A stretch of 61,401 nt of DNA from the IMG/VR virus record IMGVR_UViG_3300049032_000024, positions 1 to 61,401 of that record. One strand, written 5' to 3'. A program made the translations under genes and the position numbers. Shown piece by piece: positions 1-61,401 of the stretch (positions within the stretch are counted from its first letter, which is position 1; each line of letters opens with the position of its first letter). This stretch comes from a virus. Its lineage: Duplodnaviria > Caudoviricetes. Under the pieces are notes generated by a model. That model searched no databases, was not told the DNA's origin, and saw only the letters and a list, made by a program, of their open reading frames with translations.

Positions 1-16
1 CCGTTGTTGGGGATAA
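1..16 (+). CDS. 3' end of the SGNH spike gene starting at 59282 (if the window is circular)
   Basis: Frame leaving 61401 (AT) joins C-CGT-TGT-TGG-GGA-TAA, giving ...GKPLTIRCWG-stop. Confidence 0.6.
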
Positions 17-357
17 GAACGCGCTCTAGGAGTTGACGGTGTCTGCCTGTAGGTCTTTGATCCTGCGGGCAGGCACCCCACCGTAGACCCCGTGGTCCTC
101 GCAGTCGGCTGTTACCACGGCGCCGGTCCCCTACGGTCACGCGACGGCTGCCGAACCACACGTCCGGGCTGATCCGCGCCTTGCCGACATTGAGCCCGTA
201 GGCCCGTAGAGCGCGGTGGCGGAGCGGACGCGGGAAAGCAGGTGACGCGATAACGCTGTTCAGCATCAGGTCACGGCCAAGCCCAGGCCAAAGTTTCGAG
301 AGTGTCCCCATGGCCCCAATCATAGGGCTACGAAAGACCGGTTAAGTGCCCCTTGAC

Positions 358-390
358 AGAAGCCCCTGTGCTACGGTACAGGGGCTTCTT
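358..390 (+). terminator. Hairpin, probable intrinsic terminator
   Basis: AGAAGCCCCTGT...ACAGGGGCTTCTT inverted repeat. Confidence 0.55.
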
Positions 391-444
391 GCTGTCCTGC
401 TAAACTTATTGCTAGTTGACAAATCATCGAGCAAGGGGTATAAG

Positions 445-2088
445 GTGGCTCTTCCAGCCGGAATTACAACCGCAACAGTAACGGCAGGTGTGGCACAGAC
501 ATTTTCAGGTGCCTTTACCCGGCAACATATAACCATCACTCCTAGTGCCTCACTAATTCATACTGCCACTGGAATTCCTCTGGTGAATTTCATGGAAGAA
601 ATTGCTTCCACTGAAGGTGTGGCAGGGCAATTTGTATTGCCTCACACGGACCAAGACGGTTTTCAGGATGAGGCTGGAAATGCCTATAAGAATTGGTACT
701 ACACCGCAACAATTCAGTACCAGACTGACCGCGCAACTCTCCCGGCTAAAACAAAGACTTTCCAGCTCACATCTGGACAGACTGTTGTAGACCTTGACCT
801 TTTGCCTACAGGTGTTCCTGCAATGCCCTACACGGCACCTGTTGCAGGAGTGACTTCTGTGAATGGGCAGACGGGTTCTGTGCTGGTGGAGGGTGCTACT
901 GATGCTGCTGTAGCTGAACAGGTTACCTCTGGCCCTGAAACAGTTGCGGCACTTTCTGCCACGATTGGCACCGCCGTGGCTCCCAAGCTGGACCGCAGTA
1001 AGCTTGGATGGGAGGCCATTCAGACGCAGAATTACAAGGCCCTTCAGCCTTGGTTCGCCGCTCTCGGAAACCGGGACACGACCCCGGCGAAAGTCATTTG
1101 GCTGGGCGATAGCGTTACCGAGGGGCTGGGAGCCAGCGCCCGCCCCGGCACCAAGCGATACATCGACAAGGTACTGTCCCGGCTCCGCACCAAGTATCCA
1201 ACAACGGGCATCGGGGCAGGCGGCGGGCTGGGCTACTACCCCACGCAGTACGCGGGCGGCACGGCGCTCTCTGCTGTCACCTACGGCGGCACCACCACAG
1301 CCGACCTCACCGCATCCGGGCTGGGACTCCGCTCCCGCATTCTGGATTCCACGGACGACTACGTGCAGTGGACCGTGACAGGAACGTCCGTGGATCTGCT
1401 GTACCAGAAGAAATCCGCTACCGCCGTGCTGGGCTGGTCCGTGGACGGCGGCGCTGTCACAAACCTGGAGACGATGGGTTCCGGCGGTGCCGATACCGGT
1501 TCACTTCGCATCACGCTGGGCGCGTCCGGATCGCACACTGTCCGGGTAGCCTACGTGTCCGGGGCCCCCGTGCAGCCCGAAGGCGTCTACGTCTTCGACG
1601 GCGACGAAACCAAGGGCATTCACATCTATGAGGCCGGACATCACTCTTACGAGGCGTCCCACTTCATCCCCGCCGGCAATGACAGCCCGATCATCCGGAT
1701 GGCATCGATCAATGCCAACCTGCTGGTGATCGCGCTGGGGGAAAACGAGTTCCTGCACAACAAAACGTCGGCCTCGCTGCGGGCCAACCTTGTCTCCATC
1801 GTCACCAAGCTGAAGTCCTACACCAACCCGGACCCGGCCATCATGTTTGTGATCAACATGGAAGCAAAGTACGCCACGCCCCTGGAGCCGTGGGCCAACT
1901 ACGTCACCGCCATCTACGGGGCCGCATCGGACACCGCCGCCGCCGTGGTGGACATGTCCCTGCGCATGCCCACCATCGGCAGCGCGGAAGCACTCGCGCT
2001 AGGTCTCTACGGGGACGACTACCACCTAAACGACAAGGGCAACGCCATGTTTACCGAACCGCTGGTGGAAGCACTCAGCCCGCGCTGA
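445..2088 (+). CDS. Virion spike/receptor-binding protein with SGNH/GDSL esterase domain
   Basis: GTG at 445 (MALPAG..., same N-terminus as the 59282 gene); VTSVNGQTG fibre motif; WLGDSVTEG, LGENE and DDYHLN SGNH blocks. Confidence 0.8.
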   Translation: MALPAGITTATVTAGVAQTFSGAFTRQHITITPSASLIHTATGIPLVNFMEEIASTEGVAGQFVLPHTDQDGFQDEAGNAYKNWYYTATIQYQTDRATLPAKTKTFQLTSGQTVVDLDLLPTGVPAMPYTAPVAGVTSVNGQTGSVLVEGATDAAVAEQVTSGPETVAALSATIGTAVAPKLDRSKLGWEAIQTQNYKALQPWFAALGNRDTTPAKVIWLGDSVTEGLGASARPGTKRYIDKVLSRLRTKYPTTGIGAGGGLGYYPTQYAGGTALSAVTYGGTTTADLTASGLGLRSRILDSTDDYVQWTVTGTSVDLLYQKKSATAVLGWSVDGGAVTNLETMGSGGADTGSLRITLGASGSHTVRVAYVSGAPVQPEGVYVFDGDETKGIHIYEAGHHSYEASHFIPAGNDSPIIRMASINANLLVIALGENEFLHNKTSASLRANLVSIVTKLKSYTNPDPAIMFVINMEAKYATPLEPWANYVTAIYGAASDTAAAVVDMSLRMPTIGSAEALALGLYGDDYHLNDKGNAMFTEPLVEALSPR

Positions 2089-2121
2089 CCGGGCCAACAA
2101 TACCGGTTAAGTGCCCTAACT

Positions 2122-2160
2122 GAAATACCCTCTCCATACCCGGAGGGGGTATTTCTTTTG
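2122..2160 (+). terminator. Intrinsic terminator
   Basis: GAAATACCCTCTCC/GGAGGGGGTATTTC stem followed by TTTT. Confidence 0.7.
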
Positions 2161-2231
2161 TCTCTAGCACACAAACGGGGTGCTGTCAAGCCTCATGCTA
2201 ATATTGGTAAAGAGATTAGGAGCGTGACAAC

Positions 2232-3170
2232 TTGACTGTTGCAAAGCTTTTGGAAGAGAAAAGTCTTGTAGGTGATCTAACCGGCAAGACTTGGAAAATC
2301 AAGATCATTGAGGGTGACCGTCAGGGCTCTTCGGCCTACTACCCTAAAGAGGTTCTTGAAGAAGGCGCACACCTTTTCAAGGAAAAGACTCGCATTTTCC
2401 TGAACCATCCCAGTGCAAACGAAAAATGGGATCAGCCGGAACGCAAGGTGCAGGATATCATCGGCTGGCTTTCCAGCGATGCTGTCTATGAGAACGGTGA
2501 CCTTTACGCCAACGCAACATTCAAGGAGTCCGCTCGTGCGGATATCAAGGAATTGGCTGAGGCTGGCGTAATCGCAATGTCCATTCGTGCTCAAGGTGAA
2601 ATGACCGAAGGCAAGAATGGGATGGAGCTGGCTAAGTTCACTGCCGTTCATTCTGTGGACGTGGTAACCGTAGGCGGTGCCGGTGGTGAATTCGACAAGC
2701 TGGTTGAAGCAGGAAAACTAGACCCTTCCACCGAACTGGAAGAACAGAAAGAGGAACAGAAATTGGAACTGCCCAAGGAATTTCTTGACGCACTGGACAA
2801 CCTGACCAAGGGTGTCAACACTCTGAATGAGTCGCTGGCTGAAGAGAAGCAGGCTCGTGCAGACAAGGCACTGGCTGAGGCCAAGGCTCTCGAGGAAGCT
2901 GGCAAGCCTGAAGAGAAGCAGGGTCCGTCCGCTTCTGAGATTGCTGAAGCTCTGGTTGAGGCCAAGCTGTCCACCAAGGCGCGCGCTCGTGTCCTTGAGG
3001 CTGTCGAAGCTGGCAAGCCGCTGGATGAGGCAATCAAGGCTGAGAAGGAAATCGCTGAAGAGATTCTGGCTGAGGCTGGAGCTTCTGGCGGTGCAGGTCA
3101 CATCGAAGATGAGGGTAACCTCACTGAGTCTGCCCGTCTCGAGAATGCATTCTCCGGTATTTACGGCTAA
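2232..3170 (+). CDS. Capsid maturation protease fused to scaffolding domain
   Basis: FLNHP, MSIRA and SVDVVTVGGAGG protease motifs; acidic coiled-coil C-terminus; upstream of capsid genes. Confidence 0.8.
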   Translation: MTVAKLLEEKSLVGDLTGKTWKIKIIEGDRQGSSAYYPKEVLEEGAHLFKEKTRIFLNHPSANEKWDQPERKVQDIIGWLSSDAVYENGDLYANATFKESARADIKELAEAGVIAMSIRAQGEMTEGKNGMELAKFTAVHSVDVVTVGGAGGEFDKLVEAGKLDPSTELEEQKEEQKLELPKEFLDALDNLTKGVNTLNESLAEEKQARADKALAEAKALEEAGKPEEKQGPSASEIAEALVEAKLSTKARARVLEAVEAGKPLDEAIKAEKEIAEEILAEAGASGGAGHIEDEGNLTESARLENAFSGIYG

Positions 3171-3289
3171 CTAGGCGGTGATCCTGTCTCCCTAAGCACA
3201 AGGGGCAAAGCTGAGAAGCATCGCAATGTGCTACTGGGGCAGGTAGAGATAGGTCTACCTGCCCCTCTCAAACTTTTTACCGTGAGCCC

Positions 3290-3313
3290 TTGACAATTCT
3301 CATGGTACTATGT
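3290..3313 (+). promoter_or_regulatory. SigA-like promoter for capsid genes
   Basis: TTGACA followed by extended -10 TGG-TACTAT; spacing is short, so the -35 assignment is uncertain. Confidence 0.45.
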
Positions 3314-3336
3314 TATAGAAACGAAAGGAGCCTACA

Positions 3337-3747
3337 GTGGCTTTGAATGAGATTTTCAAGGAAGGTAATCACCTTTCCGCTCCGGTACCGAATGGTGTAC
3401 TCTCCGGTACCCCTCTGCGTATCGGCATCCTGAACGCGGTTGCCGAGACGGACGAAGGCGGCGCGGTTGATAGCCGTAACCGTATCAACGGTGTTGACCA
3501 GCCTACGGGCGGTATCGGCAACGCTGACAACTTCGCCTCTGTCTCCCACGTAGGCGTCTGGCGTCTTCAGGTTGCTGGCGCACTGGCAGGTTACGGTACT
3601 CCGGTCTACATCACTCCGGGCGGAACGCTGACTGCTACCGCAACCGGCAACTTCCTCTTCGGTGCGGCTATCCGCGCTAAGGGCACAGGCACTGGCGATG
3701 CAATCGTGAAGATTCTGCAGCCGGGTCAAGTAACTGCTAGCGCGTAA
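3337..3747 (+). CDS. Capsid decoration/cement protein (DUF2190-like)
   Basis: Small Gly-rich protein directly upstream of the major capsid gene; strong RBS GAAAGGAG. Confidence 0.7.
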   Translation: MALNEIFKEGNHLSAPVPNGVLSGTPLRIGILNAVAETDEGGAVDSRNRINGVDQPTGGIGNADNFASVSHVGVWRLQVAGALAGYGTPVYITPGGTLTATATGNFLFGAAIRAKGTGTGDAIVKILQPGQVTASA

Positions 3748-3760
3748 GGACTAACGCACA

Positions 3761-4930
3761 ATGGATAATCTCAAAGTAATTGAAGAGGCCGCTAAGGTCT
3801 TTGGCGATGCCATCAAGGGTGACTTCCGCGCTCGTGGCCGTATCAAGCAGATTGTCTCTGAGGGCTATGTCCTCAACGAAGCAATCTCCACTTCGGACCT
3901 TGCTCGCACGTTCGCTTACGCGAACTCGTCTGAGCTGCTGAAGCAGTACGCTGGACTACCCACGACTTGGACCCAGTTCGCCAAGCGCGATGTGTTCGAG
4001 GACTTCAAGCCGAAGCGCAAGAAGGAATTCCTCTTCAACGGCGCTGTGGACCTCGAGGACAACGGCGGCTACGGCACTGCGGTTCACTCGCTGCCGAACG
4101 TCCCTGAACTCACCGAGTACCCAACGTTCCGTTGGTCCACTTCGGAGAAGGGTCTGTCCCTCCGTAAGAACGGTGCTCGCATCCCATTCTCGTGGGAAGA
4201 CGTTATCAACGATGAGTGGGGCTTCATCGCCTCGCTGCCGGGTGAAATGGCTCGCCTCGCCAAGACCACGGAAGAGACTGCAGCCCTTGAGGTTCTGGTC
4301 ACTGCTGGCGGTGTCAACGAAACCACGTTCTCTGCTGACAACGGCAACGCGATGGGCACCACCGGCACTGCCGGTACTCGCTACAAGCTGAGCCTGAACG
4401 CGCTCGAGTTCGCCAAGCGTGAAGTCCGCGCCCGTCAGGTCAACGGCAACTACGTCACGGTGCAGAAGTTCGCACTGATCGTTCCTACCAACCTGCAGAC
4501 CACTGCAGAGCGGATTCTGAACATTGGTCAGATTGAAGTCACCGAAGGTGACCTCAAGTTCCAGACCAGCACCAGCAACTCTGATGTGGTTCTCGTGGTC
4601 AATGACTACCTGACTCAGATCAACAAGTCTGCAAACGCTGCTACCACTTGGTTCCTCGTACCGCTCGGCGGTAACGATGGTGTCCGCGATTCCATCGTGG
4701 TCAACTTCCTGCGGAACCACGAAGCCCCTGAGTTCCGTCAGTCCGGCAACACCGGCCTGTACCTCGGCGGTGGCGCTGTTCCTTCTCTGGAAGGTTCGCT
4801 GCTCAACGATGACATTGAGTACCGCGTGCGCCACGTTGTGGCTGGTGGGTTCTGGTTCGGTGCGGCTATGTACGCATCGACTGGTGAATCCAACGCTGCT
4901 GCTCCAGACTACATGTCTGTCCCAGTCTAA
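3761..4930 (+). CDS. Major capsid protein (HK97 fold, Mu gpT-like)
   Basis: 389 aa; FSWEDVINDE and DDIEYRVRHV motifs; high-expression codon bias; synteny. Confidence 0.9.
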   Translation: MDNLKVIEEAAKVFGDAIKGDFRARGRIKQIVSEGYVLNEAISTSDLARTFAYANSSELLKQYAGLPTTWTQFAKRDVFEDFKPKRKKEFLFNGAVDLEDNGGYGTAVHSLPNVPELTEYPTFRWSTSEKGLSLRKNGARIPFSWEDVINDEWGFIASLPGEMARLAKTTEETAALEVLVTAGGVNETTFSADNGNAMGTTGTAGTRYKLSLNALEFAKREVRARQVNGNYVTVQKFALIVPTNLQTTAERILNIGQIEVTEGDLKFQTSTSNSDVVLVVNDYLTQINKSANAATTWFLVPLGGNDGVRDSIVVNFLRNHEAPEFRQSGNTGLYLGGGAVPSLEGSLLNDDIEYRVRHVVAGGFWFGAAMYASTGESNAAAPDYMSVPV

Positions 4931-4941
4931 GCGACTGACTG

Positions 4942-4972
4942 AGAGCCCCGCAACTTCGGTTGCGGGGTTTTC
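4942..4972 (+). terminator. Intrinsic terminator after capsid gene
   Basis: GCCCCGCAAC-TTCG-GTTGCGGGGT plus T-run. Confidence 0.85.
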
Positions 4973-4992
4973 TTGTATGGTATAGTAGGTAC

Positions 4993-5090
4993 TGCGGTTC
5001 TGAGCTTCTGGAGAGTTTCTTCCTTTCACTCCAGCAGTGCTCCCGCTTAGCGGCCTCACCTGACTCTCCACAGGTGGGGCCGCTTTTCTT
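4993..5090 (+). ncRNA. Candidate two-hairpin sRNA with CU-rich (anti-SD) loops
   Basis: TGG-TATAGT -10 at 4978-4986; two stems with loops TTTCTTCCTTTCA and ACTCTCCA; ends in a terminator T-run. Confidence 0.55.
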
Positions 5091-5191
5091 TACAAGCTTT
5101 AGGTCACTTTATCTGATCCTAGTAAAGCTGGTTATAACCATTGCCGGAAAATCCTGACTTTGGTTATTTGACAAATGGTACGATTGATGGT

Positions 5192-5593
5192 ATGGCAAAC
5201 ATCTTCCCTCCCAACTATGAGACGCCGCTTGGTCAGTTGCGCGCGCTCGTGTCCCAGACTGAGCAGTACAAGGACCCCGCCAATCCAGCGGCACCGGCTG
5301 ACTACCTCATGGATGATGGCCAGCTCAACTCTTTCCTCGCGCTCAATGCGAACAAGCTGTACGGCGCTGCTGCCGATGTGCTTCTGGCTCTCGCTGCAAA
5401 TGAAGCTCTTGTCTCCAAGAAAATCCGTACCGAAGACCTGAGCACAGATGGCTCGGTTATCGCCAACTCGCTCCGTCAGGTTGCAGCAGAGTTCCGTGAC
5501 CGCCAGAAGGAAGCGGACTTGGATGACGCTGCACTGGAAGCCTTTGAGCTGGTGGAGTTCACCGAGTACCCAACGAAGTGGCAGCTCCGATGA
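5192..5593 (+). CDS. Head-to-tail adaptor
   Basis: TPLGQLRALV, LYGAAADVL and KKIRTEDLSTDG motifs; synteny; probably leaderless (TACGAT 7 nt upstream). Confidence 0.75.
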   Translation: MANIFPPNYETPLGQLRALVSQTEQYKDPANPAAPADYLMDDGQLNSFLALNANKLYGAAADVLLALAANEALVSKKIRTEDLSTDGSVIANSLRQVAAEFRDRQKEADLDDAALEAFELVEFTEYPTKWQLR

Positions 5594-6024
5594 GGGGTGC
5601 ATTCCATCCCGCGTTTGCCTACCACCACCGGAACACGGTGAACTCGACACACTTGGGGCGTGTGCTGATTGAGCGGGTACTGACTCGTGGTGAGTACAAC
5701 CCGGACACGAACACTGTGGAAGGTGCTACCACTCAGGCTGTCTATCAGGGCAGGGCGCGCATCCAGAAGGTTGCGTTCCCCACCAACCGGGACTTTGTTG
5801 AGGATGCTGCCAAGTTCCAGCGCATGAGGATTGCCATTGGATTCACTGAGAACGAACTGATCCCACTGGCGTTTGAGCTGCAGATCAATGACCGGATCAC
5901 AGTTCTCCACAATGACTCTGACCCTTCCAAGGTGGGGGATATCTACTACGTACACGGTGACGAATCCAGCACAAACGCTTGGGAGCGCGTCATCACTGCA
6001 CAGAACAACATGAAGCAGGGGTAA
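5590..6024 (+). CDS. Head-to-tail stopper (DUF6093-like)
   Basis: VYQGRARIQ motif; overlaps the upstream stop codon; synteny. Confidence 0.7.
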   Translation: MRGAFHPAFAYHHRNTVNSTHLGRVLIERVLTRGEYNPDTNTVEGATTQAVYQGRARIQKVAFPTNRDFVEDAAKFQRMRIAIGFTENELIPLAFELQINDRITVLHNDSDPSKVGDIYYVHGDESSTNAWERVITAQNNMKQG

Positions 6025-6449
6025 TGGCTAGGGCAGGTATTGAGGGGCGGGTGAACTTGCGCCGTGGGCTCTTGGGCTTCAACAAGCAGGTGAAGCAGGA
6101 GACTCGCAAGGACGCAACTGAGGCAGCACTGATCGCTGGCATTATCGGTAAGAACACCGGCCAGAACACCATTGCCACGACGCCCTCTGACCTGTCCATT
6201 GAGCCGAAGAACAACCGTATCTGGACTGGCCAGATGTACGAAGACTTTGATGTTGACGTGCGCCAGCGCGGTACGAGTATCGAAATCAAGCTGGGCTGGC
6301 TGAAGCGCAAGCGGAAATACTACACCATTCAGGAAGACGGTGGAGTTGTCCAGACTCGACGCGGACCGATTACGGTCAGCGGAATGCACGCCATTACCAA
6401 TGCAGTCATGGCAGCACAAAAGCACTTGGACGATAAGGGAATCCGCTAA
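6024..6449 (+). CDS. Neck/tail-completion protein (HK97 gp10-like)
   Basis: RIWTGQM and YYTIQEDG motifs; synteny. Confidence 0.6.
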   Translation: MARAGIEGRVNLRRGLLGFNKQVKQETRKDATEAALIAGIIGKNTGQNTIATTPSDLSIEPKNNRIWTGQMYEDFDVDVRQRGTSIEIKLGWLKRKRKYYTIQEDGGVVQTRRGPITVSGMHAITNAVMAAQKHLDDKGIR

Positions 6450-6889
6450 TGGGACTTTATGAAAGCCAGCAGGAAATCGTTACCCTGCTAAAGACAGACC
6501 CCAACATTCCGGTTTACGAAGATGAATTGCCTGACGAAATCCCGGTAACTCTGATTCCGGGTACGGATATGATTCAGCCTTTTGTCACCGTGTCATTCGG
6601 TGGATTGGTGGAAGCGCCACGGCGGATCAATGGAATTGCAGGGGCTAAGCACGACACTGCGGAAACCACGATTGTTCTGCAGGCAGTTGCGAGTCAGCCA
6701 GCTACCGCGCGTCTTGTGCTTCAGCGTGCGACAAACAAACTGCTGGGCTTCAAGCCTACAGGGTGCGGGGAGATACGGCCTGCACTATTCGGCGGTACAG
6801 GCAAGCTTTCCCACTTGGGAAATCCTACCCGTTTTGCCTCAAACCAGTCCTTGCGTTTCTACCAAAATGGTGAACCAGTAGGGGCTTGA
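6449..6889 (+). CDS. Tail terminator
   Basis: Position before tail tube genes; PFVTVSFG and LLGFKP motifs. Confidence 0.65.
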   Translation: MGLYESQQEIVTLLKTDPNIPVYEDELPDEIPVTLIPGTDMIQPFVTVSFGGLVEAPRRINGIAGAKHDTAETTIVLQAVASQPATARLVLQRATNKLLGFKPTGCGEIRPALFGGTGKLSHLGNPTRFASNQSLRFYQNGEPVGA

Positions 6890-6932
6890 CAAACACCTGC
6901 TATTATTGTAAGAGAAGAAAAGGAGTTGACAA

Positions 6933-7202
6933 GTGGCTGAAAGAGTGCTAGCAGTTCACAAGGTTACAGGGATTCTGAGTTGGGTACTCCCCACCGAGAT
7001 TGAAAACCACGAAGCCCTTGAGCCTGCAACCAAAAAGCAGATAGCAGATGCCCAGACCGCTCGAGAAATCGAAGTCTATGGCGAACCAATCAAGAACGGC
7101 GTGATCCCATTCGGACCTGTTGGCCCATCGCTTGACGGTGAGGAAGACAAGGCTGAAGACGTGAAGCCTGCAACCGCTAAGGACGGTGCCGACAATGGCT
7201 AA
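6933..7202 (+). CDS. Hypothetical protein
   Basis: ORF with RBS AAAGGAG. Confidence 0.6.
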   Translation: MAERVLAVHKVTGILSWVLPTEIENHEALEPATKKQIADAQTAREIEVYGEPIKNGVIPFGPVGPSLDGEEDKAEDVKPATAKDGADNG

Positions 7203-7695
7203 AATGATGAGCCCGAACACTACCATTTGGTGGGTCCCTGAGTCCGCCAACTGGAATCCGCTGTCGCCGTCCGCTGCCCTGCTGACCGCTGCACGGAATA
7301 TCTCTTGTGCTGTGGTGTCCGGCTACACCCTGAACGCAACTGAGTCTGACGTTGACGACTCCACCAGCATTTGCGATTCCGCGAACGTTGAGCTGCCTAC
7401 GTACTACAACTACGAAGCCAACATCACGTTCTTCCGTGAAGGCAACCTTGCTGACACCACGTCTGACTACTACAAGGCGTTCCAGTTCTTCAAGGCTGGC
7501 CGTCAGACTGGCTGGCTTGTTCGCCGGATGGGTTACCTCTCCAGCGTTGCCGCTGCTGCCACTCAGGTTGTCTCTTCCTACAAGGTAATCTCCGATTACC
7601 CACAGGACGTGGTTGAGGATGGCGGACCAATCGAATTCACCGTTCCATTCCTGCCGCAGGGCAACATGGAACTCAACCGCGCACTTGTTGCGTAA
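7195..7695 (+). CDS. Major tail protein, paralog 1
   Basis: NISCAVVSGYTL and YNYEANITFFRE motifs; synteny. Confidence 0.8.
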   Translation: MAKMMSPNTTIWWVPESANWNPLSPSAALLTAARNISCAVVSGYTLNATESDVDDSTSICDSANVELPTYYNYEANITFFREGNLADTTSDYYKAFQFFKAGRQTGWLVRRMGYLSSVAAAATQVVSSYKVISDYPQDVVEDGGPIEFTVPFLPQGNMELNRALVA

Positions 7696-7708
7696 GGAGT
7701 GATACCTA

Positions 7709-8209
7709 GTGCCTAAAATGATGAGCCCCAACACTACGATTTGGTGGGTACCTCTGGCAGGTATCACCAACCCTGCTGCACCGACTGTTGCTCAGCTTAC
7801 CGCTGGTACCAACATTTCCGCTGCTGTTGTCACCGGCTACACGCTTGGTGCAACTGACTCGGATACTGATGACAGCAAGACCATCACCGATGAAGGTAAC
7901 GTACAGACTCCTACGTGGGGTAACTACGAGGGTAACCTGTCCTTCTTCCGTGACGCAACGGCTGATACCCCAACCATCTTCACCACGGCAACGAACCTGT
8001 TCAAGTCCGGGCGTGTAGAAGGCTGGCTTGTTTCCCGTCACGGTTACAAGCACACCGTTGCGCCTGCTGCCGGTCACATCGTGTCCGTCTTCCGGTTCTT
8101 CTCTGACCTGCCACAGGACATTGAAGGTGAAGGCGGCGCTCCAGTTCAGATGACTGTTCCATTCCGTCCACAGGGCGTCATGGCAATCAACGTTCCGGTA
8201 GCTGCATAG
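7709..8209 (+). CDS. Major tail protein, paralog 2
   Basis: Clear paralog of the previous gene (KMMSPNTTIWWVP, NYEGNLSFFRD). Confidence 0.8.
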   Translation: MPKMMSPNTTIWWVPLAGITNPAAPTVAQLTAGTNISAAVVTGYTLGATDSDTDDSKTITDEGNVQTPTWGNYEGNLSFFRDATADTPTIFTTATNLFKSGRVEGWLVSRHGYKHTVAPAAGHIVSVFRFFSDLPQDIEGEGGAPVQMTVPFRPQGVMAINVPVAA

Positions 8210-8220
8210 CTTCTCCTGAT

Positions 8221-8253
8221 AAAGCCCCTCGGTCTTGTGCTGAGGGGCTTTTT
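8221..8253 (+). terminator. Intrinsic terminator
   Basis: AAAGCCCCTC...GAGGGGCTTTT. Confidence 0.75.
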
Positions 8254-8307
8254 CGTCTCTATGATAGGCTTGTTCACGGACATAGCACATTACAACAGGA
8301 GAGTCAA

Positions 8308-8970
8308 TTGTCTGAAGCAGTAGAAGCAAAGGTTGAAGAACTCAAGTCGGAAGAGAGCTTTGACCTCTCAGCCGCGCTCAAGGGTGTTTCCTACCCCACC
8401 GATGACGTGTCGATCTTCCTTGACGGTGAAGCAGCACACGAGTACAACATGGCCCTGCACGAGATTGCAGAGCTGGGGCACGAGTCTGCCAAGCTCGCCG
8501 CTGCTGAGAACGGCGGCATCACCGATTCCCCGGAGAAGGAAGAGGTTGACGCCCAGATCGCTGAGCTGGAAGCACGCTCTGCGGAACTACTGAAGCAGCT
8601 CGCGGCCTCTCGGCTGACCTTCACCATTCGTGGTGCTGCTCCCAAGCAGTGGAAGCTTATCATCAAGCAGTGGAAGCGCAAGGGTGCCAAGCTCGAGGAT
8701 GACACCGTTGAGAACGAAGAAGAGCGCGCCGAATGGATCAGCCACAAGGTTGACTGTGACCTGCTGTCCAAGTGCATCGTGAAGACCACGAACGCCAAGG
8801 GTCAGGTCAACAAGGAAGCTGTCTCGCTCGAGTTCATCGAAGAGCTGCGTGCTTCCATCCTTGAGAGCGAGTGGTACAAGCTGCAGGAAGCGATGAACAC
8901 TCTGACGTTTGCCAACGGAGTCTTCCAGCAGGCCATCGCTTCGGACGCTGATTTTTTGTCGAAGCCCTAA
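8308..8970 (+). CDS. Tail assembly chaperone (G)
   Basis: Acidic ORF between tail tube and tape measure genes; slippery site near its end. Confidence 0.8.
   Translation: MSEAVEAKVEELKSEESFDLSAALKGVSYPTDDVSIFLDGEAAHEYNMALHEIAELGHESAKLAAAENGGITDSPEKEEVDAQIAELEARSAELLKQLAASRLTFTIRGAAPKQWKLIIKQWKRKGAKLEDDTVENEEERAEWISHKVDCDLLSKCIVKTTNAKGQVNKEAVSLEFIEELRASILESEWYKLQEAMNTLTFANGVFQQAIASDADFLSKP
8952..8958 (+). other. -1 programmed frameshift site T TTT TTG
   Basis: The -1 frame is open from here into ORF 9042..9398. Confidence 0.75.
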
Positions 8971-9398
8971 CTCGGCCTAGTCAGCGGGGTTACCTGCAGT
9001 ACATCAGGACTGCCAAAGAGTGGGGCTGGTCACCGGCACGGATGATCTTAGGGGATCACCGGAAACGGGACAAGCCCCACTGGGCAGACTATGCACTAGC
9101 TGCGGCTTACGAGACTATCGACGCTGAGAAGTGTCCAAAGTGTGCGGTGCCTATCTGGTGGGCGTACTCAGAGAACACCGCTATTGAGTTCGAGCATGAC
9201 CACGTTGACTGTGAGTCCTGTAAGTGGGATGAGCAGGAAAAGAAGAAGATCAAGCAGGACAAGCCGGGACGAACACTATTCGTCAAGCCGATTCCTGCTG
9301 AGGGAGAGAAGCTTCCCACAAGGGCTGACTTCCAAAATGAAATGATCGCCAAGGCTGCAAAGCAAGCAGAGAAGAAGGTCAAGAGTGCCGAACACTAA
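8952..9398 (+). CDS. Tail assembly chaperone frameshift extension (GT)
   Basis: CPKC...CESC motifs; reached by -1 shift from the 8308 ORF. Confidence 0.75.
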   Translation, partial: FFVEALTRPSQRGYLQYIRTAKEWGWSPARMILGDHRKRDKPHWADYALAAAYETIDAEKCPKCAVPIWWAYSENTAIEFEHDHVDCESCKWDEQEKKKIKQDKPGRTLFVKPIPAEGEKLPTRADFQNEMIAKAAKQAEKKVKSAEH

Positions 9399-9657
9399 GA
9401 AGTATCCTGTCAGCAACCTGTGGACGATGGTACACGAACTGCTCCGTGAGCTGAAGCTTGATGACCAGTACACTGTCCTTGATGTGCATTCCTTCGGCTT
9501 CAACCCTGACAACATTCCTTCCATCTGGATTGAGGTTGTCACTCGGGATGCTGAGGGACGCCGCTCCGGTACAGAGGTCATTACGCGCTTCATTGAACAG
9601 GACGTGAAGTGGTCTGAGTGGGGACAGCCGCCGCTCTACATTCCTGTGCTAGAGTAG
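9385..9657 (+). CDS. Hypothetical protein
   Basis: 90 aa ORF overlapping the upstream gene end. Confidence 0.6.
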   Translation: MPNTKKYPVSNLWTMVHELLRELKLDDQYTVLDVHSFGFNPDNIPSIWIEVVTRDAEGRRSGTEVITRFIEQDVKWSEWGQPPLYIPVLE

Positions 9658-9676
9658 TAGCGCTAGCAAAACTCTA

Positions 9677-9713
9677 AAGCCCCTTCTGGCTCAATGCCGG
9701 AAGGGGCTTTTTT
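9677..9713 (+). terminator. Intrinsic terminator
   Basis: AAAGCCCCTTC...GAAGGGGCTTTTTT. Confidence 0.75.
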
Positions 9714-9766
9714 GCGTCAATGATAGACTTGACTAGAATCAGGAACTATGATATAGGACGGTAAGA

Positions 9767-12700
9767 GTGGCTAACGATTTCAACGCCAGTGTTGTCATCA
9801 GCACAAAGGAGTCTGAGGCTGGCATTAGGTCGCTGGACACCGCCGCCAAAGACCTTGACAAGACTCTCCAGAGTCTCCACAAAACCCTTCAAAACAATCA
9901 GGGTGACCTTGATGCTGTAAGCAAGAGCATGAGTGCAATCACTCGTGCGAACGCTGCTCTCATCCGTTCTGAGCAGGACCGCGCCAAGGCCACTGTCCTT
10001 GCTGCCAAGGCTGACGGTCAGATAATTGTCAACCAGTCCAAGCGTCAGAAGTCTGCCAATGACACTGCCATTGCTGAGGCAAAAGCGAACAAGATTCGGC
10101 AGGCCACTCTTGCCAACGGGCTTACCGCGTCTGCCAACCTTACTCGCAAGGACGCTGAGTCTCGTACCCGTATGGCGGGTATCGAAGCAGTCAATCAGCA
10201 GAAGCTAGCCACTGAGACTGTCCGTACCACTACCGCAATTATCAATCAGGGTGCCGCTACCACGCGCGCTGCCAGTGCCACCGAAATGGCTGCAGCACGT
10301 ACCGCTCGGCTCGAGGGTGCTCAGCGGGGGGCTGCTTCCGGCACGCTGGAACTCAATGACTCGCTGTCGAACTCCCGGTATCTGCTGTACGATGTGGGGC
10401 AGACCTACGCGGTGATCGCTGCTGCCATGCAGGTTATCCCTGTGGCAACGGCTGCTGTCGCCATCGCATACGAAAAAGACTTCGCACAGGTCATCCGTAC
10501 CAACGATACTCTGGCCAACAGCACTGGCGGCTTTGCCCAGCTCCGCGATGAGTTGAAGCAGCTCGCTACTGAGATTCCGCTGACCTTCGGTGAGTTCTCT
10601 CAGATCGCTACCATTGGTGGTCAGCTCGGTATCGCCGGTCAGGATATCGAAAGCTTCACTGAGACTGTAGCACGATTCGGCGCTGCGTCCAACGTCTCCA
10701 TTGATGAAGCTGCTACTGCCTTCGGTCGGTTGCAGAACTCTTACGATCCTCAGAAGCTCAACCCTGACTTCTTCAACCAGATCGGTTCCGCCATCGCTTA
10801 CGTTGGTGTGAAGTCTGCGGCCACTGAAGCGGAAATCATCGCGGTCAACAACCAGATTTCTGCTGCCGGTGCCCAGTTCGGATTTGCTGCTGACGAAATC
10901 GTTGGTCTGTCTGGTGCTCTGGCGTCTGTCCGTATCCGTCCTGAACTTGCTCGTGGTGCCTTCCAGCGTATTATGCTGGGGCTCAACCGTGCCGCTGATG
11001 AGGGCGCTGAGTCCTTCCAGAAGTATGGTAAGTACACTGGGCTGGCTGCTGACCAAGCCCTTGCACTCTTCAAGTCCGATCCTTCCAAGTTCTTCCACCA
11101 GTACGTAGGCGGCATCAAGAACGCCATCGCTGAGACTGGTTCTGTCTCCGCTGTGCTTGATGACATTGGAGCCAAGAACGTCTTTGACAAGCAGTTCCTT
11201 TTGGGACTGGCCAACGGCTACAACGTGTTCACGGACTCGCTGCAGAACTCGAACAAGGCTTGGAAGGATGGCAGCTTCCTTACTGAGTCCACCGCTGGTA
11301 TCTACGAGACAGTAGACGCCAAGCTCAAGCGTATTGCCAACGGCTTCAAGAACATCGGTGACTCCATCGGTAAGGCGTCTGTCGGTGAAGGCTCCGGTCT
11401 GGACAAGCTCACTGACTCTGTGCTCGCTGCTACCAGCGCTGTGGATCGCTTCATCAATGCTGCTCCGGGTATTGCTCAGTTCATCAACATTATGATGGGG
11501 CTCGGCTCTGTCATCGGTATCCTGATTGCGTTCAAGGCTGCTCAGGCATTCATGCTTGCCGGTCTGGTTGGCTTCCAGCAGGTGCTTGGTAAGGGTACGC
11601 TTGCTGCGGGTCTGACTGCCAAGGGCATCCTACAGCAGTTGGCAGTTACTATGCTCATGGCCAAGGGTGTCTCCCAGCAGCACGCACAGGCTCTCGTGGT
11701 ACAGTCCGGCGCGCTGCGTGCTATGGGTATGTCTGCTCAGGTTGCAAATGCCCAGCTTGCATCCAGCGCTGGTGGTATGGCAGCGGGTGTTGTTGCCAGC
11801 ACTGATGCCGCTACCAAGAGCACCAACCGCTTGGTAGGTGCCTTCAAGGCTGGTATCGGCATGTTGGGCGGTCCTATCGGTATCTCCGTTATGGCACTGG
11901 GTACGCTGGCCTTCAGCTTCATCCAGACTGCTGAGGAAGCTGCCACTGCCGGTGAAGCTATCGCGCGCGCAATGGATCAGGGAGCTGACGCTGCCACTCG
12001 TGCTTCGGCTGACGCCATTGCGAAAATCAAGGTAGCGTGGCACGATCCTATCGCGCTCGGTAACCTTGACCGCTCGCTGGCTGAGGTTGCTCGTGACGCA
12101 GGTGTACCTTTTGAGAAGCTTGCTGCCGCTGCTGCCAAGGGCCGTGACGCTGGCAAGGAAGTCCTTGCTGTCATGGATCAGATTGCTCGGTCCAAGGGCT
12201 TTGCGGACTTCGCTGCCATGCGTAATGCAGGTGGAGCACATGCCGGTCAGATGGAGTGGCTGAAGAACAAGATCACTGAAATTGGTGAGAAGTCTGCTGT
12301 CACTGGTGAAGACCTCAAGGACGTAAAGACTGCCACTGACGCTTTCGGTGGTGCGGCTGCTGATGCTGGTCCTAACGCTGAAATGTTCGCTAGCGAAATC
12401 GGCGGTGTAGGTGATGAGGCTGAGACTGCTGCTGACAAGATTGACAAGTTCCTTGATGCCGTCTTCGGCATTGTGGATGCTGCCGGGGCTTCCCAGTCTG
12501 CACTTCAGGCTCTCGGTGAAGGTCTGTTCGACTCTCTGGACTTCGGCCCGAACACTGAGGGTGGACGCGCCAACGTAGAGAACTTCAAGGAAGCTCTGCG
12601 GTCTGCGGCTCAGGAACAGCAGTACCTTATTGACTCGACTGGCAAGAGCACACAACAGGCCAGCGCTGACTACATCGCTTTCGTTGATGGCCTTGTGCAG

Positions 12701-14734
12701 GAAATGATCGCGCGCGGTGTTGATCCCACCAACCTGCAGGTCATTGCTGAGCAGGCCAAGCTTGGTGTGGCCAATGTGTTTGAGGGTGGAGTACAGCCAA
12801 CCATCACTCCCAGGGTGGATGGTACGGTTGCCGCTGCTGAAGCACAGCAGGTAGCTGCCGGTGTTGAGGCGTCTGTCAACAAGCCGTACACCACTTGGAT
12901 TTTCGCTGACGGTTCTCAGGCTCTCAATGAGTCTGCCGGTGTGGAAGCTTACGCCAGCTCGGTTGCTCGTGAGTACACTGCGGGAATCAATGCTGACGCC
13001 AGCGCTGGTATTGAGAACACCAGCAACTTCGGCTTCTTTGCCAATGAAGTGACTGGTGCCAACTACGAGGCCAAGGTCAACGCGGATACCTCTCCCGCAA
13101 TCCTGAACCTGCAGAACCTTGCGAACTTTGCCCAGACGGTCATCAATGCTATCCAGTTTGGTATTGGTCTAATCGGTAACGGCATCAACAGCAAGAAGCA
13201 GGTTGGTGCTGAGATTGGCAACGTCAAGGCTGGCGCTGCTCTCGGTCCTTCGGCTGCGGCTGCTCCCTCCCCGGTAGCTGCACCTGTGGTCAACCGGGCG
13301 GCTGCACCTGCAGTCATCCCCACGCCCAAGGCTGTAACTCCGAACTTCGGTTCTCTGAACGATGGCTACAACAAAGCAGCCAAGGCAGCAGAGAAGGCTG
13401 GCGATGCCGGTAAGAAGGCCGGTAAGGACATGGCTGACGGTATTGATGATGCCGCTGAAGCAGCCAACGATTACGCCAACCGGCTGAAGACTGGGCTCAC
13501 CGCTGCGTTTGATCGCCAGTACGGTCTGCAGAAGGCCACGGACGAGTACCATTCTGCTCTGAACGCTATCAACAAGAAGCGTGAGGATGAGCTGAAGCAG
13601 ATTGATGACCTCATTGCTGCTCAGAAGGAACTCAACAACGAACGTGCTGAAGAGCTGGTCAACGCTCGCAAGGCGGGTATCGAAAAGGATATCTCGCTGA
13701 AGTACGGTGAGGTTGATCGCGCTGCTGACTATGCTCAGCAGGAGCAGGAAGCTCTTGATGCCGCTGCTGCAAAGCAGAAGGACATTGAGGCCAACAACGC
13801 TCAGATCATTTCGCTTCGGGCAGGCATCGGGCAGCTCGAGGGCTATTCGGAAGCAGCCATTGCGAACAGGGCGGCTCTGCGTGATCTTGAGTCCAAGATG
13901 CTGGACATGGTTGTGGCTTACGCCAACACTGGAGCTTCGGTGGATCAGGTTCGCAACTACGCTGCGGGACTGACCAACCAGTTCAAGATCGACGTGTCCC
14001 AGATGGGTTACAACCAGTGGGCAGTTGGGCAGCTTCAGGGCGCGCTTGAGCGGTACATCGGTGTTATCAACGCGGTGCCTTACCACAAGCCAACCACCGT
14101 TACTGCTGACGTAGGTACGCCTACCTCCGGTGCAATGGGTGCGGTGAACGCATTCGGTCAGGCTGCTGACTGGGCAGCTCGGCCACGGAACACCGTACTG
14201 ACTCTGGACACGTCTGCTGCTACTCGTGCTCTGCGGCACATTGATGCTCAGATTCGTGGTGGTGGTACTCCGGACGATCCAAGCATGACTGCTTTCGAGC
14301 CCGGTACGTTCTCGCGTAGGGCTGGTGGCGGGATCATTCCGGGCTTCGCTGGTGGTGGTCAAATTCCGGGCAAGGCTCCGTCCAACCTGAAGCATGACAA
14401 CATGATGGCTTCGGTTGATGGCCGGGGCTTGGTTCAGGTTCAGTCTGAAGAGTTCATCATGCAGAAGCGTGCTGTGGACTTCTGGGGCTTGGACATGATG
14501 AACGCGCTGAACAACATGAAGATGCCACAGTTCAACGCTGGCGGTTCCTTCAGCGGACGGGGTGGCTCTGGCTCGGGCTCGAGCGGACCTATGCTGGTAG
14601 AATTGACAGCAGATAACCTGCAGGCTATACTTCGGCTCGCTGAACGGGATATACACCTGTTTGCCGATACCGAACAGCTTGCTTCCAGCGTCAATGAAGG
14701 TCAGCGTGTGCTGGCAAGCAAGGGAGTCAGTTAG
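9767..14734 (+). CDS. Tape measure protein
   Basis: 1655 aa, Ala-rich; TP901-type TMP region; C-terminal FAGGG...EEFI motif. Confidence 0.95.
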   Translation: MANDFNASVVISTKESEAGIRSLDTAAKDLDKTLQSLHKTLQNNQGDLDAVSKSMSAITRANAALIRSEQDRAKATVLAAKADGQIIVNQSKRQKSANDTAIAEAKANKIRQATLANGLTASANLTRKDAESRTRMAGIEAVNQQKLATETVRTTTAIINQGAATTRAASATEMAAARTARLEGAQRGAASGTLELNDSLSNSRYLLYDVGQTYAVIAAAMQVIPVATAAVAIAYEKDFAQVIRTNDTLANSTGGFAQLRDELKQLATEIPLTFGEFSQIATIGGQLGIAGQDIESFTETVARFGAASNVSIDEAATAFGRLQNSYDPQKLNPDFFNQIGSAIAYVGVKSAATEAEIIAVNNQISAAGAQFGFAADEIVGLSGALASVRIRPELARGAFQRIMLGLNRAADEGAESFQKYGKYTGLAADQALALFKSDPSKFFHQYVGGIKNAIAETGSVSAVLDDIGAKNVFDKQFLLGLANGYNVFTDSLQNSNKAWKDGSFLTESTAGIYETVDAKLKRIANGFKNIGDSIGKASVGEGSGLDKLTDSVLAATSAVDRFINAAPGIAQFINIMMGLGSVIGILIAFKAAQAFMLAGLVGFQQVLGKGTLAAGLTAKGILQQLAVTMLMAKGVSQQHAQALVVQSGALRAMGMSAQVANAQLASSAGGMAAGVVASTDAATKSTNRLVGAFKAGIGMLGGPIGISVMALGTLAFSFIQTAEEAATAGEAIARAMDQGADAATRASADAIAKIKVAWHDPIALGNLDRSLAEVARDAGVPFEKLAAAAAKGRDAGKEVLAVMDQIARSKGFADFAAMRNAGGAHAGQMEWLKNKITEIGEKSAVTGEDLKDVKTATDAFGGAAADAGPNAEMFASEIGGVGDEAETAADKIDKFLDAVFGIVDAAGASQSALQALGEGLFDSLDFGPNTEGGRANVENFKEALRSAAQEQQYLIDSTGKSTQQASADYIAFVDGLVQEMIARGVDPTNLQVIAEQAKLGVANVFEGGVQPTITPRVDGTVAAAEAQQVAAGVEASVNKPYTTWIFADGSQALNESAGVEAYASSVAREYTAGINADASAGIENTSNFGFFANEVTGANYEAKVNADTSPAILNLQNLANFAQTVINAIQFGIGLIGNGINSKKQVGAEIGNVKAGAALGPSAAAAPSPVAAPVVNRAAAPAVIPTPKAVTPNFGSLNDGYNKAAKAAEKAGDAGKKAGKDMADGIDDAAEAANDYANRLKTGLTAAFDRQYGLQKATDEYHSALNAINKKREDELKQIDDLIAAQKELNNERAEELVNARKAGIEKDISLKYGEVDRAADYAQQEQEALDAAAAKQKDIEANNAQIISLRAGIGQLEGYSEAAIANRAALRDLESKMLDMVVAYANTGASVDQVRNYAAGLTNQFKIDVSQMGYNQWAVGQLQGALERYIGVINAVPYHKPTTVTADVGTPTSGAMGAVNAFGQAADWAARPRNTVLTLDTSAATRALRHIDAQIRGGGTPDDPSMTAFEPGTFSRRAGGGIIPGFAGGGQIPGKAPSNLKHDNMMASVDGRGLVQVQSEEFIMQKRAVDFWGLDMMNALNNMKMPQFNAGGSFSGRGGSGSGSSGPMLVELTADNLQAILRLAERDIHLFADTEQLASSVNEGQRVLASKGVS

Positions 14735-14737
14735 CCA

Positions 14738-15607
14738 ATGACTGAGAAAATGTACTTCGGTGTACTGGATAACATTCAGGAAATCCCTGTACCGAAATCG
14801 GGAATGGGTTACAACAGCAACGCTGACACTGAAGTTACAGAACTCGTGAGTGGTGGGCGTAGCGTGTACCGTGCGCCTACCACTTACAAGTCATTCAACA
14901 TGACTTGGGCCACCACTGCTGACCGGCTGCGTCACATCATCGCCATGTATAACGGCCAGTTCGGCACTGGTCCGTTCTACCTGTCCGACCCTACGGTGAA
15001 TCAGGAGAATATGCTTCCTGCTCGCTGGTCCAACGGCTGGCAGCTTGCTCATCAGGCCAACGGCTGGTGCCGCCCTACGGTGGAGAAGGCTATCACACCT
15101 ACCTCCGTCTACAGCGGTACTTACTATACAGACCGCGCTGCCTTGTTCACTCAAGTTGCTGCAGGCTCGGCTGTTGTCCTTGAAGGAGTTGTCCGCACTC
15201 GAGTCATTCGAGTTCCCGGCAAGCCGTACTACTTCAGTGCTGATCTTGAGTCCACAGGCGGTGCTTCCGTAAAGGTGCGTGGCTATAACGGCACTACACG
15301 TACTTGGACCACATTGCTCAGCGCTACCTCTTCGGCTATGTCAAGCCTTGTAGTAGCAGACACCAACACTACAACCACCATGCTTGAACTGGACATCTAC
15401 ATGCCTCTCGGCTCCACACTGCGTGTGTACGGGCTTGCGCTAGGTACGGTAGATCATTCACAGTACGGCAACAACTGGATGCCCGTAGGCAACGGCATTG
15501 GTCCGGTGACTTTCCCCGATACCACGAATGGTGAGCTTGTGTCAAGCACCATTGATAGGATTGGACTGTCACTGGATTTCATTGAAGTTGAAAGTATTGA
15601 GGGATAA
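14738..15607 (+). CDS. Minor tail protein (distal tail-like)
   Basis: Follows TMP; GPFYLSDP motif. Confidence 0.75.
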   Translation: MTEKMYFGVLDNIQEIPVPKSGMGYNSNADTEVTELVSGGRSVYRAPTTYKSFNMTWATTADRLRHIIAMYNGQFGTGPFYLSDPTVNQENMLPARWSNGWQLAHQANGWCRPTVEKAITPTSVYSGTYYTDRAALFTQVAAGSAVVLEGVVRTRVIRVPGKPYYFSADLESTGGASVKVRGYNGTTRTWTTLLSATSSAMSSLVVADTNTTTTMLELDIYMPLGSTLRVYGLALGTVDHSQYGNNWMPVGNGIGPVTFPDTTNGELVSSTIDRIGLSLDFIEVESIEG

Positions 15608-17781
15608 TGCCAGCCAGCATCATCAAGGGAGACGGTTCAGGTAAGCCGGTAGGCCAGCTTGCCAACTACTCCATCACCAAGAGTAACGTCCCAACCAACC
15701 CCTCTGACAACAGCGGTCAGATTCCCACATTCAAGGCAACGGTCACCAACCCGTCCAAGGACAGCAAGACTCACCTTGGCGACCCGGTTGTGCTGATTGA
15801 CTCGGACAAGACTGACACCGTTGGTGTGGTTGTTTCTGCATCAAGCTCTGCCAAGTCTGGGCTCACTACGTTGGATATGAACACAGTGTTTGAGAGGTTG
15901 AACACTGAGCAGACCACGTATCCTCTCTACACCGACTCGACATTCAACACCAACATGGCCGCGTCAGCAATCACTCAGTGGTTGCTGCAGGCAGGTGTGC
16001 CCCAATACCGGATGCCGGGGAACCTGCAGCACTACATCACCAACGCTCAGGTTGGCTACAGCTCGCGCTCTGCCTCTACGTGGGTACAAGCTCCAACTGC
16101 TGAGTGGCCTAGCAACCACGCGCGCTACAAGCCGAACTACGGTACGAACCTTGGGCGTATTGAGGTCAACCTTGCTCAGTCCATCATCTGGGGAATGCCC
16201 CTGAACTCTTGGAACCAGACCGACTACAACCAGCAGGTTGTTGTTGGGGCATGGCACTACAAGCTGAACAACACTGTGAGCTACCGGCTGATGCAGGTAG
16301 GCAGGGTCATTACTTTGTCACAGAAGACGGGTACGGGCTCGTACACGGTGCTGGCTACACTGACCTGCCCCACAACTACCACCATCACCGCTGACTTCCT
16401 GTACGTGCTCATCACGGCTCATCCTACGGTTGCTGGCAATATCTCCGTGGCCCTCCGTGCTGTGTGCTATGACACTATCTCTGGGCAGGACGTGGTGTAC
16501 GAAAGCACAACCGCTTCGGTAGCGTCCACTCTCCGTGACCGCCCTGAGCTGCGGACGCTTGACCTTGGGTATGACACTGCTCAGGCTGGTATCGACATGA
16601 GCCCTTCCCTGTTCTTCATCAGTGAGGGCACTGAGATTCCGTTCACCAAGCCCCATGACCAGATTGAGTTTGTGCTTGACCCTGATGCCAAACCTCTGAC
16701 TTGTGTGCCGGGATTCACTGGCAACGTGTGGGAGAAACTGAAGGAGTTCTGCTCACTGCAGGGTCTTGATATCAGCTTCGGCAATGACAAGCTCGTGTTC
16801 ACGCCGCGCAAGTTCCAGCGCTTCAACCCTGACGATGACACGTACAAGCCTATGCTTGCTCTGCCCAAGGCCAACGTGTCTGAGTCTGCCAGCCAGCGTG
16901 AGAAGGCTCGAGCTGTGGAAGTTGTCTACCGCCAGCAGCCGAAGAAGAGTGTGTCCGCGTACTACAACAATGAGCTGTGGCGCGCTGACTCTGTGTACTC
17001 GGTAGAGCCGGGAGAGAAGCTGGTTGAGGTTGTGCAGACCGACAGCACATTCCTCACGCTGAACCAGCCTGTCCCTGTCTCCGGTGTACCCGTCCCGTAC
17101 ACCAACTCCTACGGTGCCTACGTGGTGACAGGCAATGACGGTTACATTGTTGATCCCCAGTGGTGGAAAGACAACGGCGGTTCCATCAAGGTTCAGCCTA
17201 CGGGCAAGGCCGGTGAAATCGAAATCACCATTCAGGCTCCAGCCATCATTACCTCTCGGGCTCCGTACCGTATCTCTGAGGGTGTGGCTGACCGTCCCGC
17301 GCTCTACATCTTCGGTGATGGTCTGAAGCTTGACAAAGAGAAGACCATCAAGGTCTACACAGGTGACCCGGACGCTTCTGAGGAAGTGGGGATCAAGTTC
17401 GACTCCATCTTCATCACTGACAAACTCTCGGCATTCAATGCGGGATTCAAGCTAGCCACAATGTACGGTACCGGCGAGTCAATTCTGAATTATGACATTC
17501 CCCGCAAGGAACGTCAGGAGTTCAGTTACGGCGGGGATTTCGTTTACGACGCGAACACCGAAGACCACAATGTGTATTTCAATGGCTCGGCTTACCGCGC
17601 TGAACAGTACAGCCTTGGTCCGAATAAAACGAATGTCTCTCGAGCCGTGAGGTATAACACTCACCGGATTCTCAATGGGGAATTTGCTACCGGCAAAACT
17701 GTGGCTGACTGGAACGCCTTGCACGCCGGTAAGAAGATCAAAGACACTAACTTGGCACCACTGCCGAATTACATTAGCTAG
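15607..17781 (+). CDS. Minor tail protein
   Basis: 724 aa beta-rich protein in the tail-tip position. Confidence 0.75.
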   Translation: MPASIIKGDGSGKPVGQLANYSITKSNVPTNPSDNSGQIPTFKATVTNPSKDSKTHLGDPVVLIDSDKTDTVGVVVSASSSAKSGLTTLDMNTVFERLNTEQTTYPLYTDSTFNTNMAASAITQWLLQAGVPQYRMPGNLQHYITNAQVGYSSRSASTWVQAPTAEWPSNHARYKPNYGTNLGRIEVNLAQSIIWGMPLNSWNQTDYNQQVVVGAWHYKLNNTVSYRLMQVGRVITLSQKTGTGSYTVLATLTCPTTTTITADFLYVLITAHPTVAGNISVALRAVCYDTISGQDVVYESTTASVASTLRDRPELRTLDLGYDTAQAGIDMSPSLFFISEGTEIPFTKPHDQIEFVLDPDAKPLTCVPGFTGNVWEKLKEFCSLQGLDISFGNDKLVFTPRKFQRFNPDDDTYKPMLALPKANVSESASQREKARAVEVVYRQQPKKSVSAYYNNELWRADSVYSVEPGEKLVEVVQTDSTFLTLNQPVPVSGVPVPYTNSYGAYVVTGNDGYIVDPQWWKDNGGSIKVQPTGKAGEIEITIQAPAIITSRAPYRISEGVADRPALYIFGDGLKLDKEKTIKVYTGDPDASEEVGIKFDSIFITDKLSAFNAGFKLATMYGTGESILNYDIPRKERQEFSYGGDFVYDANTEDHNVYFNGSAYRAEQYSLGPNKTNVSRAVRYNTHRILNGEFATGKTVADWNALHAGKKIKDTNLAPLPNYIS

Positions 17782-17791
17782 GAGAATTACT

Positions 17792-17980
17792 GTGGACGAA
17801 ACTACTGCAGACCTCATCACTCTGGTTGAAAGCCTGAAGCTGCGTGTCTGTGCTTTGGAAGATGCCCTGCTGAATCTGGCAGGCTTTACCAAAGTCGCTG
17901 ACGATAATTCACAGCAGGGTAGAATTGTTTTCGAGCCTAAACAATCCCCTGTACTCGCCTCTGAAGGAGTCTCTGCATAA
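17792..17980 (+). CDS. Small hypothetical protein
   Basis: GTG with RBS AGGAG; short coiled coil. Confidence 0.55.
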   Translation: MDETTADLITLVESLKLRVCALEDALLNLAGFTKVADDNSQQGRIVFEPKQSPVLASEGVSA

Positions 17981-18534
17981 TGGGAGCATTTACCCCGCTT
18001 GATGAAGTCTGGTATCCAGACGAAGATGACACGTCAGAAATCAATACTCTGCTCGCTACTCAGGCATCTTCTATTGAGGAAGGCATCGGCCAGCGTCTTC
18101 GAGCACAGGAGACATTTCTTGGTCTGTTCGCTACTCGGCCTACTGGACAGGTCTTGACCAAGCAGGCATTGACCACTGTAGGCTTCGACCTGAACTCCAG
18201 CCAGTGCTTCAACACCGGCTTCACGTTCTCGAACGGTATTGTCACTATTGCCACTCCGGGGCTCTACTACGTTGGTGTCAACGTTGTTATCAATATCCCT
18301 GACGGTTACGGTGAAATCTGTATCGTCAAGTCTGGTGTGGAGTTCGGTAAGGTTCTCCAGTTCCGTGCTTCCTCGAACAACGTTGGTCTTGCTACGTCTT
18401 CGGTCATCAACTGTGTGGCCGGTGACACTATCTGGACTCGTACCTACATCGACTCCACCACGGATGCCAACTTCAATGTCAACTCGCCTACGTTCAACAC
18501 TCTCTCTGTCTCGCTGCTGAAGGCACTGAACTAA
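17980..18534 (+). CDS. Minor tail protein with C1q/TNF-like C-terminal domain
   Basis: FTFSNGIVTIATPGLYYV and CVAGDTIW motifs. Confidence 0.65.
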   Translation: MGAFTPLDEVWYPDEDDTSEINTLLATQASSIEEGIGQRLRAQETFLGLFATRPTGQVLTKQALTTVGFDLNSSQCFNTGFTFSNGIVTIATPGLYYVGVNVVINIPDGYGEICIVKSGVEFGKVLQFRASSNNVGLATSSVINCVAGDTIWTRTYIDSTTDANFNVNSPTFNTLSVSLLKALN

Positions 18535-18620
18535 GCAAAACCGATAGTTCCCTCTTACCTTGACAAGCAAATGCTACTATGGTAAGAGGGAATTTTTCGT
18601 TTACTAGGGAGTTCGATCTA

Positions 18621-19052
18621 ATGCCATTTGCCGTACAACATTATCCTAAATGGGCTGTGGTCTTGGTTCGCACTCTGCGTGTATTTGCTTATGCTTTTGC
18701 ATCCTTCACAGGAGTTGCCGCAGTCCTATACACACCATCCTCAATCAAGCCAACTACAATCGTTCTGATTGCATCAATGGCTATCTTCGGGGCTGTGTGC
18801 TTTATAGGTACTCTATGGCAGCAATACGTTGTTGAATGGATTTCCCTGTTCTTCCTAGCAGGGGGAATAAGTGTTTACGTTGTGGGCCTTTGGGTGGGTG
18901 CCTTACATGATTCCAAATATGTTACCGCTGCCAGTGTCCTAACAATGCTAGTCCTACTGCTAGTTGTCCGAATAGTTGACTTGACCGTTTACTGGTTGAA
19001 GAACGTACGGGTAGCAGTGATTAGCAAGGGATTGGCAGATGATGACAGGTGA
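18621..19052 (+). CDS. Multi-pass membrane protein (lysis cassette)
   Basis: About four hydrophobic segments; next to the endolysin. Confidence 0.65.
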   Translation: MPFAVQHYPKWAVVLVRTLRVFAYAFASFTGVAAVLYTPSSIKPTTIVLIASMAIFGAVCFIGTLWQQYVVEWISLFFLAGGISVYVVGLWVGALHDSKYVTAASVLTMLVLLLVVRIVDLTVYWLKNVRVAVISKGLADDDR

Positions 19053-19431
19053 ACAGATACTACAAGCCAGTGGCATCATTGCTGGGGTAGTGTTCGGCGG
19101 TGGCGGTTTAGCCGCTATCTTGGGCGTTTTCGTAACGCGAAAACTTGGCATCAAGACTGGGGAGAATGAGGCAAATCGTGACCTCAACAACACATGGGAT
19201 GCCATTGTGGAAAACCTGCAGGGGCAAATCAACACACAGAGCGCGTCTTTTACTGAGCAGGTGAAATTGCTGCACGGTGAAATTGAAGGGCTCAAGACCC
19301 GCTTGACTGACCAAGAGACTGCTCTTGGTATCAAGGAACGCCTTCTTCTGAAGGCCATCCTACACATTGGGCGTTTGGAGCTGCTGATTCTTCCGAATCC
19401 AGTACCGCCAAGGCCAGAAGGATTGGAATAA
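19039..19431 (+). CDS. Membrane protein with coiled coil (lysis cassette)
   Basis: N-terminal TM segment, coiled coil, PxPPRP tail. Confidence 0.65.
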   Translation: MMTGEQILQASGIIAGVVFGGGGLAAILGVFVTRKLGIKTGENEANRDLNNTWDAIVENLQGQINTQSASFTEQVKLLHGEIEGLKTRLTDQETALGIKERLLLKAILHIGRLELLILPNPVPPRPEGLE

Positions 19432-19434
19432 GCA

Positions 19435-20397
19435 TTGAGCTACCTGCTTGATTACAACCCCGGCACCCAACAGTGGGGCTACCCCCGCCGTGGCGGTGCC
19501 AAACTGTCAGGGACAGCAATTGTCCATACTGCCGAGTGTGCTCGTGATGACATTGGGGAAGACACGAGTGCTGAAGGTTGCGCGCATATGATCGCCAACC
19601 GCGCTGACTATGGATCGTACCACCGTCTTGTTGACTCGGACAGCATCATTGACATGCTGCCTTGGGAGTATGAGGCGTGGCAGGACTCAGAGACTAACAA
19701 CTGGGCTGTAGGCATTTCTGCTGCACTCCGCACGTCTGACTGGGCTGTGATGCCAGCAGACCGCCGCGAGCGGGTGTACTGGAACATGGCGGCCTGTGCC
19801 GCTGATTTCGTGTCCTACATGAAGGTCACCTACGGCATTACGGTTCCGCTGCGTCGAATCTCCGGTGCAGAGGCTAGGGCTCGAGTTCCCGGCTTCTGTG
19901 CTCATGGCGATTCAGGCATTGCCCGTAGTGATCCGGGCGCAAACTTTGACTGGGGCAAGTTCTTCGGTTACACACAACAGATTCTCGACGGAAAAACTCA
20001 GGAGGACGAATTGTCTGCAGCAGAAGCAGCACACATCATTTCATCGCTGGAAGCGGTCATCAACCACGCCTTTGATCGTACCAAGAGCGAACTACCTGCC
20101 GATACCGCCAACGCGGTGTTCAGCAAGCCGCTCCCCTACGCGGACGCTGAGACTGCCAAGGTCACCGATCAGCCAACCACGCTGGGGACGCTCGTGACGT
20201 ACAACGATTTCCAGCACAGTGCCACTCGGCGTACCGTGGCTGACGCTGCAAGGGCCATTGTGGACGCTGTAAAGGCTGCACCGGCTGAGGATGCCGCTGG
20301 CGCTGCGGAAGCAGCTTACACGGCCTTCCTCGAGAAGCTGGGCAATGTCAAGGTTGGCTTTGCGGTTGACGTACAGGAAGAAGAGGTACAGCAGTGA
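19435..20397 (+). CDS. Endolysin, N-acetylmuramoyl-L-alanine amidase
   Basis: IVHTAE, GSYHRLVD and FCAHGD...RSDPG Zn-amidase motifs. Confidence 0.9.
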   Translation: MSYLLDYNPGTQQWGYPRRGGAKLSGTAIVHTAECARDDIGEDTSAEGCAHMIANRADYGSYHRLVDSDSIIDMLPWEYEAWQDSETNNWAVGISAALRTSDWAVMPADRRERVYWNMAACAADFVSYMKVTYGITVPLRRISGAEARARVPGFCAHGDSGIARSDPGANFDWGKFFGYTQQILDGKTQEDELSAAEAAHIISSLEAVINHAFDRTKSELPADTANAVFSKPLPYADAETAKVTDQPTTLGTLVTYNDFQHSATRRTVADAARAIVDAVKAAPAEDAAGAAEAAYTAFLEKLGNVKVGFAVDVQEEEVQQ

Positions 20398-20699
20398 ACC
20401 AGAAGACCCTTGACGCGCTCGTAAGGGCGTGGCGTACGTTCTACGTCAACATCGGTGTGGACGCTGCGGCTCTGATTGGGCTGGGGCTCACGGACCTGCT
20501 GAAGACTGCAGATATTAGCTCTGAGGTCTTCTGGATCGCCTTTGGCGGTCTGCTGGCCAAGTCCGTCCTGACCTCGCTGGCAGCGTTCCTGCTGCGGCTG
20601 AAGGTGACGCCAAGCAACATCGACAAGAGCACTCAGCTTCAGCCTGTGGTCACAGTAGCAGGGCTTGATCGCGTTGACGGACCAGACCACAGAGCCTAA
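20394..20699 (+). CDS. Holin
   Basis: RAWRTF motif and two TM segments; overlaps the lysin stop. Confidence 0.75.
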   Translation: MNQKTLDALVRAWRTFYVNIGVDAAALIGLGLTDLLKTADISSEVFWIAFGGLLAKSVLTSLAAFLLRLKVTPSNIDKSTQLQPVVTVAGLDRVDGPDHRA

Positions 20700-20992
20700 A
20701 GACGGGCCGGACCTCAGTGTTGTACTAGAACCAGTGGAGTACAGCACTGAGGCTGCGGCCTTCATTGAGCAGCTTGAGTACCGTTTCCCACCTTGCGGAA
20801 GCTGCCCTCCGAAATACTGAGTTTGAAACGTATTTCATCCAGTTGCCTGAAGCAACCATAAACGGTAGTTGCTCAGGGTAACCAATACTGAACAGCGTAT
20901 GAAATACGTAACTTTGGACCAGTACAAAGTGTGAGCGAAAACCCCGGATTTCCGGGGTTTTTTGCGTTTTGTACTGCACATGAAACTGGTGT

Positions 20993-21080
20993 TCTATCTC
21001 TATTTATTATTATTTTTATATATTATTTGCAGACACACTAATTGAAGAAGGTAAGGAAAGAAGCTAGGGACTCGTAAAAG
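20993..21080. repeat. AT-rich non-coding element, copy A (homologous to 51333-51420)
   Basis: 28/29 identity TCTATCTCTATTTATTATTWTTTTTATAT, followed by a similar purine tract. Confidence 0.7.
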
Positions 21081-21157
21081 ATGCATTTTCGACATTTGTC
21101 CGACGCGCATGTGCTATGGTGGTGACGGAAGATCGTACAACCTGAAAGGCATGTGCT

Positions 21158-21382
21158 TTGAGTCTCAGCGATGCACTAAGTAACCCACCCGCCAAGAACA
21201 AGATAGACAAGATTCTGAGTAACCTGCAGGTTGCAGAACGGTCTGCCCTGTCAGAAGCCCTCTCAGCACCGTCCATATGGCCGCACAGCGCCCTCGCAAG
21301 GGTCATCACGGATAAAGTCTCACCTGTCTCAGAAGCAGCCGTCAGACGCTACCGTAGGGACGTTCTGGGGATCGCTGAATGA
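21158..21382 (+). CDS. Small putative HTH protein
   Basis: HSALARVI...VSEAAVRRYRR. Confidence 0.55.
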   Translation: MSLSDALSNPPAKNKIDKILSNLQVAERSALSEALSAPSIWPHSALARVITDKVSPVSEAAVRRYRRDVLGIAE

Positions 21383-22206
21383 GTGAGCTGATCGACGCCC
21401 TCGAGCTGGCCAAGAGCGTAGGCAAGCGTCTGAAGAAACAAGACGTGCGTGTGCTGGTGATCGACATTGAGAACTCGCCCAACATCGCTGACGTGTGGTC
21501 CCTGTGGAACAACAATGTCGGTCTGGCACAGCTCAGGCAGTCCGGTCAGGTCATCAGCTTTGCCGCCAAGTGGCTCGGTGAGCCCACAGTTCTGTTCCAC
21601 TCTGACTTTCATGACGGCCATGAGGCCATGATTGAAGCAGCATACAAGCTGGTCAATGAAGCGGATATCATTATCGGCTACAACTCACAGGGCTTTGACA
21701 TGAAGCACCTGCACAGGGAGTTCCTGACAGCCGGATTCCCGCCCCCACTGCCTTACAAGAACATCGACTTGCTGCACGCAGTGAAGAAGGCGTTCAAGTT
21801 CCCGTCCAATAAGCTTGACTACGTTGTGCAAGCGCTGAAGCTGGGAGCCAAGACAGCGCACACCGGCCATGTGCTGTGGGTCCAGTGTATGGCCAATGAA
21901 CCTCGAGCGTGGGCGTTGATGAAGCGCTACAACATGCAGGACGTTCGTGTGACCGAGAAGCTGTACTACCGTATCCTGCCTTGGATTGAGAAGCACCCTC
22001 ACATCGGTATGTATATGGCCACAGAACACGACAGGTGCCCGTTCTGCGGGTCAGCAGACCTCGAGCTACAGTCTGGTACCGCCAAGGCAAACGTGACCAC
22101 GTATGACCTTTACAGGTGCGGTGAGTGCCAAGGCGTATCCCGAAGCACCACGCGCGGACGTGAGCAAGACAAGCTCTTCACGCGCAAGGTCAGGAGTAGC
22201 CAGTGA
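21379..22206 (+). CDS. RNase H-like/DnaQ-type 3'-5' exonuclease with C-terminal Zn ribbon
   Basis: IDIE, GYNSQGFD and YNMQDV exonuclease motifs; CPFC...CGEC. Confidence 0.85.
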   Translation: MSELIDALELAKSVGKRLKKQDVRVLVIDIENSPNIADVWSLWNNNVGLAQLRQSGQVISFAAKWLGEPTVLFHSDFHDGHEAMIEAAYKLVNEADIIIGYNSQGFDMKHLHREFLTAGFPPPLPYKNIDLLHAVKKAFKFPSNKLDYVVQALKLGAKTAHTGHVLWVQCMANEPRAWALMKRYNMQDVRVTEKLYYRILPWIEKHPHIGMYMATEHDRCPFCGSADLELQSGTAKANVTTYDLYRCGECQGVSRSTTRGREQDKLFTRKVRSSQ

Positions 22207-22297
22207 AGCCCTTAGCTTGCTGGTTCGGATTCCACCTGTGGATTCCCACCAGACTCTTCAGCTATTGTCAGCGTTGCGGCAAACGCATTTAGACAGC

Positions 22298-22336
22298 AAG
22301 AAGCCCCGTACCGGAGTAGTGGTACGGGGCTTCTTT
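22298..22336. terminator. Bidirectional terminator between converging arms
   Basis: AAGAAGCCCCGTACC...GGTACGGGGCTTCTT. Confidence 0.8.
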
Positions 22337-22526
22337 GTAACTACAGAATGGTTGTCGCCAGCCAAACAACTAGGATTACCAAAATGCCTATGACAAGAGC
22401 GCGTTCTACAGTCATGCTTCTAGTTTAGCAGCTTACTTACGATTCCTGTTGGACAGGATGGTGAGAAGCAAGCCCAGAGGCATCAGAATGAATCCAATGC
22501 CCTGAACCGTATTGGACAAAGCAGGG

Positions 22527-22982
22527 TCAAGAATTATTTGCAAGCGCTACTTTTTCCAGTTCTTCAATACGGTGGTCAATATAGAACCGGCCCTTCTTCA
22601 GGTCTTCCAGTTCCTTTGCGGGGTCTTTCTTCCCGGCTCGTGCCACATACTTCACGACATTGCCCAGTTTGAAGCCCAAGCCCCACGCTTCAATGACCTT
22701 GATGACTTCGTAAGGGTCTTCCTTGCCGCCGTAGTGAGCAGGATGCTCCACAGCTTCATCATTGGGAATCTCTTCACCAACCACTGACAGGTACAACTTG
22801 GTCAGAGCCAGAATGCAGCCTACTGTGTAGGTATCGCCTACAGTACGGACAAGCGTTGTCAGCTTCACTACGACTGTGGCCTGCTTCTCTTCCACAACGA
22901 TGCCCTCAGCACCGTCAAAGTCTGGGCTATGCCCATTGCTTTGGTAGCGTACCTTGTCGCCTTCTTTGAACCTAGCTTGCAC
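22527..22982 (-). CDS. DUF3310-family protein with N-terminal SH3-like domain
   Basis: VEHPAHYG, GNVVKYVARAGKK and EDLKKG motifs. Confidence 0.8.
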   Translation of the reverse strand: MQARFKEGDKVRYQSNGHSPDFDGAEGIVVEEKQATVVVKLTTLVRTVGDTYTVGCILALTKLYLSVVGEEIPNDEAVEHPAHYGGKEDPYEVIKVIEAWGLGFKLGNVVKYVARAGKKDPAKELEDLKKGRFYIDHRIEELEKVALANNS

Positions 22983-23208
22983 TACGTGTCTCCGATACAG
23001 GGTTGAGAGAAATGGAATCCCGCGAGTGGACCTTGCACAGCGGAACGTACTGGGAACCTCCGTTGTGGAAATCCATGATGTACGTGTAGTCCACAGCAAA
23101 GACCCCGAAGGTTGGCGTACCGTCTTTGGCAAAGCCCTCGCGGGGCTCAGGGTGGGTCTGGTGCTCGGTGCCGCACTTAGCACACAGGACGGTCTTTGAT
23201 TCAGTCAA
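22972..23208 (-). CDS. Hypothetical Cys-containing protein
   Basis: CAKC...LCKVH; start codon uncertain. Confidence 0.5.
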   Translation of the reverse strand: MTESKTVLCAKCGTEHQTHPEPREGFAKDGTPTFGVFAVDYTYIMDFHNGGSQYVPLCKVHSRDSISLNPVSETRSAS

Positions 23209-23452
23209 GGTCAACTTTTTTCCACTCCCCAGCAGGTGATTCAACGATTGTGTACTTTGACAGGCGCTCTTGCGCCTTATTGCGGTCACCGTAGTTTGCA
23301 CCAGCCATGCTGGTACGTTTCCCCTTAGCAGCGCTCAGGCTCGAGTATGGACCGTCAACGGTGGTGTATTCTCCGGTACCGTCATACCGCATGAATGGCC
23401 CACCAATCACGAAGTATACGTGGTCCGGCAGTTTTCCGATTCTACGGCTCAA
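23201..23452 (-). CDS. Hypothetical protein (paralog of next gene)
   Basis: GPYSSLSAAKG...GEWKK; start codon uncertain. Confidence 0.55.
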   Translation of the reverse strand: MSRRIGKLPDHVYFVIGGPFMRYDGTGEYTTVDGPYSSLSAAKGKRTSMAGANYGDRNKAQERLSKYTIVESPAGEWKKVDLD

Positions 23453-23699
23453 TGCGCTTCCACTCCCCAGTAGTTTGTTCAATCCAGCCTGCTGTCTCAG
23501 TTTCAGGTGGTTCATCAGTACGCCAGTGTGTGCGGTTGGCTTGTGCCACCAAGTAGGTCAACTGCCCTTTGGCTGCTCCCTTTGTCTGGTACGGGCCAAC
23601 GTAATCCCGTTGTCCAACAACCTCAGCGGTTTCCCTGTCGCGCTTCTCGAGGACAACCCTGTAGGCTCCCCCAAAATTGGTCTTTGTGCTACGAGACAC
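23442..23699 (-). CDS. Hypothetical protein
   Basis: GPYQTKGAAKG...GEWKR. Confidence 0.6.
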   Translation of the reverse strand: MSRSTKTNFGGAYRVVLEKRDRETAEVVGQRDYVGPYQTKGAAKGQLTYLVAQANRTHWRTDEPPETETAGWIEQTTGEWKRIEP

Positions 23700-24147
23700 T
23701 ATCTTCCTTTGCTTTCAATAACTCAAGACTGGGCACGTGCTTCAGTCTCATTGCTGCAAACCAAAGAGCAATACGCAAGGCATCCCTCGAATGACCAGCA
23801 CCTACCTTGAACTTACCAGCTTTCATCAAAGGATTCAAGGTACGATCCTTCACTAGCGTCTTGTGCTGTGAAGGCATGACGTACTCAACTGAGTACGCTT
23901 CTCCCTTGAGCCAGCCGATACACTCCACAGGAGACAGGTCAGCAAGGAACTTGTTGCTTGACCTCAAGTCAAAACGCTCGCAAACGATGTGTGCAGGTCG
24001 GTAGGTTTCCTTCAAAGCTACAAAGGCGTCCACAAATCCCAGCACACCGTGCTCAGACTGCTCCATCCAGACAGGAATAGACCTGTCTAGGTCATAAACA
24101 GCGAGTCCAGAAGCCTTCCCCGGATCGCACGCGAGGATGAAGGTCAC
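23689..24147 (-). CDS. RuvC-like Holliday junction resolvase
   Basis: ILACDPG, IVCERF and HSRDA motifs. Confidence 0.8.
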   Translation of the reverse strand: MTFILACDPGKASGLAVYDLDRSIPVWMEQSEHGVLGFVDAFVALKETYRPAHIVCERFDLRSSNKFLADLSPVECIGWLKGEAYSVEYVMPSQHKTLVKDRTLNPLMKAGKFKVGAGHSRDALRIALWFAAMRLKHVPSLELLKAKEDSVS

Positions 24148-24572
24148 GCGCCTACCTTCACGAAACGCTTGAGCCCTGCTTCAATCAACACAGGCTTGGC
24201 GGGCTTACCATAGCTACTACTTGCGTTGACCTCTACCCTCAGCTTTGTAGGTACAGAACGTGTCCAGCCGTAGCTCTCAGAGACGTGATGCTCCGACAGA
24301 ATCTCAATGACTTCACCGACGCGCATAGCTCCGCTACGTCCTGCTGTCACCGCGTAGGCGATAGTGTCACCAACTCTTACGAATTCTCCGCGAAGGTCTT
24401 CAACCTCAGTGATGGGCTGCTCAGCAACCGCTTTGTTGGTACTGCTGTCAGCCTCAATGGAAGCGCTATCCGTCACTGTGTCTTTTCCTTCTGTTGTTCC
24501 GCCAGATACTCTTCCAGCGGCATACTTGTTAGGTGAAACGTCTTGCACTTTTCGCACTTGTAGAACCTGCAT
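24144..24572 (-). CDS. Hypothetical protein
   Basis: DLRGEFVRVGDTIAYA motif; true start probably downstream of the ORF start. Confidence 0.55.
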   Translation of the reverse strand: MQVLQVRKVQDVSPNKYAAGRVSGGTTEGKDTVTDSASIEADSSTNKAVAEQPITEVEDLRGEFVRVGDTIAYAVTAGRSGAMRVGEVIEILSEHHVSESYGWTRSVPTKLRVEVNASSSYGKPAKPVLIEAGLKRFVKVGA

Positions 24573-24664
24573 TCCTTTCTTGCAGTGCTAGGAGACTCCA
24601 GCGTACTCCTAAGCATTGCCTTGGCTTCGTGCTTGTTGATTAGAGACCGTTTAGTGCAGAGCAA
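24473..24664 (-). CDS. Small Zn-finger protein
   Basis: ECRFYKCEKCKTFHLTS motif. Confidence 0.6.
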   Translation of the reverse strand: MLCTKRSLINKHEAKAMLRSTLESPSTARKECRFYKCEKCKTFHLTSMPLEEYLAEQQKEKTQ

Positions 24665-24670
24665 GGGACT

Positions 24671-25042
24671 CTATGCCTCCGGTTCAAAGAAGTAGGAACG
24701 TTCCCCGCCAACGTAGGTCTGGTGACCGTTGTAGATACCCTCAATGGCCCAGATGCCCTTCAGGTACTCGGGACGGGACAGGAAGAACCTGCGTCCACCC
24801 TCATCCCCACCCTTGTAAGAACCAAACTTGTACCACGCAATGGACGTGTTGTCATCCAGCACACGCTCAAGCATGGCGTCATCAACAACCAGCACAACAG
24901 CTCCGCTGATTTCGACGCGCCATTCCTCTTCGTAGTGGTTCTCGATGAGCTCCCAGAAGGCATCCAAGTTGGCCTGCCACAGATCGCGGTACAGGAAGTC
25001 CAGTTCGCGGGGAAGCTCTTCGGGGATTTCGGTCTTACGCAT
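24671..25042 (-). CDS. Hypothetical acidic protein
   Basis: ATG with RBS GGAGAG. Confidence 0.6.
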   Translation of the reverse strand: MRKTEIPEELPRELDFLYRDLWQANLDAFWELIENHYEEEWRVEISGAVVLVVDDAMLERVLDDNTSIAWYKFGSYKGGDEGGRRFFLSRPEYLKGIWAIEGIYNGHQTYVGGERSYFFEPEA

Positions 25043-25123
25043 TTGTCTCTCCAAACAAATAGGGGCACCGGCCTCTTGGCCGATACCCCTACTCTAGTAC
25101 CTCATTTGATTTTCCCGCAAGTC

Positions 25124-27277
25124 CTACGCTGCAAGTTTTTCAATCTTCGCAAGGTTTGGACCGTAGCCTGCATCTGCAGCGAACGGAACAGTGTCTCCGT
25201 ACACGTCACGGCCAGCCCTACGCAGAGCCTCAGCAATCAAGTTGCCTACAGCAACCTTATGCTCTTCCGGGCAGGTGACGTAGATAGCGTCATGGATGGT
25301 TCCCATGAGCCACGCGCCGTACTGCTCGAGCTGGGGATTCAGCCAGAGCGCTGCAGCAAGGCAGATATCGTTGGCTGTGGACTGAGACGTGAAGCTCAGT
25401 GCAGAGTTCGTGACCTCGTGGGCGTTCATCTCAGTGATGATTTCCGACTGGAAGTGACGCCCAAACTTGGTGACGATAGCCCCGCCAGTCTTGGCCTTCT
25501 CTTCAATCATCTGCCGCCACTGAGCAAACTTGCTGCCCGGACGCACGAAACCGTCTACCAGCGTTTGGGCGATGTGCTGCTCAACTTCCAGCGCTGCAGC
25601 GATAGCAGCTACGCCACGTCCGAAGGACACACCGTACACAACACCCTTCATACGGGCACGCCACGTTCCATAGAACTGTCCGAGGTCATCACCGTTGTCA
25701 GCACGTTCGTGAAGCTCTGCCCAGTCGTACTGAGGCATTGCAGACTGCAGGAGGATATCAAAAATATCACCCGCTCCCGGTTGAAAAGCAGAAATCAACC
25801 ATTCATCGCCGGACTCCATAGCCATCACACGGAGCTCTGCCTGAGACATATCCGCTGTCACAACCACGTGTCCGGGCTCTGAAGGCAGCACCATGCGCTT
25901 CAAACGCTTGTCGCGGGGGATTGTCAGCATGGATGCCCCAGCGCCGCCCAGACGGCCCGTAGAAGCCGCATGAAGCTTGTAGCCGGGATACACCATGTCA
26001 CCGTGACAGTGAGCCAGATAGCCAGTGACGTATGTGCTGAGCTGCTTGCTGATGAACCGGCACTTCTTCAGTGTCAGGCAGAACTCCCGAACCTCATCAG
26101 AAGTGCGGGGATTCTTCAGCAGCTTTTCAATGGTGTTCTTGTCGCTGCTCTTGACGCGCTTCTTACGGCTGTGCAGCCACGCCTTGACCTGCTGTGGCGA
26201 GCGCGGGTTGATAGTCTGCCCAGCCGCAGCACAGAACTCCTGTTCAGCCTCATACAGCTCTGCTGTCAGCTCAACCTCAAGCTCCTGCAGGTACGGAACA
26301 TCAAGCTTGATGCCACGGCGCTCAACGCCACGGTACAGCTCATTGTCCAGACGCAGCAGCCAGTCGAATGCCTTGCGGGATTCAGGGTCTTGTTCAAGGT
26401 AATCCTCGAGCAGGACATACAGGTGCCATGTGTAGAACACGTCATAGGCGTTGTACTCGTACAGGATCGAACGGGGGATACGCTCATAGCCAGAGCCCCC
26501 ACTGTACTTGCGAGCGCTCCACCAGACGCCATCCTCGCCGGTACCAGCCTCTTTGTACGTCTTGGCTACCGTGTAGGGCTTGTTACCTTCATCCCAGTCA
26601 CCAGAGCCGAAATACTGGTCACCCAAGTCCTTCAGGGCGTGTGTGCTGCCAGCAGGGTAGAGCGCGTAGTGAGCCAGCATGATATCGAACCAGTTATACA
26701 AGTCAGGCTCGAAGTATGACAAGTCAAACTTGCCGTTGGCGGTGATGATCTTGTTCCGCCGAAGGAACTTGTTCAGACCGCGCTCCACCAAGGGATTCCG
26801 TAGCATGTGCTCGGGGATCACCATGACAGAGCCCTGACCGCCCCAGATGGCTACGGAAATGACCTGATCGTAAGACGGAATGTCCCACTTCACGTCACCG
26901 GACGTTTCAATATCGAACGATATCTTCTTGCCCTTGGTGTTGTTCAGGATGCCGCAGAGCCAGTCCAAGCGCTCTTCAACGATGTAATTCATGCGGCCAA
27001 GATCAACGTCATTGACCAGCAGCTTCAATGCGTCAGAGACGCGGGTAAGGCTGTCAGCCTTGGTGACCATCGCGCCCACAGAGGGTACCTGCACCACACG
27101 GCTACGGACTTCCCGCGTCAGTCGTCCCAGAGAGAATACAGGAATGTTGCGGAAGGGCTCATCCGGCAGGGGAATGAAATCAATCTGTTCCTCAATGCCG
27201 GAAAGTTCCTTTGCCTTCCGCAACACCGCTGCAGCTTCCGGCCCTACCTCATCCTTGGACCAGATGTATGCCCTCAA
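25124..27277 (-). CDS. polA: DNA polymerase I (family A) with 3'-5' exonuclease
   Basis: FDIETS, YNAYDV, TGRL, ADMSQAELRV, RARMKGVVYG and TIHDAI motifs. Confidence 0.95.
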   Translation of the reverse strand: MRAYIWSKDEVGPEAAAVLRKAKELSGIEEQIDFIPLPDEPFRNIPVFSLGRLTREVRSRVVQVPSVGAMVTKADSLTRVSDALKLLVNDVDLGRMNYIVEERLDWLCGILNNTKGKKISFDIETSGDVKWDIPSYDQVISVAIWGGQGSVMVIPEHMLRNPLVERGLNKFLRRNKIITANGKFDLSYFEPDLYNWFDIMLAHYALYPAGSTHALKDLGDQYFGSGDWDEGNKPYTVAKTYKEAGTGEDGVWWSARKYSGGSGYERIPRSILYEYNAYDVFYTWHLYVLLEDYLEQDPESRKAFDWLLRLDNELYRGVERRGIKLDVPYLQELEVELTAELYEAEQEFCAAAGQTINPRSPQQVKAWLHSRKKRVKSSDKNTIEKLLKNPRTSDEVREFCLTLKKCRFISKQLSTYVTGYLAHCHGDMVYPGYKLHAASTGRLGGAGASMLTIPRDKRLKRMVLPSEPGHVVVTADMSQAELRVMAMESGDEWLISAFQPGAGDIFDILLQSAMPQYDWAELHERADNGDDLGQFYGTWRARMKGVVYGVSFGRGVAAIAAALEVEQHIAQTLVDGFVRPGSKFAQWRQMIEEKAKTGGAIVTKFGRHFQSEIITEMNAHEVTNSALSFTSQSTANDICLAAALWLNPQLEQYGAWLMGTIHDAIYVTCPEEHKVAVGNLIAEALRRAGRDVYGDTVPFAADAGYGPNLAKIEKLAA

Positions 27278-27528
27278 TCAGTCCTGCCTTCGCTTAGTCA
27301 TTATCTCTCTGTAGACCTCTTCCTTTGAGGGGCACAGGCTACAACTCTCGTTACCTCTGCATGTGCAGACGGTACCTGCTCCCTCATCCAACGTATGCCT
27401 TCTTTACCCAGTCAGTAAGCTCGTCCCATGTGGAAGCTTCGTGCTTGTTGATGTAGGTTTCCTCCCCGTTGATGGGGATGACCACACCTGCTTCCCACAT
27501 GCCTTCAGGATTCTTGTGAATGTAAACC

Positions 27529-28083
27529 TTAGACGTTTCCATATGTCCTTACAATCTTGTTTATCCAACTGTAGTCAACACCGTACTGCTCAGCCAACAA
27601 CTGGGAATCGGCACCTGCCTTCATTGCCTTGCAGATGGCGTCCTTGTCGTGCGGCTTCAGTTTGAGTGCTCGAGTCTCCGCTTCAAACTGTGCAGGCACG
27701 TTCTTGTAGTAATTGCTGTAAGCAATCCCTGTGAGCGTAGCAGCACATGACCATGATGTGCCAGCCTCAACACACGTTTCGATCAAACGGGCAGGACAGC
27801 GCTCCCCAAGAATCTTGGTCTTACGCATGGCAATGAGAGTAGTCAGGCTCGAGGGATCGAACCGTCCACCTGCAGCGTTGGCCTTCATCCCGTCGCGCGT
27901 GAGGTAGACCGTAGGGAGACGCACAATCTTGGCGAGCTGGTTCAGGCTGAACATCTTGTGCTCATGCAGCTCCCAAGCCATTTCCAGCTTCCGCGCCGTG
28001 GTCAGGTGCAGGTTGTTGGAGTTCTGCCAGACGCGGTGTGCGTGCTCCAGTGCTTCCAGCCGGTTGTCCTGTTTAGTCTCCAC
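27529..28083 (-). CDS. HTH DNA-binding protein
   Basis: SLNQLAKIV and LLAEQYGVDYSWINKIV HTH-like segments. Confidence 0.65.
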   Translation of the reverse strand: METKQDNRLEALEHAHRVWQNSNNLHLTTARKLEMAWELHEHKMFSLNQLAKIVRLPTVYLTRDGMKANAAGGRFDPSSLTTLIAMRKTKILGERCPARLIETCVEAGTSWSCAATLTGIAYSNYYKNVPAQFEAETRALKLKPHDKDAICKAMKAGADSQLLAEQYGVDYSWINKIVRTYGNV

Positions 28084-28084
28084 T

Positions 28085-30301
28085 TTATGCTTCCTCCGTT
28101 GCCACGAGGGACTTTGAGCCCTTCTTTCCCTTGAGCAGGACTACCCTGCCCGATTCTTCCAGTGATTGCACAAGTTCAAGGAACTCGCGCGATTTCAGTT
28201 CGGCACTGAATGCCCTGTAAGCCTGAGCCCAAGAGCACTCACCGCCGCGAGCCATGATGACCTCAAGCAGCTTGTCCTGCCTCCGCTTCCAGTTGGACTC
28301 GGAAATCAGGTTGGTCATGGTCACAAGGTGCTCGAACCACTCGCTGCAGTAGTTGATGGCCACAAGCATGTGACGCAGCTCTACCTCATCGCACATATCC
28401 GCCATTGCCAGCAGCGTAGATGCCTTCAGGATGGACGTAGAGAGACGGTTGGTAGCTGCCTCAAGGATCGTTGACTTTGCCTCTGCCTGTGCAGCGTCCA
28501 GAGCCGCCGTGACGAACTGGTTGAAGCGCTTGTGTGCTGCCTCATTCATTGGTACCGCAATCGTGCGCGAGGTTGGATCATTCCAGCCTGCCCACACGTC
28601 ACGCGCTTCCTTCAGCTTCTCAATGAGGTTCAGGAAGGCAGGATCACCCTTGGTGCGCTCCGTAGGGTCCTGCTGGCCAATGTAGTCAGTCTCAGCGGTA
28701 CGCTCCAGAGGCTCAGCCGATACCCAGATGAAGCGGGTAAGGAAGCCTGACTGGAAATCCTCTTCCGTCAGGTAGTCCGCGAGCTGCTTACGGATACCCA
28801 TTGCGAACAGGTTCAGCGCCACGCGAGCACCCTTACGCTTTTTGTCCTTCTCTTCCCCGGAAGCACGCAGCTTGCCGGTCACCTTGCCATCGTAGATTTC
28901 GGTGAGTTCACCCTTGATGCCAGCGAGGTAAGCCTTGCTGTCAAGCTGCTTCATCAAGCCCTGAATCTCATCAATGTGCAGCAGGGCGGAACGGTTGGCG
29001 TTCTGACGCAGCGCTTCATCCAGACCTTCAGCCGTGAACTTAGAGCCCAAGTCATAGTTGTAACCCTCTTCTTCAAGAGCCTCAATGCACTTGAGCATGT
29101 AACCCTTGGCAGTGGACTTACGGGAGAGGGTTGTGCTGCCCAGCACCATAAACCACAGGTTCAGCGGTACGTCTCCCCAGTGAGGTACGGCATGGCCGAA
29201 GTCAGAGAAGACGGTGGACAGGACGGTGAAGGCACCAGCTACGTGATAGGCGTTCGGTGCGTCTGTCTTGCTCGAGGTCCAAGCGAGGTAATCGTCAATG
29301 AAGCAGCCATCAAGGTTCTCCTTCTCAGCAGGAGTCAGGAAGTCATAGCCCTTGGACTTTTTCTTGGGAGCAACGGTGACAACCTCTTCCTCATCCTCTT
29401 CTTCCTCAAAGAGGTCAGGCTGTCCATCCTTGGCGCGAGCGCGCTGAATGTCATCCCACAGGTGCTTGCCGGGATTGGCAACGTTGTCGCGCTTCCACTT
29501 GTTCAGCGGCGAGCGCTCCGCAATGACGTACACCTGCTCATCCGTGGCACCGAGATTGAAGAGCTCGACGTAGAGCGCGTACAGGGCTTCTGAGCCTGCC
29601 GAATTCTTGGGGAATGCCGCAGTCTGGAGCAGTCCTTCCAGCCGTGTGCTCGGGGGAATCTCATTCAGCACAGTGGCGTAAGAGGGAAGTTCCTCTTCAG
29701 GGAACGGCTTGAAGTCCATCGTGTACTCAGGGACAGCAGGGTAGAACTCGGTGAATTCTTCCTCCGTGTAAACAACCCCTGTGTACTCAGCCTCAACCTT
29801 GTAGACCTCTCCAGTTTCTCCCATGTATTTGAGGTTCATCGTGCCGGGAACACGCAGCAGCTTGGTGCAGGACCAGCCATCATCAAAGCCGGTTTCCTTC
29901 TTCGGGTGTGCTACGGATACCGAGTGGCTAAGAGTCTCAGCAGTCTGGGCATCAGACATACCCTCAATGAGCCAGTACAGGTGCGTCTTGTTCGGGGAAG
30001 TCCGCACGATGATGGAAGGCTCACACCGAATGTCATCAAGGTTGAAGGTGTCAGCGTCACCGTAGACCACCTGTGCAGCGCTGGCGAGCACACGCTGCCT
30101 CTTGTTGGCCCTGAACAGGACCGGAGTGTAGTACACGTCTTCGTGCTTGTACTTCTCGATGTAGGCGTAGATATCAGCGGCCTGTTCCGGCCACGAGAAA
30201 AACTTGTGATTCCTGACCTGCCCGTTCAGCATACGGGCGATATCTACCTGCCCTACCTGTTCTCCCCAGACACTTTCAAGGAAAGTCTTGTACTCGGTCA
30301 C
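28085..30301 (-). CDS. Primase (RepB-like AEP) fused to helicase/DUF3987 domain
   Basis: YGDAD, RTSPNKTHLYW, LLRVPGTMN, SRKST and HIDEI motifs. Confidence 0.85.
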   Translation of the reverse strand: MTEYKTFLESVWGEQVGQVDIARMLNGQVRNHKFFSWPEQAADIYAYIEKYKHEDVYYTPVLFRANKRQRVLASAAQVVYGDADTFNLDDIRCEPSIIVRTSPNKTHLYWLIEGMSDAQTAETLSHSVSVAHPKKETGFDDGWSCTKLLRVPGTMNLKYMGETGEVYKVEAEYTGVVYTEEEFTEFYPAVPEYTMDFKPFPEEELPSYATVLNEIPPSTRLEGLLQTAAFPKNSAGSEALYALYVELFNLGATDEQVYVIAERSPLNKWKRDNVANPGKHLWDDIQRARAKDGQPDLFEEEEDEEEVVTVAPKKKSKGYDFLTPAEKENLDGCFIDDYLAWTSSKTDAPNAYHVAGAFTVLSTVFSDFGHAVPHWGDVPLNLWFMVLGSTTLSRKSTAKGYMLKCIEALEEEGYNYDLGSKFTAEGLDEALRQNANRSALLHIDEIQGLMKQLDSKAYLAGIKGELTEIYDGKVTGKLRASGEEKDKKRKGARVALNLFAMGIRKQLADYLTEEDFQSGFLTRFIWVSAEPLERTAETDYIGQQDPTERTKGDPAFLNLIEKLKEARDVWAGWNDPTSRTIAVPMNEAAHKRFNQFVTAALDAAQAEAKSTILEAATNRLSTSILKASTLLAMADMCDEVELRHMLVAINYCSEWFEHLVTMTNLISESNWKRRQDKLLEVIMARGGECSWAQAYRAFSAELKSREFLELVQSLEESGRVVLLKGKKGSKSLVATEEA

Positions 30302-30363
30302 TGTGCTCCTTTCATTCCAAACTGATAGCTTAGCAGATGTAATACATTCCATCGTACTTAGTC

Positions 30364-30396
30364 AAAAGGAAAGCCAGCCTTTCGGCTGGCCTTCCT
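30364..30396 (-). terminator. Intrinsic terminator
   Basis: Minus strand GCCAGCC-GAAA-GGCTGGC plus T-rich tail. Confidence 0.75.
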
Positions 30397-30398
30397 TG

Positions 30399-30494
30399 TG
30401 GGGGAGAGCGGATTTGAACCGCTGGTAGATTACGCTACCCAGACTAATGATTAGTTAGTCCCTGATTTCGCCAAGCATCAGGACGTCGTACCCC
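30399..30494 (-). ncRNA. Non-canonical tRNA-like RNA
   Basis: Perfect T arm AGCGG-TTCAAAT-CCGCT; three further stems; only about 4 bp of acceptor stem. Confidence 0.55.
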
Positions 30495-30600
30495 TTGTGA
30501 GCCTTTTATCACTCATGCTCAGGAGTTAGTGTGTGGGCACCGCTATGTTGGATATTCAAGCAAACCGAGTCCACGGAATATGCCCCACAACACTAGCTTA

Positions 30601-31119
30601 CTACAGGGAGAAGCCGGAAGTTGCTTCAGCCTTTGCTGCCTTGCCCTTTGCAGCGGTGGTTGCCTTGGCGGGAGTCTTGCCCGTCTTCTCGCCAACCTTT
30701 TTGCGGCCAGCGAAACGGACCTGAGCAACCTGAATCACGTTGCCGTCATCGTCCTTCTCCCCCTTGTGGTTGTCAACGTGAACAACCTCAATCTGGAGCT
30801 CTTTGCCGATCAGGTCATCAGCTTCAGGAGGCGTGAACGGTCCCGGCTTCTCCTTGGTGGGAACCGGCAGACCGACAGCGCGGGAGAGCGACACGATGTT
30901 CTGGATTGCGGGCTTCGTGATGGTGATGAAGTCCCACAGGGTGCCCTTGAAGGACTCATCGGTGGACTTGTACTTCACAAGGTACTGCAGGTTGCCGTTG
31001 GAAGTCTCGCGGTCATCTTCCACGTCATCAATCTCAACCGTGTGCCAACCTGCCGGAACGATCTTGCGAGTGGTGTCAAGGTCTTCAGCGGTCAGGTCAA
31101 AGCTCTGGCGTTCAGTCAC
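30601..31119 (-). CDS. ssDNA-binding protein (DUF669-like)
   Basis: VPAGWHTVEIDDV and DLIGKEL motifs; flexible C-terminal tail. Confidence 0.75.
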   Translation of the reverse strand: MTERQSFDLTAEDLDTTRKIVPAGWHTVEIDDVEDDRETSNGNLQYLVKYKSTDESFKGTLWDFITITKPAIQNIVSLSRAVGLPVPTKEKPGPFTPPEADDLIGKELQIEVVHVDNHKGEKDDDGNVIQVAQVRFAGRKKVGEKTGKTPAKATTAAKGKAAKAEATSGFSL

Positions 31120-31172
31120 TATTTTTGTTTCCTTTTGTTGTGTTTCGGTTTTTAGTGCAGTAAATCTTGAAG

Positions 31173-31985
31173 CTACGCGGTGATGGCCGCGTAGTAGTCC
31201 GCCATCTTCGGATTCTTCATTCTGTCCGGTAGTTTGTGCTCGTACCGACTACCTGCGTCGATCCTACCAGAAGCAGTCAGGTGAAGCAAACGGTAACCGT
31301 TGCCTTCATCATCCTCTGTTTTTTCCAGATACGCAATGGTATCAGGAATCTTCGGGATTTCAATGTTGGACTTCTTACCAAGGAAGTTGGGGCTCAAGAG
31401 CACCGTTCCCAGCACATCATCCTTTTCCTTGGACGTGTGTGCTATGAGGAAGAAGTTGTACTGGCTGTTGTGCAGCGCGTCTGTCACGTAGATCAGGCCG
31501 TCTGCAACCTTGTCCCAGATTTCGTAAGCGTTCTTCGTGTTGGGGTTAGCAGCACGATAGTCACGCTTGATGATTTCTTGGAACTGACCAGCGGTGTCAA
31601 TAACCACCGTCTTGTACTTGGTCTTGTTGTCCACAACCTTGTTGACGATGTTTATCATCTTGGCGGTGTCCTTGATGTGGACAACATCAATGCGGTCATC
31701 ATCGTACAGACCGGCGAACGCTCCCGTACCGTCTTCCGTGGCGAGCCACAGGACTGGGAACATTCCGTCTACCTCAGCACACTGGGAGACAAAGGTGGAC
31801 TTGCCTACACGGTGACGCCCGTACAGTAGCATCGACGTGCGCTTACGTGCTGGTGTGGGAGCTTCAATCTCCGCAATGTCACTCAAGTCGAACAAGTCTT
31901 CCTCGAGCAGTTCATTTTCTTCTGCTACCGCTGCTTCGCTCAGTTTGTTGCCTCTTCCTTTTCGTAGAATTCGGGATAAACCCAC
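31173..31985 (-). CDS. AAA_24/Sak4-like ATPase
   Basis: LYGRHRVGKST Walker A; TVVIDT Walker B; start codon uncertain. Confidence 0.85.
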   Translation of the reverse strand: MGLSRILRKGRGNKLSEAAVAEENELLEEDLFDLSDIAEIEAPTPARKRTSMLLYGRHRVGKSTFVSQCAEVDGMFPVLWLATEDGTGAFAGLYDDDRIDVVHIKDTAKMINIVNKVVDNKTKYKTVVIDTAGQFQEIIKRDYRAANPNTKNAYEIWDKVADGLIYVTDALHNSQYNFFLIAHTSKEKDDVLGTVLLSPNFLGKKSNIEIPKIPDTIAYLEKTEDDEGNGYRLLHLTASGRIDAGSRYEHKLPDRMKNPKMADYYAAITA

Positions 31986-32191
31986 AGGAGGTCAGGATCG
32001 TGATCGAACTTGACCCTGATATCCCCCTCGTACTTTACACTCAAATGATGCACGGTGCCAACTTGTCCTTCCTTGAAGTCGCGCTCATTGACGCCTTCAC
32101 GGATACGGACCTTATCGCCTACTGCAACACTCAATGCGAGCCCCTTTGCCCCAGCTAGTTTCTGAATAGAACTCGAGAGCAGACGTAGCAA
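31940..32191 (-). CDS. Small SH3-like hypothetical protein
   Basis: VGDKVRI...GTV motif; true start probably near 32134. Confidence 0.5.
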   Translation of the reverse strand: MLRLLSSSIQKLAGAKGLALSVAVGDKVRIREGVNERDFKEGQVGTVHHLSVKYEGDIRVKFDHDPDLLWVYPEFYEKEEATN

Positions 32192-32838
32192 TCATCATCC
32201 ATAGGGAGTGAATCAAGCTTTCCCTCTTGAACTCGGCTCCAGATCAACTCTAGCCTAGCCAGTGCCTTGCGTGCAACTTCAGGGTTGTAGGGCTCCGTGT
32301 AGAACCGTATGTCGTCAGGATCATTGCTGAGCTTGGGGATGACACACAGGTTGACGGTTTCCACCGGCTTGCCTGCCTTGACCCAGCCGTACCCGTAAAG
32401 GTGTTGCTGAACACGGTACTTCGTGTTCGGTAGCCGGTTGGGCTCGAGCTGGTAGGCAAGCTTCATCTCCGTGAAGCTCCACTTGCCTACCACCTTCCAG
32501 TCAAAGATGTGCCCTGCCTTGTAGAAGTCGGTGGAACCACTGATGGTCCCATACCCCTCAAGGTGATAGATGGCGTTCTTCTGCTCTTTGATTGCGCCCG
32601 GAATATCCAGCGTAGTGTCGATGTAGTTATGCACTGCCGTACCGATCCAGCTACCGAGCCCGAAACGCTCCGTATGTTCGAGGTCTGGGTACTGTTCCGG
32701 CAAGGCCAGTGCAAGCTTCTCACCTAAGCACAAGGGGCAGCCTCCAATTTCAGAAGGACCTAAGCGCTTTTGTTGGCCGCGATTGGTGGGTTTCGTAATC
32801 TCGCTGACAATCTTACGTTTTAGTGTTTCAAGCCGCAA
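32155..32838 (-). CDS. Cas4-like PD-(D/E)XK exonuclease
   Basis: GPSEIGGC, GTAVH, DWK, QQHLYG and C-terminal CYVC motifs. Confidence 0.85.
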   Translation of the reverse strand: MRLETLKRKIVSEITKPTNRGQQKRLGPSEIGGCPLCLGEKLALALPEQYPDLEHTERFGLGSWIGTAVHNYIDTTLDIPGAIKEQKNAIYHLEGYGTISGSTDFYKAGHIFDWKVVGKWSFTEMKLAYQLEPNRLPNTKYRVQQHLYGYGWVKAGKPVETVNLCVIPKLSNDPDDIRFYTEPYNPEVARKALARLELIWSRVQEGKLDSLPMDDDCYVCSRVLFRN

Positions 32839-33295
32839 TAGCTACACGTCTCTTTTCATCATGCTTGCGTCCTGCCTGCCTGATGCAAATACGGCATCTG
32901 CGTGTACCTTTAGGAGTCACGTAGACATTATCAGCACACAGCTCATGCCCTTGAACGCAGTGGGTTAGTGTGGGTCGCACAATGGACTTGTAGAACTCTA
33001 TGCGCCGACGATTGTTTTCCTCATCCGTGACAGCTTCAAGGTGGGAAGGTCTGACACAGTTTCGTGTCCTGCATCTGTGATCCAGCGTCAGGTCTTCTGG
33101 AACTCTACTACCGTACTCGAGTTCCCATGCCACCCTGTGTGCTGCACAGGTCTTCCTGTCTATCCGTATGGAGCCGTACCCTTTGCTGACCTTGGCACCT
33201 GTCCAAAGCCAGCAATCCGCCGATTTAGTTACCTTGTCCCAGAACCTTGCGCTGAGTCCCAAGGCATTCTCAGCGGTTAGGTACTGCAAGGTCAT
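32828..33295 (-). CDS. HNH endonuclease
   Basis: CWLWTG, AHR, LDHRCRTRNCVRPSHLE motifs; HCVQGH Zn tail. Confidence 0.9.
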   Translation of the reverse strand: MTLQYLTAENALGLSARFWDKVTKSADCWLWTGAKVSKGYGSIRIDRKTCAAHRVAWELEYGSRVPEDLTLDHRCRTRNCVRPSHLEAVTDEENNRRRIEFYKSIVRPTLTHCVQGHELCADNVYVTPKGTRRCRICIRQAGRKHDEKRRVAIAA

Positions 33296-33597
33296 GAGGT
33301 GAGGTACGCCCAACGGGATGGGGAAGTATCCATACGCTTACGATACGCTTCCCGCTGCTGTGGGATCAAGCCGCCCCACACGCCATGCTGGATATCGTTT
33401 GTGAGCGCTTCCTGAAGGCACTGGTGCTTGAAGGGGCACCTGTCGCACACACTGATGGCAATGGCCCGTTCTGACTTACCGAAGCGCTCTTCCTCATCAA
33501 GAGGGTCAGCGAACCAGTAGTCAGGGTCCATTTCAGCACACTCAGGAGGGTTCTCAATGACTTGCCTTTGAAACTCTGACCTAAATCCCTCAGCCAA
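33292..33597 (-). CDS. whiB: WhiB-family transcription factor
   Basis: Four Cys (C...CDRC...C) and GVWGG motif. Confidence 0.9.
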   Translation of the reverse strand: MAEGFRSEFQRQVIENPPECAEMDPDYWFADPLDEEERFGKSERAIAISVCDRCPFKHQCLQEALTNDIQHGVWGGLIPQQREAYRKRMDTSPSRWAYLTS

Positions 33598-33961
33598 TGC
33601 GCTGCTCAATCTCCTGCCATACCAGATGAAAGTTCGGTTTTTGTGACGCATAGGTGATGTAGAACTCTTCGTACTTATGCCCAGCGACAGCGACAAAGAA
33701 CTCTACCCAGTCACCGTCATCCCACTTGCGCGGGTCAGACTCATCAGGGAAGGCGTCAGCCAGCTCCGTCAGACCTTCATCCAGCTCTTCCAGCAGGTCA
33801 GTGTAGGCGTTGCCTACCACATGAGCGTACTCATTGAATTCAACCTGCTCAGTCTCAGACATTTCACCGAACGTCCGCCGCAGTGCGATGTGCTCCTGAT
33901 CCCCAGTCTTGGGATCGTACAGGGCTTTCAGCAATGCAAGGTTCTTCTGCTTGTTGTTCAA
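33590..33961 (-). CDS. Hypothetical acidic protein
   Basis: ORF coupled to both neighbours. Confidence 0.6.
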   Translation of the reverse strand: MNNKQKNLALLKALYDPKTGDQEHIALRRTFGEMSETEQVEFNEYAHVVGNAYTDLLEELDEGLTELADAFPDESDPRKWDDGDWVEFFVAVAGHKYEEFYITYASQKPNFHLVWQEIEQRIG

Positions 33962-34512
33962 CGGTTGTTCCCCGATCCCTGCAGGACGCCACGAGACTTG
34001 CGGTCAGCGAGCTTGTTCAGGTTCTTGGCCATGACAGCCTCAGTGGTGGAACCGAACGCCGCAGTAAGCTGCTCGAGCTGGTGAGTGAACTGGAACAGCT
34101 CAGCCATGACAGCCTCAGTGTGTTTCGCCTCAAAGTAGCCATCGTTGTCCCTGATGGACTTCTTCAGGACTCCAGCAATGTTGCTTGCGTGTTTTCCCAG
34201 CAGCAGAATGGTGATGCCACGGCTTGGGTAGGTCTGGGGGAGCAGACCGCTGAAGGTGCGGACCTCTTCAAAGGTCTTGCCCATTGCGTCAGCAACAGCA
34301 GCCGCGTACCACCAGTTGTCACCGATTTCTGAGAGGATTTCGTTGGTGCCCTTGCGGGAGAAGCCCCAGCCGATCAGCTTTTCTCGGGCGTAAACGTCAC
34401 CGATTTCTCCAACCTCCGAGCACAAGCCCAGAATGGTGTACTCGAGTTCTCGCTTCAGAGGGTAGATCGCGGTGGTAAGTGCGTTCTGCTGAAATTCATT
34501 CCAGTTGATGAT
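33958..34512 (-). CDS. MazG-like nucleotide pyrophosphohydrolase (probable ATC start)
   Basis: GLCSEVGE, EIGDNWWY and NLNKLADRKSRGVLQGSG motifs; reading frame extends to ATC after RBS GAAAGGA. Confidence 0.8.
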   Translation of the reverse strand: MINWNEFQQNALTTAIYPLKRELEYTILGLCSEVGEIGDVYAREKLIGWGFSRKGTNEILSEIGDNWWYAAAVADAMGKTFEEVRTFSGLLPQTYPSRGITILLLGKHASNIAGVLKKSIRDNDGYFEAKHTEAVMAELFQFTHQLEQLTAAFGSTTEAVMAKNLNKLADRKSRGVLQGSGNNR

Positions 34513-34579
34513 GTTTTCCTTTCAAAATGCAACGGACTACACAATGGTATGTGTAGTCCGTTGCATTGTCAAACGTTAT

Positions 34580-35194
34580 TTACAGGTGTTCCCATTTGCC
34601 AGCATCGTTGTTATCCAGCGTGACCTTCTGGACAATGCCAGATGACGTGTGGTAAATGCAGATACCTTCAGGACGGTCAAACCCATACACAGCCCAAGAG
34701 CCGTGTTCCTGCAAGTTGTCCAGAGCTGCAGTGATTGCTTTTTCCTTCATTGGGCCTTTGTAGAGCACCGGCACACAACGTACGAGTCCGTCTGAGTCTT
34801 CCCAGATGTTCTCAAAGCGGTGAGTGTTGAAGAGGCTGAAGACCTTCTCACCCTTCTTCAATCCATAACCACGCTGGATTCCTGAGCCCCACCACTCGCC
34901 AAAGTGCAACCCTTCGCCAAGGAAGGTGACCAGCTCTTCAGCGTGCGACTGTACCCAGCCAGCAAAGCCAGCGTTGTCCTGTCCAAGCCGGATGAGCTTG
35001 TTGCGGGACTGGGCATAGACCGCGTACCAAGCATCGCCTACGTTGTTGTAGGACAGTACGTTGAGGTCACCTATTTCAGGGGACTCTACGCGCCGGATAC
35101 CTACCGCAGCGTTGGTACCATCAATTTTTTCTGTAATCACAATGTCACGGAAGAAGCGGGAAGTCTTGGGCCAAGGGGTAAATTCGATAGTCAA
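34580..35194 (-). CDS. RNA ligase (Rnl2-like)
   Basis: TEKIDGTN, FGEW and EGI nucleotidyltransferase motifs. Confidence 0.8.
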   Translation of the reverse strand: MTIEFTPWPKTSRFFRDIVITEKIDGTNAAVGIRRVESPEIGDLNVLSYNNVGDAWYAVYAQSRNKLIRLGQDNAGFAGWVQSHAEELVTFLGEGLHFGEWWGSGIQRGYGLKKGEKVFSLFNTHRFENIWEDSDGLVRCVPVLYKGPMKEKAITAALDNLQEHGSWAVYGFDRPEGICIYHTSSGIVQKVTLDNNDAGKWEHL

Positions 35195-35207
35195 TGCTTT
35201 CCTTATC

Positions 35208-36158
35208 TTAGAAGTTTCCAGCGTCAGGACCGTTGACGTGGAAGGTTGTCAGGCCGAGTTTGCGCCACATACGCAGCACACGGTGTCGATCATCGTACAC
35301 ACCAACGATTGTGTAACCTTCCGGCCTGATGTACTTGTTGAAGAGCTCGTACTTGATGATGCTGTCTTCACGCTTCTGTCCGGGCTCAGTCGGACGCATG
35401 TAGAGCTTGTCATAGACAATGCCACTATCAGCCAACCATTTCTCCGTGACCTCGCGGTAGACCTCATCGCGGCCAGAAACAATGATAATGTCACAGCCCA
35501 AGTCCCAGTAACTAGTCAGCGCATGGTGAACGTCCGCGTTGGGTGTGTCCATCCAGACCTTCTCACCATCATAAGGTGATCGGTCACCCATAACTGCCAG
35601 CGTACCGTCAATGTCGAAGATCACTGCACGCCTACGGAACTGAGAGTTGTCAGGTTGCACGTAGGGCTCAATGTTTGCTTCAGGTGCAGGTGTGTAGGTG
35701 ACTTCCTTGGTCAGGTCACGGCCCTTGATGAAGCGGTTGTGCTTGTCACGGATCACGTCAGGGTCAACGTACTTCTTAGTCCACTTGCCGCGCTCTTCGT
35801 TGTTCGCCAGAACCTTGTCCAGCGGAACGTCACGGAAGTCCTGTACGCCGAAGTTCACGCCAAGCTCAGCAGCCAGCTTGATCCACTTCTTCACCGAGCG
35901 GTCAGGCAGGTGAGTATCACTGACGATGACATTGACGCCGTTGGTCAGGTAGTTGCGTACTGCAGCATCCTGAATGCGCGTGACCAGTTCTTCGTCTTCC
36001 TGCTTGCCAGTCCAGTAGGACTTGAAGAGCTGCTGGCGGATTTCGTCACGCTCCACCTTGACCACGTTCTTGAGAACTCGGATGGTGTTGTCTGCCCATG
36101 TGCTCTTACCACTACCGGGGAGCCCCCGCGTGATGAACAGGAACGGTGTTTTCTCCAC
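35208..36158 (-). CDS. Polynucleotide kinase/3'-phosphatase (T4 PNK-like)
   Basis: GLPGSGKST P-loop; FDIDGTL HAD motif; YDDR. Confidence 0.9.
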   Translation of the reverse strand: MEKTPFLFITRGLPGSGKSTWADNTIRVLKNVVKVERDEIRQQLFKSYWTGKQEDEELVTRIQDAAVRNYLTNGVNVIVSDTHLPDRSVKKWIKLAAELGVNFGVQDFRDVPLDKVLANNEERGKWTKKYVDPDVIRDKHNRFIKGRDLTKEVTYTPAPEANIEPYVQPDNSQFRRRAVIFDIDGTLAVMGDRSPYDGEKVWMDTPNADVHHALTSYWDLGCDIIIVSGRDEVYREVTEKWLADSGIVYDKLYMRPTEPGQKREDSIIKYELFNKYIRPEGYTIVGVYDDRHRVLRMWRKLGLTTFHVNGPDAGNF

Positions 36159-37288
36159 TATGCGTTTTCCTTTACTGCCTTGAAGGGTACGTGACCCGGC
36201 TTGAGTTGCTTGTTGATCCAGTCTGTTTGCTTAGCCCAGTTCTTGTCAAGCTCAGCAAATACGGGAGAAGCAACGTCAGGGTAATACTTCAACAAGTATT
36301 GTGCCTGCATTTTCCGAGTGGTAACGCCGCATACCTCCCGTACTGCACGTTCGGCCTGCCGAATCCTTGCGTAAAGCCCCTGAGTCTCCTGTACCAGCCT
36401 TGTGTTCACATCGCGCGCCCAACCTTGAAGCTCATCAGGCAGACCCTCAATGAAGGCGTGTACTGTGCCTGCACAGGAATGCTCCCAGATGGCCTTCTCA
36501 GACAGCCCGAAGATGGCTGAGTGAAGTTCCTTGTACTTGTCACCCTTGAGCTTCAGGTGGTCAATCACGTCACCATCGTCATTGAGAATGTCCAGCACAT
36601 AGCCCTCTTCATCGTCAGGGATGGGAAGGGACAGAGCGTCAGCGAGAGTCATAATCTCTGAGTCTCCCCAGTGCTTGTTGTAGCCCCACGGACGCCACGT
36701 GATGAGGCCTGAGTGGTTGCCTACCGTTCCTAGTGGGATCACAGCATCCAGACCGCTGTAGTCCAGCACAATGCGGTTGTCAGGGTAGACAATCTCCCCG
36801 ATATAGGACTCTCCCATTGCGCGGTACTGGTCAATGGACTCAGCCATGATCGCGTAGTGATCGTTGTCACTCTCATTCATTTTCACCAGAGCAGTAGCGT
36901 GTCCAGCCTGCTCAGACGTGAAGCTGCCACGAGTAGCAATGCCCCACTCAAAGTTGCCTTCGCCATCCTCATAGCACCAGCCAATGCCCAGTGAGCCGTC
37001 TTCCTTCCGGCTGACCCGGACGGGAGTGTGCAGCGGCCATTCCTTTGCGGACGGTTCCCCGTAGTTGAAGAACTTGCGTGGTCCGCGAGCTACCAGCTCA
37101 GACGTTTCGCTGTTGAAAATCAAACCCCGGCAATGGATTGTGACAGCGTTCCAGCGGCGCTCGTATGTAGCCTTGTCCGTGTAGTTGGCGATGATGAGGG
37201 GCAGGAACGGATGCTTCTGCAGCTTGACGTAGCCATACTGTACTTCTGACTGAAACTGCTCGTGAGTGAAAAGCTCAGTTATCTTCAA
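36158..37288 (-). CDS. RNA ligase (T4 Rnl1-like)
   Basis: CRGLI, KFFN, KEDGSL, ATRGSF, EGYV and KLK motifs. Confidence 0.9.
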   Translation of the reverse strand: MKITELFTHEQFQSEVQYGYVKLQKHPFLPLIIANYTDKATYERRWNAVTIHCRGLIFNSETSELVARGPRKFFNYGEPSAKEWPLHTPVRVSRKEDGSLGIGWCYEDGEGNFEWGIATRGSFTSEQAGHATALVKMNESDNDHYAIMAESIDQYRAMGESYIGEIVYPDNRIVLDYSGLDAVIPLGTVGNHSGLITWRPWGYNKHWGDSEIMTLADALSLPIPDDEEGYVLDILNDDGDVIDHLKLKGDKYKELHSAIFGLSEKAIWEHSCAGTVHAFIEGLPDELQGWARDVNTRLVQETQGLYARIRQAERAVREVCGVTTRKMQAQYLLKYYPDVASPVFAELDKNWAKQTDWINKQLKPGHVPFKAVKENA

Positions 37289-37490
37289 TGTCTTCTTCCT
37301 TTGTAGTGAGAATAAGCCGTTGACCGAAGCCTGTACCAAGACCTGTACCGACTAGAGAGAAGTGTTCCATACACATGAATGCCCACATTCCGTTGACGGT
37401 CCTACCGTCATAGTGAGCGTCCTTGTCTACACCTTGTTCCTTACAAAAGTCACACTTGGGATATTCGGCCACGATTGCAAACTTTCCCAT
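37275..37490 (-). CDS. Small Cys-containing protein
   Basis: CDFC...YDGRT...WAFMC...GLGTG; strong RBS. Confidence 0.65.
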   Translation of the reverse strand: MGKFAIVAEYPKCDFCKEQGVDKDAHYDGRTVNGMWAFMCMEHFSLVGTGLGTGFGQRLILTTKEEDIEDN

Positions 37491-37606
37491 GATCTTTCCT
37501 TTCAGTTGGTCTCTCCATGAGCAACACTACATGCTTGCAGGCAAAAAGGAAAGCCCCTCTCTACCCAAACGTCGAGAGGGGCTTTCCAGCTTGTGTGCTC
37601 TAGTGG

Positions 37607-38884
37607 TCACTTCTCATCTGCTTCAACCGCTACTCCGGGTGCCTGATCCGTGTAGACCAGATCGTAGAGCATCGAGTAAAGCTGACGCTGACCGCCGAAG
37701 CCAGCGCTCGTGGCCATCCAAGGGTTGTTCTTGCGCTTCTCCCAGTCAACGGCACCGAGCTTGCTGACGTACTCCGCAACCGAGTCCCAGAAGTCCGCGT
37801 CATTCTCGGTCTTGTCCAGCGATGTGAGCAGGATATCCGAACCGAGCAGCGAGACTGCCGCGACACCAACCACGTCCTTGAGCCGGTACTTGACCTGCTC
37901 TTCAACCGTCTCGTGCTCAGCGTTCTCAACGAACCGTGGCTGGTCCGTCCAAGCTGGAGCACATGCCTTGGCAACCAGAGCCCAGAAACGCTTTGCCACG
38001 TTCTCAGGCTTGTAGCCGCGCTGCTCGAGCCGGTTGATGACCTTGACCGGAAGCAGGTCACCGACTGACCGACGCAGACCCTCGAAGCTGACGGGCTCCA
38101 CAGCCTTTGGCCTGCCGGTCATGTTGACCAGACCGTTCCACACCGAGTCACCGTCTTCCGCCAGCTCGAAGCTGATCTTCCGAATGGTTTGAGCGTGGGA
38201 CTCTTCACCGGCCTCAGTGTGGACCTTCGTTGCCTCAATGAGAGCCTTGGGCAGCTTGCGCTGGTTGGTGTTGACCTCATCGAAGAAGCTGGCCTCTTCA
38301 GCGTAGTTCAGACCGTAGTACAGTGTGATCGGCACCACACAGTTGAACTCTTCATCGTTCTTCCAGCCGTAGTACAGACCTCCCATGCGGTGTTGACCGT
38401 CAACAATGGAGAAGACTGACTTGCCGAACTCCTGATGTATCTTGCTGATGTTACCAGCATTGAAGAGAGTGTTGAAACGGTTACGGTCCTTGGTGTTGTA
38501 GACCCGGACAGAAATGATGAGTGCCGGAATCTTGAAGCGGTTGTCATCCTTGGCGTAGTACCTTGCGATGCCGGGGAAGCGCTCTTCCATCGGTTCCCGC
38601 TGGTAGCCGTGGTTGCGGGGGCTGGAAGACTGGGGATCGTGTGTGCTGTACGTGCTGATGAACGCCAGCATCTTCAGCTTCTCAGGAGTCATGCCAGCGA
38701 TGGCGACCTTCCCCGGAACCAGTGTGGCCATGATTTCCATCTTGCCCTCTTTGGTAGCTACCTGAGTGGTAGGGGCGGAAGCTGGCTTCACGATGGGGAT
38801 AGCCACGGTGGGGGTCTTGGTGTCCACCTTGTTGGCCTGAGCGCGAGCGGAGCGACGGGTGCGGGGAGTGGTTGCAGTTGCCAT
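37607..38884 (-). CDS. DGQHR-domain (DndB/ParB-like) protein
   Basis: GYQR, IVDGQHR and FDEVNTNQRKL motifs. Confidence 0.85.
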   Translation of the reverse strand: MATATTPRTRRSARAQANKVDTKTPTVAIPIVKPASAPTTQVATKEGKMEIMATLVPGKVAIAGMTPEKLKMLAFISTYSTHDPQSSSPRNHGYQREPMEERFPGIARYYAKDDNRFKIPALIISVRVYNTKDRNRFNTLFNAGNISKIHQEFGKSVFSIVDGQHRMGGLYYGWKNDEEFNCVVPITLYYGLNYAEEASFFDEVNTNQRKLPKALIEATKVHTEAGEESHAQTIRKISFELAEDGDSVWNGLVNMTGRPKAVEPVSFEGLRRSVGDLLPVKVINRLEQRGYKPENVAKRFWALVAKACAPAWTDQPRFVENAEHETVEEQVKYRLKDVVGVAAVSLLGSDILLTSLDKTENDADFWDSVAEYVSKLGAVDWEKRKNNPWMATSAGFGGQRQLYSMLYDLVYTDQAPGVAVEADEK

Positions 38885-39052
38885 TTTGTGTTCCTCTTTC
38901 GGTAGTTGGTAGCTTCTTGCTACTGGTACTAACTTACTTTCAACCACTAGCACATGCAACACTTGTTCTACAACTCCGTGTACTCTAATTCCGTGATGTG
39001 GACTACCTGCTTCGTACTTGTTTGACGGGTTTGTAAAGTCTATGATCTATCC

Positions 39053-39409
39053 ATGCAGATTGGGGTTTACCGAGTTGAGAATTGGCAAGGAGCTGGGCCT
39101 TACAATTCCCGTCTCACTGGTCTTCGTGCGATGCATGAGGATCATGGGGGGAATCGTCCACAACCAAAGGACGATGGCATAGCACTGTCACTGAATGTGG
39201 AGCACTGTGGCTTCGGAAACAGGAAGGATTTGGACTGGTGGTTTCAGGGGTACAAGCGCGTACTCTACCGGCATGGCTTCAACATAGCGTTCTACGCTGT
39301 GGAGTCAGAGCTTGTCCGCTACGGGAGAAGACAGCTCATGTTTGAGCGTGGTGATCTTCTACCACGCGAGCGGTTCCCAATGATACGGAACGGCAAAGTA
39401 ATCAGATAA
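39053..39409 (+). CDS. Hypothetical protein, lone rightward gene in the leftward arm
   Basis: TATGAT 6 nt before ATG (leaderless); followed by a terminator. Confidence 0.65.
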   Translation: MQIGVYRVENWQGAGPYNSRLTGLRAMHEDHGGNRPQPKDDGIALSLNVEHCGFGNRKDLDWWFQGYKRVLYRHGFNIAFYAVESELVRYGRRQLMFERGDLLPRERFPMIRNGKVIR

Positions 39410-39415
39410 CAACGA

Positions 39416-39448
39416 AAGAGCCCCTACCGGGTAGGTAGGGGCTCTTCT
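39416..39448. terminator. Bidirectional terminator
   Basis: AAGAGCCCCTACC...GGTAGGGGCTCTT. Confidence 0.75.
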
Positions 39449-39711
39449 TAGTCGCGCTTCTCGCGCCACTCAGCTTCTCTGTCATCTAACGGACGCCAGA
39501 GGGGTATGTAGGGACGGGACATAGCCGCGTCAACTTCCTCCTTGTTACCTGTCACCCCACCTGACCACTTGTAGACACTCTGCTTAGTGTTGGACAGTTG
39601 CAGGGCTTCTGCAATGGAGTGTGCGGCAATAATGTTCCTTGACTGGCGGCTGGAACTGCCGGTGCTGGTGTTCGTACCTGTCCAGCTATAGACCTTCAAC
39701 TTACGTGGCAC
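39448..39711 (-). CDS. Hypothetical protein
   Basis: GTG with RBS AGGAG. Confidence 0.6.
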   Translation of the reverse strand: MPRKLKVYSWTGTNTSTGSSSRQSRNIIAAHSIAEALQLSNTKQSVYKWSGGVTGNKEEVDAAMSRPYIPLWRPLDDREAEWREKRD

Positions 39712-39864
39712 TGTTTCTCCTAGATCGTTGCCGGGTAGTAGCGATAGTGGTACGCGATGAGCAGTATGTTGCTCCCGTCCAGTACGATGTGCTTCCCGCC
39801 TTTGGAGAGGATGCCTAGCTGGCCCATGAATGGCCGTGTGGCGATCCTCACACGTAGCGGCGGC

Positions 39865-40227
39865 TCACTTCGCAACTGCAAATCCGAGCTTGTACGGAAC
39901 CTCGTAGGACTTCATTGCTGCTTCCTTCTGCTTCGGCGTCATGTTCTCCTGCAGAAGCTTCGGGTCAACGATGGTGACCTTGCACTCTTCAACCACTTCT
40001 GCTGTAACCAGCGTAATGGCCGTGTCAAGGTCGAAGTAGCGGTTCGGTGTGATGTTCAGCTTGACCGAGCCAACAGCCTTGGTGTCCGGGTTGAACATGT
40101 CTTCTTCAATGAGCTGTGCCATGACAGCCTTCTGAGCTGCCTTGTACGCCTCTGCAGCCTGCTCAGCCTTGATCTTGGCCTTGAGTGCGATGAGGGTCAA
40201 CTGCTCGAGCTTCTTTGATGCTTCCAT
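39865..40227 (-). CDS. Hypothetical protein
   Basis: Strong RBS; high-expression codon bias. Confidence 0.65.
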   Translation of the reverse strand: MEASKKLEQLTLIALKAKIKAEQAAEAYKAAQKAVMAQLIEEDMFNPDTKAVGSVKLNITPNRYFDLDTAITLVTAEVVEECKVTIVDPKLLQENMTPKQKEAAMKSYEVPYKLGFAVAK

Positions 40228-40415
40228 TTTCCTTTTTCTTCCTTTCAAAGGTGAGGCCCTGTGCCTATTTCAAGAATAGGGTCACAGGGCCTCAGTGTCA
40301 ACTACCTTTTTGGTCTTCCGTCAGCTCGAGCACATGTGCAGGTGAAGTTGTTGCTGACGGGAGACTTTGCCCCTCGAGGGCAGTGTGGGCGGTGTTCTGG
40401 ATTCATCCCTATATC

Positions 40416-40607
40416 TTACCGCTCTTCGTGTCTGAAGACTTCCTCGAGCGCGTCCATGATCTGGAGCTGCACTTCCTTGCTGAAGGAAATCTCATCGCCG
40501 TTGGCGGCGATGACCCACAGTCCCTTCCCACTGTCTACGCCTACCGTCTCGCTGGCGTAGTCATTCTCGGGATCAACGTCTGTGCTTGGCATTACTGCGT
40601 AGGTCAC
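40416..40607 (-). CDS. Hypothetical protein
   Basis: ORF with phage-like codon usage. Confidence 0.5.
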   Translation of the reverse strand: MTYAVMPSTDVDPENDYASETVGVDSGKGLWVIAANGDEISFSKEVQLQIMDALEEVFRHEER

Positions 40608-40740
40608 TTGGGCTACACCTTCCCGTATCCAGCACTTAGGAGAGCTTCAGCAACCTTACAGTCTTCGCCCCACGATGTGTCATTTACACCTATGAGGGCC
40701 AGCGCGTCTCCTACATGCTCAGCCAGTTCTTCTACCTCTG

Positions 40741-41031
40741 TCACTGGTAATACTCTCTTCCCTGTATCCATTGGTCTTCATACTCACTCATGCTGAGCCG
40801 TGGGTTCTGAATCCAGAACTCCAGCAGCTCTTCAGAGGCGTAGCGCTCTGCACGCCTCTGCGTACCTCTAAAAAGGTCAAAGCCATCAATCCCTGCTGCT
40901 CTACCCTCTGCGTTCACCAGCACACCGCTGCAGGCTTCTACAGCAGCAAGGTACTGGTAGTCCACATGGTTCAAGTAGTCCTGCTGCATTGCTGCCCAGT
41001 CTTGCGCTGCTTTGGTGAAGATGGCGCTCAC
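40741..41031 (-). CDS. Hypothetical protein
   Basis: YASEELLEFW motif; coupled ORF. Confidence 0.65.
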   Translation of the reverse strand: MSAIFTKAAQDWAAMQQDYLNHVDYQYLAAVEACSGVLVNAEGRAAGIDGFDLFRGTQRRAERYASEELLEFWIQNPRLSMSEYEDQWIQGREYYQ

Positions 41032-41213
41032 GAGTCTGCTAAATCCTCGTACTGTTCAGCCAGCTCAAGGACTTCCTCGAGGTCAGGAATGGTGAGGTCT
41101 GCCATATCCGCGTTGGGATCGGTGAACACACCGTGAATGACATTCCCAAGGTCTTTGTTCTGGCGCTTGCGCTGTCGAAGGTACTCCCTCACGCGCTCGG
41201 TTGCTTGGCTCAC
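41028..41213 (-). CDS. Hypothetical protein
   Basis: 4-bp overlaps with neighbours. Confidence 0.55.
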   Translation of the reverse strand: MSQATERVREYLRQRKRQNKDLGNVIHGVFTDPNADMADLTIPDLEEVLELAEQYEDLADS

Positions 41214-41443
41214 AGTCCGGTGACTTCCTGTTCCTTGGCGGCTTCTTCAGCCAGCCGGATAGCAAGGTAGCGCTCCCAGCGACGTACAGCCTGCTCAGCA
41301 GTGAGTACGATTCTGTCAGTGCTTGCCAGCGAACGGCGTAGTGATTCGGCAGTGTTTACCCAATGGTCACGGTCCTTGCGAAGGTTGTTCAGAACCGTTC
41401 TGATGTTCTCGGTAGGCTGTCCGTCAGGTGCGCGGTCACTCAC
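41210..41443 (-). CDS. Hypothetical protein
   Basis: 4-bp overlaps with neighbours. Confidence 0.55.
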   Translation of the reverse strand: MSDRAPDGQPTENIRTVLNNLRKDRDHWVNTAESLRRSLASTDRIVLTAEQAVRRWERYLAIRLAEEAAKEQEVTGL

Positions 41444-41787
41444 AGGTTCACGCTCCGAAGAATGATACCGCCCTGACCATCGGACTTGGCCTGTACTCCG
41501 TACTGCTCACCCATCGTGGCTGCTTCAGCCATGCGGATACGCAACTGCTTGCGCGGTAGCTTGGACAGCGCGAGCCCGAAGGCAGGCTTCAGCAGGTTCA
41601 ATTCCTTGATGGCCTCTGCTCCTTTATGGAGCTGCTGAATCACATCATCCACACCAATAGGGGCTTCCTCAACAGGTACCCACTCGCTGCTCACACGAAC
41701 AGGAGTTGAGTATTCTTCAGCATCCCAGCCTGCCAGCTCCCCAGTTGTAGGTATGTGTTCTTCACCGTGGAAGGTTGATCCATTCAC
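41440..41787 (-). CDS. Hypothetical protein
   Basis: Coupled ORF. Confidence 0.55.
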   Translation of the reverse strand: MNGSTFHGEEHIPTTGELAGWDAEEYSTPVRVSSEWVPVEEAPIGVDDVIQQLHKGAEAIKELNLLKPAFGLALSKLPRKQLRIRMAEAATMGEQYGVQAKSDGQGGIILRSVNL

Positions 41788-43214
41788 TATGCTGCTTCTC
41801 CATCTTCGTCACCGTAACCCATGTCCAGCATTTGTTGACTGTTCCTGAGCTTACCGATTTGCTTTACTTCAACTGTGTCCTTGGCCAGAATCATGTAGCG
41901 CTGCACGCTCCGTGTCTGACCCTGCCTGCTGAGCCTACCTGCTCCCTGTGTGTTTATCAAGGGGCTCCAGCTCACGTTCATCCAGATTTCGTGGCAGGCA
42001 ACTAGCTGTAGACCATCCGTACCTTCTGCTACTGCCTGCAGCGTACACACCAGAATGTCGAACTCCTTACCGAAGTTCTCCATCTTCCAGTCGCGCTCTT
42101 CCTTGCTCATACCACCGACGAACTGGCGAGCGCGGTACCCTGCAGCCTGAAGCTGCTTGGTCATAATCGTGGTGAAGATACGGGAGTCCGTGAAGATCAC
42201 CACTGGTTCAGGGTGCTCAGCGTGAAGGTCACTCAGCAGCTCGAGCACAACCTCTATCTTGGTGGACTTGGCGTCTTCCTCGAACCAGACCACATCGCCC
42301 CATGCGTCCATCCACAGGCCAGTCTCTTTGTCCTTCTTCTTTACCCAGTCCTGCCGGACGGAAGGGACAGCAAGGCAAATCTGCCTTAGACGCATGTTCA
42401 GGACAGCGGGAATGTCAATGGCGAGAGGGTTGTTGTTCAGCCATGTGATGGCTTCCTCTTCCAGCTCTTTGTAGTGCTTCCGCTGTACCTGTGAGATTTC
42501 CACTTCAATCTCATGGATTGTGGGCTTGTCCTTGTAGACGGATGGCATCTTGTGTGCTGCAGGCAGCTCTTTCCAGAGCTTTCCCGGCACTCGCTCTGCC
42601 GTGACCTTCTTACCTTCACCAAACTCTGAATCCTTGAACGGATCATGCTCAGTGTGGAAATACTTGGTGACCCATGACCAGAAGCTACGGTCCACCTGTT
42701 TAGGCCACAGCCAGCGTCCCAGTGCCCAGAGCCCCATCATGTGGTTGCCTGCCGGTGTCGCTGACATGGCCAGCTTGTACGTTGCCTTGGCAGTCTTCAA
42801 CATGGCGTGCATCCGAGAGTCACGGTTGGTTGCTACGTGGCACTCATCGAAGATCACAAAGTCCAGCTTGACCTTGCGCCATGCTACGGTGCGGAAGAAC
42901 TCACGCCCTACAAAGTACCAACCGGGCTTGTTGCTGTGCAGGTCTTCCCAATGGCGGCGGTTGGCCACGCGCTTGTTGTGACAGTAGCGCAATTCGATTG
43001 CGCCTTCCGACTGCCGTTGTACTGTCTTGCGCCAGCCTGATTCAGTGCCGATAGGTGCGATGATAAGCACACGCTTGGCTTCTGCTTCAATGGCTGACTG
43101 GACGCCTACCAGCGTCTTGCCTGCACCTGTCGGTGCCTTGAGCAACACTTCCTTGTGCTCGAGGATGAAGTCTATGGCCTTGCGTTGGTCATCGTGCGGT
43201 GTGAATGGTTTCAT
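41787..43214 (-). CDS. SF2 DNA helicase
   Basis: PTGAGKT, DECH, SATP, EGTDGLQ and QGAGRLSRQGQ motifs. Confidence 0.9.
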   Translation of the reverse strand: MKPFTPHDDQRKAIDFILEHKEVLLKAPTGAGKTLVGVQSAIEAEAKRVLIIAPIGTESGWRKTVQRQSEGAIELRYCHNKRVANRRHWEDLHSNKPGWYFVGREFFRTVAWRKVKLDFVIFDECHVATNRDSRMHAMLKTAKATYKLAMSATPAGNHMMGLWALGRWLWPKQVDRSFWSWVTKYFHTEHDPFKDSEFGEGKKVTAERVPGKLWKELPAAHKMPSVYKDKPTIHEIEVEISQVQRKHYKELEEEAITWLNNNPLAIDIPAVLNMRLRQICLAVPSVRQDWVKKKDKETGLWMDAWGDVVWFEEDAKSTKIEVVLELLSDLHAEHPEPVVIFTDSRIFTTIMTKQLQAAGYRARQFVGGMSKEERDWKMENFGKEFDILVCTLQAVAEGTDGLQLVACHEIWMNVSWSPLINTQGAGRLSRQGQTRSVQRYMILAKDTVEVKQIGKLRNSQQMLDMGYGDEDGEAA

Positions 43215-43675
43215 ACTCTGTCCAGATCATTGTGCGTGAAGAGTTCATTGCGTTTGACTATAACGGCGGCTTCAGCAGCTTCTACAGTTGTGTGAGCGCC
43301 TGCACTGAATTTCCTACCATCGTGACAGACTACCGCACGCCACTTTCCCAGAACCTTGTCCCAGTAAACACCTCGTGCCCCGCTTATGTTGTTCTTACGG
43401 GACTTCTTTAGGTTCTCACTGTTCTGTTTTTGGGTAGTCTCGCGTAAGTGGTCAGGACGTACACATGCCTCTGTCTGACACGTATGGTCTAGCCCTACCT
43501 TGCGGTGTAGTTTCTTCCCTGTGTGCGCTTCATAAGACAGTCGGTGCGCTAGTGCTGAACCTTTCCGGGTACTGTCCCAGAACAATCCATATCCTTGCTT
43601 ATGTAGTCCTGCGGTCCAAAGCCAACAAGTATCAGTCTTGTTGACTTTGGACCAAAAGCGTGGGGGAAGCTCCAA
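43211..43675 (-). CDS. HNH endonuclease with AP2 domain
   Basis: CWLW, DHTC..CVRPDHL and SGARGVYW...WRA motifs. Confidence 0.9.
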   Translation of the reverse strand: MELPPRFWSKVNKTDTCWLWTAGLHKQGYGLFWDSTRKGSALAHRLSYEAHTGKKLHRKVGLDHTCQTEACVRPDHLRETTQKQNSENLKKSRKNNISGARGVYWDKVLGKWRAVVCHDGRKFSAGAHTTVEAAEAAVIVKRNELFTHNDLDRV

Positions 43676-44023
43676 CTATGCTGCCTTACTCATCTGAAAA
43701 GCTTGGTCAATACTGGAAGACACAAGGTCTTTCATCACATCGTGGTAGTAATTGTTGGTGTGTTCGTTGTCCTCTTCGCCGCGCTCAAAGAGGTAGCCAG
43801 CCGGATCACGGTCAAACGTCTGAGCATCCAACTGAGCATTGATGAGTTGTGCCCAGAAGCTCTCATCAATCTTCCTCTCAATGGCGAGCGATGCTTCATA
43901 GCAAGTCATCCACAGGTGCTTATCCCACGCTGCCCAGTCAGTGTCTGCAATAGGAGCTTCTTGGGCGGCTTTCTGGGACAGGTACTCGATGACCATGCGG
44001 GACTGTTCTTTGGTGAGCTTCAC
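43676..44023 (-). CDS. Hypothetical protein
   Basis: GTG with RBS GAAAGG. Confidence 0.6.
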   Translation of the reverse strand: MKLTKEQSRMVIEYLSQKAAQEAPIADTDWAAWDKHLWMTCYEASLAIERKIDESFWAQLINAQLDAQTFDRDPAGYLFERGEEDNEHTNNYYHDVMKDLVSSSIDQAFQMSKAA

Positions 44024-44136
44024 GGTAGAGCCTTTCGTTTAGGTGTTAGTAAGAGTCTAGGGGAAAAACCGAAAGGATGCAACTCACAGAAGAGCCCTGC
44101 AGGGTTGTATTACACCTGCAGGGCTCTGGCCTCTGG

Positions 44137-44847
44137 TTAGTCTACGTCTTCCCAGTAAGGATTAGGTGTCTCTTTGATCTTCCCAGTGTATGTGCCATCG
44201 AGCACTTGTGCAAGTGTGGTTGCACGCACTGCTCGGTTAGTGGGTGTGTCACTCTCAAAGACTTCCTTGTTACCTGACACGTACTCACCAGTGGTGAAGT
44301 CAAAGACTGCTTCCTGTCCTTCCAGTTCAGTATCCAACTGGCCCTTCATCAGGACATAGCACCAGACTGGCTCCTGATTGCCGCGTGTGTCCGCCAGTGC
44401 GTACCGCTGTGTACCTGTGAAGCGGGACCACTGCCACTCAAGGTCACTGACTTCAGCTTCCTGATGCTTACGGTATGCCTCAGTGGTCTGCTTCACACCG
44501 TAGAACAGTCCAAGGTTCTTGGTACCAAGGGCTTGTGCTAGCTGGTAGCCAGTCTTACCGTTGACGTTCATCTCATGGGAGATGGCGTTGTCCAACGCTT
44601 CCTTGCGTGCGGCCTTCTCTACAGCCCAGCGAGCGTCAAATGCACCCTTGACGTACTTGGTACGCTCCATCCCCAGTTCGGCCTTCAGCAGGGCAATCTT
44701 GGCACGTAGCTGGGCCATCTCCACCTGCATGTCAGCGAGTCGCCGCTTCCTTTCGTGGTCTGGGGTACCCATTTCCTTGACACGTGCCTCTTCACGGTCA
44801 GTGATGAAGTTGTTCCAAGACTCGTATGCGTCTTTTAGTTCTTGCAC
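44137..44847 (-). CDS. Hypothetical protein (coiled coil plus HTH-like segment)
   Basis: RBS AGGAG; TGYQLAQALG segment. Confidence 0.65.
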   Translation of the reverse strand: MQELKDAYESWNNFITDREEARVKEMGTPDHERKRRLADMQVEMAQLRAKIALLKAELGMERTKYVKGAFDARWAVEKAARKEALDNAISHEMNVNGKTGYQLAQALGTKNLGLFYGVKQTTEAYRKHQEAEVSDLEWQWSRFTGTQRYALADTRGNQEPVWCYVLMKGQLDTELEGQEAVFDFTTGEYVSGNKEVFESDTPTNRAVRATTLAQVLDGTYTGKIKETPNPYWEDVD

Positions 44848-44941
44848 TGCGTTCTCTCCTAAATAAAAAAGTGGTGTGTACCAGTCACGAGACTAGCACA
44901 CACCACTGAGCTCAATCAATTCTAAAAGACGATGCTCTTCC

Positions 44942-45199
44942 CTACGATTTGATGTGCTCTTTCACGAGGGGGTGTGCATCCTCCAGAAGGTCAACCTCAT
45001 CCCCCCTGAGTGCTGCACCACGCCCCTTGCTGTAGTACAGGTGCGTTGGGATGAGTACGAATACCCATCCGTCTTCCGTCACTTCACGTACATAGCCTGT
45101 TTGCCCAACAACGCGGTACTGAGGTTCTACAGTGGTGTCCTCAGCCACTCCCATGATGTTGGTGATGGTTACCTTAGCTCCAATTTTGAATTTCTCCAT
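44942..45199 (-). CDS. Hypothetical protein
   Basis: FKIGAKV...GQTGYV SH3-like motif. Confidence 0.55.
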   Translation of the reverse strand: MEKFKIGAKVTITNIMGVAEDTTVEPQYRVVGQTGYVREVTEDGWVFVLIPTHLYYSKGRGAALRGDEVDLLEDAHPLVKEHIKS

Positions 45200-45212
45200 G
45201 TCTTTGAAGGTA

Positions 45213-45737
45213 CTACACCCTTGGGTATGTCTGCAACTCACACTGCGGCGAGCAGCCTGTCTTGCTGTGACTGTGCTTACAAAGAGCCCTCTTCTTGCAG
45301 GCTAAGCAGGTCCGTACAGTCTGCCCTGTTGTCTGTACTCTTGTTTCGTATATACCAACGATGGCGAGGTCATGCCCATGCTTGCAGTGAGTAGCTGTTG
45401 CCACGTTGGTACGCCCCTTGTGCTCAGCCTTGGGCTTGCGCGTAGGCTTTCCACCCTTGACCCAGCCGTTGCGGATACCTGCTCTACGCATGTTCTCAGA
45501 CTTGGTTACAGGCTCAAGATGGTCAGGATTCACACAGAGACGTACATGGCACAGATGGTCAAGCTGCAAGCCTTTGGCAATCGGCCCAATCAGTAGCTCC
45601 CACACAGCCCTGTGCGCTGAATGTGTCCTACCTCTGAAGGTCACCTGTCCATAGCCGCAGTTGTTCATGCCTCCGGTCCACAACCAGCAAAAACCTGTAG
45701 GCTCGACACGCTCAAAAATCCTTGTAAAATCATCCAC
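45213..45737 (-). CDS. HNH endonuclease
   Basis: CWLWTG, LDHLCHVRLCVNPDHLE and THCKHGH motifs. Confidence 0.9.
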   Translation of the reverse strand: MDDFTRIFERVEPTGFCWLWTGGMNNCGYGQVTFRGRTHSAHRAVWELLIGPIAKGLQLDHLCHVRLCVNPDHLEPVTKSENMRRAGIRNGWVKGGKPTRKPKAEHKGRTNVATATHCKHGHDLAIVGIYETRVQTTGQTVRTCLACKKRALCKHSHSKTGCSPQCELQTYPRV

Positions 45738-45912
45738 CTAAAAATCCTACCATCCTCCAAAAACTCCCCAAGGCCCCCAGAAAATTTTGCTGCGAGGCTT
45801 CTTTCATCCTCCAGTGAGAATGGTGACGGGCGCGCTGGTCTTGCGTGGTCCTACCAAAACCTCTCCGAGTTAGTCCAATCGGTGGATTAATGAACTGAGG
45901 GCTGACTCTCAC

Positions 45913-46170
45913 TTCTACACGCTGTAGAACTTAGGGTACCCTAACCGAACAATCGTTCTGTTGAAGCTTCAAACAAATTCCCTCGACTGCATATATACAG
46001 CGACACGACTGCATATATGCAGTACCCGGACACGCTACGTTGAAACTTCAACAGTCAATGTCAACAGTCAACGCTAGCGCGTAACAGTTCGACGGAGTAG
46101 CGTCACAGAAAGTTAGGCGTACCTAAAAATTGTTTGCAGGCTGACAATAACCGAACAACTATTCAGTAAA
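45913..46170. promoter_or_regulatory. Dense array of short operator-like palindromes
   Basis: TTCTACA-N3-TGTAGAA; TTAGG-N4-CCTAA x2; GAAC-N4-GTTC; TTGAA-N2-TTCAA x2; ACTGCATATATGCAGT. Confidence 0.65.
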
Positions 46171-46220
46171 TGGGGAAGTATGCGAGAAAACAGAAAGTTT
46201 ACCGTGATGCACCGTTTGTC

Positions 46221-46643
46221 TGTGGATAACCTGTGGAGAACGTCGTTCATTTAGGGGTACAAGTATTTGGTTGTTTGAGCACTTGAAGCGCTTAGAACGG
46301 CATACAGGGCGTTTAGGTCACGATTTATAACAGTTCCCTCGAGCTCTTGACGTAATGCCGATGTGCTGTTATTCGCGTATGCGCGCGTTGGTAATAAGGC
46401 ACGATTCTAGGTTCGGTCACGGTTAGATAACGGTTAGGTGAACAGAACAGAGATTTAGATGCATATGCATCCAACCTGTGGATAACTCTGCAAAAGTGTG
46501 GATAACTTATGCCAAATTGTGGATAACTACCGATGCCGGCGTGGATAACTTTGCTCATTCTGTGGATAACTTTGGCGATTCTGTGGAAAAGTAGCCCTTT
46601 TCTGTGGATAAACCTGTGGAAAATGGCAATATTTGGTGGATAG
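46221..46643 (-). repeat. DnaA-box array (TTATCCACA on the minus strand)
   Basis: Perfect TGTGGATAA at 46221, 46477, 46497, 46518, 46561, 46603; one mismatch at 46232, 46540, 46582, 46615; two at 46635. Confidence 0.9.
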
Positions 46644-46878
46644 GGTTACGCTAAAGACGTGCTAGTCGCGGCGATGGGGTACGGGGGAACCTGTACTTTC
46701 ATCTAGGGGTTAGGCACTTGCTCCCCCGGTAACACCGGGGGAATTGATAGCTAAATAGTGAACGCGGGTAGGGGTATCCGCTCTAGTGCATTCCTAGAGC
46801 GGGTACCCGGTAGAACTAGAGACTTTCATCTAGCAAGGGAAAGAGCCCTTGCTAGTTGTTAGCAACTAGGGAGAGAAC

Positions 46879-47037
46879 ATGAAAACACAACAGGAAATTA
46901 CGGCACGTATTGCTTACTTGAAGCACCAAAAAGAGCAGGCAATAAAAGAAGAGTTGTGGACAGCTACAGCGATATTTCAAGCGCAGATAGAAACGCTTGA
47001 ATGGGTACAGGAAGCAACTACGTTTCATACGTTCTAA
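46879..47037 (+). CDS. Small hypothetical early protein (52 aa)
   Basis: RBS GGGAGAG; MKTQQEITARIAYL... Confidence 0.6.
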   Translation: MKTQQEITARIAYLKHQKEQAIKEELWTATAIFQAQIETLEWVQEATTFHTF

Positions 47038-47089
47038 ATGCGTTTAGCCATTACCGGATACCCGGTAATGGCTATGCACAGTTAGTGCA
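47035..47089 (+). repeat. Structured intergenic RNA repeat, copy 1
   Basis: 13-bp stem plus TGCAC-AGTTA-GTGCA stem. Confidence 0.8.
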
Positions 47090-47110
47090 GTACAGAAAAG
47101 GGGAAGCAAG

Positions 47111-47518
47111 ATGCAAAAAGATGAATGCTCACGGATTGAATGGCTTTCACAGTTTGATGACTACGCCCTAGCTTCAATGGCCAATGGTGGCTACAGGCTT
47201 GAAGACGATTCACTCGAAACAGCTACGGCAGAAGAGCTTGAAGCAGTAAGGCTCTACAGGCTTGAAAGCTTCAATAAATGGGCAGCAAATAATCCGTTTG
47301 TGGAGCTGGAAACAATGGTTCAGGGCGCAACGGTTGAAGGGCTTGTTTACCGGGTATACGGGGGAACATCCCATAGCGAACGTGTAGACGTAGCACTGGA
47401 ATACTCCAGCTATCTCGAGTCTGAAGGTTATGTAATTAGTTGTGATCGCTATGAGGCAACAAACAAAAAAGATGGTGAAGGAAACACTTACACAGAGTTT
47501 CGTTTCACCTGCAGCTAG
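47111..47518 (+). CDS. Hypothetical early protein
   Basis: RBS present; A-rich codon usage. Confidence 0.65.
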   Translation: MQKDECSRIEWLSQFDDYALASMANGGYRLEDDSLETATAEELEAVRLYRLESFNKWAANNPFVELETMVQGATVEGLVYRVYGGTSHSERVDVALEYSSYLESEGYVISCDRYEATNKKDGEGNTYTEFRFTCS

Positions 47519-47554
47519 TACCCGGTAACACCAAACGAAAAGGAAGACAGAACA

Positions 47555-47923
47555 ATGGGACAGACAAAAGCGGAAAAGCTGGCGGAAAAAGCTGCAGCTA
47601 GGGAAGCACTCGTTTCACGTTGGAAGGATGAAATTCTCAAACCTTCCACTCTTCTGGAATTCCGTACGGAGTACGGAAAAGGTGAGACTGATTATGTGGA
47701 AGCTCACTGTTACTACCTTGGAAAAGATGGGAAGCTGCAGCACTTTCCGCTCACTGTGCTTATTGCACAGGCTTGGGGAATGAAATTGAAGCGGACACAA
47801 AGTAAGACGCAAATAGCTGAAGGTGGTGGTGGCCTGTCTAAGAGCTACAAAATTGCAATGATGCTCTTTCAAGTGCTCGACATAGAGCACCGTGAAACAG
47901 ATATCAATTTCACCTATCGCTAA
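47555..47923 (+). CDS. Hypothetical early protein
   Basis: RBS AAAGGAAG. Confidence 0.65.
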   Translation: MGQTKAEKLAEKAAAREALVSRWKDEILKPSTLLEFRTEYGKGETDYVEAHCYYLGKDGKLQHFPLTVLIAQAWGMKLKRTQSKTQIAEGGGGLSKSYKIAMMLFQVLDIEHRETDINFTYR

Positions 47924-47978
47924 AGGCATTTAGTCATTACCCGGATAGTCCGGGTAGTGGCTATGTGCAGTTAGCACA
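47921..47978 (+). repeat. Structured intergenic RNA repeat, copy 2
   Basis: Same two stems with G-U pairs and compensatory changes. Confidence 0.8.
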
Positions 47979-47998
47979 GAACAACAGGAAGGAAAGTC

Positions 47999-48604
47999 AT
48001 GTTTTCGTATGTACCTAATACACATTGGGCGAAAGATGGATCAGAGAGCACTAAGCAGGTAGCGAGCATTGAAGCGCTGTACGACCTGTGTAAGCAAGGG
48101 GAAGTAGCAAGGGTAATAATCCCTATGACGTGGTACGGATACGGCGCGACAGTAATCAGTCTGAGCAATCACAGAAGCATCAAAAAGCACTACGCAGAAA
48201 ACAAATTCCGAGACTACGGAACAGAACTTTCAATGTCTGCCTATCAGTTCAGGAAGTACCCGGAATTCCGCGACATGATTAGGGAACTGCAGGAAGAGTA
48301 CCCGGTATTCAATGAACAGGATTACAGCGAGCTTGAAAGTGAAACTCTGTTGGAATTCCTAGTAGATGAAATTAGCTATGTGCTAATTGAAGATGAAAGC
48401 GGATTGTGGCCTGAAACGTTGTACGAAACAAAGGAAGTAGTAAGACTGATTCTTGAAGGGTATTCAGAAAAGGACTGGAGTACCCGGATCGAATGGTGGG
48501 AATACTGCAGGCTGGACAATGACGGAGCTACGCCCTACAGCGATAAAACAGAAATTGAAGAGCTCGCCAAAATGATTACAGCTAAGCGAGTAGCCACTAA
48601 GTGA
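47999..48604 (+). CDS. Hypothetical acidic early protein
   Basis: YPVFNEQDYSELE motif; RBS present. Confidence 0.7.
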   Translation: MFSYVPNTHWAKDGSESTKQVASIEALYDLCKQGEVARVIIPMTWYGYGATVISLSNHRSIKKHYAENKFRDYGTELSMSAYQFRKYPEFRDMIRELQEEYPVFNEQDYSELESETLLEFLVDEISYVLIEDESGLWPETLYETKEVVRLILEGYSEKDWSTRIEWWEYCRLDNDGATPYSDKTEIEELAKMITAKRVATK

Positions 48605-48954
48605 AATTCCCTATCTTCCCTAGCCTGCAGCAAATACTAGGGCTCTTCCTTTTGATGCTTTTCATCTTCCTACCCGGCTGGCTTAGTCCTCCCTACTAAA
48701 CAAAGGACAAAAAGAATGTTTGCTAGAGCAACACCGTTCAAGTGTGAAGGACATGTCTATGACTCCATAAGCACTGTGTTTGAAGACAGAACGTTTACAG
48801 CTAGGCACTGTAGCTACTGCAGCGAGCACAAAGCAGTTACAGCTATCCGAAAATTCTTCAAGCTGTGAATGGCCTGCAGTTTGCTGCGCTAGTAATCGCT
48901 GCAGCTTGGATATTCCGATACGCGATACACAACAAACTAGAGATTGGAAGCAAG

Positions 48955-49416
48955 ATGGCTAAGCCCTTGAATGAAATTATGGAATTCGATCACATTGTGG
49001 AAGTCCACAAAGATGGGAGCATTACCGATACGGATATGTGCGTAGGGGATAGTGACGCATATTTTGAATTGTCTGTGAATTCTGAAGGTGAGGATGACTT
49101 TTACATGCCTCCGGGATGGGAATTGCTTAGGGGATTCACTGGGCAGTATTCCTACAATGGTCCAGTAATGCATCCCTCAGAATTCATTGGGGGCGGGTTA
49201 GAGCGACACATTAGAGAGACTCCGGGTTACTACGTAGCACTAGTAGTGGAGGGTACAGATAAACATGAGTGGCAGGTATCGCGGTTTACAGGTACTAGGA
49301 CATGTCAGCGTTGCGGACTATTGCCGCAGGATAGCGACGATATGGAAAGTGAATGCAATAGCGATAATCCTGCAGGGTGGGCTGTAGCCTATAAACCGTC
49401 CGCTGAAACTGACTAA
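48955..49416 (+). CDS. Hypothetical early protein
   Basis: GFTGQYSYNGPVMHPSEFIGG motif. Confidence 0.7.
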   Translation: MAKPLNEIMEFDHIVEVHKDGSITDTDMCVGDSDAYFELSVNSEGEDDFYMPPGWELLRGFTGQYSYNGPVMHPSEFIGGGLERHIRETPGYYVALVVEGTDKHEWQVSRFTGTRTCQRCGLLPQDSDDMESECNSDNPAGWAVAYKPSAETD

Positions 49417-49471
49417 ATGCGTTTAGTCATTACTAGGTACTTCCTAGTGGTGGCTATGTGCAATTAGCACA
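49414..49471 (+). repeat. Structured intergenic RNA repeat, copy 3
   Basis: Same two stems with G-U pairs and compensatory changes. Confidence 0.8.
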
Positions 49472-49491
49472 ACAAAGAAAAGGGAGTAATC

Positions 49492-49878
49492 ATGCAGCTT
49501 GGAAAGTTCAGCAACGATAGGGATTCCGCACTCCACTACCTGTGCACTAGTGAATGGAGCAATGAATCTTTTGGTGACGTAGAAAGTCCTACAGGCTATG
49601 TATGGAGGATTAGCAACACGTGGGAGGAGGTCAAGCCCACAAACACGGAATTCAATTCTGTAATTACAGAATGGCTTAGGGCAGAAGTAAGGGAAAATTG
49701 GTTTCAGCTTGAAGCGCTGACAGAAGAGCTTAGGAAGTCTCTAGTAGGGCACTTCCTGCTACAGGAAGACAGCAACGGACTAGTACACGTTAGGGAGTAC
49801 GCAACGGAAAAAGAGCTCTTGAAGGACTTTCAAGCGCTCGAGACTGAACACTTCAATTGGGATTCACAGGGAGAGTAA
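49492..49878 (+). CDS. Hypothetical early protein
   Basis: RBS AAGGGAG. Confidence 0.7.
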   Translation: MQLGKFSNDRDSALHYLCTSEWSNESFGDVESPTGYVWRISNTWEEVKPTNTEFNSVITEWLRAEVRENWFQLEALTEELRKSLVGHFLLQEDSNGLVHVREYATEKELLKDFQALETEHFNWDSQGE

Positions 49879-49883
49879 GCACA

Positions 49884-50486
49884 ATGGAAAAAGAGACAGT
49901 AAAAACTGAAGGCGACTACCGGGCAGTTATTGAACGGGAAGAATACAGCTACGCTCCGGACGGCGACTATCAAGCTGCAGTAATCCGACTGGACTACAGC
50001 GGATACTATGACGCCGACGCTAAAAACTCTGCAGCTAATGAGTTTGAAGACGCCGCTAAACATTTCATGTCCTACTACGGAATGAATAAGGGAATTGACG
50101 TCTTCAAGCGCTATTTGACTCTCTTTCACGGAACACAGGACATTAGGGAATTCCACTACAGCTACTCTCCGGATAGTGCTAGGTATCTTGCTTTTGATTC
50201 TGCAGACATGCGTGAAGAATGGGGAAGCGCTGAAGACGCTACGGACGCCGCTGCAGGTACGGCTGAAGAATGGCAGGCGTACATAGATGGGGATACCTAC
50301 AGCATTGCTGTAGAGCGTCGGATCACCGCTAGCACAGTCTCTTACTTCCAAGGGGAAGAGCTGGGCACAGAAGAGACTGAAGATTGGGAAGAGCTGGCAG
50401 ATACAGTCTGTGGAGGTTTTTATGGTGAAAAATGGGCAAGGGAAGCTGCAGAAGAGCTCTTGAGCCACTACAGCGAAAAGGGCTAG
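49884..50486 (+). CDS. Hypothetical highly acidic early protein
   Basis: WQAYIDGDTY...DTVCGGFYG motif; Asp/Glu-rich. Confidence 0.7.
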   Translation: MEKETVKTEGDYRAVIEREEYSYAPDGDYQAAVIRLDYSGYYDADAKNSAANEFEDAAKHFMSYYGMNKGIDVFKRYLTLFHGTQDIREFHYSYSPDSARYLAFDSADMREEWGSAEDATDAAAGTAEEWQAYIDGDTYSIAVERRITASTVSYFQGEELGTEETEDWEELADTVCGGFYGEKWAREAAEELLSHYSEKG

Positions 50487-50620
50487 AGCATGACTGAACT
50501 AGAGCTACTGGAGCGCTTGACAGTTATCCGCAATGCCTGCAGCGATCCTGTTACGCGGGTAGAGCTTGCAAGGCTGCAGCGTGACCGTTGGGGAGTACAG
50601 GAAAAGGGAGAAAACAACTA

Positions 50621-50887
50621 ATGGCTAACAACGACTACCGGCGCGCGGAACTTTCCAACGTCGATGCAACGGGCGAGTACCCGGCAAAACTGAAGATAGC
50701 TAGTGACGATGGAGATACTAAGTGGCTGGACATTACAGCCACGGAGTTTGAACAGATAAAAGCTGTGTTGCTGGACTACCGGAACGACTGTGCTCATGAG
50801 CAGACACTAGATGACCTCTCAGTCTCTTTTGAGTCTGGAGCAGAGCAGAAGTGCTCTAAGTGTGGGGAGAGCGTCACACGTTGGTAA
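50621..50887 (+). CDS. Hypothetical early protein
   Basis: TKWLDI motif; C-terminal CSKC. Confidence 0.6.
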   Translation: MANNDYRRAELSNVDATGEYPAKLKIASDDGDTKWLDITATEFEQIKAVLLDYRNDCAHEQTLDDLSVSFESGAEQKCSKCGESVTRW

Positions 50888-50913
50888 GAGACAGGAAGTA
50901 GGACTAGACGTAG

Positions 50914-50975
50914 GAAGAGCCCTAGCGGCACCTGAAGGACTGTAAAAGGTCCGGACGGTACTGCTAGGGCTCTTC
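50914..50975 (+). terminator. Long hairpin closing the early operon
   Basis: GAAGAGCCCTAGCGG...CTGCTAGGGCTCTTC. Confidence 0.6.
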
Positions 50976-51332
50976 TGTGTTTGGGGCTCTTACAGGGGCG
51001 TACAGGGCGTAGGAAGAGCTGCAGGGGACAGCCATAGGGGAAGGGCTCTTACAGGCACTCAGAAGGGCAGCTATGGCGTATTCCGGGTAGGGAGAGCTAC
51101 AGGGGAGAAGTTCTACATTTGGGCAGTGTTTGTAACGCATTACATACAGTGTGGTTTATGTAGGTTAGGAAAAGCTTTGTTTCTGTGCGGGATAAATGGG
51201 TTATTGGTGAGATAGGGAAAAGGGAAAGGTTAGGGATAGGGGAGATATATGGAATGCATTACAAAAGCACCAACGCCGAAACGAGCAAAAGCCGCTAAAA
51301 CGCCGTGGTCTAGACCAGTGCTTTTCTGTCTC

Positions 51333-51420
51333 TCTATCTCTATTTATTATTTTTTTTATATTTATATATGTATTGAATTACTGACAGAAAGAAGAAAGGG
51401 AAGAGATAGGCGACTTGTAA
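51333..51420. repeat. AT-rich non-coding element, copy B
   Basis: Homologous to 20993-21080. Confidence 0.7.
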
Positions 51421-51862
51421 CCATGTTTCGCACTCGCGCGTGTCGTGTAACGCATTTCATCCAAATGCACAGGGCTCGAGCACGCTGCAGCGCTAGCCAT
51501 ACGTGCTACAGGGGACAGGACAGGGGATAGGCATGACTAGCGCTGTATGCCTACGTAACGGCCTAACAGACACACAGATAGGCATTCACCCACAGAGAGG
51601 GGTTCAAGGGCTCACAGAGGCACACAGAGGCTTAGAGCGCAGAGAAGGGCTTAGAGCTCGAGAAGCACAGAAGAGCGCACAAAGCAAGGGGAAAGTAAGT
51701 ACCTGAGAGAACAGGCTTTTGTACTGCCCTTTGTACTGTGTATGTAGATGCATATGCATGTATATGGTTCATGCGTATGCATGTATAAGTAATGACTCGA
51801 GTGAGAATCTATGCTGCATAGTCATACAGAGGTGTGGGAGCTTATGCAAGGCTGCAAAAACA

Positions 51863-51878
51863 TGTTTCACGTGAAACT
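51863..51878. promoter_or_regulatory. parS site (chromosomal ParB box)
   Basis: TGTTTCACGTGAAACT: 15/16 match to the universal parS consensus with a perfect 14-bp core. Confidence 0.85.
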
Positions 51879-51988
51879 GTGAAAAAGTACCGACTAAATC
51901 AGTTTCATAATGAGAACCATTCGCATTTTGGGACTCCTTTTGAGAAACAAATATCGCCAACCCGTTTTTTCCCTATAGGCTTTGGGGC

Positions 51989-52177
51989 ATGGATAAAGAA
52001 CTCGTTGACCTCATCAAGGCTGAGATAGCCCACAACATCACTCCTGTCATAGGCTGGCTCCGTAGGGACGCACAGACTGGCAGGGTGGACGACGATCAAG
52101 ACCGCCTGAATGAATACAGGAGGCGCTTACAGAAGGCTGCAGAGGACGTAGCTGTTGCTGTCGAAAATCGCAAGTGA
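51989..52177 (+). CDS. Hypothetical protein (leaderless)
   Basis: TAGGCT 7 nt before ATG; no RBS. Confidence 0.6.
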   Translation: MDKELVDLIKAEIAHNITPVIGWLRRDAQTGRVDDDQDRLNEYRRRLQKAAEDVAVAVENRK

Positions 52178-52219
52178 GAAACATTTAGTCGCTATGCGTT
52201 TTTCCCCTATGCTGTCCTT

Positions 52220-52444
52220 ATGACCAACTACGAGAACCTGCCCATCCTTGACCGCTACGCTGACCTCATTGCCCTTGACACTGGCTCTGCTGTCCTTACC
52301 TCTGACAGCTCGGATACCGTTGTCCTGAAGAGCAGGCTGGGACACTTCACCAATGAAGACGGCGGAGAGGTAGACGCCCGTATACTGTGGGATTACGGTA
52401 CCCACCCTTTCCGGCTTCTGTACGATCCCAAAAACCGATCCTGA
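52220..52444 (+). CDS. Hypothetical protein (leaderless)
   Basis: TATGCT 6 nt before ATG. Confidence 0.6.
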   Translation: MTNYENLPILDRYADLIALDTGSAVLTSDSSDTVVLKSRLGHFTNEDGGEVDARILWDYGTHPFRLLYDPKNRS

Positions 52445-52496
52445 AAAATCCGCCGCAAAATTTTGCCTATAGGCGATTTTCTTGTACGCTTGGGGC

Positions 52497-52778
52497 ATGA
52501 CATACAACGAACGCAGAGAAACTTTGGAAATTTCCAAGGGACAGCTCGAGGTTGAGCCCGTCTTGGATCACGATGGAGAACTGGAAATCTCCACCGGCTG
52601 GGACAGATGTGAAAATGGCCCCCACTACTTCTTCCTGACCGTGGCGGATATGATCGCGCTCCGTGACCACATTGACGCTGTACTGGAAGAGCGCAACAAG
52701 CCCCGCGTGGTGAGCAGGGAAGAAGCAGCGGACTTCGCAAGACGCTGGGATGCTCGAGTGGAAGAGGGCCGCAAGTGA
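52497..52778 (+). CDS. Hypothetical protein (leaderless)
   Basis: TACGCT 6 nt before ATG. Confidence 0.6.
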   Translation: MTYNERRETLEISKGQLEVEPVLDHDGELEISTGWDRCENGPHYFFLTVADMIALRDHIDAVLEERNKPRVVSREEAADFARRWDARVEEGRK

Positions 52779-53119
52779 CCATCGCTGACGCACTCCCCGT
52801 TGTAGGCATTGTGCTGCTCGGTGCTGCACTATTCCTGTTCTTCTACTTCGCTTTCAAGGCGTACACCGTCCCACCCAAGGCTGAGGCACGTCCGGCGTGG
52901 GACGGTAAGCACACGCTACGGGGCATCAAACACGTAGAACACTTCGGCAACCGGCCTGAAGACTACTCCACCGGCTGGCTCTGGGAATGTGCTTGTGGGA
53001 TCGGGAACAAGTACCGCATAGGCTTTGATCTTCCCTACACAGAGGGAGAAGCCATCGCTGAGTACAAAGAGCACCGTGACTTCTACAAGGGTATGCAGGA
53101 AGACGGCTCGAGCCTGTGA
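52775..53119 (+). CDS. Membrane-anchored hypothetical protein
   Basis: N-terminal TM segment; WECACG motif. Confidence 0.6.
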   Translation: MTIADALPVVGIVLLGAALFLFFYFAFKAYTVPPKAEARPAWDGKHTLRGIKHVEHFGNRPEDYSTGWLWECACGIGNKYRIGFDLPYTEGEAIAEYKEHRDFYKGMQEDGSSL

Positions 53120-53349
53120 GCGGTACCAAGAGCAGTGGCAGGAAGCTCTCACCAGAGCGCAAGCAGTTGTTGGACAACGCTGTGGCTGATGGCTGGCCTA
53201 TCCGCCAAATCATCAGCACATACGGCATTGGTACGTCCACAATCAAGAAGCACTACCCTGACTACAGAGGTATGACGGATTCCCATGAGTCCGGCAAAAT
53301 GAGCTGGCAGAACCAGCATGTGCTGCGGGATTTGAAGTTGACAGCCTAA
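53116..53349 (+). CDS. Small HTH protein
   Basis: DGWPIRQIISTYGIGTSTIKKHYP. Confidence 0.65.
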   Translation: MSGTKSSGRKLSPERKQLLDNAVADGWPIRQIISTYGIGTSTIKKHYPDYRGMTDSHESGKMSWQNQHVLRDLKLTA

Positions 53350-53409
53350 TTCCAGCCGTGTAGTTTTGAGTTATTGCTCCACTCAGGGAGCACAAAGTAA
53401 AGGAAACCA

Positions 53410-53598
53410 TTGAACATCTTTATCTTGGCAGGAGCCATCATCACCGCGCTTGTAGCGGTTTTCTACGGGGTACGTCTTATCTCCGTGGCCTTCGGTAAGC
53501 AGCAGTTTGCAGGTGAGTGGGGAGCATTCACCGCTATGCTGCTCGTTGCAGTAGGCGCGTCCGTCTCGTACTGGCTCTTCAGCCTCATCATCAAGTAA
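53410..53598 (+). CDS. Small membrane protein
   Basis: Two TM segments; RBS AAAGGA. Confidence 0.6.
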   Translation: MNIFILAGAIITALVAVFYGVRLISVAFGKQQFAGEWGAFTAMLLVAVGASVSYWLFSLIIK

Positions 53599-53607
53599 GG
53601 CAGACCA

Positions 53608-53943
53608 TTGAGCACTCACACACTCGTAATCCCTCCCGCAGAACACGGTGAGGAAGACTTCGCCTACGCTGAGCAGCTTGTCATTGATGAGGGCGGCATT
53701 GACCTGAAGTCCGGTGGAGAAACGGTCATCAGCGCCTCTTTCGACAAGCTTGACCCCTTCCAGCTCGCCTACGAGGTTCTTCCTGAATCCTTCTCCTTCC
53801 CCACACCACAGGACTCCTTGGAGTGGGAAGAGTTTGTGCAGACTGGAGCACACAACACTGAGAACATCAGCGATGAAGACCTTGAACTGGCCGCGCGGGG
53901 ATTCCTGACCATGCTGGCAATCCGTGGAGGGTACACCAAGTGA
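53608..53943 (+). CDS. Hypothetical acidic protein
   Basis: ORF with phage-like codon usage. Confidence 0.6.
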   Translation: MSTHTLVIPPAEHGEEDFAYAEQLVIDEGGIDLKSGGETVISASFDKLDPFQLAYEVLPESFSFPTPQDSLEWEEFVQTGAHNTENISDEDLELAARGFLTMLAIRGGYTK

Positions 53944-54039
53944 AATCCCTCTTCTACAACGCCATGTACCAGCTCTGTGACTTCATCATGTGGGCCAGAA
54001 TCAATGACCGTGAACACTACGCAAGATGGTGGGAAGCAA

Positions 54040-54303
54040 GTGAGTATTACCGCCGCAAGCGGGACGCTGCCTAGCAAGTACGTCCGCAACCCTCGCGGGG
54101 GCAGACCTTTGATGAATCCAGCGTATGTGGCTCTCTGGGAGTCCTACTTGGATGAAGGCTACTCCGGTAAGGCTGTTGCTGAACTGTTCGGTGTTATGAA
54201 GCACACGGTCTACAGGTACTACCCTGACAAGGTGTGGACCAGCAAGCAGGCTTCTGCACACGGCAAACTAGTGCGGAAACTCAACGAACTGAGCATGTGC
54301 TAG
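54040..54303 (+). CDS. Small HTH protein
   Basis: EGYSGKAVAELFGVMKHTVYRYYP; resembles the 53116 gene. Confidence 0.65.
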   Translation: MSITAASGTLPSKYVRNPRGGRPLMNPAYVALWESYLDEGYSGKAVAELFGVMKHTVYRYYPDKVWTSKQASAHGKLVRKLNELSMC

Positions 54304-54378
54304 AGTAGTTTCAGGGTCTGGGGCACACCCAAGAGGTCAAGTAATTTCTTAGGAAAAACGCTCAAAAGTGCCCCACTT

Positions 54379-54452
54379 GTGGGTGTAGCTCAATTGGTTA
54401 GAGTGCCGGTTTTGGGAACCGGAAGTTGCAGGTTCAAGTCCTGTCTCCCGCA
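54379..54452 (+). tRNA. tRNA-Pro(UGG)
   Basis: Cloverleaf; CCGGT-TTTGGGA-ACCGG anticodon arm; GGTTCAAGTCC T arm; one T-T mismatch in the acceptor stem. Confidence 0.85.
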
Positions 54453-54535
54453 CGAAGTCGATATGGACGTGACGACTTCTAATAAAACTCGATCCGCGTC
54501 ATTTGTTGGGGTTTGACGGTAACTAACCCCTTCGG

Positions 54536-54608
54536 TGGGAGTTAGCTCAGATGGCAGAGCAGCGCACTGTTAATGCGCGGGTCACAGGTTCGAGCCCTGT
54601 ACTCCCAG
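54536..54608 (+). tRNA. tRNA-Asn(GUU)
   Basis: TGGGAGT/ACTCCCA acceptor stem; GCGCA-CTGTTAA-TGCGC anticodon arm; GGTTCGAGCCC T arm. Confidence 0.92.
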
Positions 54609-54677
54609 CAAGAGCAGCATACGGGCGGAACCCCAAGACCGAGGCCGCTGTGATGGCTCTTGGTGGCGACCTAATAC

Positions 54678-54740
54678 GCGCAAAAAAGCCCCTCAAAGGC
54701 ACCGGCTACAAACTGGGACGCTGAGAGGGGCTTTTTTGCG
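54678..54740 (+). terminator. Terminator-like hairpin after the tRNA cluster
   Basis: CGCAAAAAAGCCCCTC...GAGGGGCTTTTTTGCG. Confidence 0.7.
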
Positions 54741-54782
54741 TCTGTGATAGTTTTGTGGTAAGGACCGCAAACAGGAAGCACA

Positions 54783-55310
54783 ATGACAGACGAAATTCAA
54801 GGCAATATGTCATTCCTCACCAAAAAGGTGGTGGACGCCCGAGTAAGAGGCGAAACCATTGAGGAAGCAGCCGCAAATATCGGTATCACCGTCGAAGAGG
54901 CGGTTGAGGCGTGGCAGCAGTACGTTTCCAGCCGCACTGTCATGCCCAAGGAAGAGCAGTTTGTGCTGCACCTTCTGCGGCTCGAAAACCTGCTCACGCG
55001 GGTCAATCTGAAGCTCGAGAACAGCCAGTTCGTTGAAGACTTTGAGGTTGTCCTGAAGCTTTTGGACCGCGTTGAAGCCCTCCAGAATCTCAACCTCTCG
55101 CGCAAGGAAGTGGCTGAGCAGGAAGCAGACAAGCTCCACCGGCTACAGGCAGAACAGGTGCTTGGCATTCTGGAAATGTCACGGCTGATGATGAGGGGCA
55201 TGATCGAAGAAGCTTTCGAGCAGCGCACTCTCAAGGCTGCAAAGGCAGCACTCCTGACCGATCTGGGGGAGTACACCAACAAAGCTCTTGAAAGGCTGGA
55301 AACCGAGTGA
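54783..55310 (+). CDS. Putative terminase small subunit
   Basis: N-terminal HTH plus helical domain; upstream of the large terminase. Confidence 0.55.
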   Translation: MTDEIQGNMSFLTKKVVDARVRGETIEEAAANIGITVEEAVEAWQQYVSSRTVMPKEEQFVLHLLRLENLLTRVNLKLENSQFVEDFEVVLKLLDRVEALQNLNLSRKEVAEQEADKLHRLQAEQVLGILEMSRLMMRGMIEEAFEQRTLKAAKAALLTDLGEYTNKALERLETE

Positions 55311-55528
55311 CCAAGGAACAAGAACTCTGTGCTCTGCTTGATCTGACGTTCGACAACTACCCCGAACGCCCGGATTTCGCCGCGATTCGGGAGCTGGCCT
55401 TTGTGTCGAAGCACTCGAGCTGGCTTATCACAGAGCTGCTAAAAGCCATGTTCCTGTACGGGGAAGACCCCTCTGCCTTTGATGAATACCTGTGGGCTAT
55501 GACCAATAAGGTAGACTCTATGGAGTAA
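55307..55528 (+). CDS. Hypothetical protein
   Basis: 4-bp overlap with the upstream gene. Confidence 0.55.
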   Translation: MTKEQELCALLDLTFDNYPERPDFAAIRELAFVSKHSSWLITELLKAMFLYGEDPSAFDEYLWAMTNKVDSME

Positions 55529-55547
55529 ATACTATAGAGAAGGTGTA

Positions 55548-56039
55548 ATGGGAGCCCCACGTAAGACACTTGCAGACCATCTGGCACGGCTGGACAGGTC
55601 TGACCCTGACGCTTGTTGGATATGGCCTCTGTCAGACAATGGTGATGGATATGGTCAGCTCACTGAGAACCGCGTAGCACACAGGGCGCATAAGTATTTC
55701 TATGAACGGCTGGTTGGTCCGGTACCTGAAGGTGCCATTCTGGACCACATGTGCCACGATCCAAACCTCTGTGCTGGCCGTAAGACCTGTATTCACCGAA
55801 AGTGCTGCAATCCTAAGCACCTGAAAGTGGCTACTCACAGGGAGAACCTGTTGAGAGGTAACACTTTGGCAGCAGGAAACAGTGTCAAAGAGGTCTGCGT
55901 CAACGGGCACGAGTTTACTCCCGAAAACACCTTCCACCGTAGGGGCGCAAGAGAGTGCCGTGAGTGTATGCGCCAACGCGCAAGGGATTCATACTGGAAG
56001 AAGAAAAATGAGGGTACTCAGCCAAGCTGTAGTAGCTAA
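55548..56039 (+). CDS. HNH endonuclease
   Basis: CWIW, LDHMCH...CCNPKHL and CVNGHEF motifs. Confidence 0.85.
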   Translation: MGAPRKTLADHLARLDRSDPDACWIWPLSDNGDGYGQLTENRVAHRAHKYFYERLVGPVPEGAILDHMCHDPNLCAGRKTCIHRKCCNPKHLKVATHRENLLRGNTLAAGNSVKEVCVNGHEFTPENTFHRRGARECRECMRQRARDSYWKKKNEGTQPSCSS

Positions 56040-57504
56040 GGCTAAAACTCAGCTCGAGAGTCAGAAGAAGCAAGAGCTTTACAAGCGGGATATCAAACTC
56101 TGGGCTTGGGATAAGCTGCACATTCACATTTGGTCAAAGCAGCAGGAGATTGCAGAAGCCCTTGTGGAGCACAAGAAGGTAGCTGTCAAGTCCTGCCACG
56201 GTTCCGGCAAGTCCTACTTCGCTTCCATCGTTGTTGCATGGTGGGTAGACACTCGCTACGGCACAGAGGCAGTCGTGGTGTCCACCGCGCCTACCTATGA
56301 GCAGGTCAACAAGATTCTGTGGCGTTATATCCGCCAGCACTGGGGCAAGAATGAACTCATGGGTAACGTCACTCAGACCGATGAGTGGAAGGACGCCAAG
56401 GGCGAGGTTGTAGCGTGGGGTAGGAAGCCTGCTGACACGAACACACAGGGCTTTCAGGGTATCCACTCTTCCGGTGGTGTGCTCGCGGTCATTGACGAAG
56501 CCTGTGGCGTCAACGAAACCCTGTTTACGGGTGTAGAAGCCATTACTACGGGCTCCCATGACCGTATTTTGGCCATTGCAAACCCTGATATTCCCAACTC
56601 GGAATTCGGGCGTATCTTCCTCAAAAATGACCCTTCATGGCATAAAATCACCATTTCGGCCTTTGATACCCCGAATTTCACTGGGGAATACATGCCGGAA
56701 ATCGCCAAAGCCGGTCTGGTGTCCATTGAATGGGTAGAAGACAAGAAACGCTCGTGGGGCGAGGATTCTCCCCGCTACAAGTCCAAGATTCTCGGTGAAT
56801 TCACCACTGAGGGTGGTAAGAACCTCTTCACGATGGAAACCCTCTCGAGGGGACACAACGTAGAGATTACCCCTTCCACCGAAACCCGCCCTGTTCTCGG
56901 CTGTGACATTGCCCGTTTCGGTGATGACTACACGGTGGTCTACATGTACCACGATGGCCACTTGAGGTTGTTGGACAAGTGGAACAAGACTGACACTGTG
57001 AAGACCGCTGAGAAGATTCGTGACCTTGCGTGGGAGCACGGCGCGATAGAAGTACGGATTGACGGCGTTGGCCTTGGCGGTCCGGTGGTGGATATGGTTG
57101 CTCACCAGTCTGACAATCGGTACGAGACTATCGGTATGGTGGGTAACGCTGCCAGCCCTGATCTGGACAACTGGATCAACGCGCGCGCGTACTGGTATGA
57201 CACCATGCGCGAGAAGATGTATAACCACAAGATTGACATTTCCATTGAGGATGACAAGCTTGAGGATGAACTTGGCGATCTGGAATACTTCTTCTCCAAG
57301 CGTGGCGCGGTGCAGATTGAGTCCAAGGACGAAATCATCAAGCGCACCGGCAAGTCTCCTGACTTCGCGGACGCAGCCTGCTACGCATGTGCTGATATCC
57401 CCGATCCCACCGCACCAGAATCCAAGCTCCAGCCGGGAGAGGAATACAGTCTGGGGCTCGAGGACTTCATGATGGAAATGGAAATGACCATCAGCCCTTT
57501 GTGA
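56008..57504 (+). CDS. terL: Terminase large subunit
   Basis: HGSGKS Walker A; VIDEA Walker B; GCDIARFGDD and SPDFADA nuclease motifs. Confidence 0.95.
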   Translation: MRVLSQAVVAKAKTQLESQKKQELYKRDIKLWAWDKLHIHIWSKQQEIAEALVEHKKVAVKSCHGSGKSYFASIVVAWWVDTRYGTEAVVVSTAPTYEQVNKILWRYIRQHWGKNELMGNVTQTDEWKDAKGEVVAWGRKPADTNTQGFQGIHSSGGVLAVIDEACGVNETLFTGVEAITTGSHDRILAIANPDIPNSEFGRIFLKNDPSWHKITISAFDTPNFTGEYMPEIAKAGLVSIEWVEDKKRSWGEDSPRYKSKILGEFTTEGGKNLFTMETLSRGHNVEITPSTETRPVLGCDIARFGDDYTVVYMYHDGHLRLLDKWNKTDTVKTAEKIRDLAWEHGAIEVRIDGVGLGGPVVDMVAHQSDNRYETIGMVGNAASPDLDNWINARAYWYDTMREKMYNHKIDISIEDDKLEDELGDLEYFFSKRGAVQIESKDEIIKRTGKSPDFADAACYACADIPDPTAPESKLQPGEEYSLGLEDFMMEMEMTISPL

Positions 57505-57541
57505 TACTGTGGTGACTCACCTTTGGTAGAGGTGTGGAATG

Positions 57542-57574
57542 GAAAAGCCCCGTCTGAGCAACGGGGTTTTTTTT
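57542..57574 (+). terminator. Intrinsic terminator
   Basis: AAAAGCCCCGT...ACGGGGTTTTTTT. Confidence 0.7.
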
Positions 57575-57635
57575 CATGCCCTTTTTGCTCTGATGTAGAC
57601 TTGACAAAGAGTCATTCATCGTATAAGGAGCTTCC

Positions 57636-59234
57636 GTGACAACCACATTGGCTGAGGTCAAGCGCAGTGCTGAGATTGCTCGCTTGCAGGAATCAAACAC
57701 AGTGCTCTCCCAGAATCTTGAGATTCTGCAGGAGTCCTTTGCTGACGTTGTGTTGGCACTGGATGACGTAGGGTGGCGTCCGCTGGGTCCGTCTGAGGAT
57801 GCCACCGAAATCAAGCTGGACACCATCAAGAACGTAGCACAGACCACTCGAGGGCTTGTGGCTATCAACCCTCTCATCAAGCGTGGTGTGGCTGTCCGCA
57901 CTACCTACATCTGGGGTGAGGGAGTCAAGTTTGAGGGCATTGATGAAGATGACCCGCTGCTGACCGACAAGAACAACAAGAAGTTCTTCTTCAGCCCACA
58001 GGCTCAGGCTGAGCTGGAAGCTGTCATGGCTACCGATGGCAACCTGTTCACGCTCATCACCAAACCGGGCGGTGGCCGTAGGCGTCTCACCGACACCGGC
58101 CAGTCCGTCGCCAAGCTCACGCGCGTACCCATGCGCGAGATTACCGGCACCGTGAACAACCCCAACAACAAAGAGGATATCTGGTTCTACCGGCGCGAGT
58201 TCAAGGTAGTCCGCGAGTCCTACAAGACTGGTCAGGTCACTGAGCAGGACATGGTTTGCTGGTTCCCCGCCGATGACTACGACATGGAAAACGGCAAGCC
58301 GTTCACTATTCAAGGTAAGCCAGTAATCTGGAACTCCGCGATCCTCCACAATACCGCCAACAAGCAGGTTGGTTGGAAGTGGGGAGCTCCTGACCTCATG
58401 TCCGTCATCTTCTGGACTAAGGCGTACAAGGAATTCCTTGAGACTTCCGCAACGCTGGTCAAGGCTTACGCCCGGTTCGCCTTCAAGATCACTGCTCCGT
58501 CCGCCAACGGTGTCAAGAGTGCAGCTACTAAGGTGGCGGCACAGCCTACTCGTGACCCGCTCACTGGTGAGGTACAGAGCGTCGGCGGGACCGCCGTCAT
58601 GGGTATGGGTACCACCATGTCTACGATGGGCCGCACTGGCGGTTCTGTGGACTTTGACGCGGGTCTGCCGCTGGCCTCTATGGTGGCTGCAGGTCTGGAA
58701 ATCCCGCTGACCTCCCTGACCTCTGATTCCGGCTCTTCCAACCGCTCTGCGGCTGAGACTCTGGAAGCTCCCACGATGAAGGCTATGAAGGCACGTCAGC
58801 AGCTCTGGGGCTCGTACTTCTCCCGCCTGTTCGATTACCTTGGCAAGTCCGATGTGAAGGTCATCTGGGGCAAGATTGACGCTGGTGACCTGCTCCGCAA
58901 CCTGCAGGCTATCGCTGCTGTCACTCCGCTGAATGTGCTTCACGCTGAAGAGGTCCGCGACTTCGTAAAGACCACTCTGGAAATCGTCAATGACAAGGAA
59001 CTTCCCACTGAGGAAGAGCTTGGCTTGGTCTACACCGGCAATACTGAACTCGGTAAGGCCGGACTGAAGACAGCCCAGAATCCTCCTGCCCCTGTAGCAG
59101 GCGTGGCCACCAAACCGGGCACCACGCCGCAGCAGGGAGCCAAGAAGGCGCAGTCCGCGTCACCGTCCTACGGTGATAACAGCTCAAGGAAAGCTCAGGG
59201 TCAGCACAAGGCTTCGCAAGGACGTAACGGGTAG
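57636..59234 (+). CDS. Portal protein
   Basis: NPLIKRGV, TDGNLF, WGAPDL and AAETLEAPT motifs; follows terminase. Confidence 0.9.
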   Translation: MTTTLAEVKRSAEIARLQESNTVLSQNLEILQESFADVVLALDDVGWRPLGPSEDATEIKLDTIKNVAQTTRGLVAINPLIKRGVAVRTTYIWGEGVKFEGIDEDDPLLTDKNNKKFFFSPQAQAELEAVMATDGNLFTLITKPGGGRRRLTDTGQSVAKLTRVPMREITGTVNNPNNKEDIWFYRREFKVVRESYKTGQVTEQDMVCWFPADDYDMENGKPFTIQGKPVIWNSAILHNTANKQVGWKWGAPDLMSVIFWTKAYKEFLETSATLVKAYARFAFKITAPSANGVKSAATKVAAQPTRDPLTGEVQSVGGTAVMGMGTTMSTMGRTGGSVDFDAGLPLASMVAAGLEIPLTSLTSDSGSSNRSAAETLEAPTMKAMKARQQLWGSYFSRLFDYLGKSDVKVIWGKIDAGDLLRNLQAIAAVTPLNVLHAEEVRDFVKTTLEIVNDKELPTEEELGLVYTGNTELGKAGLKTAQNPPAPVAGVATKPGTTPQQGAKKAQSASPSYGDNSSRKAQGQHKASQGRNG

Positions 59235-59281
59235 TTGACAAACTGTTAGACTTGTGCTAACGACTTCTTGAAGGGACTACA

Positions 59282-61401
59282 GTGGCACTTCCAGCCGGGG
59301 TAACTACCGCCAACCTAACGGTTGGCGCACCCGTCAGCTTTTCCGGTTTTCCAATTCGATCCAGTGTGCAGATTGTTCCTAGTGCCTTTTTAGTGCATTC
59401 TGCAACTGGTATTCCGCTTGTGAATCTAATTGAAGAAACAGCCACGCTTGAAAGCGTGGTAGGACAATTCACGTTGCCGCATACCGATCAGGCAGGTTTT
59501 CAGGATGAAAACGGTAATGCGTACACGAATTGGTATTACACGGCAACAATCAACTACAGCACAGATAGGGGGCCAGTTGGGAAGCCTCTGACTAAGGTTT
59601 TCCAATTGCCTTCTGGGCAAACCATTGTTGATCTTGACTTGCTTCCGGGCGGTGCCCCGGCAATGGCCTACTCTGCTCCGGTGGCTACTGTCACTTCTGT
59701 TGCAGGGTTGACTGGGGCTATCACAGGCTCTCAGATCATCAGTGCTCCAGAAGTTCAAACGGAACTATCTGCCACGATCCTTGACCAGATCGAGACGGAA
59801 GCGACGGACCCAACTGGCGTCCTGCCTGCCATCTTCGCGGGGTCCCGGCCGACTGCCGACACTGAGGGCACGGCCACCGCTTCGCTGGCTGCTGGCTCCA
59901 CCGCTACGGTCGTTATCACAGGCCACTCGCAGGTCTACGGGCAGGAGATTGGTGGCGCGGGCGCACCGGTCAACGGCTCTACCACGGCGCGTTCCGCGAA
60001 CCCGATCCCCGAAACGCTGCAGAACGTCCTAAACGCCGTGATCCCCGGCAAGGTCACCGTCGTCAACCAGGGATACCCTGGCGACACCACCACCGCATCC
60101 CTCACGCGCTGGGCCGCAGGAACGTCCGGCGACGTGGAGTTCATTTGGCTGGAGTCCAACGACTTCGTATCCTCACTGCCCATGGCAACCACAGTCGCCA
60201 ACACCGTGGCACTGATCGACCGTGCCCTGGCACGCGGATCACAGCCGGTCATTATCGGCGGGCACTCCAACTACGGGGCAGGCGAAGCGGGTGCACGGCG
60301 GGCCCGCTACCAGGCGATGGCGCGTGTCGCGGCGAAGATGGGCGTCCCGTTTATCAACGTGTCCTCACTACTGACCGGGCTCCCGACAGGCAGGGTTACA
60401 CAGTCGGACGGCACGCACCTGACCGCCGCCGCCTACGCGGCTATTGGCGTCAGGCTTGCCGCGTTCCTCGGGCCGCTCGGCGTCAACCCGCCCACGGTCG
60501 GCCCGAACAACACCGTGTACCCGCTCGCGCACTACTTCCGCGGCACGTACACCACCCCGGACCGGACCACGAACAGCCGCGACGGGTTCACCATCAAGAT
60601 CGACGCCGGCCAGAAGGTCATGCTCACCGTGGACGCGAACTCGCCCACGGACCCGATATTCTCGTTCTACACCTCGCCCAGCTACGGGACGGGCACGGGG
60701 CGCATCCGGTACGGGAACGGATTGGTCGGCGTCCCCGACCGGTCTTTCAGCCTCGCCCCGGTGGGTAGCTCCAATGGCCGATCCACCCGCGTCCGCGCCC
60801 AAACCCTCCCGGGTGGCCCGGATGTTCTCGTGATCGAGTGCACCACGGGCAGCATCGAAATTGACGCGATTGACTTCGTCGCACCCTACTCCGGGACGAA
60901 CACCTACGGCGGTTCAGCGAAGAGGATGGTCCGGTCCAACCTTGGCGGGGTGACCATCGGTGTCGCGGACGCCGCGATGGGATCGCCCATCGAGTCCGTC
61001 ACCGACGCCACTTCCCCGGTGGCCTTGGTGGACTCCGCCGGGGCCGGAGCGACGGCGCGGATTGACTATGACGTGGTGTTCCCTGACGGTGCGGCACTGT
61101 TCGCCACGTCATCGACCAGCACAAGCGAGCCGCTGTCCATCTATGGCGGTTACTTCATCGCACGGGCCACTACCGGGTTGCAGATCAGGCTGGCGAACGG
61201 TGGCCGGTCCACCATCGAAACCGTGGCATCTGTGTTCCCGGACGCGACGACGCCATTCGTTGGACGGTTCACGTTCTCTTTCGCGGCGGACGGCACCTTG
61301 ACCATCCTCAAGGACGGCGTCCAGGTAGGGGCGCCCGTCGCGTCAACGTGGCGGCACTACTACCCCGGCGCGTACGCCACCAACGGCAAGCCCTTGACCA
61401 T
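59282..61401 (+). CDS. Second virion spike/receptor-binding protein with SGNH domain (runs off the window end)
   Basis: Absent from the ORF track; N-terminus paralogous to the 445 gene (HSATGIPLVN, LPHTDQ, NWYYTATI); GHS, NQGYPG, SND and DGTH SGNH blocks. Confidence 0.8.
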   Translation, partial: MALPAGVTTANLTVGAPVSFSGFPIRSSVQIVPSAFLVHSATGIPLVNLIEETATLESVVGQFTLPHTDQAGFQDENGNAYTNWYYTATINYSTDRGPVGKPLTKVFQLPSGQTIVDLDLLPGGAPAMAYSAPVATVTSVAGLTGAITGSQIISAPEVQTELSATILDQIETEATDPTGVLPAIFAGSRPTADTEGTATASLAAGSTATVVITGHSQVYGQEIGGAGAPVNGSTTARSANPIPETLQNVLNAVIPGKVTVVNQGYPGDTTTASLTRWAAGTSGDVEFIWLESNDFVSSLPMATTVANTVALIDRALARGSQPVIIGGHSNYGAGEAGARRARYQAMARVAAKMGVPFINVSSLLTGLPTGRVTQSDGTHLTAAAYAAIGVRLAAFLGPLGVNPPTVGPNNTVYPLAHYFRGTYTTPDRTTNSRDGFTIKIDAGQKVMLTVDANSPTDPIFSFYTSPSYGTGTGRIRYGNGLVGVPDRSFSLAPVGSSNGRSTRVRAQTLPGGPDVLVIECTTGSIEIDAIDFVAPYSGTNTYGGSAKRMVRSNLGGVTIGVADAAMGSPIESVTDATSPVALVDSAGAGATARIDYDVVFPDGAALFATSSTSTSEPLSIYGGYFIARATTGLQIRLANGGRSTIETVASVFPDATTPFVGRFTFSFAADGTLTILKDGVQVGAPVASTWRHYYPGAYATNGKPLT

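Follow-up and report, generated by a model that had tools for sequence, protein, structure and literature searches.

Exchangeable spike-enzyme cassettes in Arthrobacter phages are bounded by a conserved junction word and a non-coding box

The exchange of receptor-binding domains is central to the evolution of phage host range, and sharp natural examples are few and mostly known from enterobacterial phages. The locus described here raises the question of where, and by what means, a phage exchanges the enzyme that is carried by its spike. The window, i.e., the whole stretch of 61,401 nucleotides that was analysed, is the complete, circularly permuted genome of an Arthrobacter-type siphophage, in which two paralogous spike genes, designated B and A, occupy an unusual place between the portal and protease genes. 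The two spike proteins share 60% identity over approximately 175 residues, a similarity that stops at the peptide LSATI; their N-terminal domains have a GC content of 0.505-0.509 and the segments beyond, termed cargos, one of 0.637-0.661, compared to 0.539 for the genome. The first-pass annotation of this DNA had described a shared, lower-GC N-terminal domain followed from LSATI onwards by a high-GC SGNH cargo, which is borne out by the identity, the GC content and matches to PF13472. Each spike gene is laid out, from 5' to 3', as a promoter-like site, an N-terminal anchor, a short linker, the junction peptide, the high-GC cargo, a box and a terminator. The cargo is a glycan-active enzyme, in places accompanied by additional ORFs or by reverse-oriented genes for surface-glycan modification. 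The elements are located as follows:

59233-59242, plus strand: AGTTGACAAA decamer upstream of spike B, promoter-like (-35) by inference
59282-59760, plus strand: N-terminal anchor domain of spike B, 60% identical to the N-terminal domain of A
59761-59778, plus strand: left junction motif of B (ELSATI), left boundary of cassette B
59779-61401, plus strand: cargo B, predicted SGNH esterase domain (PF13472, 47.7 bits; cut-off 32.9) and a C-terminal part without Pfam match
3-29, plus strand: probable true end of the B ORF (VVGDKNAL, then a stop), matching the C-terminal end of two close cargo-B homologues
130-311, minus strand: acetyltransferase relic inside cassette B, reading leftwards from the box (ATG at 311; predicted ORF of 134 aa)
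323-354, plus strand: 3' box, copy 1 (core 337-351), right boundary of cassette B
358-389, plus strand: terminator-like hairpin 1, 14 bp (MFE -36.3 kcal/mol for 325-400, z-score -4.4)
445-947, plus strand: N-terminal anchor domain of spike A
948-965, plus strand: left junction motif of A (ALSATI), left boundary of cassette A
966-2088, plus strand: cargo A, predicted SGNH esterase (PF13472, 42.3 bits; cut-off 32.9; GDS, GENE and DDYH blocks)
2089-2119, plus strand: 3' box, copy 2 (core 2102-2116), right boundary of cassette A
2122-2155, plus strand: terminator-like hairpin 2 (14 bp, with a T-run after it)

Only two copies of the AGTTGACAAA decamer are present, the second one at 414-423, upstream of spike A, and TTGACAAA occurs six times, on each occasion on the plus strand. 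The GTG start of spike A at 445 is backed by homologues (including P0004, of 501 aa), the source gene call beginning 46 codons further downstream. Megablast of both spike regions against GenBank phages returned no match, and a single-protein locus search of IMG/VR yielded no confirmed locus.

The N-terminal domain defines a family (72 homologues with many different C-termini; 542 representative clusters) in which the C-termini of the 72 homologues are of SGNH, beta-helix, deacetylase, BNR, GH43 or collagen type, or belong to no known family. Similarity among these homologues stops either at approximately residue 148 or at residues 172-186, and a conserved N-terminal domain combined with a varying C-terminal part, the mark of a modular spike, is found here. 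The AF2 model of the A domain is a beta-sandwich (pLDDT 70.5), for which BFVD returned the N-terminal parts of minor tail and tail fibre proteins from actinophages; a Foldseek search with this model against the PDB gave no solved structure at E <= 0.001, and an alignment-based search of species genomes with the N-terminal domain gave no confirmed match. PHROG labels at the spike genes read 'tail protein' and 'tail fiber', and these annotations, together with the predicted-fold matches, point to a putative attachment of the spikes to the virion tail.

Both cargos match the SGNH/GDSL hydrolase profile and carry its predicted catalytic blocks, which read GDS ... DDYH in A and GHS ... DGTH in B, the catalytic serine belonging to block I and DxxH to block V. 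It had been proposed that such cargos change which acyl groups the phage can remove, and this agrees with the SGNH domains of A and B, but other folds occur too: the cargo types of the family include, besides acyl-esterases, beta-helix, BNR, GH43, deacetylase and unknown folds, and SGNH domains were found in four of the ten cargos examined. With a GC content of 0.61-0.66 the cargos resemble Arthrobacter loci (0.60-0.64), the phage backbone being at 0.54. Cargo B extends past the end of the record at 61401, and the frame of positions 3-29 differs from that of the ORF leaving at 61401. By our reading, approximately 10 nt are probably absent where the record ends meet, so that B probably stops at 27-29 rather than at 14-16; the circular junction assumed in the earlier annotation is thus supported by the VVGDKNAL end, though with a frame mismatch and not as an exact join.

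Natural relatives of this locus place the borders of the exchanged segment at the two motifs. A metagenome contig (L021) is 100% identical to the window over 58968-59775 and 334-478, with a different insert of 1830 nt between these segments, and a 56-kb relative with a single spike gene in the same backbone slot (L003) shows homology up to 963, which resumes exactly at 2102. Contigs from three independent runs (X2, X5 and X6) break or join at 323-336, 962 and 2091-2103 overall: one contig of X5 joins 962 to 2091 across 1485 other letters and has a loose end at 323, while in X2 and X6 the contig breaks fall at 334-352, 962 and 2102-2103, contigs of X6 beginning at 2102-2103. A further run, X3, gave no contig that aligned to the window, a result that is no sign of absence. 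At the protein level, P0075 is 100% identical to A over residues 1-173 and different beyond, and P0026, P0042 and P0023 are 98%, 98% and 95% identical to the N-terminal domain of B and diverge straight after LSAT[IY]. Left-flank alignments end within -6 to +9 nt of the last base of the motif in 40 of 63 cases and right-flank alignments start within -14 to +46 nt of the box start in 25 of 35, with eight of these 35 regaining identity at -3 to -1 nt relative to the core of the box, all counts being of ordered locus pairs and not of independent events. Furthermore, cargo B recurs with 94% identity in P0217, behind a 28-residue docking peptide that ends in ALSATI, and with 85% identity in P0218, behind an unrelated N-terminal domain; the closest relative of cargo A, P0202 (58% identical), stands behind only a short docking peptide ending in LSATY. 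Such alignments show, at the sequence level, that the cargo is replaced between junction word and box in natural relatives with flanks of up to 100% identity, and that the same cargo is found behind different anchors. The natural mosaic breakpoints coincide with the conserved islands, as is expected of motif-guided exchange, and the suggestion that the catalytic domains are cassettes with defined sites stands, the cassette boundaries of relatives coinciding with both motifs.

The left motifs had been reported at 948-965 and 59761-59778, both encoding LSATI; their positions were confirmed and 16 of the 18 bases are identical. Across relatives this motif is a junction peptide, (A/E)L(S/N/T)AT(I/Y/F), written in an almost fixed DNA word. 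When 42 instances were chosen by the peptide pattern alone, the alanine codon was GCC in 41 of them (background 0.37) and the leucine codon was CTA or CTT in all 42 (background 0.22). One junction peptide serves fused and split forms; where the cargo is a protein of its own, as in the latter, this peptide forms its N-terminus.

The right motif is a non-coding box of approximately 30 nt with the core GACCGGTTAAGT(G/T)CCC, which likewise lies 3' of the spike cargo in relatives. The identical 15-mer said to close each cargo, ACCGGTTAAGTGCCC, is indeed present at 337-351 and 2102-2116, and both copies lie 6 nt upstream of the 14-bp hairpins. Such a repeat alone is not rare, as the window holds 32 exact 15-mer repeats in approximately 16 repeat families (manual grouping), and with up to 3 mismatches at least two matches of the 15-mer were obtained in 44 of 100 shuffles; its signal is positional. 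A test of downstream-hairpin energy did not discriminate between boxes (50 of 58) and controls (242 of 290), and a scan of positions 1-2400 against Rfam gave just two matches, both to eukaryotic RNAs and at chance level. Of the 58 boxes, 29 have stops in all three frames inside their region, as do 22 of 1160 random windows, non-coding DNA being expected to be richer in stops.

On its minus strand, box copy 1 reads TTAACC, 15 nt, TATGAT, 7 nt and ATG, while copy 2 (2102) has no -10 element on that strand. Among the 58 unique boxes, TANNNT follows TTAACC at 14-17 nt on the minus strand in 25 (1.3% at control positions), and an ATG lies 5-9 nt past TANNNT in 15 boxes (0.5% in controls). The adjoining minus-strand genes were tested in ten cases: five encode AT3 or AT3+SGNH acyltransferases, three SGNH lipoprotein-like products (one below the Pfam cut-off) and one a Wzy_C-like protein, the last having no match. 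Read on this strand, the box often resembles a promoter serving reverse-oriented genes for surface-glycan modification. Within cassette B, residues 12-60 of the relic ORF are 46.9% identical (tblastn, E 4e-8) to gp33 of Arthrobacter phage Gorpy, an 'acetyltransferase', and the ORF has no match in Pfam or NCBIfam. Of the 58 boxes, 33 lack a -10 element, the one at 2102 included, and their core is no less conserved, so that promoter function alone is insufficient to account for its conservation; the spacing from the -35-like hexamer to the -10 element (15-16 nt) is short, and the 16-nt invariance of the box exceeds what a -35 element requires. Two other readings of the box were set aside: alternative hairpins or an attenuator, since RNAalifold predicted no pairs on 51 aligned boxes, and a small conserved peptide ORF across the box, since the spacing from ATG to stop differs by 1 nt among loci. 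The ATG at the box is better explained as a minus-strand start than by such a peptide ORF.

The motif pair was also sought beyond the window. An exact scan of IMG/VR with the box returned 44 stretches, of which 39 had the extended context by eye, and approximately 40 cassettes were recovered from viral contigs by exact box scans alone. A genuine junction peptide lies 1.1-3.8 kb upstream in 21 of the 23 box-selected loci that have an upstream candidate. The N-terminal domain family described above occurs in only five of 43 box loci, the pair spanning several unrelated anchor families, and among 185,579 species genomes eight of nine matches are to Arthrobacter or Pseudarthrobacter; the motif pair extends genus-wide through the phages and prophages of Arthrobacter. 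Conserved islands (42 left words and 58 unique boxes) are found on both sides of a variable segment, and the cargos compared (48 intervals, or approximately 40 after removal of duplicates) are unrelated at the DNA level except for one pair at 68%. The same box is kept beside unrelated downstream genes, i.e., a predicted membrane protein (holin-like by eye) in L005, a protease in the window and in L003, and the second spike gene at 337. The first-pass annotation would have been contradicted by breakpoints scattered among relatives or by a motif pair confined to this genome as the remnant of one gene duplication; since breakpoints cluster at the two motifs (L021, L003, the X2, X5 and X6 contigs, and P0075) and the pair occurs in dozens of loci, neither objection holds. 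A search of the literature on mosaicism of Arthrobacter phage minor tail proteins found no description of the motif pair, and the box core and its reverse complement, used as literature strings, led to unrelated papers only.

How, then, might the cargos be exchanged? We consider it likely, with a probability of roughly 0.7, that swaps occur by homologous recombination at the two conserved islands, a mechanism proposed from sequence comparison. The partners would be co-infecting phages or resident prophages, and exchange would begin in these islands, the sole two stretches where phages that have otherwise diverged still resemble each other. The left island would be kept as it encodes the peptide that docks the cargo onto the anchor, and the right island as it would overlap a promoter directed into the cassette, from which the reverse-oriented, often leaderless, conversion genes would be expressed. 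The outcome would be a plug-and-play change of the surface glycan that is cleaved or deacylated. The shared islands, at only approximately 15-20 nt, are short for efficient homologous exchange, and the recombination would have to be relaxed and tolerant of short homology; De Paepe et al. have reportedly spoken of 'relaxed homologous recombination'. Catalysis could be provided by a phage-encoded Sak4-like annealing protein with an exonuclease, and/or by host RecA, the genome encoding the following candidates:

31173-31985, minus strand: Sak4-like single-strand annealing protein, candidate exchange catalyst (phrog_124, E 2.7e-36, residues 28-266 of 270)
32155-32838, minus strand: exonuclease, likely partner of the annealing protein (phrog_1674, E 5.7e-36)
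33008-33145, 43418-43552, 45486-45617 and 55683-55850: four HNH_3 nuclease ORFs

The names Sak4 and exonuclease derive from PHROG profiles only; the former protein matches the family profile of Sak4-type annealing proteins and its function is predicted. It had been noted that no recombinase is visible in this genome, which is correct for tyrosine and serine recombinases (no matches to PF00239, PF07508 or PF00589, with positive controls), but a Sak4-like protein, an exonuclease and four HNH_3 nucleases are encoded.

These nucleases bear on a targeted mechanism, in which a nuclease or DNA-binding protein would break at the word and/or the box, and repair would copy the cargo of a neighbour in a homing-like gene conversion. 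The conservation of both motifs in DNA beyond coding or promoter needs is consistent with it, and a protein recognising the junction word would account just as well for its frozen codons; breakpoints are sharp to a few nucleotides, one free-standing HNH protein among the four HNH_3 ORFs is a candidate, and the minus-strand gene beside the box in L105 is HNH-like, by eye only. However, the cassettes of the window have no linked nuclease, and the HNH ORF at 55.7 kb adjoins the terminase gene, where HNH proteins associated with packaging typically lie. Save for a resemblance at 6-7 of 10 positions that does not co-vary, the two motifs are unlike one another, and the genome has neither a tyrosine or serine recombinase nor a reverse transcriptase (no match to PF00078). 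We regard targeted breakage as unlikely.

Selection alone could also place the breakpoints at these two sites if illegitimate recombination acted everywhere and viable chimeras were only those joined at a domain boundary and at the end of a transcription unit, which is the classical, Hendrix-type model of phage mosaicism. The left motif is indeed a domain boundary, and a docking peptide in split forms, and the right boundary falls between stop codon and terminator. Under such sorting, joins should be spread over tens of nucleotides, both in the variable linker and in the non-coding flank on the right, but identity resumes at -3 to -1 nt of the core in the eight alignments mentioned above, and exactly at 2102 and 334 in the closest pairs; synonymous sites at the junction are frozen, and the same box stands beside unrelated downstream genes. 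We consider this explanation unlikely as well.

Site-specific systems fare worse. The inverted repeat GGCACTT/AAGTGCC previously described between the left and right motifs is present as 7 nt in gene A, but the left arm of gene B reads GGAACTA. As a functional pair it finds no support, the left motif and the reverse-complemented box agreeing at 6.25 of 10 positions within loci and at 6.24 between loci, and at the polymorphic base 16 of 40 loci show a match, where 44% would be expected; co-variation had seemed promising in a first set, in which L005 gave an 8-nt match, but it disappeared in the box-selected set and in the comparison within and between loci. The features of an integron gene cassette are lacking (no tyrosine recombinase in the genome and no consensus structure in 51 aligned boxes), as are those of a diversity-generating retroelement (no PF00078 match and no cargo repeat among the 20 largest of at least 60 direct-repeat families) and of an invertible segment or shufflon (no linked recombinase, no matched inverted sites and no in-frame alternative C-termini). 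A shufflon-like switch, in which a recombinase would invert the cargo and thereby give the anchor a different C-terminus, could be read into the 7-nt repeat of gene A, the GGMACT plus 1-3 more bases shared by the left-word and reverse-complemented box consensus, and the many cassettes with a reverse-oriented gene beside the box, but is highly improbable, as neither an invertase nor an Rci-type recombinase is present in the genome, joining at the shared core reads ...ALNRSFVAL with a stop after 7 codons, the reverse genes encode acyltransferases, lipoproteins and membrane proteins with their own starts and not fibre ends, no co-variation exists within loci, and no contig aligned to the window changed strand at the motifs. 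Of the first-pass interpretation, the cassettes bounded by motifs are thus retained, and the inverted repeat as a functional pair and the inversion are not.

Homologous recombination at the two islands remains our preferred reading. A bolder proposal, which we regard as speculative and unlikely, is a genus-wide, recombinase-free system of Arthrobacter phages and prophages in which the codon-frozen word and the 16-nt box, with its reverse promoter, would actively direct the exchange of matched modules, i.e., a spike enzyme and a gene modifying the same glycan, possibly under stimulation by a phage nuclease specific to these signals; if true, host range and superinfection immunity would be reprogrammed jointly, as one unit.

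The locus offers two exact boundaries, each placed to within a few nucleotides, natural variants that are isogenic except for the cargo, and the same cargo behind three different anchors. Such material allows tests of whether short islands guide recombination or random joins are sorted by selection alone, of whether a spike enzyme and a gene modifying the same surface glycan move together, and of whether the motif pair may serve as a landing pad for cargo swaps in Arthrobacter phages. The motif pair is, furthermore, usable as a search key, the box scans having pointed to the host genus, and the resulting catalogue is a route to new cell-wall glycan esterases and glycosidases.

Several known systems resemble parts of this arrangement. 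In Mu G, P1 C segments and shufflons, a constant N-terminal part is joined to alternative C-terminal parts at short sites; these systems require a linked site-specific recombinase and inverted crossover sites, and switch within one genome, whereas the recombinase and inverted-site features were tested here and are absent. Temperate phages of the P22/Sf6 type carry a glycan-cleaving tailspike beside O-antigen conversion genes that alter the same kind of glycan; here, in contrast, the conversion genes lie inside the exchangeable cassette, reversed and starting at the boundary box, and the hosts are Gram-positive Micrococcaceae. A 1998 study of T-even phages is said to have identified short conserved islands in hypervariable fibre genes as crossover points that reassort specificity segments. 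Those islands are repeated coding motifs inside the fibre genes, whereas one coding junction and one non-coding box are found here, and the cargo, unlike the T-even specificity segments, is a whole enzyme domain or a multi-gene module.

Klebsiella phages have an N-terminal anchor with an exchangeable depolymerase, and second proteins that dock via a short conserved N-terminal peptide (PMC6872550). As in these anchor-branch proteins, both fused and split forms exist here; folds and hosts differ, one junction peptide serves both forms here, and the accessible part of that report describes no DNA-level boundary signals. In E. coli O-antigen phages, a genus-conserved anchor carries an exchanged receptor-binding domain, and conserved upstream DNA motifs and a 20-nt non-coding downstream motif have been proposed as recombination hotspots (Virol J 2023, PMC10408124). 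The likeness lies in the conserved anchor and in the motifs on both sides of the exchanged domain; to judge from the portion of that paper available, the two are set apart, by their descriptions, in hosts and motif sequences, and the downstream motif there is the predicted terminator itself, whereas the box here lies ahead of the terminator and can often be read as a promoter in reverse. In the present case, breakpoints were mapped onto the motifs, some with 100% identical flanks, and several unrelated anchor families are involved, features that stand apart from that account as far as its available portion extends. Modular, motif-guided exchange is already known from T-even and E. coli phage fibres, and the Arthrobacter phage locus is a new, sharply bounded variant of it.

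The first-pass annotation proposed that the spike genes of this phage carry cassettes exchanged between two short motifs, and comparison with relatives bears this out, since the cargo is replaced exactly between these motifs in both a 2783-bp metagenome contig (L021) and a 56-kb relative (L003). All four motif occurrences were confirmed in place, i.e., the left motif, or junction word, encoding a peptide that ends in LSATI, at 948-965 (spike A) and 59761-59778 (spike B), and the 15-mer core of the right-hand boundary element, a non-coding box of ~30 nt, at 337-351 and 2102-2116. As had been described, the two spikes share an N-terminal anchor (60% identity over ~175 residues) whose similarity ends at LSATI, their C-terminal cargos both belong to the SGNH family, and the anchors have a GC content of 0.51 and the cargos one of 0.64-0.66. 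Each 15-mer is followed, 6 nt on, by a terminator-like 14-bp hairpin. As the genome is rich in exact 15-mer repeats (32 repeated 15-mers in the window, in ~16 families by our own grouping), it is the position of the motifs and the comparison with relatives that carry the case.

The window, the whole 61,401-bp IMG/VR record, was rated complete by CheckV and lacks end repeats. PHROG profiles yielded a siphophage gene map, given here with the spike genes:

55882-57504, large terminase (PHROG)
57636-59234, portal (PHROG)
59282 to record end, spike B
445-2088, spike A
2232-3170, prohead protease (PHROG)
3761-4930, capsid (PHROG)
9767-14734, 1655-residue ORF, which we read from its length alone as the tape-measure gene
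14738-17781, tail proteins (PHROG)
19435-20397, endolysin (PHROG)
minus-strand block, replication genes (PHROG)

In both L021 and L003, portal, spike and box are followed in turn by the next gene, an arrangement that fits a circular reading of the window; the two ends of the record are apparently neighbours in the genome, with the spike B frame shifting across the join. At the window end the spike B ORF reads ...KPLTI, positions 3-29 encode VVGDKNAL and a stop in another frame, and two close homologues of the cargo of spike B end in KPLTIRACTVVGDKNA(L/V). By our reading, ~10 nt would be absent at the record junction and the spike B stop would lie at 27-29 rather than 14-16. In the source annotation, spike A (P0004, 501 residues) begins 46 codons 3' of the start supported by homologues (window 445-585). 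A 55.5-kb metagenome contig (L060 and L066) carries anchor-family genes at both ends and seems to be a second phage genome cut within the same tandem spike region.

Elsewhere in the window, TGTGGATAA recurs four to five times within 46497-46611, with spacings of 21 and 43 nt; the copies resemble DnaA boxes or iterons, and may mark a replication origin. An AT-rich 29-nt repeat (97% identical) is found at 20993-21021, at the meeting point of the rightward structural and lysis genes with the leftward early ones, and at 51333-51361. Another, intergenic repeat (28-59 nt, 71-86% identical) with a short internal palindrome lies between small rightward genes at 47034-47061, 47920-47978 and 49413-49471. 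A polynucleotide kinase (phrog_505) and RNA ligases (phrog_562, phrog_548), presumably an RNA-repair set, are clustered on the minus strand at 34580-37339. The sequence TTGACAAA occurs six times, at 416, 5168, 6886, 17330, 57601 and 59235, always on the plus strand and never on the minus; these sites may be late promoters.

L021 is 100% identical to window positions 58968-59775 and 334-478, and between these flanks it carries 1830 different bases with three ORFs, for which no Pfam match was found. L003, which has one spike gene in the same slot and a backbone ~76% identical, aligns with the anchor of spike A up to 963 and restarts exactly at 2102. At the protein level, P0075 equals spike A over residues 1-173 and continues as a different, weakly RHS-like sequence, and P0026 (BNR and lectin-like), P0042 and P0023 share 95-98% identity with the anchor of spike B and diverge right past LSAT[IY]. 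Logan contigs from three further sequencing runs (X2, X5 and X6), from three different studies, were likewise compared with the window. A single 4588-nt contig of X5 spans 323-962 and 2091-2400 with 1485 other nucleotides in between, and continues leftward of 323 with sequence unlike the window; X2 has contigs beginning at 334, 336 and 352 and one that stops at 962; X6 contigs change over at 334 and 962 and begin at 2102-2103. From another run, X3, no contig aligned to the window. For retrieved loci whose flanks reach 85% identity or more, 40 of 63 left-flank alignments stop -6 to +9 nt from the end of the motif (with the remaining 23 at -246 to -12 or +27 to +129) and 25 of 35 right-flank alignments start -14 to +46 nt from the box start (the other 10 at +74 to +187), these being ordered pairs with same-contig duplicates removed and not independent events. 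Seven loci (L039, L040, L042, L044, L048, L049 and L050) have left flanks 88-95% identical across ~780 nt, and the five with a delimitable cargo show no cargo similarity to one another.

Homologues of the anchor N-domain number 72 and are 300-958 residues long; their C-termini are SGNH, right-handed beta-helix, polysaccharide deacetylase, BNR, GH43, collagen or of no known family; a profile-free scan returned 542 representative clusters. Their alignment runs from a conserved VTSVNGxTGAV through a variable linker to L(S/N/T)AT(I/Y/F) and then unrelated sequence, and similarity to spike A stops near residue 148 or at 172-186. The AF2 model of the anchor, a beta-sandwich (mean pLDDT 70.5), has matches among the predicted N-termini of minor tail and tail fibre proteins of actinophages, and none among solved structures at E <= 0.001.

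The same cargo is also found behind different anchors. The cargo of spike B recurs in P0217 at 93.6% identity behind an N-terminal 28-residue peptide ending ALSATI, the alignment beginning at spike B residue 162, the L of LSATI, and in P0218 at 84.6% identity after an unrelated N-terminal domain of ~165 residues; that of spike A recurs in P0202 at 58% identity after a 38-residue peptide ending LSATY. Anchor and cargo are encoded separately in L007-L012 and L040-L054, where the anchor has 232-238 residues and the cargo gene begins M(G/S)ILDPKP...(A/E)L(S/T)AT(Y/I). As the LSAT peptide accompanies the cargo in fused and split forms alike, the junction peptide is part of the cargo side, and it probably docks the cargo onto the anchor. 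A parallel is provided by the 'conserved peptides' in the receptor-binding proteins of Klebsiella phages (PMC6872550).

The junction is also conserved in its codons. In 42 left-motif instances, picked by peptide pattern alone with codon choice not pre-selected, Ala is GCC in 41 (background 0.37; binomial p 4e-17), Leu is CTA or CTT in all 42 (background 0.22; p 5e-28) and the middle codon ends in T in 41, while the third base of the Thr codon is free. The peptide does not require these frozen codons; either the DNA word itself is constrained, or it is constantly re-spread through exchange.

The box lies 3' of the spike cargo in L003, L005, L008 and L009, and its variant in L007 and L010 itself forms a hairpin; 22 instances, L045 included, were collected. 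An exact IMG/VR scan with the 16-nt core returned 44 stretches, of which, by eye, 39 have the extended context (stop codon, GGGSC, ~8 nt, core, CCCCAAC(T)GAA and mostly a hairpin next) and five are chance-like. Only five of 43 core-scan loci contain this anchor family, and a genuine junction peptide lies 1.1-3.8 kb upstream of the box in 21 of the 23 loci with an upstream candidate. Ten large ORFs ending at the box comprise, by Pfam, four SGNH, two GH43/GH32-like and one beta-helix protein, and three without a match. Across 185,579 species genomes a 19-nt form of the box has nine matches, eight of them in prophage-like contexts in Arthrobacter or Pseudarthrobacter, which points to the likely host genus; the cargo GC (0.61-0.66) fits that of the box-bearing loci of these genomes (0.60-0.64).

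Read on the minus strand, the box is GGGG(A/C)ACTTAACCGGTC. In 25 of 58 unique boxes TANNNT follows 14-17 nt past TTAACC on this strand, as against 1.3% of 1740 control positions, and in 15 of these 25 an ATG stands 5-9 nt after it (0.5% in controls), opening an ORF of at least 50 residues in 12 cases; further boxes have a ribosome-binding site and start 20-70 nt beyond. Ten genes starting at the box, scanned with Pfam, encode AT3+SGNH O-acyltransferases (three), AT3 alone (two), SGNH lipoprotein-like proteins (three, one below cut-off), a Wzy_C-like membrane protein (one) and a protein without a match (one), and small membrane proteins were seen by eye at the same position in further loci. 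In the cultured Arthrobacter phage Gorpy, as annotated, gp31 with ...LPARLQDTALSATY precedes a glycoside hydrolase (gp32), the reverse-oriented gp33 (acetyltransferase) and two membrane proteins, then a deacetylase (gp36) followed by a degenerate box and terminator; TATACT, 7 nt and ATG lie just 5' of the annotated start of gp34. The window box at 337 likewise has, on the minus strand, TATGAT, 7 nt and the ATG of a 134-residue ORF. Residues 12-60 of the window's minus-strand ORF match the Gorpy acetyltransferase (E 4e-8); because its remainder looks degenerate, we read it as a putative acetyltransferase relic. No -10 element accompanies the box at 2102. That the box forms the upstream half of a promoter facing into the cassette is about an even call, given the short spacing and a core that is equally conserved where the promoter is gone. 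In five phage and prophage loci (L100, L118, L140, L144 and L146), reverse-oriented AT3-type O-acyltransferase genes, some SGNH-fused, adjoin the box and converge with the spike enzyme gene.

The earlier statement that no recombinase is visible holds for the tyrosine and serine types, and the window genome encodes no reverse transcriptase, but its genes include those for a Sak4-like annealing protein and an exonuclease. Annealing proteins of phages are reported to promote recombination between short, diverged sequences. Exchange might also be stimulated by a nuclease, and the genome has four HNH_3 ORFs, at 33008-33145, 43418-43552 and 45486-45617 (minus) and at 55683-55850 (plus), the last just upstream of the large terminase gene. 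The proposed short inverted repeat fails on co-variation and reading frame. With no tyrosine or serine recombinase, a failed inverted repeat, and an annealing protein and exonuclease at hand, we favour homologous exchange seeded at two conserved islands. Exchange would start in the junction word and the box, and co-infecting phages and Arthrobacter prophages would be the cargo donors.

Motif-bounded cargo exchange here follows the same logic as the T-even fibre locus. The closest likeness is to the conserved motifs around receptor-binding domains in E. coli O-antigen phages, which include a 20-nt non-coding downstream motif (PMC10408124). Within the literature searched, four points appear to be new: the group of hosts concerned; boundaries of such precision, together with isogenic natural variants; a single motif pair spanning several anchor families and reaching into prophages; and the frozen codons, with the box apparently doubling as a promoter of reverse glycan-modifying genes inside the cassette.

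What the first reader, a model, noticed from the sequence alone, without database searches (positions are those of the whole stretch)
45913..46471. Mosaic of host-operator-like palindromes: candidate DNA decoy for host regulators (left block)
Seen: gene-free DNA packed with different short dyads, most present twice. TTCTACA-CGC-TGTAGAA (45913); TTAGG-N4-CCTAA (45931, 46113); CCGAACAATCGTTC (45945) and CCGAACAACTATTC (46151); TTGAA-N2-TTCAA (45961, 46040); CGACTGCATATAT (45984, 46006; the second within a perfect 16-bp palindrome); TCAACAGTCAA (46048, 46061); GTCACG..ATAAC (about 46317, 46406); GATGCATATGCATC (46458). Established: TTAGG-N4-CCTAA resembles the DtxR/IdeR core and GAAC-N4-GTTC the actinobacterial LexA box; the others look like TetR/MarR/GntR-type dyads. 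Inference: a multi-operator decoy that titrates host repressors as phage DNA replicates, or recruits host proteins during DNA entry.
Basis: partly seen in the sequence, partly recalled or inferred. Interest (0 to 1): 0.85.

Follow-up and report, generated by a model that had tools for sequence, protein, structure and literature searches.

The report
Phage control region copying host operators
The gene-free stretch of this soil phage really is packed with short palindromes, and several of them are exact copies of switch sequences that its likely host bacteria use in front of their own genes, so the phage probably listens to, or possibly soaks up, host regulators.

Summary
All the motifs sit at the stated coordinates. 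Dyads with arms of 6 or more number 6, against 0.86 in shuffles (0 of 500 reach it).

The block is the left third of the only large gene-free gap (45738-46878) of a complete 61.4-kb Arthrobacter-type phage. It lies between divergent promoter candidates and next to a 21-bp-phased array of host-type DnaA boxes.

- TTCTACA-N3-TGTAGAA: 39 sites against 2 control sites in 41 genomes of the likely host family, upstream of cydA, hemQ, hmp, hemA and BlaI-family regulator genes.
- AGATGCATATGCATC: 16 against 0.
- The TCAACAGTCAA pair matches a conserved host transporter/sugar-enzyme intergenic operator.
- TTAGG-N4-CCTAA (the "DtxR" site): 71 against 74, which is chance.
- The "LexA" site, CTGCATATATRCAG and TAACCGAACAA are not host-like.

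Three related phages share the DnaA array and the right part of the gap, but each has its own dyad set on the left. Two of those dyads are also host operators.

My best reading (about 0.45) is a cis-acting control and origin region gated by host regulators, DnaA and phage proteins. A titrating decoy is not excluded (about 0.15). Binding is untested.

The parts
45738..46878 (.). Whole gene-free gap between the leftward replication operon (first gene: HNH endonuclease, 45213-45737, minus strand) and the rightward operon (first ORF at 46879)
   Evidence: ORF list; PHROG and Pfam; no tblastx match to G001 inside it; cumulative GC-skew minimum at about 46000
45744..45771 (-). Candidate leftward promoter TTGGGG-N16-(TG)-TAGGAT, ending 6 nt before the GTG at 45737 (leaderless-type layout). 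Inferred only.
   Evidence: My scoring script; the surrounding 45738-45790 is kept in G001, L223 and L013
45913..45929 (.). TTCTACA-CGC-TGTAGAA: an exact copy of a host-family operator (the BlaI-family / cydA-hemQ-hmp-hemA regulon)
   Evidence: 21 of 21 nt (CTCACTTCTACACGCTGTAGA) kept in L223 within otherwise unalignable DNA; absent from G001 and from the L224 and Amigo-like loci
45931..45944 (.). TTAGGGTACCCTAA, first of two TTAGG-N4-CCTAA dyads (second at 46113-46126). Kept as TAGG-N4-CCTA in L223 (x1) and as TTAGG-N3/4-CCTAA in G001 (x2). Not host-like.
   Evidence: host family 71 against 74 control
45942..45961 (+). TAACCGAACAATCGTTCTGT, direct repeat with 46148-46167 (80% identity). It contains the 'LexA-like' GAAC-N4-GTTC. 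Not host-like and not conserved.
   Evidence: contigs of run X6 skip 46141/46142 to 46178/46188, which removes the second copy
45958..46054 (.). Nested interrupted palindrome. Outer arms are CTGTTGAAGCTTCAA and TTGAAACTTCAACAG. Inside is the pair CGACTGCATATATACAG (45984) and CGACTGCATATATGCAGT (46006), spaced 22 bp. Specific to this phage.
   Evidence: I2, I3, D9, D11; folding z-scores -5.3 and -4.9; 0 host hits for CTGCATATATRCAG; variant changes at 46019 and 46045 make copy 2 equal to copy 1
46048..46073 (+). TCAACAGTCAA-TG-TCAACAGTCAACGC. 17-19 nt match a conserved host operator cluster between an MFS transporter gene and a xylose-isomerase-like TIM-barrel gene.
   Evidence: (20 against 9)
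46113..46126 (.). TTAGGCGTACCTAA, second TTAGG-N4-CCTAA dyad. Aligns with TTAGGCATACCTAA of G001.
46216..46240 (+). TTGTCTGTGGATAACCTGTGGAGAA: a tandem pair of DnaA-box-type 9-mers, 22 of 22 nt identical in G001. L223 and Amigo carry an inverted pair (TTCCAC-NN-TGTGGAA) in this part of the gap.
   Evidence: 41 of the 94 BLAST rows from host-family genomes fall here
46284..46330 (.). Conserved island ..TTAGAACGGCATACAGGGCGTTTAGGTCACGATTTA..
   Evidence: Alignments A1 and A3; best local match to Amigo, though within the shuffle range
46347..46375 (+). Candidate rightward promoter TTGACG-N17-(TGT)TATTCG. Counterparts: L223 TTGACA-N18-TATTTG, G001 TAGACA-N17-TATTTC, L224 TGGACT-N17-TATTCG, Amigo TTGACA-N18-TATATG. 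Inferred; the last base of the -10 is not T.
   Evidence: missed by the strict consensus scan
46409..46435 (.).
46457..46471 (.). AGATGCATATGCATC: host-type operator (host form AGATGCAWWTGCATCT). The three relatives carry a different host-type dyad, GTTACT-N4-AGTAAC, at this slot.
   Evidence: YceI, His_Phos_1 and luciferase-like monooxygenase genes; slot swap; GTTACT-N4-AGTAAC has 22 sites against 7 control, 7 of them exact, in 5 host-family genomes
46477..46642 (+). Array of 9-10 co-oriented TGTGGATAA-type boxes, mostly 21 bp apart. It lies just outside the finding's right edge. Box positions are conserved in L223, L224 and G001 while the spacers vary.
   Evidence: a likely host-genus genome uses the same 9-mer (36 against 3 control), with boxes beside dnaA
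46643..46878 (+). Leader of the rightward operon: conserved AGTGAACGCGGGTAG and three hairpins. The 46772-46808 hairpin is replaced in G001 by a different sequence that also pairs.

Best explanation
The block is the left, fast-evolving part of the phage's single large control region. That region lies between a leftward and a rightward promoter candidate and next to a phased array of host-type DnaA boxes, so it is probably also the replication start.

The block mixes two kinds of site. (a) True copies of operators that the likely host family (Micrococcaceae) uses in at least three of its own regulons. One is a BlaI-family regulon for respiration, heme and NO genes. One is a transporter/sugar-enzyme pair. 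One is a YceI/monooxygenase group. (b) Paired dyads found only in this phage lineage, which most likely bind phage-encoded proteins.

I read it as working in cis. Host repressors and DnaA sit on the incoming DNA and make early rightward transcription and the start of replication depend on the host's physiological state. The phage-specific pairs would set the early-to-middle switch or load the phage primase-helicase.

Shown: the motifs, their excess over chance, their identity to host operators, and the pattern of conservation among relatives. Inferred: the promoters, any binding, and the direction of the effect.
For: - Position. The block is in the only large gap, at the divergence of two operons and at the GC-skew minimum. 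It lies between promoter candidates that are conserved in relatives.
- Host identity. The endolysin's best matches are Arthrobacter phages (19 of 21 records). A gene 67% identical over 302 residues is in Pseudarthrobacter sp. BRE9.
- Host operators. The counts are 39 against 2, 16 against 0, and an orthologous intergenic cluster. The host sites lie 4-100 nt upstream of genes, including 5 BlaI-family regulator genes.
- Selection. Of the dyad and its flank, 21 of 21 nt are kept in L223 while the neighbouring DNA does not align. A close variant's change at 45923 gives CGTAGAA, a form also seen at second sites in hosts.
- Slot conservation. Directly left of the DnaA array every one of the 4 phages has a host-type dyad, of two different types.
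- Phage-specific pairs. L223 has its own 23-nt near-palindrome twice, and G001 has other pairs.
- DnaA. The phage's 9-mer is the one the host genus uses (36 against 3), with boxes beside dnaA.
Against: - No host-type operator overlaps a recognisable promoter. The dyad at 45913 is about 140 bp from the leftward -35 and about 420 bp from the rightward one.
- The strict sigma-70 scan found no promoter inside the gap. My rightward candidate has G or C where the -10 should end in T.
- No DNA-binding domain was found in the 14 small right-arm proteins scanned, apart from one sub-threshold HTH_23 match. So the partners for the phage-specific dyads are unidentified.
- No AT-rich unwinding element stands out in the block.
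- GC skew is confounded with gene orientation.
- The true host species is unknown.
- The host-family test covered 41 genomes for most motifs.
- The BLAST pile-up for the TCAACAGTCAA pair (9 rows) is no larger than the largest pile-ups of a coding control stretch (9-10 rows).
- G001 carries a different host operator in its left block, so no single host input is essential.
Confidence: 0.45

Rival explanations
1. DNA decoy. As phage DNA is copied to hundreds of molecules, its operators and DnaA boxes soak up scarce host repressors and DnaA. That would switch on host cytochrome bd, heme synthesis, flavohemoglobin and a sugar-uptake pair, and block host re-initiation, without the phage encoding any protein for it.
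For: - The host-type operators are real and come from unrelated regulons.
- None overlaps a recognisable phage promoter.
- The phage copy of the transporter/TIM-barrel operator keeps the embedded TTGAC hexamers but lacks the -10 that follows 18 nt later in the host (my reading of the sequences printed).
- The DnaA array has 9-10 boxes, which resembles a titration locus.
- Related phages carry different operator sets, as expected if each is tuned to its own host.
Against: - Each left-block operator type is present once (the TCAACAGTCAA unit twice), which makes a weak sponge.
- The BlaI-family regulator appears autoregulated in the host, with sites before its own gene. That would buffer titration.
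- The operator slot next to the DnaA array is positionally conserved across 4 phages. A sponge does not need that.
- About half of the motif types are not host-like at all.
- Searches returned no phage example of such a decoy.
Confidence: 0.15
2. A purely phage-internal origin and operator region. All the dyads serve phage proteins or form hairpins and cruciforms for the phage replisome, and the matches to host operators have no function.
For: - The block folds far better than shuffles (z = -5.3, -4.9 and -3.2).
- There is a nested 97-bp interrupted palindrome.
- Each relative has its own duplicated near-palindrome.
- The phage encodes its own polymerase, primase-helicase and SNF2-type helicase.
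- The motifs occur nowhere else in the genome.
Against: - An exact 14-specified-base match to an operator that is enriched 39 against 2 in the host family is expected about 1e-4 times in 61 kb by composition (my arithmetic). It is also kept in L223.
- Two further phage dyads, and two dyads of relatives, are also host-type.
- The variant change at 46019 lowers pairing between the two inner copies while making them identical. That fits sequence recognition better than structure.
Confidence: 0.12
3. Relics with no function: short patches picked up from host DNA, or chance palindromes, in a spacer that is free to drift.
For: - The left block is the least conserved part of the gap.
- Contigs of run X6 skip 37-48 bp of it.
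- G001's left part has only one dyad with arms >=6.
Against: - Dyad and repeat density is far above shuffles.
- There is no extended host homology, only operator-sized matches of at most 40 nt.
- 21 of 21 nt are kept in L223.
- In a close variant, 4 of the 8 changes listed for 45913-46100 fall in one 12-nt spacer, and 2 others make one repeat copy identical to the other.
Confidence: 0.1
4. A T5-like signal for DNA entry. The gap would hold incoming DNA at the membrane through DnaA and other host proteins, separating a first-entering segment (the rightward small genes) from the rest.
For: - The T5 untranslated 'Repeat Region 3' is also about 1.2 kb. It is full of palindromes, direct and inverted repeats and DnaA boxes, and includes nine copies of one repeat (bioRxiv 10.1101/866236, section 3.3 read).
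- The distant relatives in Cluster AQ have long terminal repeats (PMC5513430, passages seen).
- In Amigo a similar gap lies 5.5 kb from the right end.
Against: - The T5 regions are described as highly conserved among T5-like phages, whereas this left block is hypervariable.
- The physical ends of this genome are unknown. The record is 'linear, no end repeats'.
- The DnaA model for T5 is itself a proposal in a preprint.
- No A1/A2-like genes were looked for.
Confidence: 0.05

Closest known systems
Host-regulator operators inside phage control regions (LexA boxes in CTX-phi and coliphage 186, the DtxR operator at the corynephage tox promoter, DnaA boxes near lambda pR). These examples are recalled, not checked in any call.
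   Same: A phage carries an exact copy of a host operator, so that a host regulator acts on phage DNA.
   Different: Those cases have one regulator at one known promoter, mostly in temperate phages. Here a phage with no integrase seen among the genes I scanned (the whole genome was not scanned) carries operators of at least three unrelated host regulons plus DnaA boxes in one gap. None overlaps a recognisable promoter, and the set differs between related phages.
Phage T5 first-step-transfer 'Repeat Region 3' / injection stop region (Davison, bioRxiv 10.1101/866236; abstract and section 3.3 read, passages by search)
   Same: An untranslated stretch of about 1.2 kb in a lytic siphovirus, built of nested palindromes, direct and inverted repeats and consensus DnaA boxes (TTATCCACA).
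   Different: T5's region is reported as highly conserved across 25 T5-like phages, whereas this left block is hypervariable. T5's boxes come in pairs 3 bp apart, whereas here there is a co-oriented 21-bp-phased array. There is no sequence relation, the host phylum differs, and the ends here are unknown.
Bacterial oriC and the E. coli datA DnaA-titration locus (recalled)
   Same: Clusters of consensus DnaA boxes flanked by sites for other DNA-binding proteins. The 9-mer equals the one found beside dnaA in a likely host-genus genome.
   Different: No clear AT-rich unwinding element. The phage has its own replisome. The neighbouring sites are operators of metabolic regulons rather than the nucleoid proteins known at oriC.
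BlaI/MecI/CopY-family operators (the TACA..TGTA 'cop box' type; recalled)
   Same: The dyad TTCTACA-N3-TGTAGAA has the TACA/TGTA core. In host genomes it lies in front of Penicillinase_R-family regulator genes, one of them followed by an M48-type peptidase gene.
   Different: The spacer is 3 nt rather than the 2 nt I recall for the cop box. The regulon (cydA, hemQ, hmp, hemA) is not one I found described. An Rrf2-family gene also lies next to one hmp site, so the binding protein is not settled.

Membership tests
Operator of the Micrococcaceae TTCTACA-N3-TGTAGAA regulon (BlaI-family candidate) | Exact 7+7 dyad with a 3-nt spacer | tested here: met
   45913-45929 matches exactly. The same 17-mer with the CGC/GCG spacer occurs in 5 host-family genomes: G003, G008 (twice), G025, G036 and G038.
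Operator of the Micrococcaceae TTCTACA-N3-TGTAGAA regulon (BlaI-family candidate) | Motif enriched in host genomes over a composition-matched control, and placed upstream of genes | tested here: met
   39 sites in 24 of 41 genomes against 2 control sites. All 17 further loci fetched have a gene start within about 100 nt of a site. Neighbouring genes are cydA, hemQ, hmp, hemA and regulator genes.
Operator of the Micrococcaceae TTCTACA-N3-TGTAGAA regulon (BlaI-family candidate) | Bound by the regulator on phage DNA | not testable with these tools
   Needs EMSA or ChIP.
DtxR/IdeR iron box | 19-bp palindrome TTAGGTTAG-N-CTAACCTAA (consensus recalled), enriched in front of iron genes | tested here: not met
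   The phage sites are 14-bp TTAGG-N4-CCTAA. That pattern is at chance in the host family, 71 against 74 control. The full 19-mer was not searched.
Actinobacterial LexA (SOS) box | TCGAAC-N4-GTTCGA (consensus recalled) | tested here: not met
   45945 reads CCGAAC-AATC-GTTCTG, which has the core only. The copy at 46151 has ATTC in place of GTTC. GAAC-N4-GTTC occurs 3 times in the genome, about 1 expected by my arithmetic. The site is not kept in G001, L223 or L224. As a positive control, CGAAC-N4-GTTCG has 11 sites against 4 control in G002.
DnaA-box cluster / oriC-like origin | Several consensus 9-mers that match the host's own box | tested here: met
   6 perfect TGTGGATAA, all in the gap. G002 has 36 sites against 3 control, with three beside dnaA.
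DnaA-box cluster / oriC-like origin | Adjacent AT-rich unwinding element, and mapped replication start | tested here: inconclusive
   No outstanding low-stability stretch in the block. The weakest 30-mers in the gap are in the 99.5th-percentile range of the genome but not beyond it. Start sites cannot be tested here.
T5-type injection stop region | Large untranslated mosaic of palindromes, repeats and DnaA boxes | tested here: met
   compared with section 3.3 of 10.1101/866236.
T5-type injection stop region | Strict conservation among relatives, and position at the edge of the first-entering segment | tested here: not met
   The left block is not alignable between relatives. The genome ends are unknown, so the position part could not be tested.
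Transcription-factor decoy / titration locus | Many sites for one factor, no regulated promoter next to them, and a measurable titration effect | tested here: inconclusive
   Many sites only for DnaA. The left-block operators are single or double. No promoter overlap was seen. The effect cannot be tested here.

The most novel reading that the evidence does not exclude
The gap is a protein-free host-takeover device. Amplified phage DNA would act as a sponge for a BlaI-family repressor, a sugar-catabolic repressor, a third unknown regulator and DnaA. That would derepress host cytochrome bd, heme synthesis, NO detoxification and nutrient uptake, and stall host chromosome initiation. Related phages would swap operator cassettes to match their own hosts.
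Probability: 0.15. Interest if true: 0.9.

Novelty: new variant of a known kind. Interest (0 to 1): 0.62.

Why it matters
Phages are known to borrow single host operators, LexA being the classic case. Here an uncultivated soil phage, apparently lytic, holds copies of operators from several unrelated host regulons in one 1.1-kb gap. Beside them are phage-specific dyads and a phased array of host-type DnaA boxes, and its relatives carry different operator sets at the same places.

If the sites work in cis, this is a compact way for a phage of often-starved soil bacteria to make its development depend on host respiration and nutrition. If they act as a sponge, it would be a new kind of host takeover that needs no gene.

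Both readings can be tested directly in Arthrobacter or Pseudarthrobacter laboratory strains.

The work also exposed a host regulon that my two literature searches did not find described. It consists of TTCTACA-N3-TGTAGAA sites before cydA, hemQ, hmp, hemA and a BlaI-family regulator gene, which in the one locus examined (L293) is followed by an M48-type peptidase gene.

Tried and rejected
- Rfam at gathering thresholds found only two tRNAs, nothing in the gap.
- The strict sigma-70 and terminator scan found no promoter inside the gap, and one terminator-like hairpin that is simply the 46458 palindrome.
- blastn of the gap against named phages gave only three Microviridae matches to the DnaA-box array. 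megablast of 25000-46000 gave nothing.
- Single-protein searches of IMG/VR with the 236-aa protein and the helicase found no close relative. Metagenome contigs L013-L015 are relatives, but they end before the left block.
- An exact-pattern scan for the first two dyads together found nothing in IMG/VR. The 15-mer AGTGAACGCGGGTAG found 9 contigs, of which only G001 is a relative.
- Local alignment of the gap with Amigo's gap scored within the shuffle range (28, against a shuffle maximum of 29). I therefore claim likeness of layout only, plus the elements seen by eye.
- No listed holder of this DNA is on record as RNA, so expression could not be examined.
- Contigs laid are short and patchy. Their joints at the DnaA-box repeats may be alignment effects, and I did not use them.
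- No AT-rich unwinding element was found.
- Pfam found no DNA-binding domain in the 14 right-arm small proteins tried, apart from a sub-threshold HTH_23 match (E = 0.025) for 53116-53349.
- BLAST of the block against 121 host-family genomes was meant as an unbiased test. A coding control stretch (47100-47700) also gave 54 rows, with pile-ups of 9-10. So only the pile-ups at the 45913 dyad (18 of 94 rows) and at the DnaA pair (41 of 94) exceed the control. The pile-up at the TCAACAGTCAA pair (9 rows) does not, and that site rests on its host context instead.
- I first took G001's AATGAATG-N-CATTCATT for a Zur box. The neighbouring genes are TetR-family regulators, an amine oxidase and a permease, so I dropped that reading.
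- I considered NrdR boxes for the CTGCATATAT pair and rejected them on recalled consensus and spacing. This was not tested.
- In one search (301 genomes, up to 2 mismatches) I did not add up the columns. By eye the control column is of the same order as the match column.
- Supplementary files of the T5 preprint and of PMC5513430 (S8 Fig, Cluster AQ alignment) could not be seen and may bear on the comparison.
Full report
WHAT THE WINDOW IS. The window is a whole IMG/VR virus record of 61,401 bases, rated 100% complete. It encodes a tape-measure-sized ORF, a Pol I-type polymerase, a primase-helicase, an SNF2-type helicase, Sak4, an exonuclease, RNA ligases, a polynucleotide kinase and two HNH endonucleases. 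The nearest named phages are the Arthrobacter Cluster AQ phages such as Amigo (helicase 38% identical). The endolysin's matches are Arthrobacter phages in 19 of 21 records, and a 67%-identical gene lies in Pseudarthrobacter sp. BRE9 (family Micrococcaceae). Runs that hold the DNA are soil and rhizosphere metagenomes. The host is therefore probably an Arthrobacter-like actinobacterium. This is an inference.

All motifs are at the stated places. Their density is far above shuffles and above nearly all other windows of the genome. They are confined to this gap.

CONTEXT.
- The finding is the left part of a 1,141-bp gene-free gap (45738-46878). On its left is a leftward operon of replication genes, and on its right a rightward operon of small genes with lower G+C.
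- Just right of the finding is an array of TGTGGATAA boxes, mostly 21 bp apart. Two more boxes lie inside the finding at 46221 and 46232. All 6 perfect copies in the genome are in this gap.
- In the Pseudarthrobacter genome G002 the same 9-mer occurs 36 times, against 3 for the reversed control. Three of those sites flank dnaA, and there are further clusters on the same contig. The phage boxes are therefore of host type.

RELATIVES.
- A profile search with five helicases found three relatives with the homologous gap: L223 (61,875-bp record, helicase 68%), L224 (58%) and G001 (61,117 bp, 56%, syntenic by tblastx).
- The right two-thirds of the gap have conserved islands. These are the DnaA-box pair at 46216-46240; the island with AGGTCACGATTTA; a promoter-like TTGACG-N17-TGT-TATTCG with counterparts in all four phages and in Amigo; GGTCACGGTTAGATAAC; and the box array, with conserved phasing and variable spacers. 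There is also a leader with AGTGAACGCGGGTAG and hairpins, one of which is replaced by a different pairing sequence in G001.
- The left block (45913-46215) does not align, with two exceptions. CTCACTTCTACACGCTGTAGA is kept 21 of 21 in L223. The TAGG-N4-CCTA dyads are also kept (window x2, L223 x1, G001 x2).
- Each relative has its own pairs. L223 has a 23-nt near-palindrome twice, 37 bp apart. G001 has GCAGTACAAA twice, two adjacent TTAGG..CCTAA dyads, and AATGAATG-C-CATTCATT.
- Amigo has a gap of similar size and position, with a consensus DnaA box, about nine 10-11-bp tandem repeats and inverted TTCCAC..GTGGAA pairs.

TEST OF 'HOST-OPERATOR-LIKE'. Through the endolysin match I reached a Pseudarthrobacter genome (G002) and 41 genomes of its family. 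I counted each motif against the tool's own control, which is the same pattern read backwards. The column sums are my own additions.

Enriched:
- TTCTACA-N3-TGTAGAA: 39 sites in 24 genomes against 2. In G002: 3 exact and 3 one-mismatch sites against 1.
- GATGCATATGCATC at up to 1 mismatch: 16 in 12 genomes against 0.
- G001's AATGAATG-N-CATTCATT at up to 1 mismatch: 18 in 12 genomes against 0, 7 of them exact.
- The relatives' GTTACT-N4-AGTAAC in 5 genomes: 22 against 7, 7 of them exact.

Weak:
- TCAACAGTCAA: 20 against 9.
- L223's AAATGTC-N-GACATTT: 7 against 1.
- GTTGAA-N2-TTCAAC: 9 against 4, with no visible excess for the longer form in 301 genomes (columns not summed).

Not enriched:
- TTAGG-N4-CCTAA: 71 against 74.
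- CTGCATATATRCAG: 0 against 0.
- TAACCGAACAA: 17 against 27.

WHAT THE HOST SITES ARE.
- TTCTACA-N3-TGTAGAA lies in intergenic DNA 4-100 nt before gene starts.
- The genes it precedes are Penicillinase_R (BlaI/CopY-family) regulator genes in 5 loci, cytochrome bd subunit I (2 loci confirmed), chlorite-dismutase-like hemQ (3), flavohemoglobin (2), glutamyl-tRNA reductase, isocitrate lyase, succinyl-CoA synthetase and others.
- Several regulator/cydA intergenic regions carry two sites. One regulator gene is followed by an M48-type peptidase gene, and one hmp site has an Rrf2-family gene upstream.
- I conclude that this is a respiration/heme/NO regulon, probably under the autoregulated BlaI-family protein. 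I found no description of it (searches: listings only; passages of PMC7924339 read do not cover it).
- The second motif has the host form AGATGCAWWTGCATCT. It lies before YceI-like, histidine-phosphatase and luciferase-like monooxygenase genes, and in one genome 70 nt from a site of the first kind.
- The TCAACAGTCAA pair matches CAATGTCAACAGTCAAC. In 5 of 6 loci examined, that sequence and its inverted partner fill the divergent region between an MFS transporter gene and a xylose-isomerase-like TIM-barrel gene or, in one locus, a short-chain dehydrogenase gene.
- BLAST of the whole block against 121 family genomes gave only operator-sized matches of at most 40 nt. The block is therefore not captured host DNA in bulk. 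A coding control stretch shows that small pile-ups of such hits also arise by composition.

VARIATION IN CLOSE STRAINS (short contigs, so weak evidence).
- In run X6, 46019 G>A makes the second CGACTGCATATAT unit identical to the first and destroys the 'perfect 16-bp palindrome'.
- 46045 A>G turns TTGAAACTTCAA into the first copy's TTGAAGCTTCAA.
- Four changes fall in the 12-nt spacer 46024-46035.
- 45923 T>C gives a CGTAGAA half-site, which host second sites also show.
- Two contigs skip 37-48 bp that include the second CCGAACAA copy.
- A more distant contig in X4 keeps 45913-45972 (7 differences in 60) between unlike flanks.

READING.
- The block lies between a leftward promoter candidate next to the first leftward gene (45744-45771) and a conserved rightward candidate (46347-46375).
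- The host-type dyad at 46457 lies about 75-90 nt downstream of the rightward candidate and directly before the DnaA array.
- At that same slot the three relatives carry a different host-type dyad. A conserved slot filled by interchangeable host operators speaks for action in cis.
- I therefore favour a control and origin region that takes host regulators and DnaA as inputs, together with phage proteins that bind the lineage-specific pairs (0.45).
- The decoy reading stays open (0.15). The operators are real, they belong to unrelated regulons, and none overlaps a recognisable phage promoter. Against it, most are single copies.
- The other rivals are an internal-only origin or operator region (0.12), functionless relics (0.10) and a T5-like entry signal (0.05).
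- The T5 region (preprint 10.1101/866236: abstract, section 3.3 and search passages read) is the closest look-alike in anatomy. It is strictly conserved among its relatives, which this block is not.
- Cluster AQ phages have 1.5-kb terminal repeats (PMC5513430, passages). The ends of this genome are not known.

LIMITS.
- No binding, transcript or replication data exist.
- The host species is inferred.
- Most motif tests used 41 genomes.
- The promoters are inferred from sequence only.

VERDICT. I rate it a new variant of a known kind, with interest 0.62.

Noticed in passing
window 46477-46642 (also 46221-46240): Array of 9-10 co-oriented consensus DnaA boxes at mostly 21-bp spacing, with box positions conserved in three related phages. 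69 IMG/VR contigs hold three perfect boxes at exactly this phasing.
   Followed up: partly
host loci L293-L314 (genomes G002, G003, G008, G012, G013, G014, G025, G036, G038): A Micrococcaceae regulon marked by TTCTACA-N3-TGTAGAA before cydA, hemQ, hmp, hemA and BlaI-family regulator genes. In the one locus examined (L293) the regulator gene is followed by an M48-type peptidase gene. Two literature searches found no description of it.
   Followed up: partly
L223 about 4515-4560 (minus strand) and Amigo locus L002 8940-8990: An element of about 43 nt (TATAGGCATCAAAAG..TTCCAC-NN-TGTGGAAATTCGCGT) is nearly identical in L223 and Amigo, although their helicases are each only about 38-39% identical to the window's. 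Seen by eye and not scored.
   Followed up: no
window 46772-46808 and G001 (L083 about 800-840): A hairpin in the rightward leader is replaced in G001 by a different sequence that also pairs. It may be a structured leader RNA.
   Followed up: no
window 51340 and 20999: The two least stable (most AT-rich) 30-mers of the genome, about -25 kcal/mol against a genome mean of -42. Not examined.
   Followed up: no
window 51747: The only other near-copy (1 mismatch) of GATGCATATGCATC in the genome.
   Followed up: no
window 46001-52000: The rightward arm has clearly lower G+C (45-47%) than the rest (52-58%). It encodes small proteins, mostly without family matches. The genes just right of the gap differ between this phage and G001.
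   Followed up: partly
window 45213-45737 and 43211-43675: Two HNH endonuclease genes, one with an AP2 domain, flank the start of the leftward operon. The metagenome relative L013 has other genes there, which suggests mobile insertions.
   Followed up: no
window 37607-38962: A 451-aa protein with a DndB (DNA-sulfur-modification-associated) domain.
   Followed up: no
Microviridae records MG945717, MG945739, MG945529: Pig-feces microviruses match the DnaA-box array over 52 nt at 87-91% identity, so they seem to carry similar phased boxes.
   Followed up: no
window 54379-54609: tRNA-Pro(TGG) and tRNA-Asn(GTT) genes, as in the tRNA-bearing Cluster AQ phages.
   Followed up: no

Follow-up and report, generated by a model that had tools for sequence, protein, structure and literature searches.

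The first rightward operon of this phage carries three RNA elements of about 60 nt each, all on the plus strand (47034-47089, 47920-47978 and 49413-49471), which represent a new family within a familiar general type of RNA. In each of them, the TAA stop codon of the upstream ORF is followed by stem 1 (13-15 bp) and by an abutting 5-bp stem 2 with an ARUUA loop (together, hairpin 2). Selection of this pairing at the RNA level is strongly supported. We infer that the elements are cis-acting structures of the operon's polycistronic mRNA and tentatively favor, by analogy with the RNase III sites in T7 early transcripts, a role as double-strand RNA processing and stabilizing sites. Beyond what the initial annotation of this DNA had noted, the flank of the stop codon is complementary to loop 2, a related hairpin is present in the leader of the operon (46816-46869), and homologues exist in other phages. 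The window, by which we mean the whole stretch of 61,401 nt that was analysed, and one relative, G007, contain the following features.

9667-9726 (window): canonical hairpin and U-run terminator
46816..46878, plus strand: related leader hairpin, with a CUAG...CUAG-based rod at 46816-46869
46879..50887, plus strand: element-bearing operon, ten ORFs of 43-201 aa (crude ORF caller)
47034..47089, plus strand: element copy 1; its CUAA includes TAA 47035-47037, the stop of a 52-aa ORF, and is followed by a 7-nt spacer
47045-47057/47062-47074, plus strand: copy 1 stem 1, 13 bp, loop AUAC
47075-47089, plus strand: copy 1 stem 2, UGCAC AGUUA GUGCA
47090..47113, plus strand: leader 3' of copy 1, purine-rich, with a Shine-Dalgarno-like AAAGGGG and the ATG, unpaired in the predicted folds
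47111, plus strand: ATG after copy 1, start of a 135-aa ORF
47920..47978, plus strand: element copy 2; its CUAA includes TAA 47921-47923, the stop of a 122-aa ORF
47931-47945/47949-47963, plus strand: copy 2 stem 1, 15 bp including 2 U-G pairs
47964-47978, plus strand: copy 2 stem 2, UGUGC AGUUA GCACA
47999, plus strand: ATG after copy 2
49413..49471, plus strand: element copy 3; its CUAA includes TAA 49414-49416, the stop of a 153-aa ORF
49424-49437/49443-49456, plus strand: copy 3 stem 1, 14 bp including 3 U-G pairs
49457-49471, plus strand: copy 3 stem 2, UGUGC AAUUA GCACA
49492, plus strand: ATG after copy 3
50916-50985: terminator-like site at the operon end
G007, near 7190: canonical hairpin and U-run terminator

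The initial annotation had described three copies at these positions, each running from the TAA to about 20 nt before the next ATG, and both the coordinates and the folding agree with it, stem 2 ending 20-21 nt before the ATG in all three window copies. In these copies, the arms of stem 1 are separated by a spacer of 3-5 nt and end 35-36 nt upstream of the ATG; the letters 3' of stem 1 read UGYRCA, and those 3' of stem 2 are purine-rich. A 25-nt 3' pattern matched the window three times, as against 0.00 matches expected. Furthermore, a covariance model run with its filters off on the 61,401-base genome found exactly the three copies, plus weaker reverse-strand echoes.

On the plus strand, each window copy folds with a z-score of -4.7 to -5.9, and for copies 2 and 3 the minus-strand fold is less stable by 9-10 kcal/mol. 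Across the three copies, 98.2% of the cells are paired, four of the 19 pairs being altered on both sides and three by a U-G wobble. This is in keeping with the earlier description of a stem 1 that varies by wobbles and compensatory pairs and of a switch in stem 2. Selection on RNA structure, which had been proposed from these three copies, became better supported when homologues from other phages were added. In the resulting 12-copy alignment, drawn from six sources (this phage, one uncultured relative, Amigo, Amavida, Molivia and CMP1), 98.7% of the cells are paired and both sides are altered in 17 of the 19 pairs, counts that overstate the number of independent events because the two-hairpin model was used in fitting the alignment, whose sequences are related to one another. 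None of 500 shuffles reached this level, and slid controls paired 33-43%. Hairpin 2 is 100% paired in the 12 copies, and its three variable pairs are all double-changed. The invariant letters cluster in hairpin 2 and in a UU...UG junction, despite a stem 1 that is wholly different among phages. In 17 rods (the alternative fold described below), we counted 43 G-U pairs vs 9 A-C mismatches (binomial p = 2e-6), an excess indicating that the fold belongs to the transcribed strand.

The covariance-model search of phages that the initial annotation had proposed yielded homologues at the same operon position in the Arthrobacter phages Amigo, Anansi, Amavida and Molivia, in the Clavibacter phage CMP1 and in one uncultured relative. 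The portal proteins of the Arthrobacter and Clavibacter phages that carry elements are about 31-52% identical to that of this phage. In Amigo, the elements (record positions 53810-53871 and 54726-54796) follow gp84 and gp85 and occupy the first intergenic gaps of the operon diverging from the replication genes; in CMP1, they follow genes 70, 69 and 66, again in the first intergenic gaps of an operon that diverges from the replication genes. Among close relatives, the copy number is three here, two in G005 and one in G007, and the window copies resemble each other more than they resemble orthologous copies in relatives. The likeness of the copies and their differing number suggest duplication or gene conversion. 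When models R2 and R3 were applied to 49 IMG/VR relatives, G005 was the sole match; in G007 and G023, the rod scanner found divergent rods only, in which the rod is kept and hairpin 2 is absent. No element was found in the complete relatives G028, G046 and G049, and model R3 had no match in Jojan60, nor in any of CN1A, Kela, Lupine, Nonagon and LuckyBarnes (0 of 5).

Megablast of positions 46000-50000 against the phage collection gave no match, the exact 21-nt hairpin-2 pattern had none in viral contigs, and single-protein searches for the locus (with the 128-aa ORF and the terminase) brought up no relatives. A loose stem-1 pattern matched at least 318 loci, 79 of them viral, in three public collections (viral, metagenome and genome). 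These matches are unrelated, the pattern being too permissive: the hairpin-2 signature occurred in none of the 318 among the matches listed, and the loci inspected were unrelated hairpins. With Rfam 15, gathering scores returned only two tRNAs in the whole window, and four weak matches, none on an element, appeared in 46600-49700 at E up to 10. As far as these libraries go, the earlier suggestion of a new cis-acting RNA motif therefore holds. The text of the Arthrobacter phage paper (PMC5513430) does not mention the elements.

The CUAR flank comprising the stop codon is complementary to loop 2 (YUAG), so that each element can also be folded as one long, irregular rod of 20-26 bp, made of a CUAR/YUAG base, stem 1 and, between them, 7-nt segments that are partly paired and include an invariant UU...UG. 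With the fold constrained to the rod, 16 elements and 2 leader hairpins had 18-26 pairs and energies of -23 to -34 kcal/mol. The rod and the two-hairpin form are mutually exclusive and similar in energy, the rod being more stable by 0.2-5 kcal/mol; in copy 2, the predicted MFE fold is a single long rod. In an alignment not fitted to this helix, flank-to-loop-2 pairing amounted to 85.8%, compared with 23-42% in slid controls. The type of stop codon and the distal tetramer vary in step: UAA is accompanied by UUAG in most copies, and UAG by CUAG in G005 copy 1 (a match by model alone), in CMP1 copy 3 and in G023. CMP1 copies 1 and 2 have CUAACU/AGUUAG and CUAAUU/AAUUAG, respectively, and the base helix of the three window copies keeps CUAA/UUAG (4 bp) only. 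Covariation of the flank helix is weak, its score being reached by 20 of 500 shuffles and its number of double-change pairs by 62 of 500. In the shared columns 56-58, pairing with the 3' arm occurs in 36/36 cases and pairing with the flank in 26/36. Hairpin 2 is thus better kept than the middle of the rod, which counts against processing of the rod. The CUAR...YUAG rod scanner is unspecific by itself (127 matches vs 322 in reversed-sequence controls) and was used only together with ORF context. An H-type pseudoknot between the flank and loop 2 was rejected on geometry, since 0 nt would separate the loop strand from the 3' arm of hairpin 2.

The genes between which the elements lie had been labeled early genes, which goes beyond what is seen, namely the first rightward operon, which adjoins a non-coding region rich in DnaA boxes and diverges from the replication genes. 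Eight of its ten proteins tested had no or weak family matches, and one matches phrog_1587, of unknown function. The leader rod is immediately followed by the GGAGAG Shine-Dalgarno sequence and the first gene's ATG (46879). It matches the covariance model weakly (15.1 bits, E 0.2), and a similar hairpin precedes the first gene in G007.

RNase III requires about two helical turns of double-stranded RNA, and the early mRNAs of T7 and SP82 are cut at related intercistronic hairpins. Like the T7 early sites (R0.3 to R1.3) and those of SP82/SPO1, the present elements are several irregular hairpins of about 50-60 nt, related in sequence, that occupy the leader of one polycistronic phage operon and its successive intercistronic gaps, with double-stranded RNA of about two helical turns broken by internal loops. 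The three copies and the leader hairpin all lie on the plus strand between ORFs, within 46816-49471, and Amigo and CMP1 share this layout; the rods have the size of RNase III sites, which are irregular duplexes of at least about 20 bp. In the reading that we tentatively favor, the rod would be cut by a double-strand-specific endoribonuclease, host RNase III being the obvious candidate, and the cut would separate cistrons, as it does at the T7 early-region and SP82/SPO1 sites. Stem 1 would stay on the upstream mRNA as a 3' barrier to exonucleases, and hairpin 2 would refold at or near the new 5' end of the downstream mRNA and protect it from 5'-end-dependent decay. What the analysis establishes is the structures, with their strand, conservation and position; the cleavage, the enzyme and the stabilizing effect are all presumed here. 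This reading gains some weight from the ability of the element to fold into a rod, and the related leader rod, which has no upstream ORF, is easier to reconcile with a processing signal than with a sensor of termination. Unlike the T7 and SP82 sites, with which they share no sequence similarity, the elements belong to a phage of a different host phylum, have a second, exclusive fold (hairpin 2 with its invariant letters) and carry a stop codon in the base. They also resemble stabilizer hairpins and REP repeats, in that a stable hairpin right after the stop could block 3'-to-5' exonucleases and set cistron levels. They differ from these in being phage-borne, limited to one operon and syntenic across genera, and in having a second conserved hairpin and flank-to-loop complementarity.

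We considered the possibility that the elements respond to translation. In 14 of 16 elements (11 of about 13 when orthologous positions are collapsed), the base UAR is itself the stop codon of an ORF of 40 codons or more, stem 1 starts 7-8 nt 3' of the stop codon in every copy, the two exclusive folds are nearly iso-energetic, and the type of stop codon covaries with loop 2. A terminating ribosome might then melt the rod base and lower stem 1, freeing UGNNNARUUAG to form hairpin 2, and translation of one cistron would reset the RNA for the next one, via coupling or by licensing a later step. Such a ribosome-operated switch is unlikely, however. In the three window copies, neither predicted fold pairs the Shine-Dalgarno sequence or the ATG, which leaves the switch with no obvious translation output. 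Furthermore, leader rods lack an upstream ORF (none ends at the CUAG of the leader hairpin), the annotated stop of CMP1 gene 69 precedes the base UAR by 9 nt and that of gene 70 follows it by 4 nt, hairpin 2 is absent in G007 and G023, and the coincidence of the stops may partly reflect compact ORFs meeting a stop-rich flank. It appears quite unlikely that the element is a translation-sensing bistable RNA, in which the stop codon would be paired to the hairpin-2 loop and the ribosome would flip the rod into two hairpins, displaying ARUUA. If true, this RNA would determine what happens to the following cistron, be it processing, protein binding or initiation, and represent a new coupling of successive genes in actinobacterial phage operons. 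Hairpin 2 might instead be the site of a phage or host protein, acting in processive antitermination, in the manner of lambda boxB and N, or by repressing or activating translation of the following gene, with stem 1 as a scaffold or pause hairpin. Lambda nut sites comprise boxA and a boxB hairpin (5-bp stem, pentaloop) and involve an N-type protein; HK022 put RNAs are two abutting stem-loops acting in cis. Similarly, the elements have two abutting stem-loops, of which the small hairpin 2, located after the operon's first gene, combines a 5-bp stem with a pentaloop of constant sequence; this location and its 15 nt (5 bp plus a 5-nt loop) recall nutR. To judge by their sequence, the invariant letters (UG..ARUUAG..CA), with UG/CA at the base of the stem, resemble a sequence-specific binding site more closely than anything typical of an RNase III substrate, and the clustering of invariant letters and the complete pairing of hairpin 2 with its double-changed pairs also argue for protein binding. 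We nevertheless regard it as quite doubtful, since there are 2-4 copies per operon rather than one, the ARUUA loop is not GNRA-like, no boxA-like block is common to all copies (upstream, only UU is shared), no N-like or other candidate binding protein was identified among the ten operon proteins tested, G007 and G023 retain the rod without hairpin 2, and the elements have no Rfam match.

An improbable explanation is that the elements act as DNA, their palindromes serving in DNA or single-stranded DNA as replication priming signals beside the DnaA-box origin or as recombination boundaries that shuffle gene cassettes, or that they are selfish, small mobile palindromic repeats of the MITE or REP type favoring stops. 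A run of 10 DnaA-box-like sites is found 0.4-3 kb away, the mutual likeness of the window copies and the varying copy number speak for this reading, and a fragment of the stem-1 arm of copy 3 is found again in the G007 leader. Yet the 2-4 copies occupy one operon in one orientation, at sites syntenic in Amigo, Molivia, Amavida and CMP1, their distance from the following Shine-Dalgarno sequence and ATG does not vary, and the G-U excess on the transcribed strand and the loose stem-1 scans (no hairpin-2 signature in the 318 among the matches listed) speak against it as well. Instead of the many dispersed copies and target duplications of MITE or REP repeats, we found three copies in one operon, with no flanking direct repeat and no direct target duplication visible at the element ends. 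Plain transcription terminators or attenuators grading expression along the operon are highly improbable. A strong hairpin does stand immediately 3' of the stop codon in each element, but the U tract is absent after both stem 1 and stem 2, none of the three sites is picked up by a terminator scan of 44500-56000, and the next gene begins 20 nt on with its own Shine-Dalgarno sequence. Moreover, the same genomes use canonical hairpin and U-run terminators elsewhere (9667-9726 here, near 7190 in G007, and the terminator-like site at 50916-50985). Three other candidates were rejected: an integron attC site, because most copies have AATTAG where the core site needs GTT; a readthrough or frameshift signal, because the frame after the stop is open for only 12-17 codons; and tRNA-like punctuation, because of the 5-nt loop of hairpin 2.

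To our knowledge, hardly any RNA-level signals for gene expression have been described in actinobacteriophages. The present family spans Arthrobacter and Clavibacter phages and marks one operon position in each. Amigo, grown on Arthrobacter sp. ATCC 21022, offers a culturable system for studying the cutting, stabilizing or coupling of a first-operon mRNA. The two folds and the stop codon inside a helix make a translation-sensing mechanism possible; if the function is plain RNase III processing, the elements would be useful as insulator parts in actinobacterial expression constructs.

Cluster K mycobacteriophages contain start-associated sequences, SAS and ESAS, the former present in 11-19 copies per genome and about half of them accompanied by ESAS (Pope et al. 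2011, PMC3203893). Among intergenic repeats described so far, ESAS (extended start-associated sequences) come closest to the present elements. The 13-nt SAS consensus, with up to 3 mismatches, had 15 matches in the window vs 14.7 expected, none of them at a start codon or upstream of the three ATGs. As described in the text of that paper, ESAS are, like the present elements, specific to actinobacteriophages, with a consensus that varies by phage subgroup and a function that is unknown, and they are imperfect inverted repeats with a variable spacer, just 5' of the ribosome-binding region of some non-structural genes (PMC3203893). The present elements likewise have inverted-repeat arms with a variable spacer just upstream of a translation start. 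According to the authors, who favor DNA-binding sites, departures in the two ESAS repeats lend no support to RNA pairing (PMC3203893). Unlike ESAS as presented there, the elements described here covary in 17 of their 19 pairs; they occur in 2-4 copies, as against the 11-19 copies of SAS per Cluster K genome.

The genome of this actinobacterial phage (61,401 bases and 54% G+C, making up an entire IMG/VR virus record, 100% complete according to CheckV) has large ORFs with protein matches to tape measure, tail proteins, primase, helicase, RNA ligase, terminase, portal and head protease. The portal protein shares about 52% identity with its counterpart in Arthrobacter phage Amigo and about 31% with the one in Clavibacter phage CMP1. 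The minus-strand replication genes form a long block that ends near 45400 and is followed by about 1 kb of non-coding DNA. Beyond this lies the operon that carries the elements; eight of its ten proteins tested had no or weak family matches, and one matches phrog_1587 (function unknown).

Features of the element-carrying region
46221-46623, plus strand: ten DnaA-box-like sites, all in this orientation (TGTGGAWAA, which we take to be the DnaA-box consensus, with 0-1 mismatch), clustered within about 400 bases of the 1-kb non-coding stretch that separates the divergent operons
46816-46869: related leader rod of the first gene of the operon, with no ORF ending there
46879-50887, plus strand: element-carrying operon, ten small ORFs (our own crude ORF set)
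47034-47089, plus strand: element copy 1
47920-47978, plus strand: element copy 2
49413-49471, plus strand: element copy 3

The initial annotation described three two-hairpin copies, each running from an upstream TAA to about 20 nt before an ATG, and both coordinates and anatomy proved to be as claimed. At the 5' end of each copy stands CTAA, in which TAA serves as the stop codon of the preceding ORF; it is followed by 7 nt, a stem 1 of 13-15 bp and a directly abutting 5-bp stem with an ARUUA loop (hairpin 2). The ATG of the next ORF lies 20-21 nt past the element and is preceded by a purine-rich Shine-Dalgarno stretch. The pattern of the element 3' half occurs three times in the window (0.00 expected), and a first covariance model (R1), run on the whole genome with filters off, matched only the three known copies. 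Rfam gave no match at gathering scores, nor at E values up to 10 over 46600-49700, and the suggestion of a new cis-acting RNA motif therefore stands within the libraries searched.

First searches for close relatives of the window, at the DNA and protein levels, found none. A loose stem-1 pattern gave 318 loci among the matches listed, all unrelated to the element. The proposed covariance-model search of phages did yield homologues. R1 had two matches in Amigo (53810-53871 and 54726-54796), which extend from the gp84 and gp85 stop codons to 27-30 nt ahead of the following start codons; both belong to the first rightward operon past about 1 kb of non-coding DNA, divergent from the replication genes, the same layout as in the window. 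A widened model (R2) gave pairs of matches in the Arthrobacter phages Anansi, Amavida and Molivia, two in CMP1 (54176-54239 and 55227-55288, minus strand), none in Stenotrophomonas phage Jojan60, and matches in G005 (78% portal identity), the sole positive among 49 uncultured IMG/VR relatives gathered by portal alignment, most of them fragments. A third model (R3), built on 12 copies, found no further match in these 49, and the complete relatives G028, G046 and G049 gave no match. Since only one of the six relatives rated at least 90% complete had a model match, R3 matched none of five further phages (CN1A, Kela, Lupine, Nonagon, LuckyBarnes), and G007 (74% portal identity) and G023 hold only divergent rod-shaped versions, detected by our own rod scanner, the family is real but patchy in distribution.

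The claim of selection on RNA structure was borne out. Plus-strand folding z-scores of the window copies ranged from -4.7 to -5.9, and the minus-strand folds of copies 2 and 3 lost 9-10 kcal/mol because U-G pairs turn into A-C mismatches. Across the three copies four pairs change on both sides and three by wobble, in line with the compensatory and U-G changes originally noted. In a 12-copy alignment (window phage, G005, Amigo, Amavida, Molivia, CMP1), whose figures overstate independence as it was fitted to the two-hairpin structure and its sequences are related, no pair of stem 1 is invariant, yet pairing holds in 98.2% of its cells, and all 14 of its pairs show changes on both sides; hairpin 2 pairs in 100% of cells, with double-sided change in three of five pairs; and the values observed for the structure as a whole were reached by 0 of 500 shuffles, slid controls pairing at 33-43%. 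The stem 1 sequence is unrecognisable between the window phage, Amigo copy 2 and CMP1, with pairing retained. The letters kept in every copy are UU ahead of stem 1, UG behind it and, within hairpin 2, A.UUAG...CA.

A second fold pairs the stop-codon flank with the loop of hairpin 2 (loop 2), giving a single long rod with the base CUAR/YUAG. In Amigo, Molivia and CMP1 copy 2 the flank reads CUAAUU, the reverse complement of AAUUAG, which is loop 2 plus its closing base. The nine flank pairs in the 12-copy alignment, in whose fitting this helix had no part, were 85.8% paired, versus 23-42% in slid controls; their covariation is weak, the score being reached by 20 of 500 shuffles. At the sequence level, independent support is given by G005 copy 1, discovered by the model only, where the stop is UAG and the loop reads CUAG, by CMP1 copy 1 (CUAACU/AGUUAG) as against copy 2 (CUAAUU/AAUUAG), and by the UAG/CUAG type of CMP1 copy 3 and G023. 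In the window copies the base helix is reduced to CUAA/UUAG, supplemented in copies 2 and 3 by pairing of GCAU or GCGU with GUGC. Each element can, by prediction, fold as one rod of 20-26 pairs or as two abutting hairpins, the rod being 0.2-5 kcal/mol more stable. Because the strand UGNNNARUUAG is common to both and no linker is left, we take them as alternatives rather than as a pseudoknot. Seventeen rods contained 43 G-U pairs versus 9 A-C mismatches (p = 2e-6), which places the fold on the transcribed strand.

In 14 of 16 elements the base UAR is precisely where an ORF of 40 codons or more terminates; the annotated stops of CMP1 genes 69 and 70 are offset from it by 9 and 4 nt. TAA accounts for only 24 of 66 stops in the crude window gene set. 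The first-gene leader of G007 also holds a related rod at which no ORF ends.

We considered what the elements might do. That they terminate transcription is unlikely, as they are without a U run and absent from a terminator scan, and canonical terminators are used in the same genomes. A DNA-level or mobile element is disfavoured by the strand asymmetry, the confinement to one operon and one orientation, the synteny across genera and the fixed distance to the next start. This leaves an mRNA signal, tentatively a double-strand processing and stabilising site, which we prefer by analogy. The early RNase III sites of T7 and SP82 are related irregular rods of about two turns, one in the leader and the others in consecutive intercistronic gaps, and the arrangement of the elements matches this. 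Hairpin 2 would cap the new 5' end after processing. Two points speak against processing: conservation is higher in hairpin 2 than in the central part of the rod, and the invariant letters of hairpin 2 suggest that something binds it specifically. A switch operated by the ribosome is also a candidate, with the stop codon inside a helix and two folds predicted to be iso-energetic, although in the window copies either predicted fold leaves the Shine-Dalgarno unpaired.

In the main text of an Arthrobacter phage paper (PMC5513430), searched by term, the words stem-loop, inverted repeat, intergenic and terminator do not occur, and its Cluster AQ section is silent on the elements. The nearest described actinophage feature in the literature searched is ESAS/SAS of Cluster K, for which the authors found RNA pairing unsupported and whose function is still open (PMC3203893; PMC12699233). 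The Cluster K SAS consensus is absent from the window. The elements are a real, conserved, strand-specific RNA family, new to the libraries searched, and belong to a known general kind, the structured intercistronic signals of phage operons. What is unusual is the predicted alternative fold taking in the upstream stop codon.

On the minus strand of CMP1 (locus L453, record 54151-55536), each of four intergenic gaps in a row holds a long hairpin and then a repeated leader, UUCAAUCCA ... UUAGGGAAU ... AUG, whose Shine-Dalgarno is partly closed by pairing (RNAfold); between genes 68 and 67 the base of the rod is another one, CCGAACG/CGUUCGG. A common leader, CACCUAAC (GCCUAA in Molivia), then ..AGGA.. 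and ATG, comes after both elements of Amigo, Amavida and Molivia (9864-9900 and 10798-10830 of the Amigo locus L326); the first part of this leader resembles the 16S rRNA 3' end. The G007 leader region (minus strand, about 10385-10350) has a stretch of 17 nt identical to copy 3 across its 5' arm and into the loop (TAGTCATTACTAGGTAC), which hints at recombination between elements.

The DnaA-box-like run at 46221-46623 is probably the phage replication origin; similar runs occupy the matching position in G005 and G007. Two copies of GACTGCATATATRCAG form a direct repeat at 45985-46025 in the non-coding region, and the corresponding place in G005 holds a direct-repeat pair of another sequence; such repeats could serve as iterons or operators. 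The genome holds 35 occurrences of TACCSGG versus 7.8 expected, 19 of them within 46023-51089 (5 kb), often as the palindrome TACCSGGTA (46804, 47059 within the copy 1 loop, 47348, the 47518-47555 gap, 48299), and is a possible regulator or methylase site; stem 1 tops in several phages likewise read UACCGG...CCGGUA. A hairpin AGAGCCCUAGC...GCUAGGGCUCU and a U-rich run (50916-50985), immediately behind the final ORF of the operon and ahead of a 361-base gap, are likely the operon's terminator. Genes for tRNA-Pro(TGG) and tRNA-Asn(GTT) lie at 54379-54609, between the small-gene operons and the terminase, and Amigo has a tRNA cluster at the matching position.

Follow-up and report, generated by a model that had tools for sequence, protein, structure and literature searches.

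A single exact copy of the chromosomal-type parS core, the 14-bp palindrome GTTTCACGTGAAAC, lies between the small early genes of a phage genome recovered in IMG/VR, and we tentatively read it as a recently gained, functional site at which host ParB nucleates in the manner of phage phi29, a reading that carries slightly more doubt than confidence. The window, by which we mean the whole stretch of DNA analysed, spans 61,401 bp and is a complete virus record of IMG/VR (CheckV completeness 100%). The site itself is real; that it has a selected function is plausible, falling only a little short of an even chance. The evidence that bears on this comes from the identity of the site with host sequences, from the composition of the genome and of the region around the site, from a survey of viral contigs and from the relatives of the phage, and the last of these also supplies the most serious alternative to a functional reading.

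The palindrome occurs once in the record, and a pattern scan of the whole record found no second parS site at two or fewer mismatches. With one flanking base on each side (51863-51878) it reads TGTTTCACGTGAAACT, which agrees at 15 of 16 positions with the 16-bp parS consensus printed as TGTTTCACGTGAAACA (PMC10197239); measured against the 16-bp palindromic consensus TGTTNCACGTGAAACA, the match is likewise 15 of 16 overall and 14 of 14 across the core. An earlier note on this DNA had placed a perfect parS site at 51863-51878; the match is exact for the inner 14-mer, the full 16-mer differing from the consensus at one position. That the motif is the ParB-binding site of actinobacterial chromosomes, as the same note had it, is borne out: in a review's table M. 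smegmatis is entered with the same core (three sites) and C. glutamicum with TGTTNCACGTGAAACA (ten sites), and the exact 14-mer is present in 8, 5 and 10 copies, within 7-8 kb, in three Arthrobacter genomes and in three copies in one Salinibacterium genome. In each of these four genomes the copies are clustered within 3-8 kb on one contig, and a reversed control sequence has no copy in any of them. According to that review, one parS near oriC suffices for origin positioning. Since the phage 14-mer is identical to the clustered host parS, host ParB would be likely to bind the phage site if the host is of the Arthrobacter kind. Physical binding of host ParB, selected or not, in fact seems likely whether the site works as in phi29, matches parS incidentally or titrates ParB.

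Contigs of two further runs (X8 and X9) span the site with zero differences, and additional soil and rhizosphere runs have yielded assembled contigs of the same genotype with the site intact. Its presence in these contigs excludes an assembly error and is silent on selection; the further-run contigs are identical to the window and thus uninformative on variation, and positions 51200-51330, which were uncovered, were left out of the evidence. We also considered whether the site is a captured host fragment and rejected this, the flanks of 25 bacterial sites that share a 20-mer with it being unrelated to those of the phage site (5-15 of 40 bases identical).

Judged by its gene content (Table 1), the phage is a lytic actinophage. 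Its host is likely to be Arthrobacter-like, as inferred from the WhiB-like regulator and from the portal protein, which shares 52% identity with the portals of Amigo-group Arthrobacter phages; weaker portal matches were to phages of Microbacterium, Clavibacter, Curtobacterium and Streptomyces. Scans of 50 ORFs against PHROGs and of 20 against Pfam turned up neither an integrase nor a repressor. A six-frame search of the whole record at E<=1 returned no match to ParB_N (PF02195), HTH_ParB (PF17762) or the ParA-type AAA_31 (PF13614), in agreement with the earlier claim that parA and a canonical parB are absent, a claim qualified by the presence of a DndB-like protein. This is the only protein of ParB-related fold found in the record and is encoded 13 kb from the site; DndB has been described as ParB-like (PMC12704722). 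Homologues are encoded by two related IMG/VR records, G002 (73% identity) and G003 (59%), and none was found in phage Amigo. Because the protein is kept in G002 and G003, which lack the parS site, it is not tied to that site, and for the same reason we judged it unlikely that the phage's own DndB-like protein is the site's binder. It may relate to DNA modification or regulation, and the analysis identified no partner genes. Elsewhere in the genome, two RNA ligase genes with a polynucleotide kinase gene between them lie in a row on the minus strand (34580-37339), an arrangement that resembles a tRNA-repair module, and there are at least four HNH endonuclease genes (32828, 43211, 45213 and 55548).

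Table 1. Features of the 61,401-bp window, with positions, strand or direction, and basis of assignment where given
Feature	Position	Strand or direction	Basis
Structural and lysis genes	0.3-20 kb		
Replication block: DNA polymerase, primase-helicase, Sak4-like protein, exonuclease, WhiB, RNA ligases, polynucleotide kinase, helicase, several HNH endonucleases	24-46 kb	leftward	
WhiB-like regulator, actinobacterial-host marker	33292-33696	-	phrog_472, E 4.5e-16
DndB-like protein, 451 aa, ParB-related fold, not canonical ParB	37607-38962	-	PF14072, E 8.6e-12
Divergent non-coding region	about 45.9-47.1 kb		
DnaA-box 9-mer array, one orientation, six exact TTATCCACA and four one-mismatch boxes	46221-46623	-	
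Small early ORFs	47.1 to 55.5 kb	rightward	
Intergenic region holding the site, purine-rich and repeat-rich, among rightward early genes	51531-51988 (about 460 bp)	+	
Two copies of ATGCRTATGCATGTATA (51748-51764 and 51771-51787), able to pair as a long hairpin, kept in relatives	51745-51787	+	
GTTTCACGTGAAAC, chromosomal-type parS core	51864-51877	.	exact match and Arthrobacter copies
Conserved 33-nt block AAGTACCGACTAAATCAGTTTCATAATGAGAAC, starting 7 nt past the palindrome	51885-51917	+	
36-nt unit TGAGAAACA...TTTTYCCCTAT	51941-51976, again at 52175-52210	+	repeat and conservation
tRNA-Pro and tRNA-Asn	54379-54609		
HNH endonuclease, then large terminase (55882), then portal (57636)	downstream of early ORFs		

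The parS site is non-coding, as the earlier note had also stated. It is flanked by ORFs at 51249-51530 and 51989-52177, and the stop-bounded open stretches that cross it reach at most 67 codons, none of them common to the window and five related sequences; three other frames, found in the window, L140 and L141 respectively, extend beyond the segment extracted. Conservation in this region takes the form of short nucleotide blocks separated by indels and variable spacers. One such block, AAGTACCGACTAAATCAGTTTCATAATGAGAAC, served as the anchor for finding relatives and may be a promoter or operator. The core GATGCATATGCAT is found both here (51745) and beside the DnaA-box array (46458-46471), which suggests a regulator site shared by the two loci. 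The TGAGAAACA unit stands directly upstream of two consecutive small ORFs (51989 and 52220), is kept in relatives and has two matches in the window, a number reached in none of 100 shuffles; we regard it as a candidate phage-specific early promoter or leader that does not fit the sigma-70 consensus. Scanning of 51200-52300 gave no sigma-70 promoter and one weak terminator-like site on the minus strand (51716-51701), with no excess over shuffles. A role for the palindrome itself as a terminator was rejected, as a T-run follows on the minus strand only, with no upstream gene there, and the arrangement is not seen in relatives; the sole Rfam match within 50800-52600, to mir-297, scored 25 bits against a gathering score of 90 and was rejected as chance.

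Some way upstream, the contigs of two relatives, G001 and G002 (position 1 of L004 and L006), end at positions that map to about 51285-51307 of the window, by extrapolation in the case of G001, and these ends adjoin the palindrome TGGTCTAGACCA (51306-51317). In phage Amigo, a direct terminal repeat of 1,584 bp has its left end in a comparable non-coding gap. It may be that a physical end of the genome, or the boundary of a repeat, is situated about 560 bp upstream of parS.

A second element of host type lies 5.3 kb from parS, in the divergent non-coding region that separates the replication genes (leftward) from the early genes (rightward). This is the array of DnaA boxes, which are spaced about 21 bp apart from 46477 on. 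Across the genome there are 32 DnaA-box matches at one mismatch or fewer, compared with 19.3 +/- 4.4 in shuffled sequence, and none of 100 shuffles reached 32. In the complete relative G003, six boxes are packed into about 120 bp at the syntenic position (L202 1480-1604); the equivalent gap holds one or two boxes in Amigo and one in G002. On the host side, TTRTCCACA is about fourfold commoner than its reversed control in two Arthrobacter genomes, and the TTATCCACA type, to which the phage array belongs, is frequent on origin-side contigs of Arthrobacter, its clusters sharing contigs with the parS clusters. The phage array is likely to be a host-DnaA-dependent origin, a regulatory site or a titration site, and the lineage appears to use host origin proteins. 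We found no literature on DnaA-box arrays in lytic actinophages.

We then considered how often parS-like sequences are met in viral contigs, counting these as they are recorded in IMG/VR and not as individually confirmed phages. The 16-mer class of the window was found in at least 118 IMG/VR stretches falling into at least 94 flank clusters; a central-swap control, in which the two central bases are exchanged, gave 56 stretches in 29 clusters, and a reversed control 16-mer gave five stretches. Given that the two controls differ to this extent (5 vs 56 stretches), the raw excess of parS 16-mers over controls is uncertain, and we therefore relied on the contrast between coding and non-coding positions. 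Among the matches listed, 50 of 120 parS sites (42%) lie outside called ORFs, compared with 3 of 56 central-swap sites (5%), one of five reversed sites and 14% of random positions, and the non-coding contrast among these listed parS matches is strong (Fisher p = 1.7e-7). A ParB_N match was present in five of the first 100 parS-carrying records, and in 2 of the 17 of those that are at least 90% complete. Clusters of DnaA boxes (at least four boxes per 300 bp) accompany 2 of 118 parS loci among the matches listed, so that these matches are not mainly oriC fragments; pairing of parS with DnaA boxes as a general rule was rejected on the same count. Two of the contigs hold two parS-like 16-mers each, L046 (3872 and 5677) and L063 (6230 and 6258), L046 coming from a low-GC record of 12.9 kb that has inverted terminal repeats. 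The presence of host-type parS in viral contigs that lack ParB may be a general phenomenon, and among the IMG/VR matches listed its non-coding form appears common enough to merit a proper census.

The relatives of the phage give a rather different picture of the site. A megablast search of 51000-53000 against GenBank phages gave no match, and the blastn matches were to tRNA genes only. Relatives were found in IMG/VR through the portal protein (seven loci, 76-84% identity) and through the conserved block adjoining the site, where two hits of the pattern scan (L135 and L136) proved on alignment to be unrelated coding matches and were dropped. Five related sequences have the same intergenic architecture (L134, L137, L139, L140 and L141), of which four are distinct: L134 is on the same contig as L004 and L137 on the same contig as L006, and L139 is nearly identical to L137 in this stretch. 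The 14-mer is absent from the homologous intergenic region of all five (four distinct), and no parS site at one mismatch or fewer is present anywhere in G001, G002 or G003 (33%, 94% and 100% complete, respectively) or in phage Amigo. A single site at two mismatches in G003 lies inside a 117-aa ORF, is expected by chance and was set aside. Conservation in related phages, to which the earlier note had looked for support, is thus not found.

What the relatives do possess at this position is an inverted repeat of their own. All four distinct relatives carry one, with arms of 5-7 bp, 0-7 nt before the conserved block: where the window has GTTTC-ACGT-GAAAC, L137 and L139 have ACTTTC-ATGC-GAAAGT, L140 has TTGAGAA-AGA-TTCTCAA, L141 has TGCGAA-CAA-TTCGCA and L134 has GTTTG/CAAAC. 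Shuffle p-values for the repeats of the four relatives are 0.198, 0.067, 0.0035 and 0.046 (1e-3 when combined), and that for the window is 0.009. Since differing inverted repeats stand at the same spot, the conserved property is a palindrome or hairpin and not the parS sequence; no other evidence speaks as strongly against a selected ParB role.

It is consequently a serious possibility, if one that we consider somewhat improbable, that the identity with parS is incidental, in that a conserved inverted-repeat position, serving as an operator for a phage DNA-binding protein that co-evolves with it or as an RNA or DNA hairpin in an early leader, happens to spell parS in this genome and that ParB binding is an unselected side effect. 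Beyond the repeats of the relatives, this would fit the resemblance of the L137 repeat to that of the window with the outer pair swapped from G:C to C:G, the absence of parS from the relatives and the richness of the early region in such elements: there are nine perfect 14-bp palindromes in the genome against 3.7 expected, and six of the nine lie within the 6.7-kb early region at 45.9-52.6 kb (binomial p = 1e-4). Small HTH proteins are encoded shortly downstream of the site (53116-53349 and 53977-54303), and the scanning of very many windows will yield some parS sequences by chance. However, even for a palindrome with 7-bp arms the odds of the exact parS sequence are 1 in 16,384, or about 5e-4 over the nine palindromes of the genome. 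The excess of non-coding parS over control palindromes among the viral-contig matches listed also speaks against an incidental match, as does the co-occurrence of the DnaA-box array. Nor does a conserved hairpin gain from RNAalifold, which placed a hairpin near the site columns of the five sequences with broken pairs and an unfavourable covariation term (+3.04), and which we discarded as support. If the match is incidental, the lesson is one of caution, in that a perfect fit to a consensus in a single genome, when relatives lack it, does not amount to evidence of function.

Chance in the plainer sense can be approached through the expected number of sites. Under mononucleotide, first-order Markov and uniform models, the expected number of exact 14-mers in 61,401 bases is 1.9e-4 to 3.0e-4; at two or fewer mismatches at least one match arises in 25 of 100 shuffles, so only the exact match is informative. 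Chance alone is unlikely, whether one considers the single genome or the rate at which non-coding parS is met in viral contigs. We therefore think it quite improbable that the 14-mer is simply neutral sequence, neither a ParB site nor a structural repeat. Its single copy, its lack of conservation, its flanks unlike those of bacterial sites and the look-elsewhere effect over a very large scan are all as such an account would have them, but the small number of expected copies, the enrichment of non-coding parS among the viral-contig matches listed and the location of the site exactly where relatives hold inverted repeats are not. Least likely of all, and in our view very unlikely indeed, is that a high-copy phage parS soaks up host ParB and so disturbs division, SMC loading or the segregation of origins to the advantage of the phage: the sequence evidence would be that for a phi29-like site, phage copies would presumably outnumber the 5-10 host sites once replication starts and the DnaA-box array could titrate DnaA likewise, but nothing specific to titration was found, the benefit is hard to see for a phage that kills its host within one cycle, the site is not kept in relatives and ParB is non-essential in the Actinobacteria listed in the review table.

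If the site is functional, as we tentatively prefer, then one phage lineage would recently have gained it, in an early regulatory region where relatives hold other inverted repeats. A host ParB dimer would bind the site, close as a CTP-dependent clamp and slide over the neighbouring phage DNA, and the resulting complex could recruit SMC and interact with ParA, steps that we infer from established ParB biochemistry. Infecting or slowly replicating phage DNA would in this way be tied to the origin-segregation apparatus of the host, and, when infection is delayed in starving soil hosts (a carrier state), might be positioned and handed on to daughter or dormant cells. On the model of phi29, segregation by the host apparatus would be the most likely benefit of the site. 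A functional reading has in its favour the exact match, its non-coding position and identity with host sites, the want of a ParB or ParA of the phage's own, the DnaA array, the census contrast and the example of phi29. Against it stand the single copy, where phi29 has five and hosts have 3-10, the absence of the site from all five related sequences and the lytic gene content. We know of no carrier state in this phage group. ParB clamps slide off free DNA ends, and this, taken together with a genome end that may be nearby, also counts against a functional site.

The recruitment of host ParB by the phage, which the earlier note had proposed, thus keeps its plausibility through the phi29 precedent, the DnaA array and the census, and is weakened by the lack of conservation, a result that the note itself had named as telling against it. 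For its more specific suggestions, that the phage titrates ParB or protects its DNA, nothing was found in our analysis that supports either in particular.

A bolder version of the functional reading, which we think unlikely although worth stating, is that the lineage mimics the neighbourhood of a host origin. The roughly ten DnaA boxes, an array kept in at least one complete relative, would together with parS lead DnaA, ParB, ParA and SMC to treat the incoming genome as they would a small chromosome origin, giving a phi29-like carrier state free of spores in soil Actinobacteria, and non-coding parS in ParB-less phages would be a widespread, rapidly gained and lost, and unsurveyed strategy. A functional site would suggest that lytic phages have a hidden way of persisting in starving hosts and, taken with the DnaA array, would reveal a phage that assembles cis elements of the host origin type. 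As leads, the DnaA array and the IMG/VR pattern are more robust and wider in reach than the parS site.

Our search of the literature found no report of host-type parS in actinophages, and the site is best placed by comparison with better known systems. It does not belong to the parABS cassettes of phages and plasmids, because there is no ParA or ParB. Phage P1 and the extrachromosomal prophages of mycobacteriophages are temperate, encode a ParA and a ParB of their own and have distinct parS repeats; what they share with the present case is a centromere-like site on phage DNA, whilst the phage studied here is lytic by gene content. Plasmid and P1 origins contain DnaA boxes, and the consensus DnaA-box array beside replication genes on a mobile replicon is a likeness to these, with the difference that it is here found in a lytic actinophage with its own polymerase and primase-helicase. 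The closest sequence likeness is to the chromosomes of Actinobacteria (M. smegmatis, C. glutamicum, S. coelicolor and Arthrobacter), where the 14-bp core is identical and a cluster of DnaA boxes lies at a distance of a few kb to tens of kb. On chromosomes, however, 3-21 clustered sites lie beside parAB and oriC, an arrangement not found in the record, where there is one site and no parA or parB, and the flanks of the phage site are unrelated to those of host sites.

The closest functional likeness would be to phi29, for which the original study of parS and Spo0J is reportedly that of Meijer et al. 2005. Five parS sites are described in lytic phi29, where host Spo0J takes part in the segregation of the phage genome into the prespore (PMC2731898). 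Both phages are lytic, are without parA and parB and bear parS of the host chromosomal type, and in phi29 the ParB homologue of the host is exploited for genome segregation. The differences are that phi29 has five sites and the present phage one, that binding has been shown for phi29 and is here predicted from sequence identity, that the site here is not kept among relatives, and that in phi29 the role is tied to endospore entrapment and Spo0A boxes. The principle of phi29 is that a virulent phage borrows the centromere protein of its host so that its genome gets carried along. Arthrobacter-like hosts are not, to our knowledge, endospore formers, and if the site described here is functional, this principle would extend from spore-forming Firmicutes to soil Actinobacteria.
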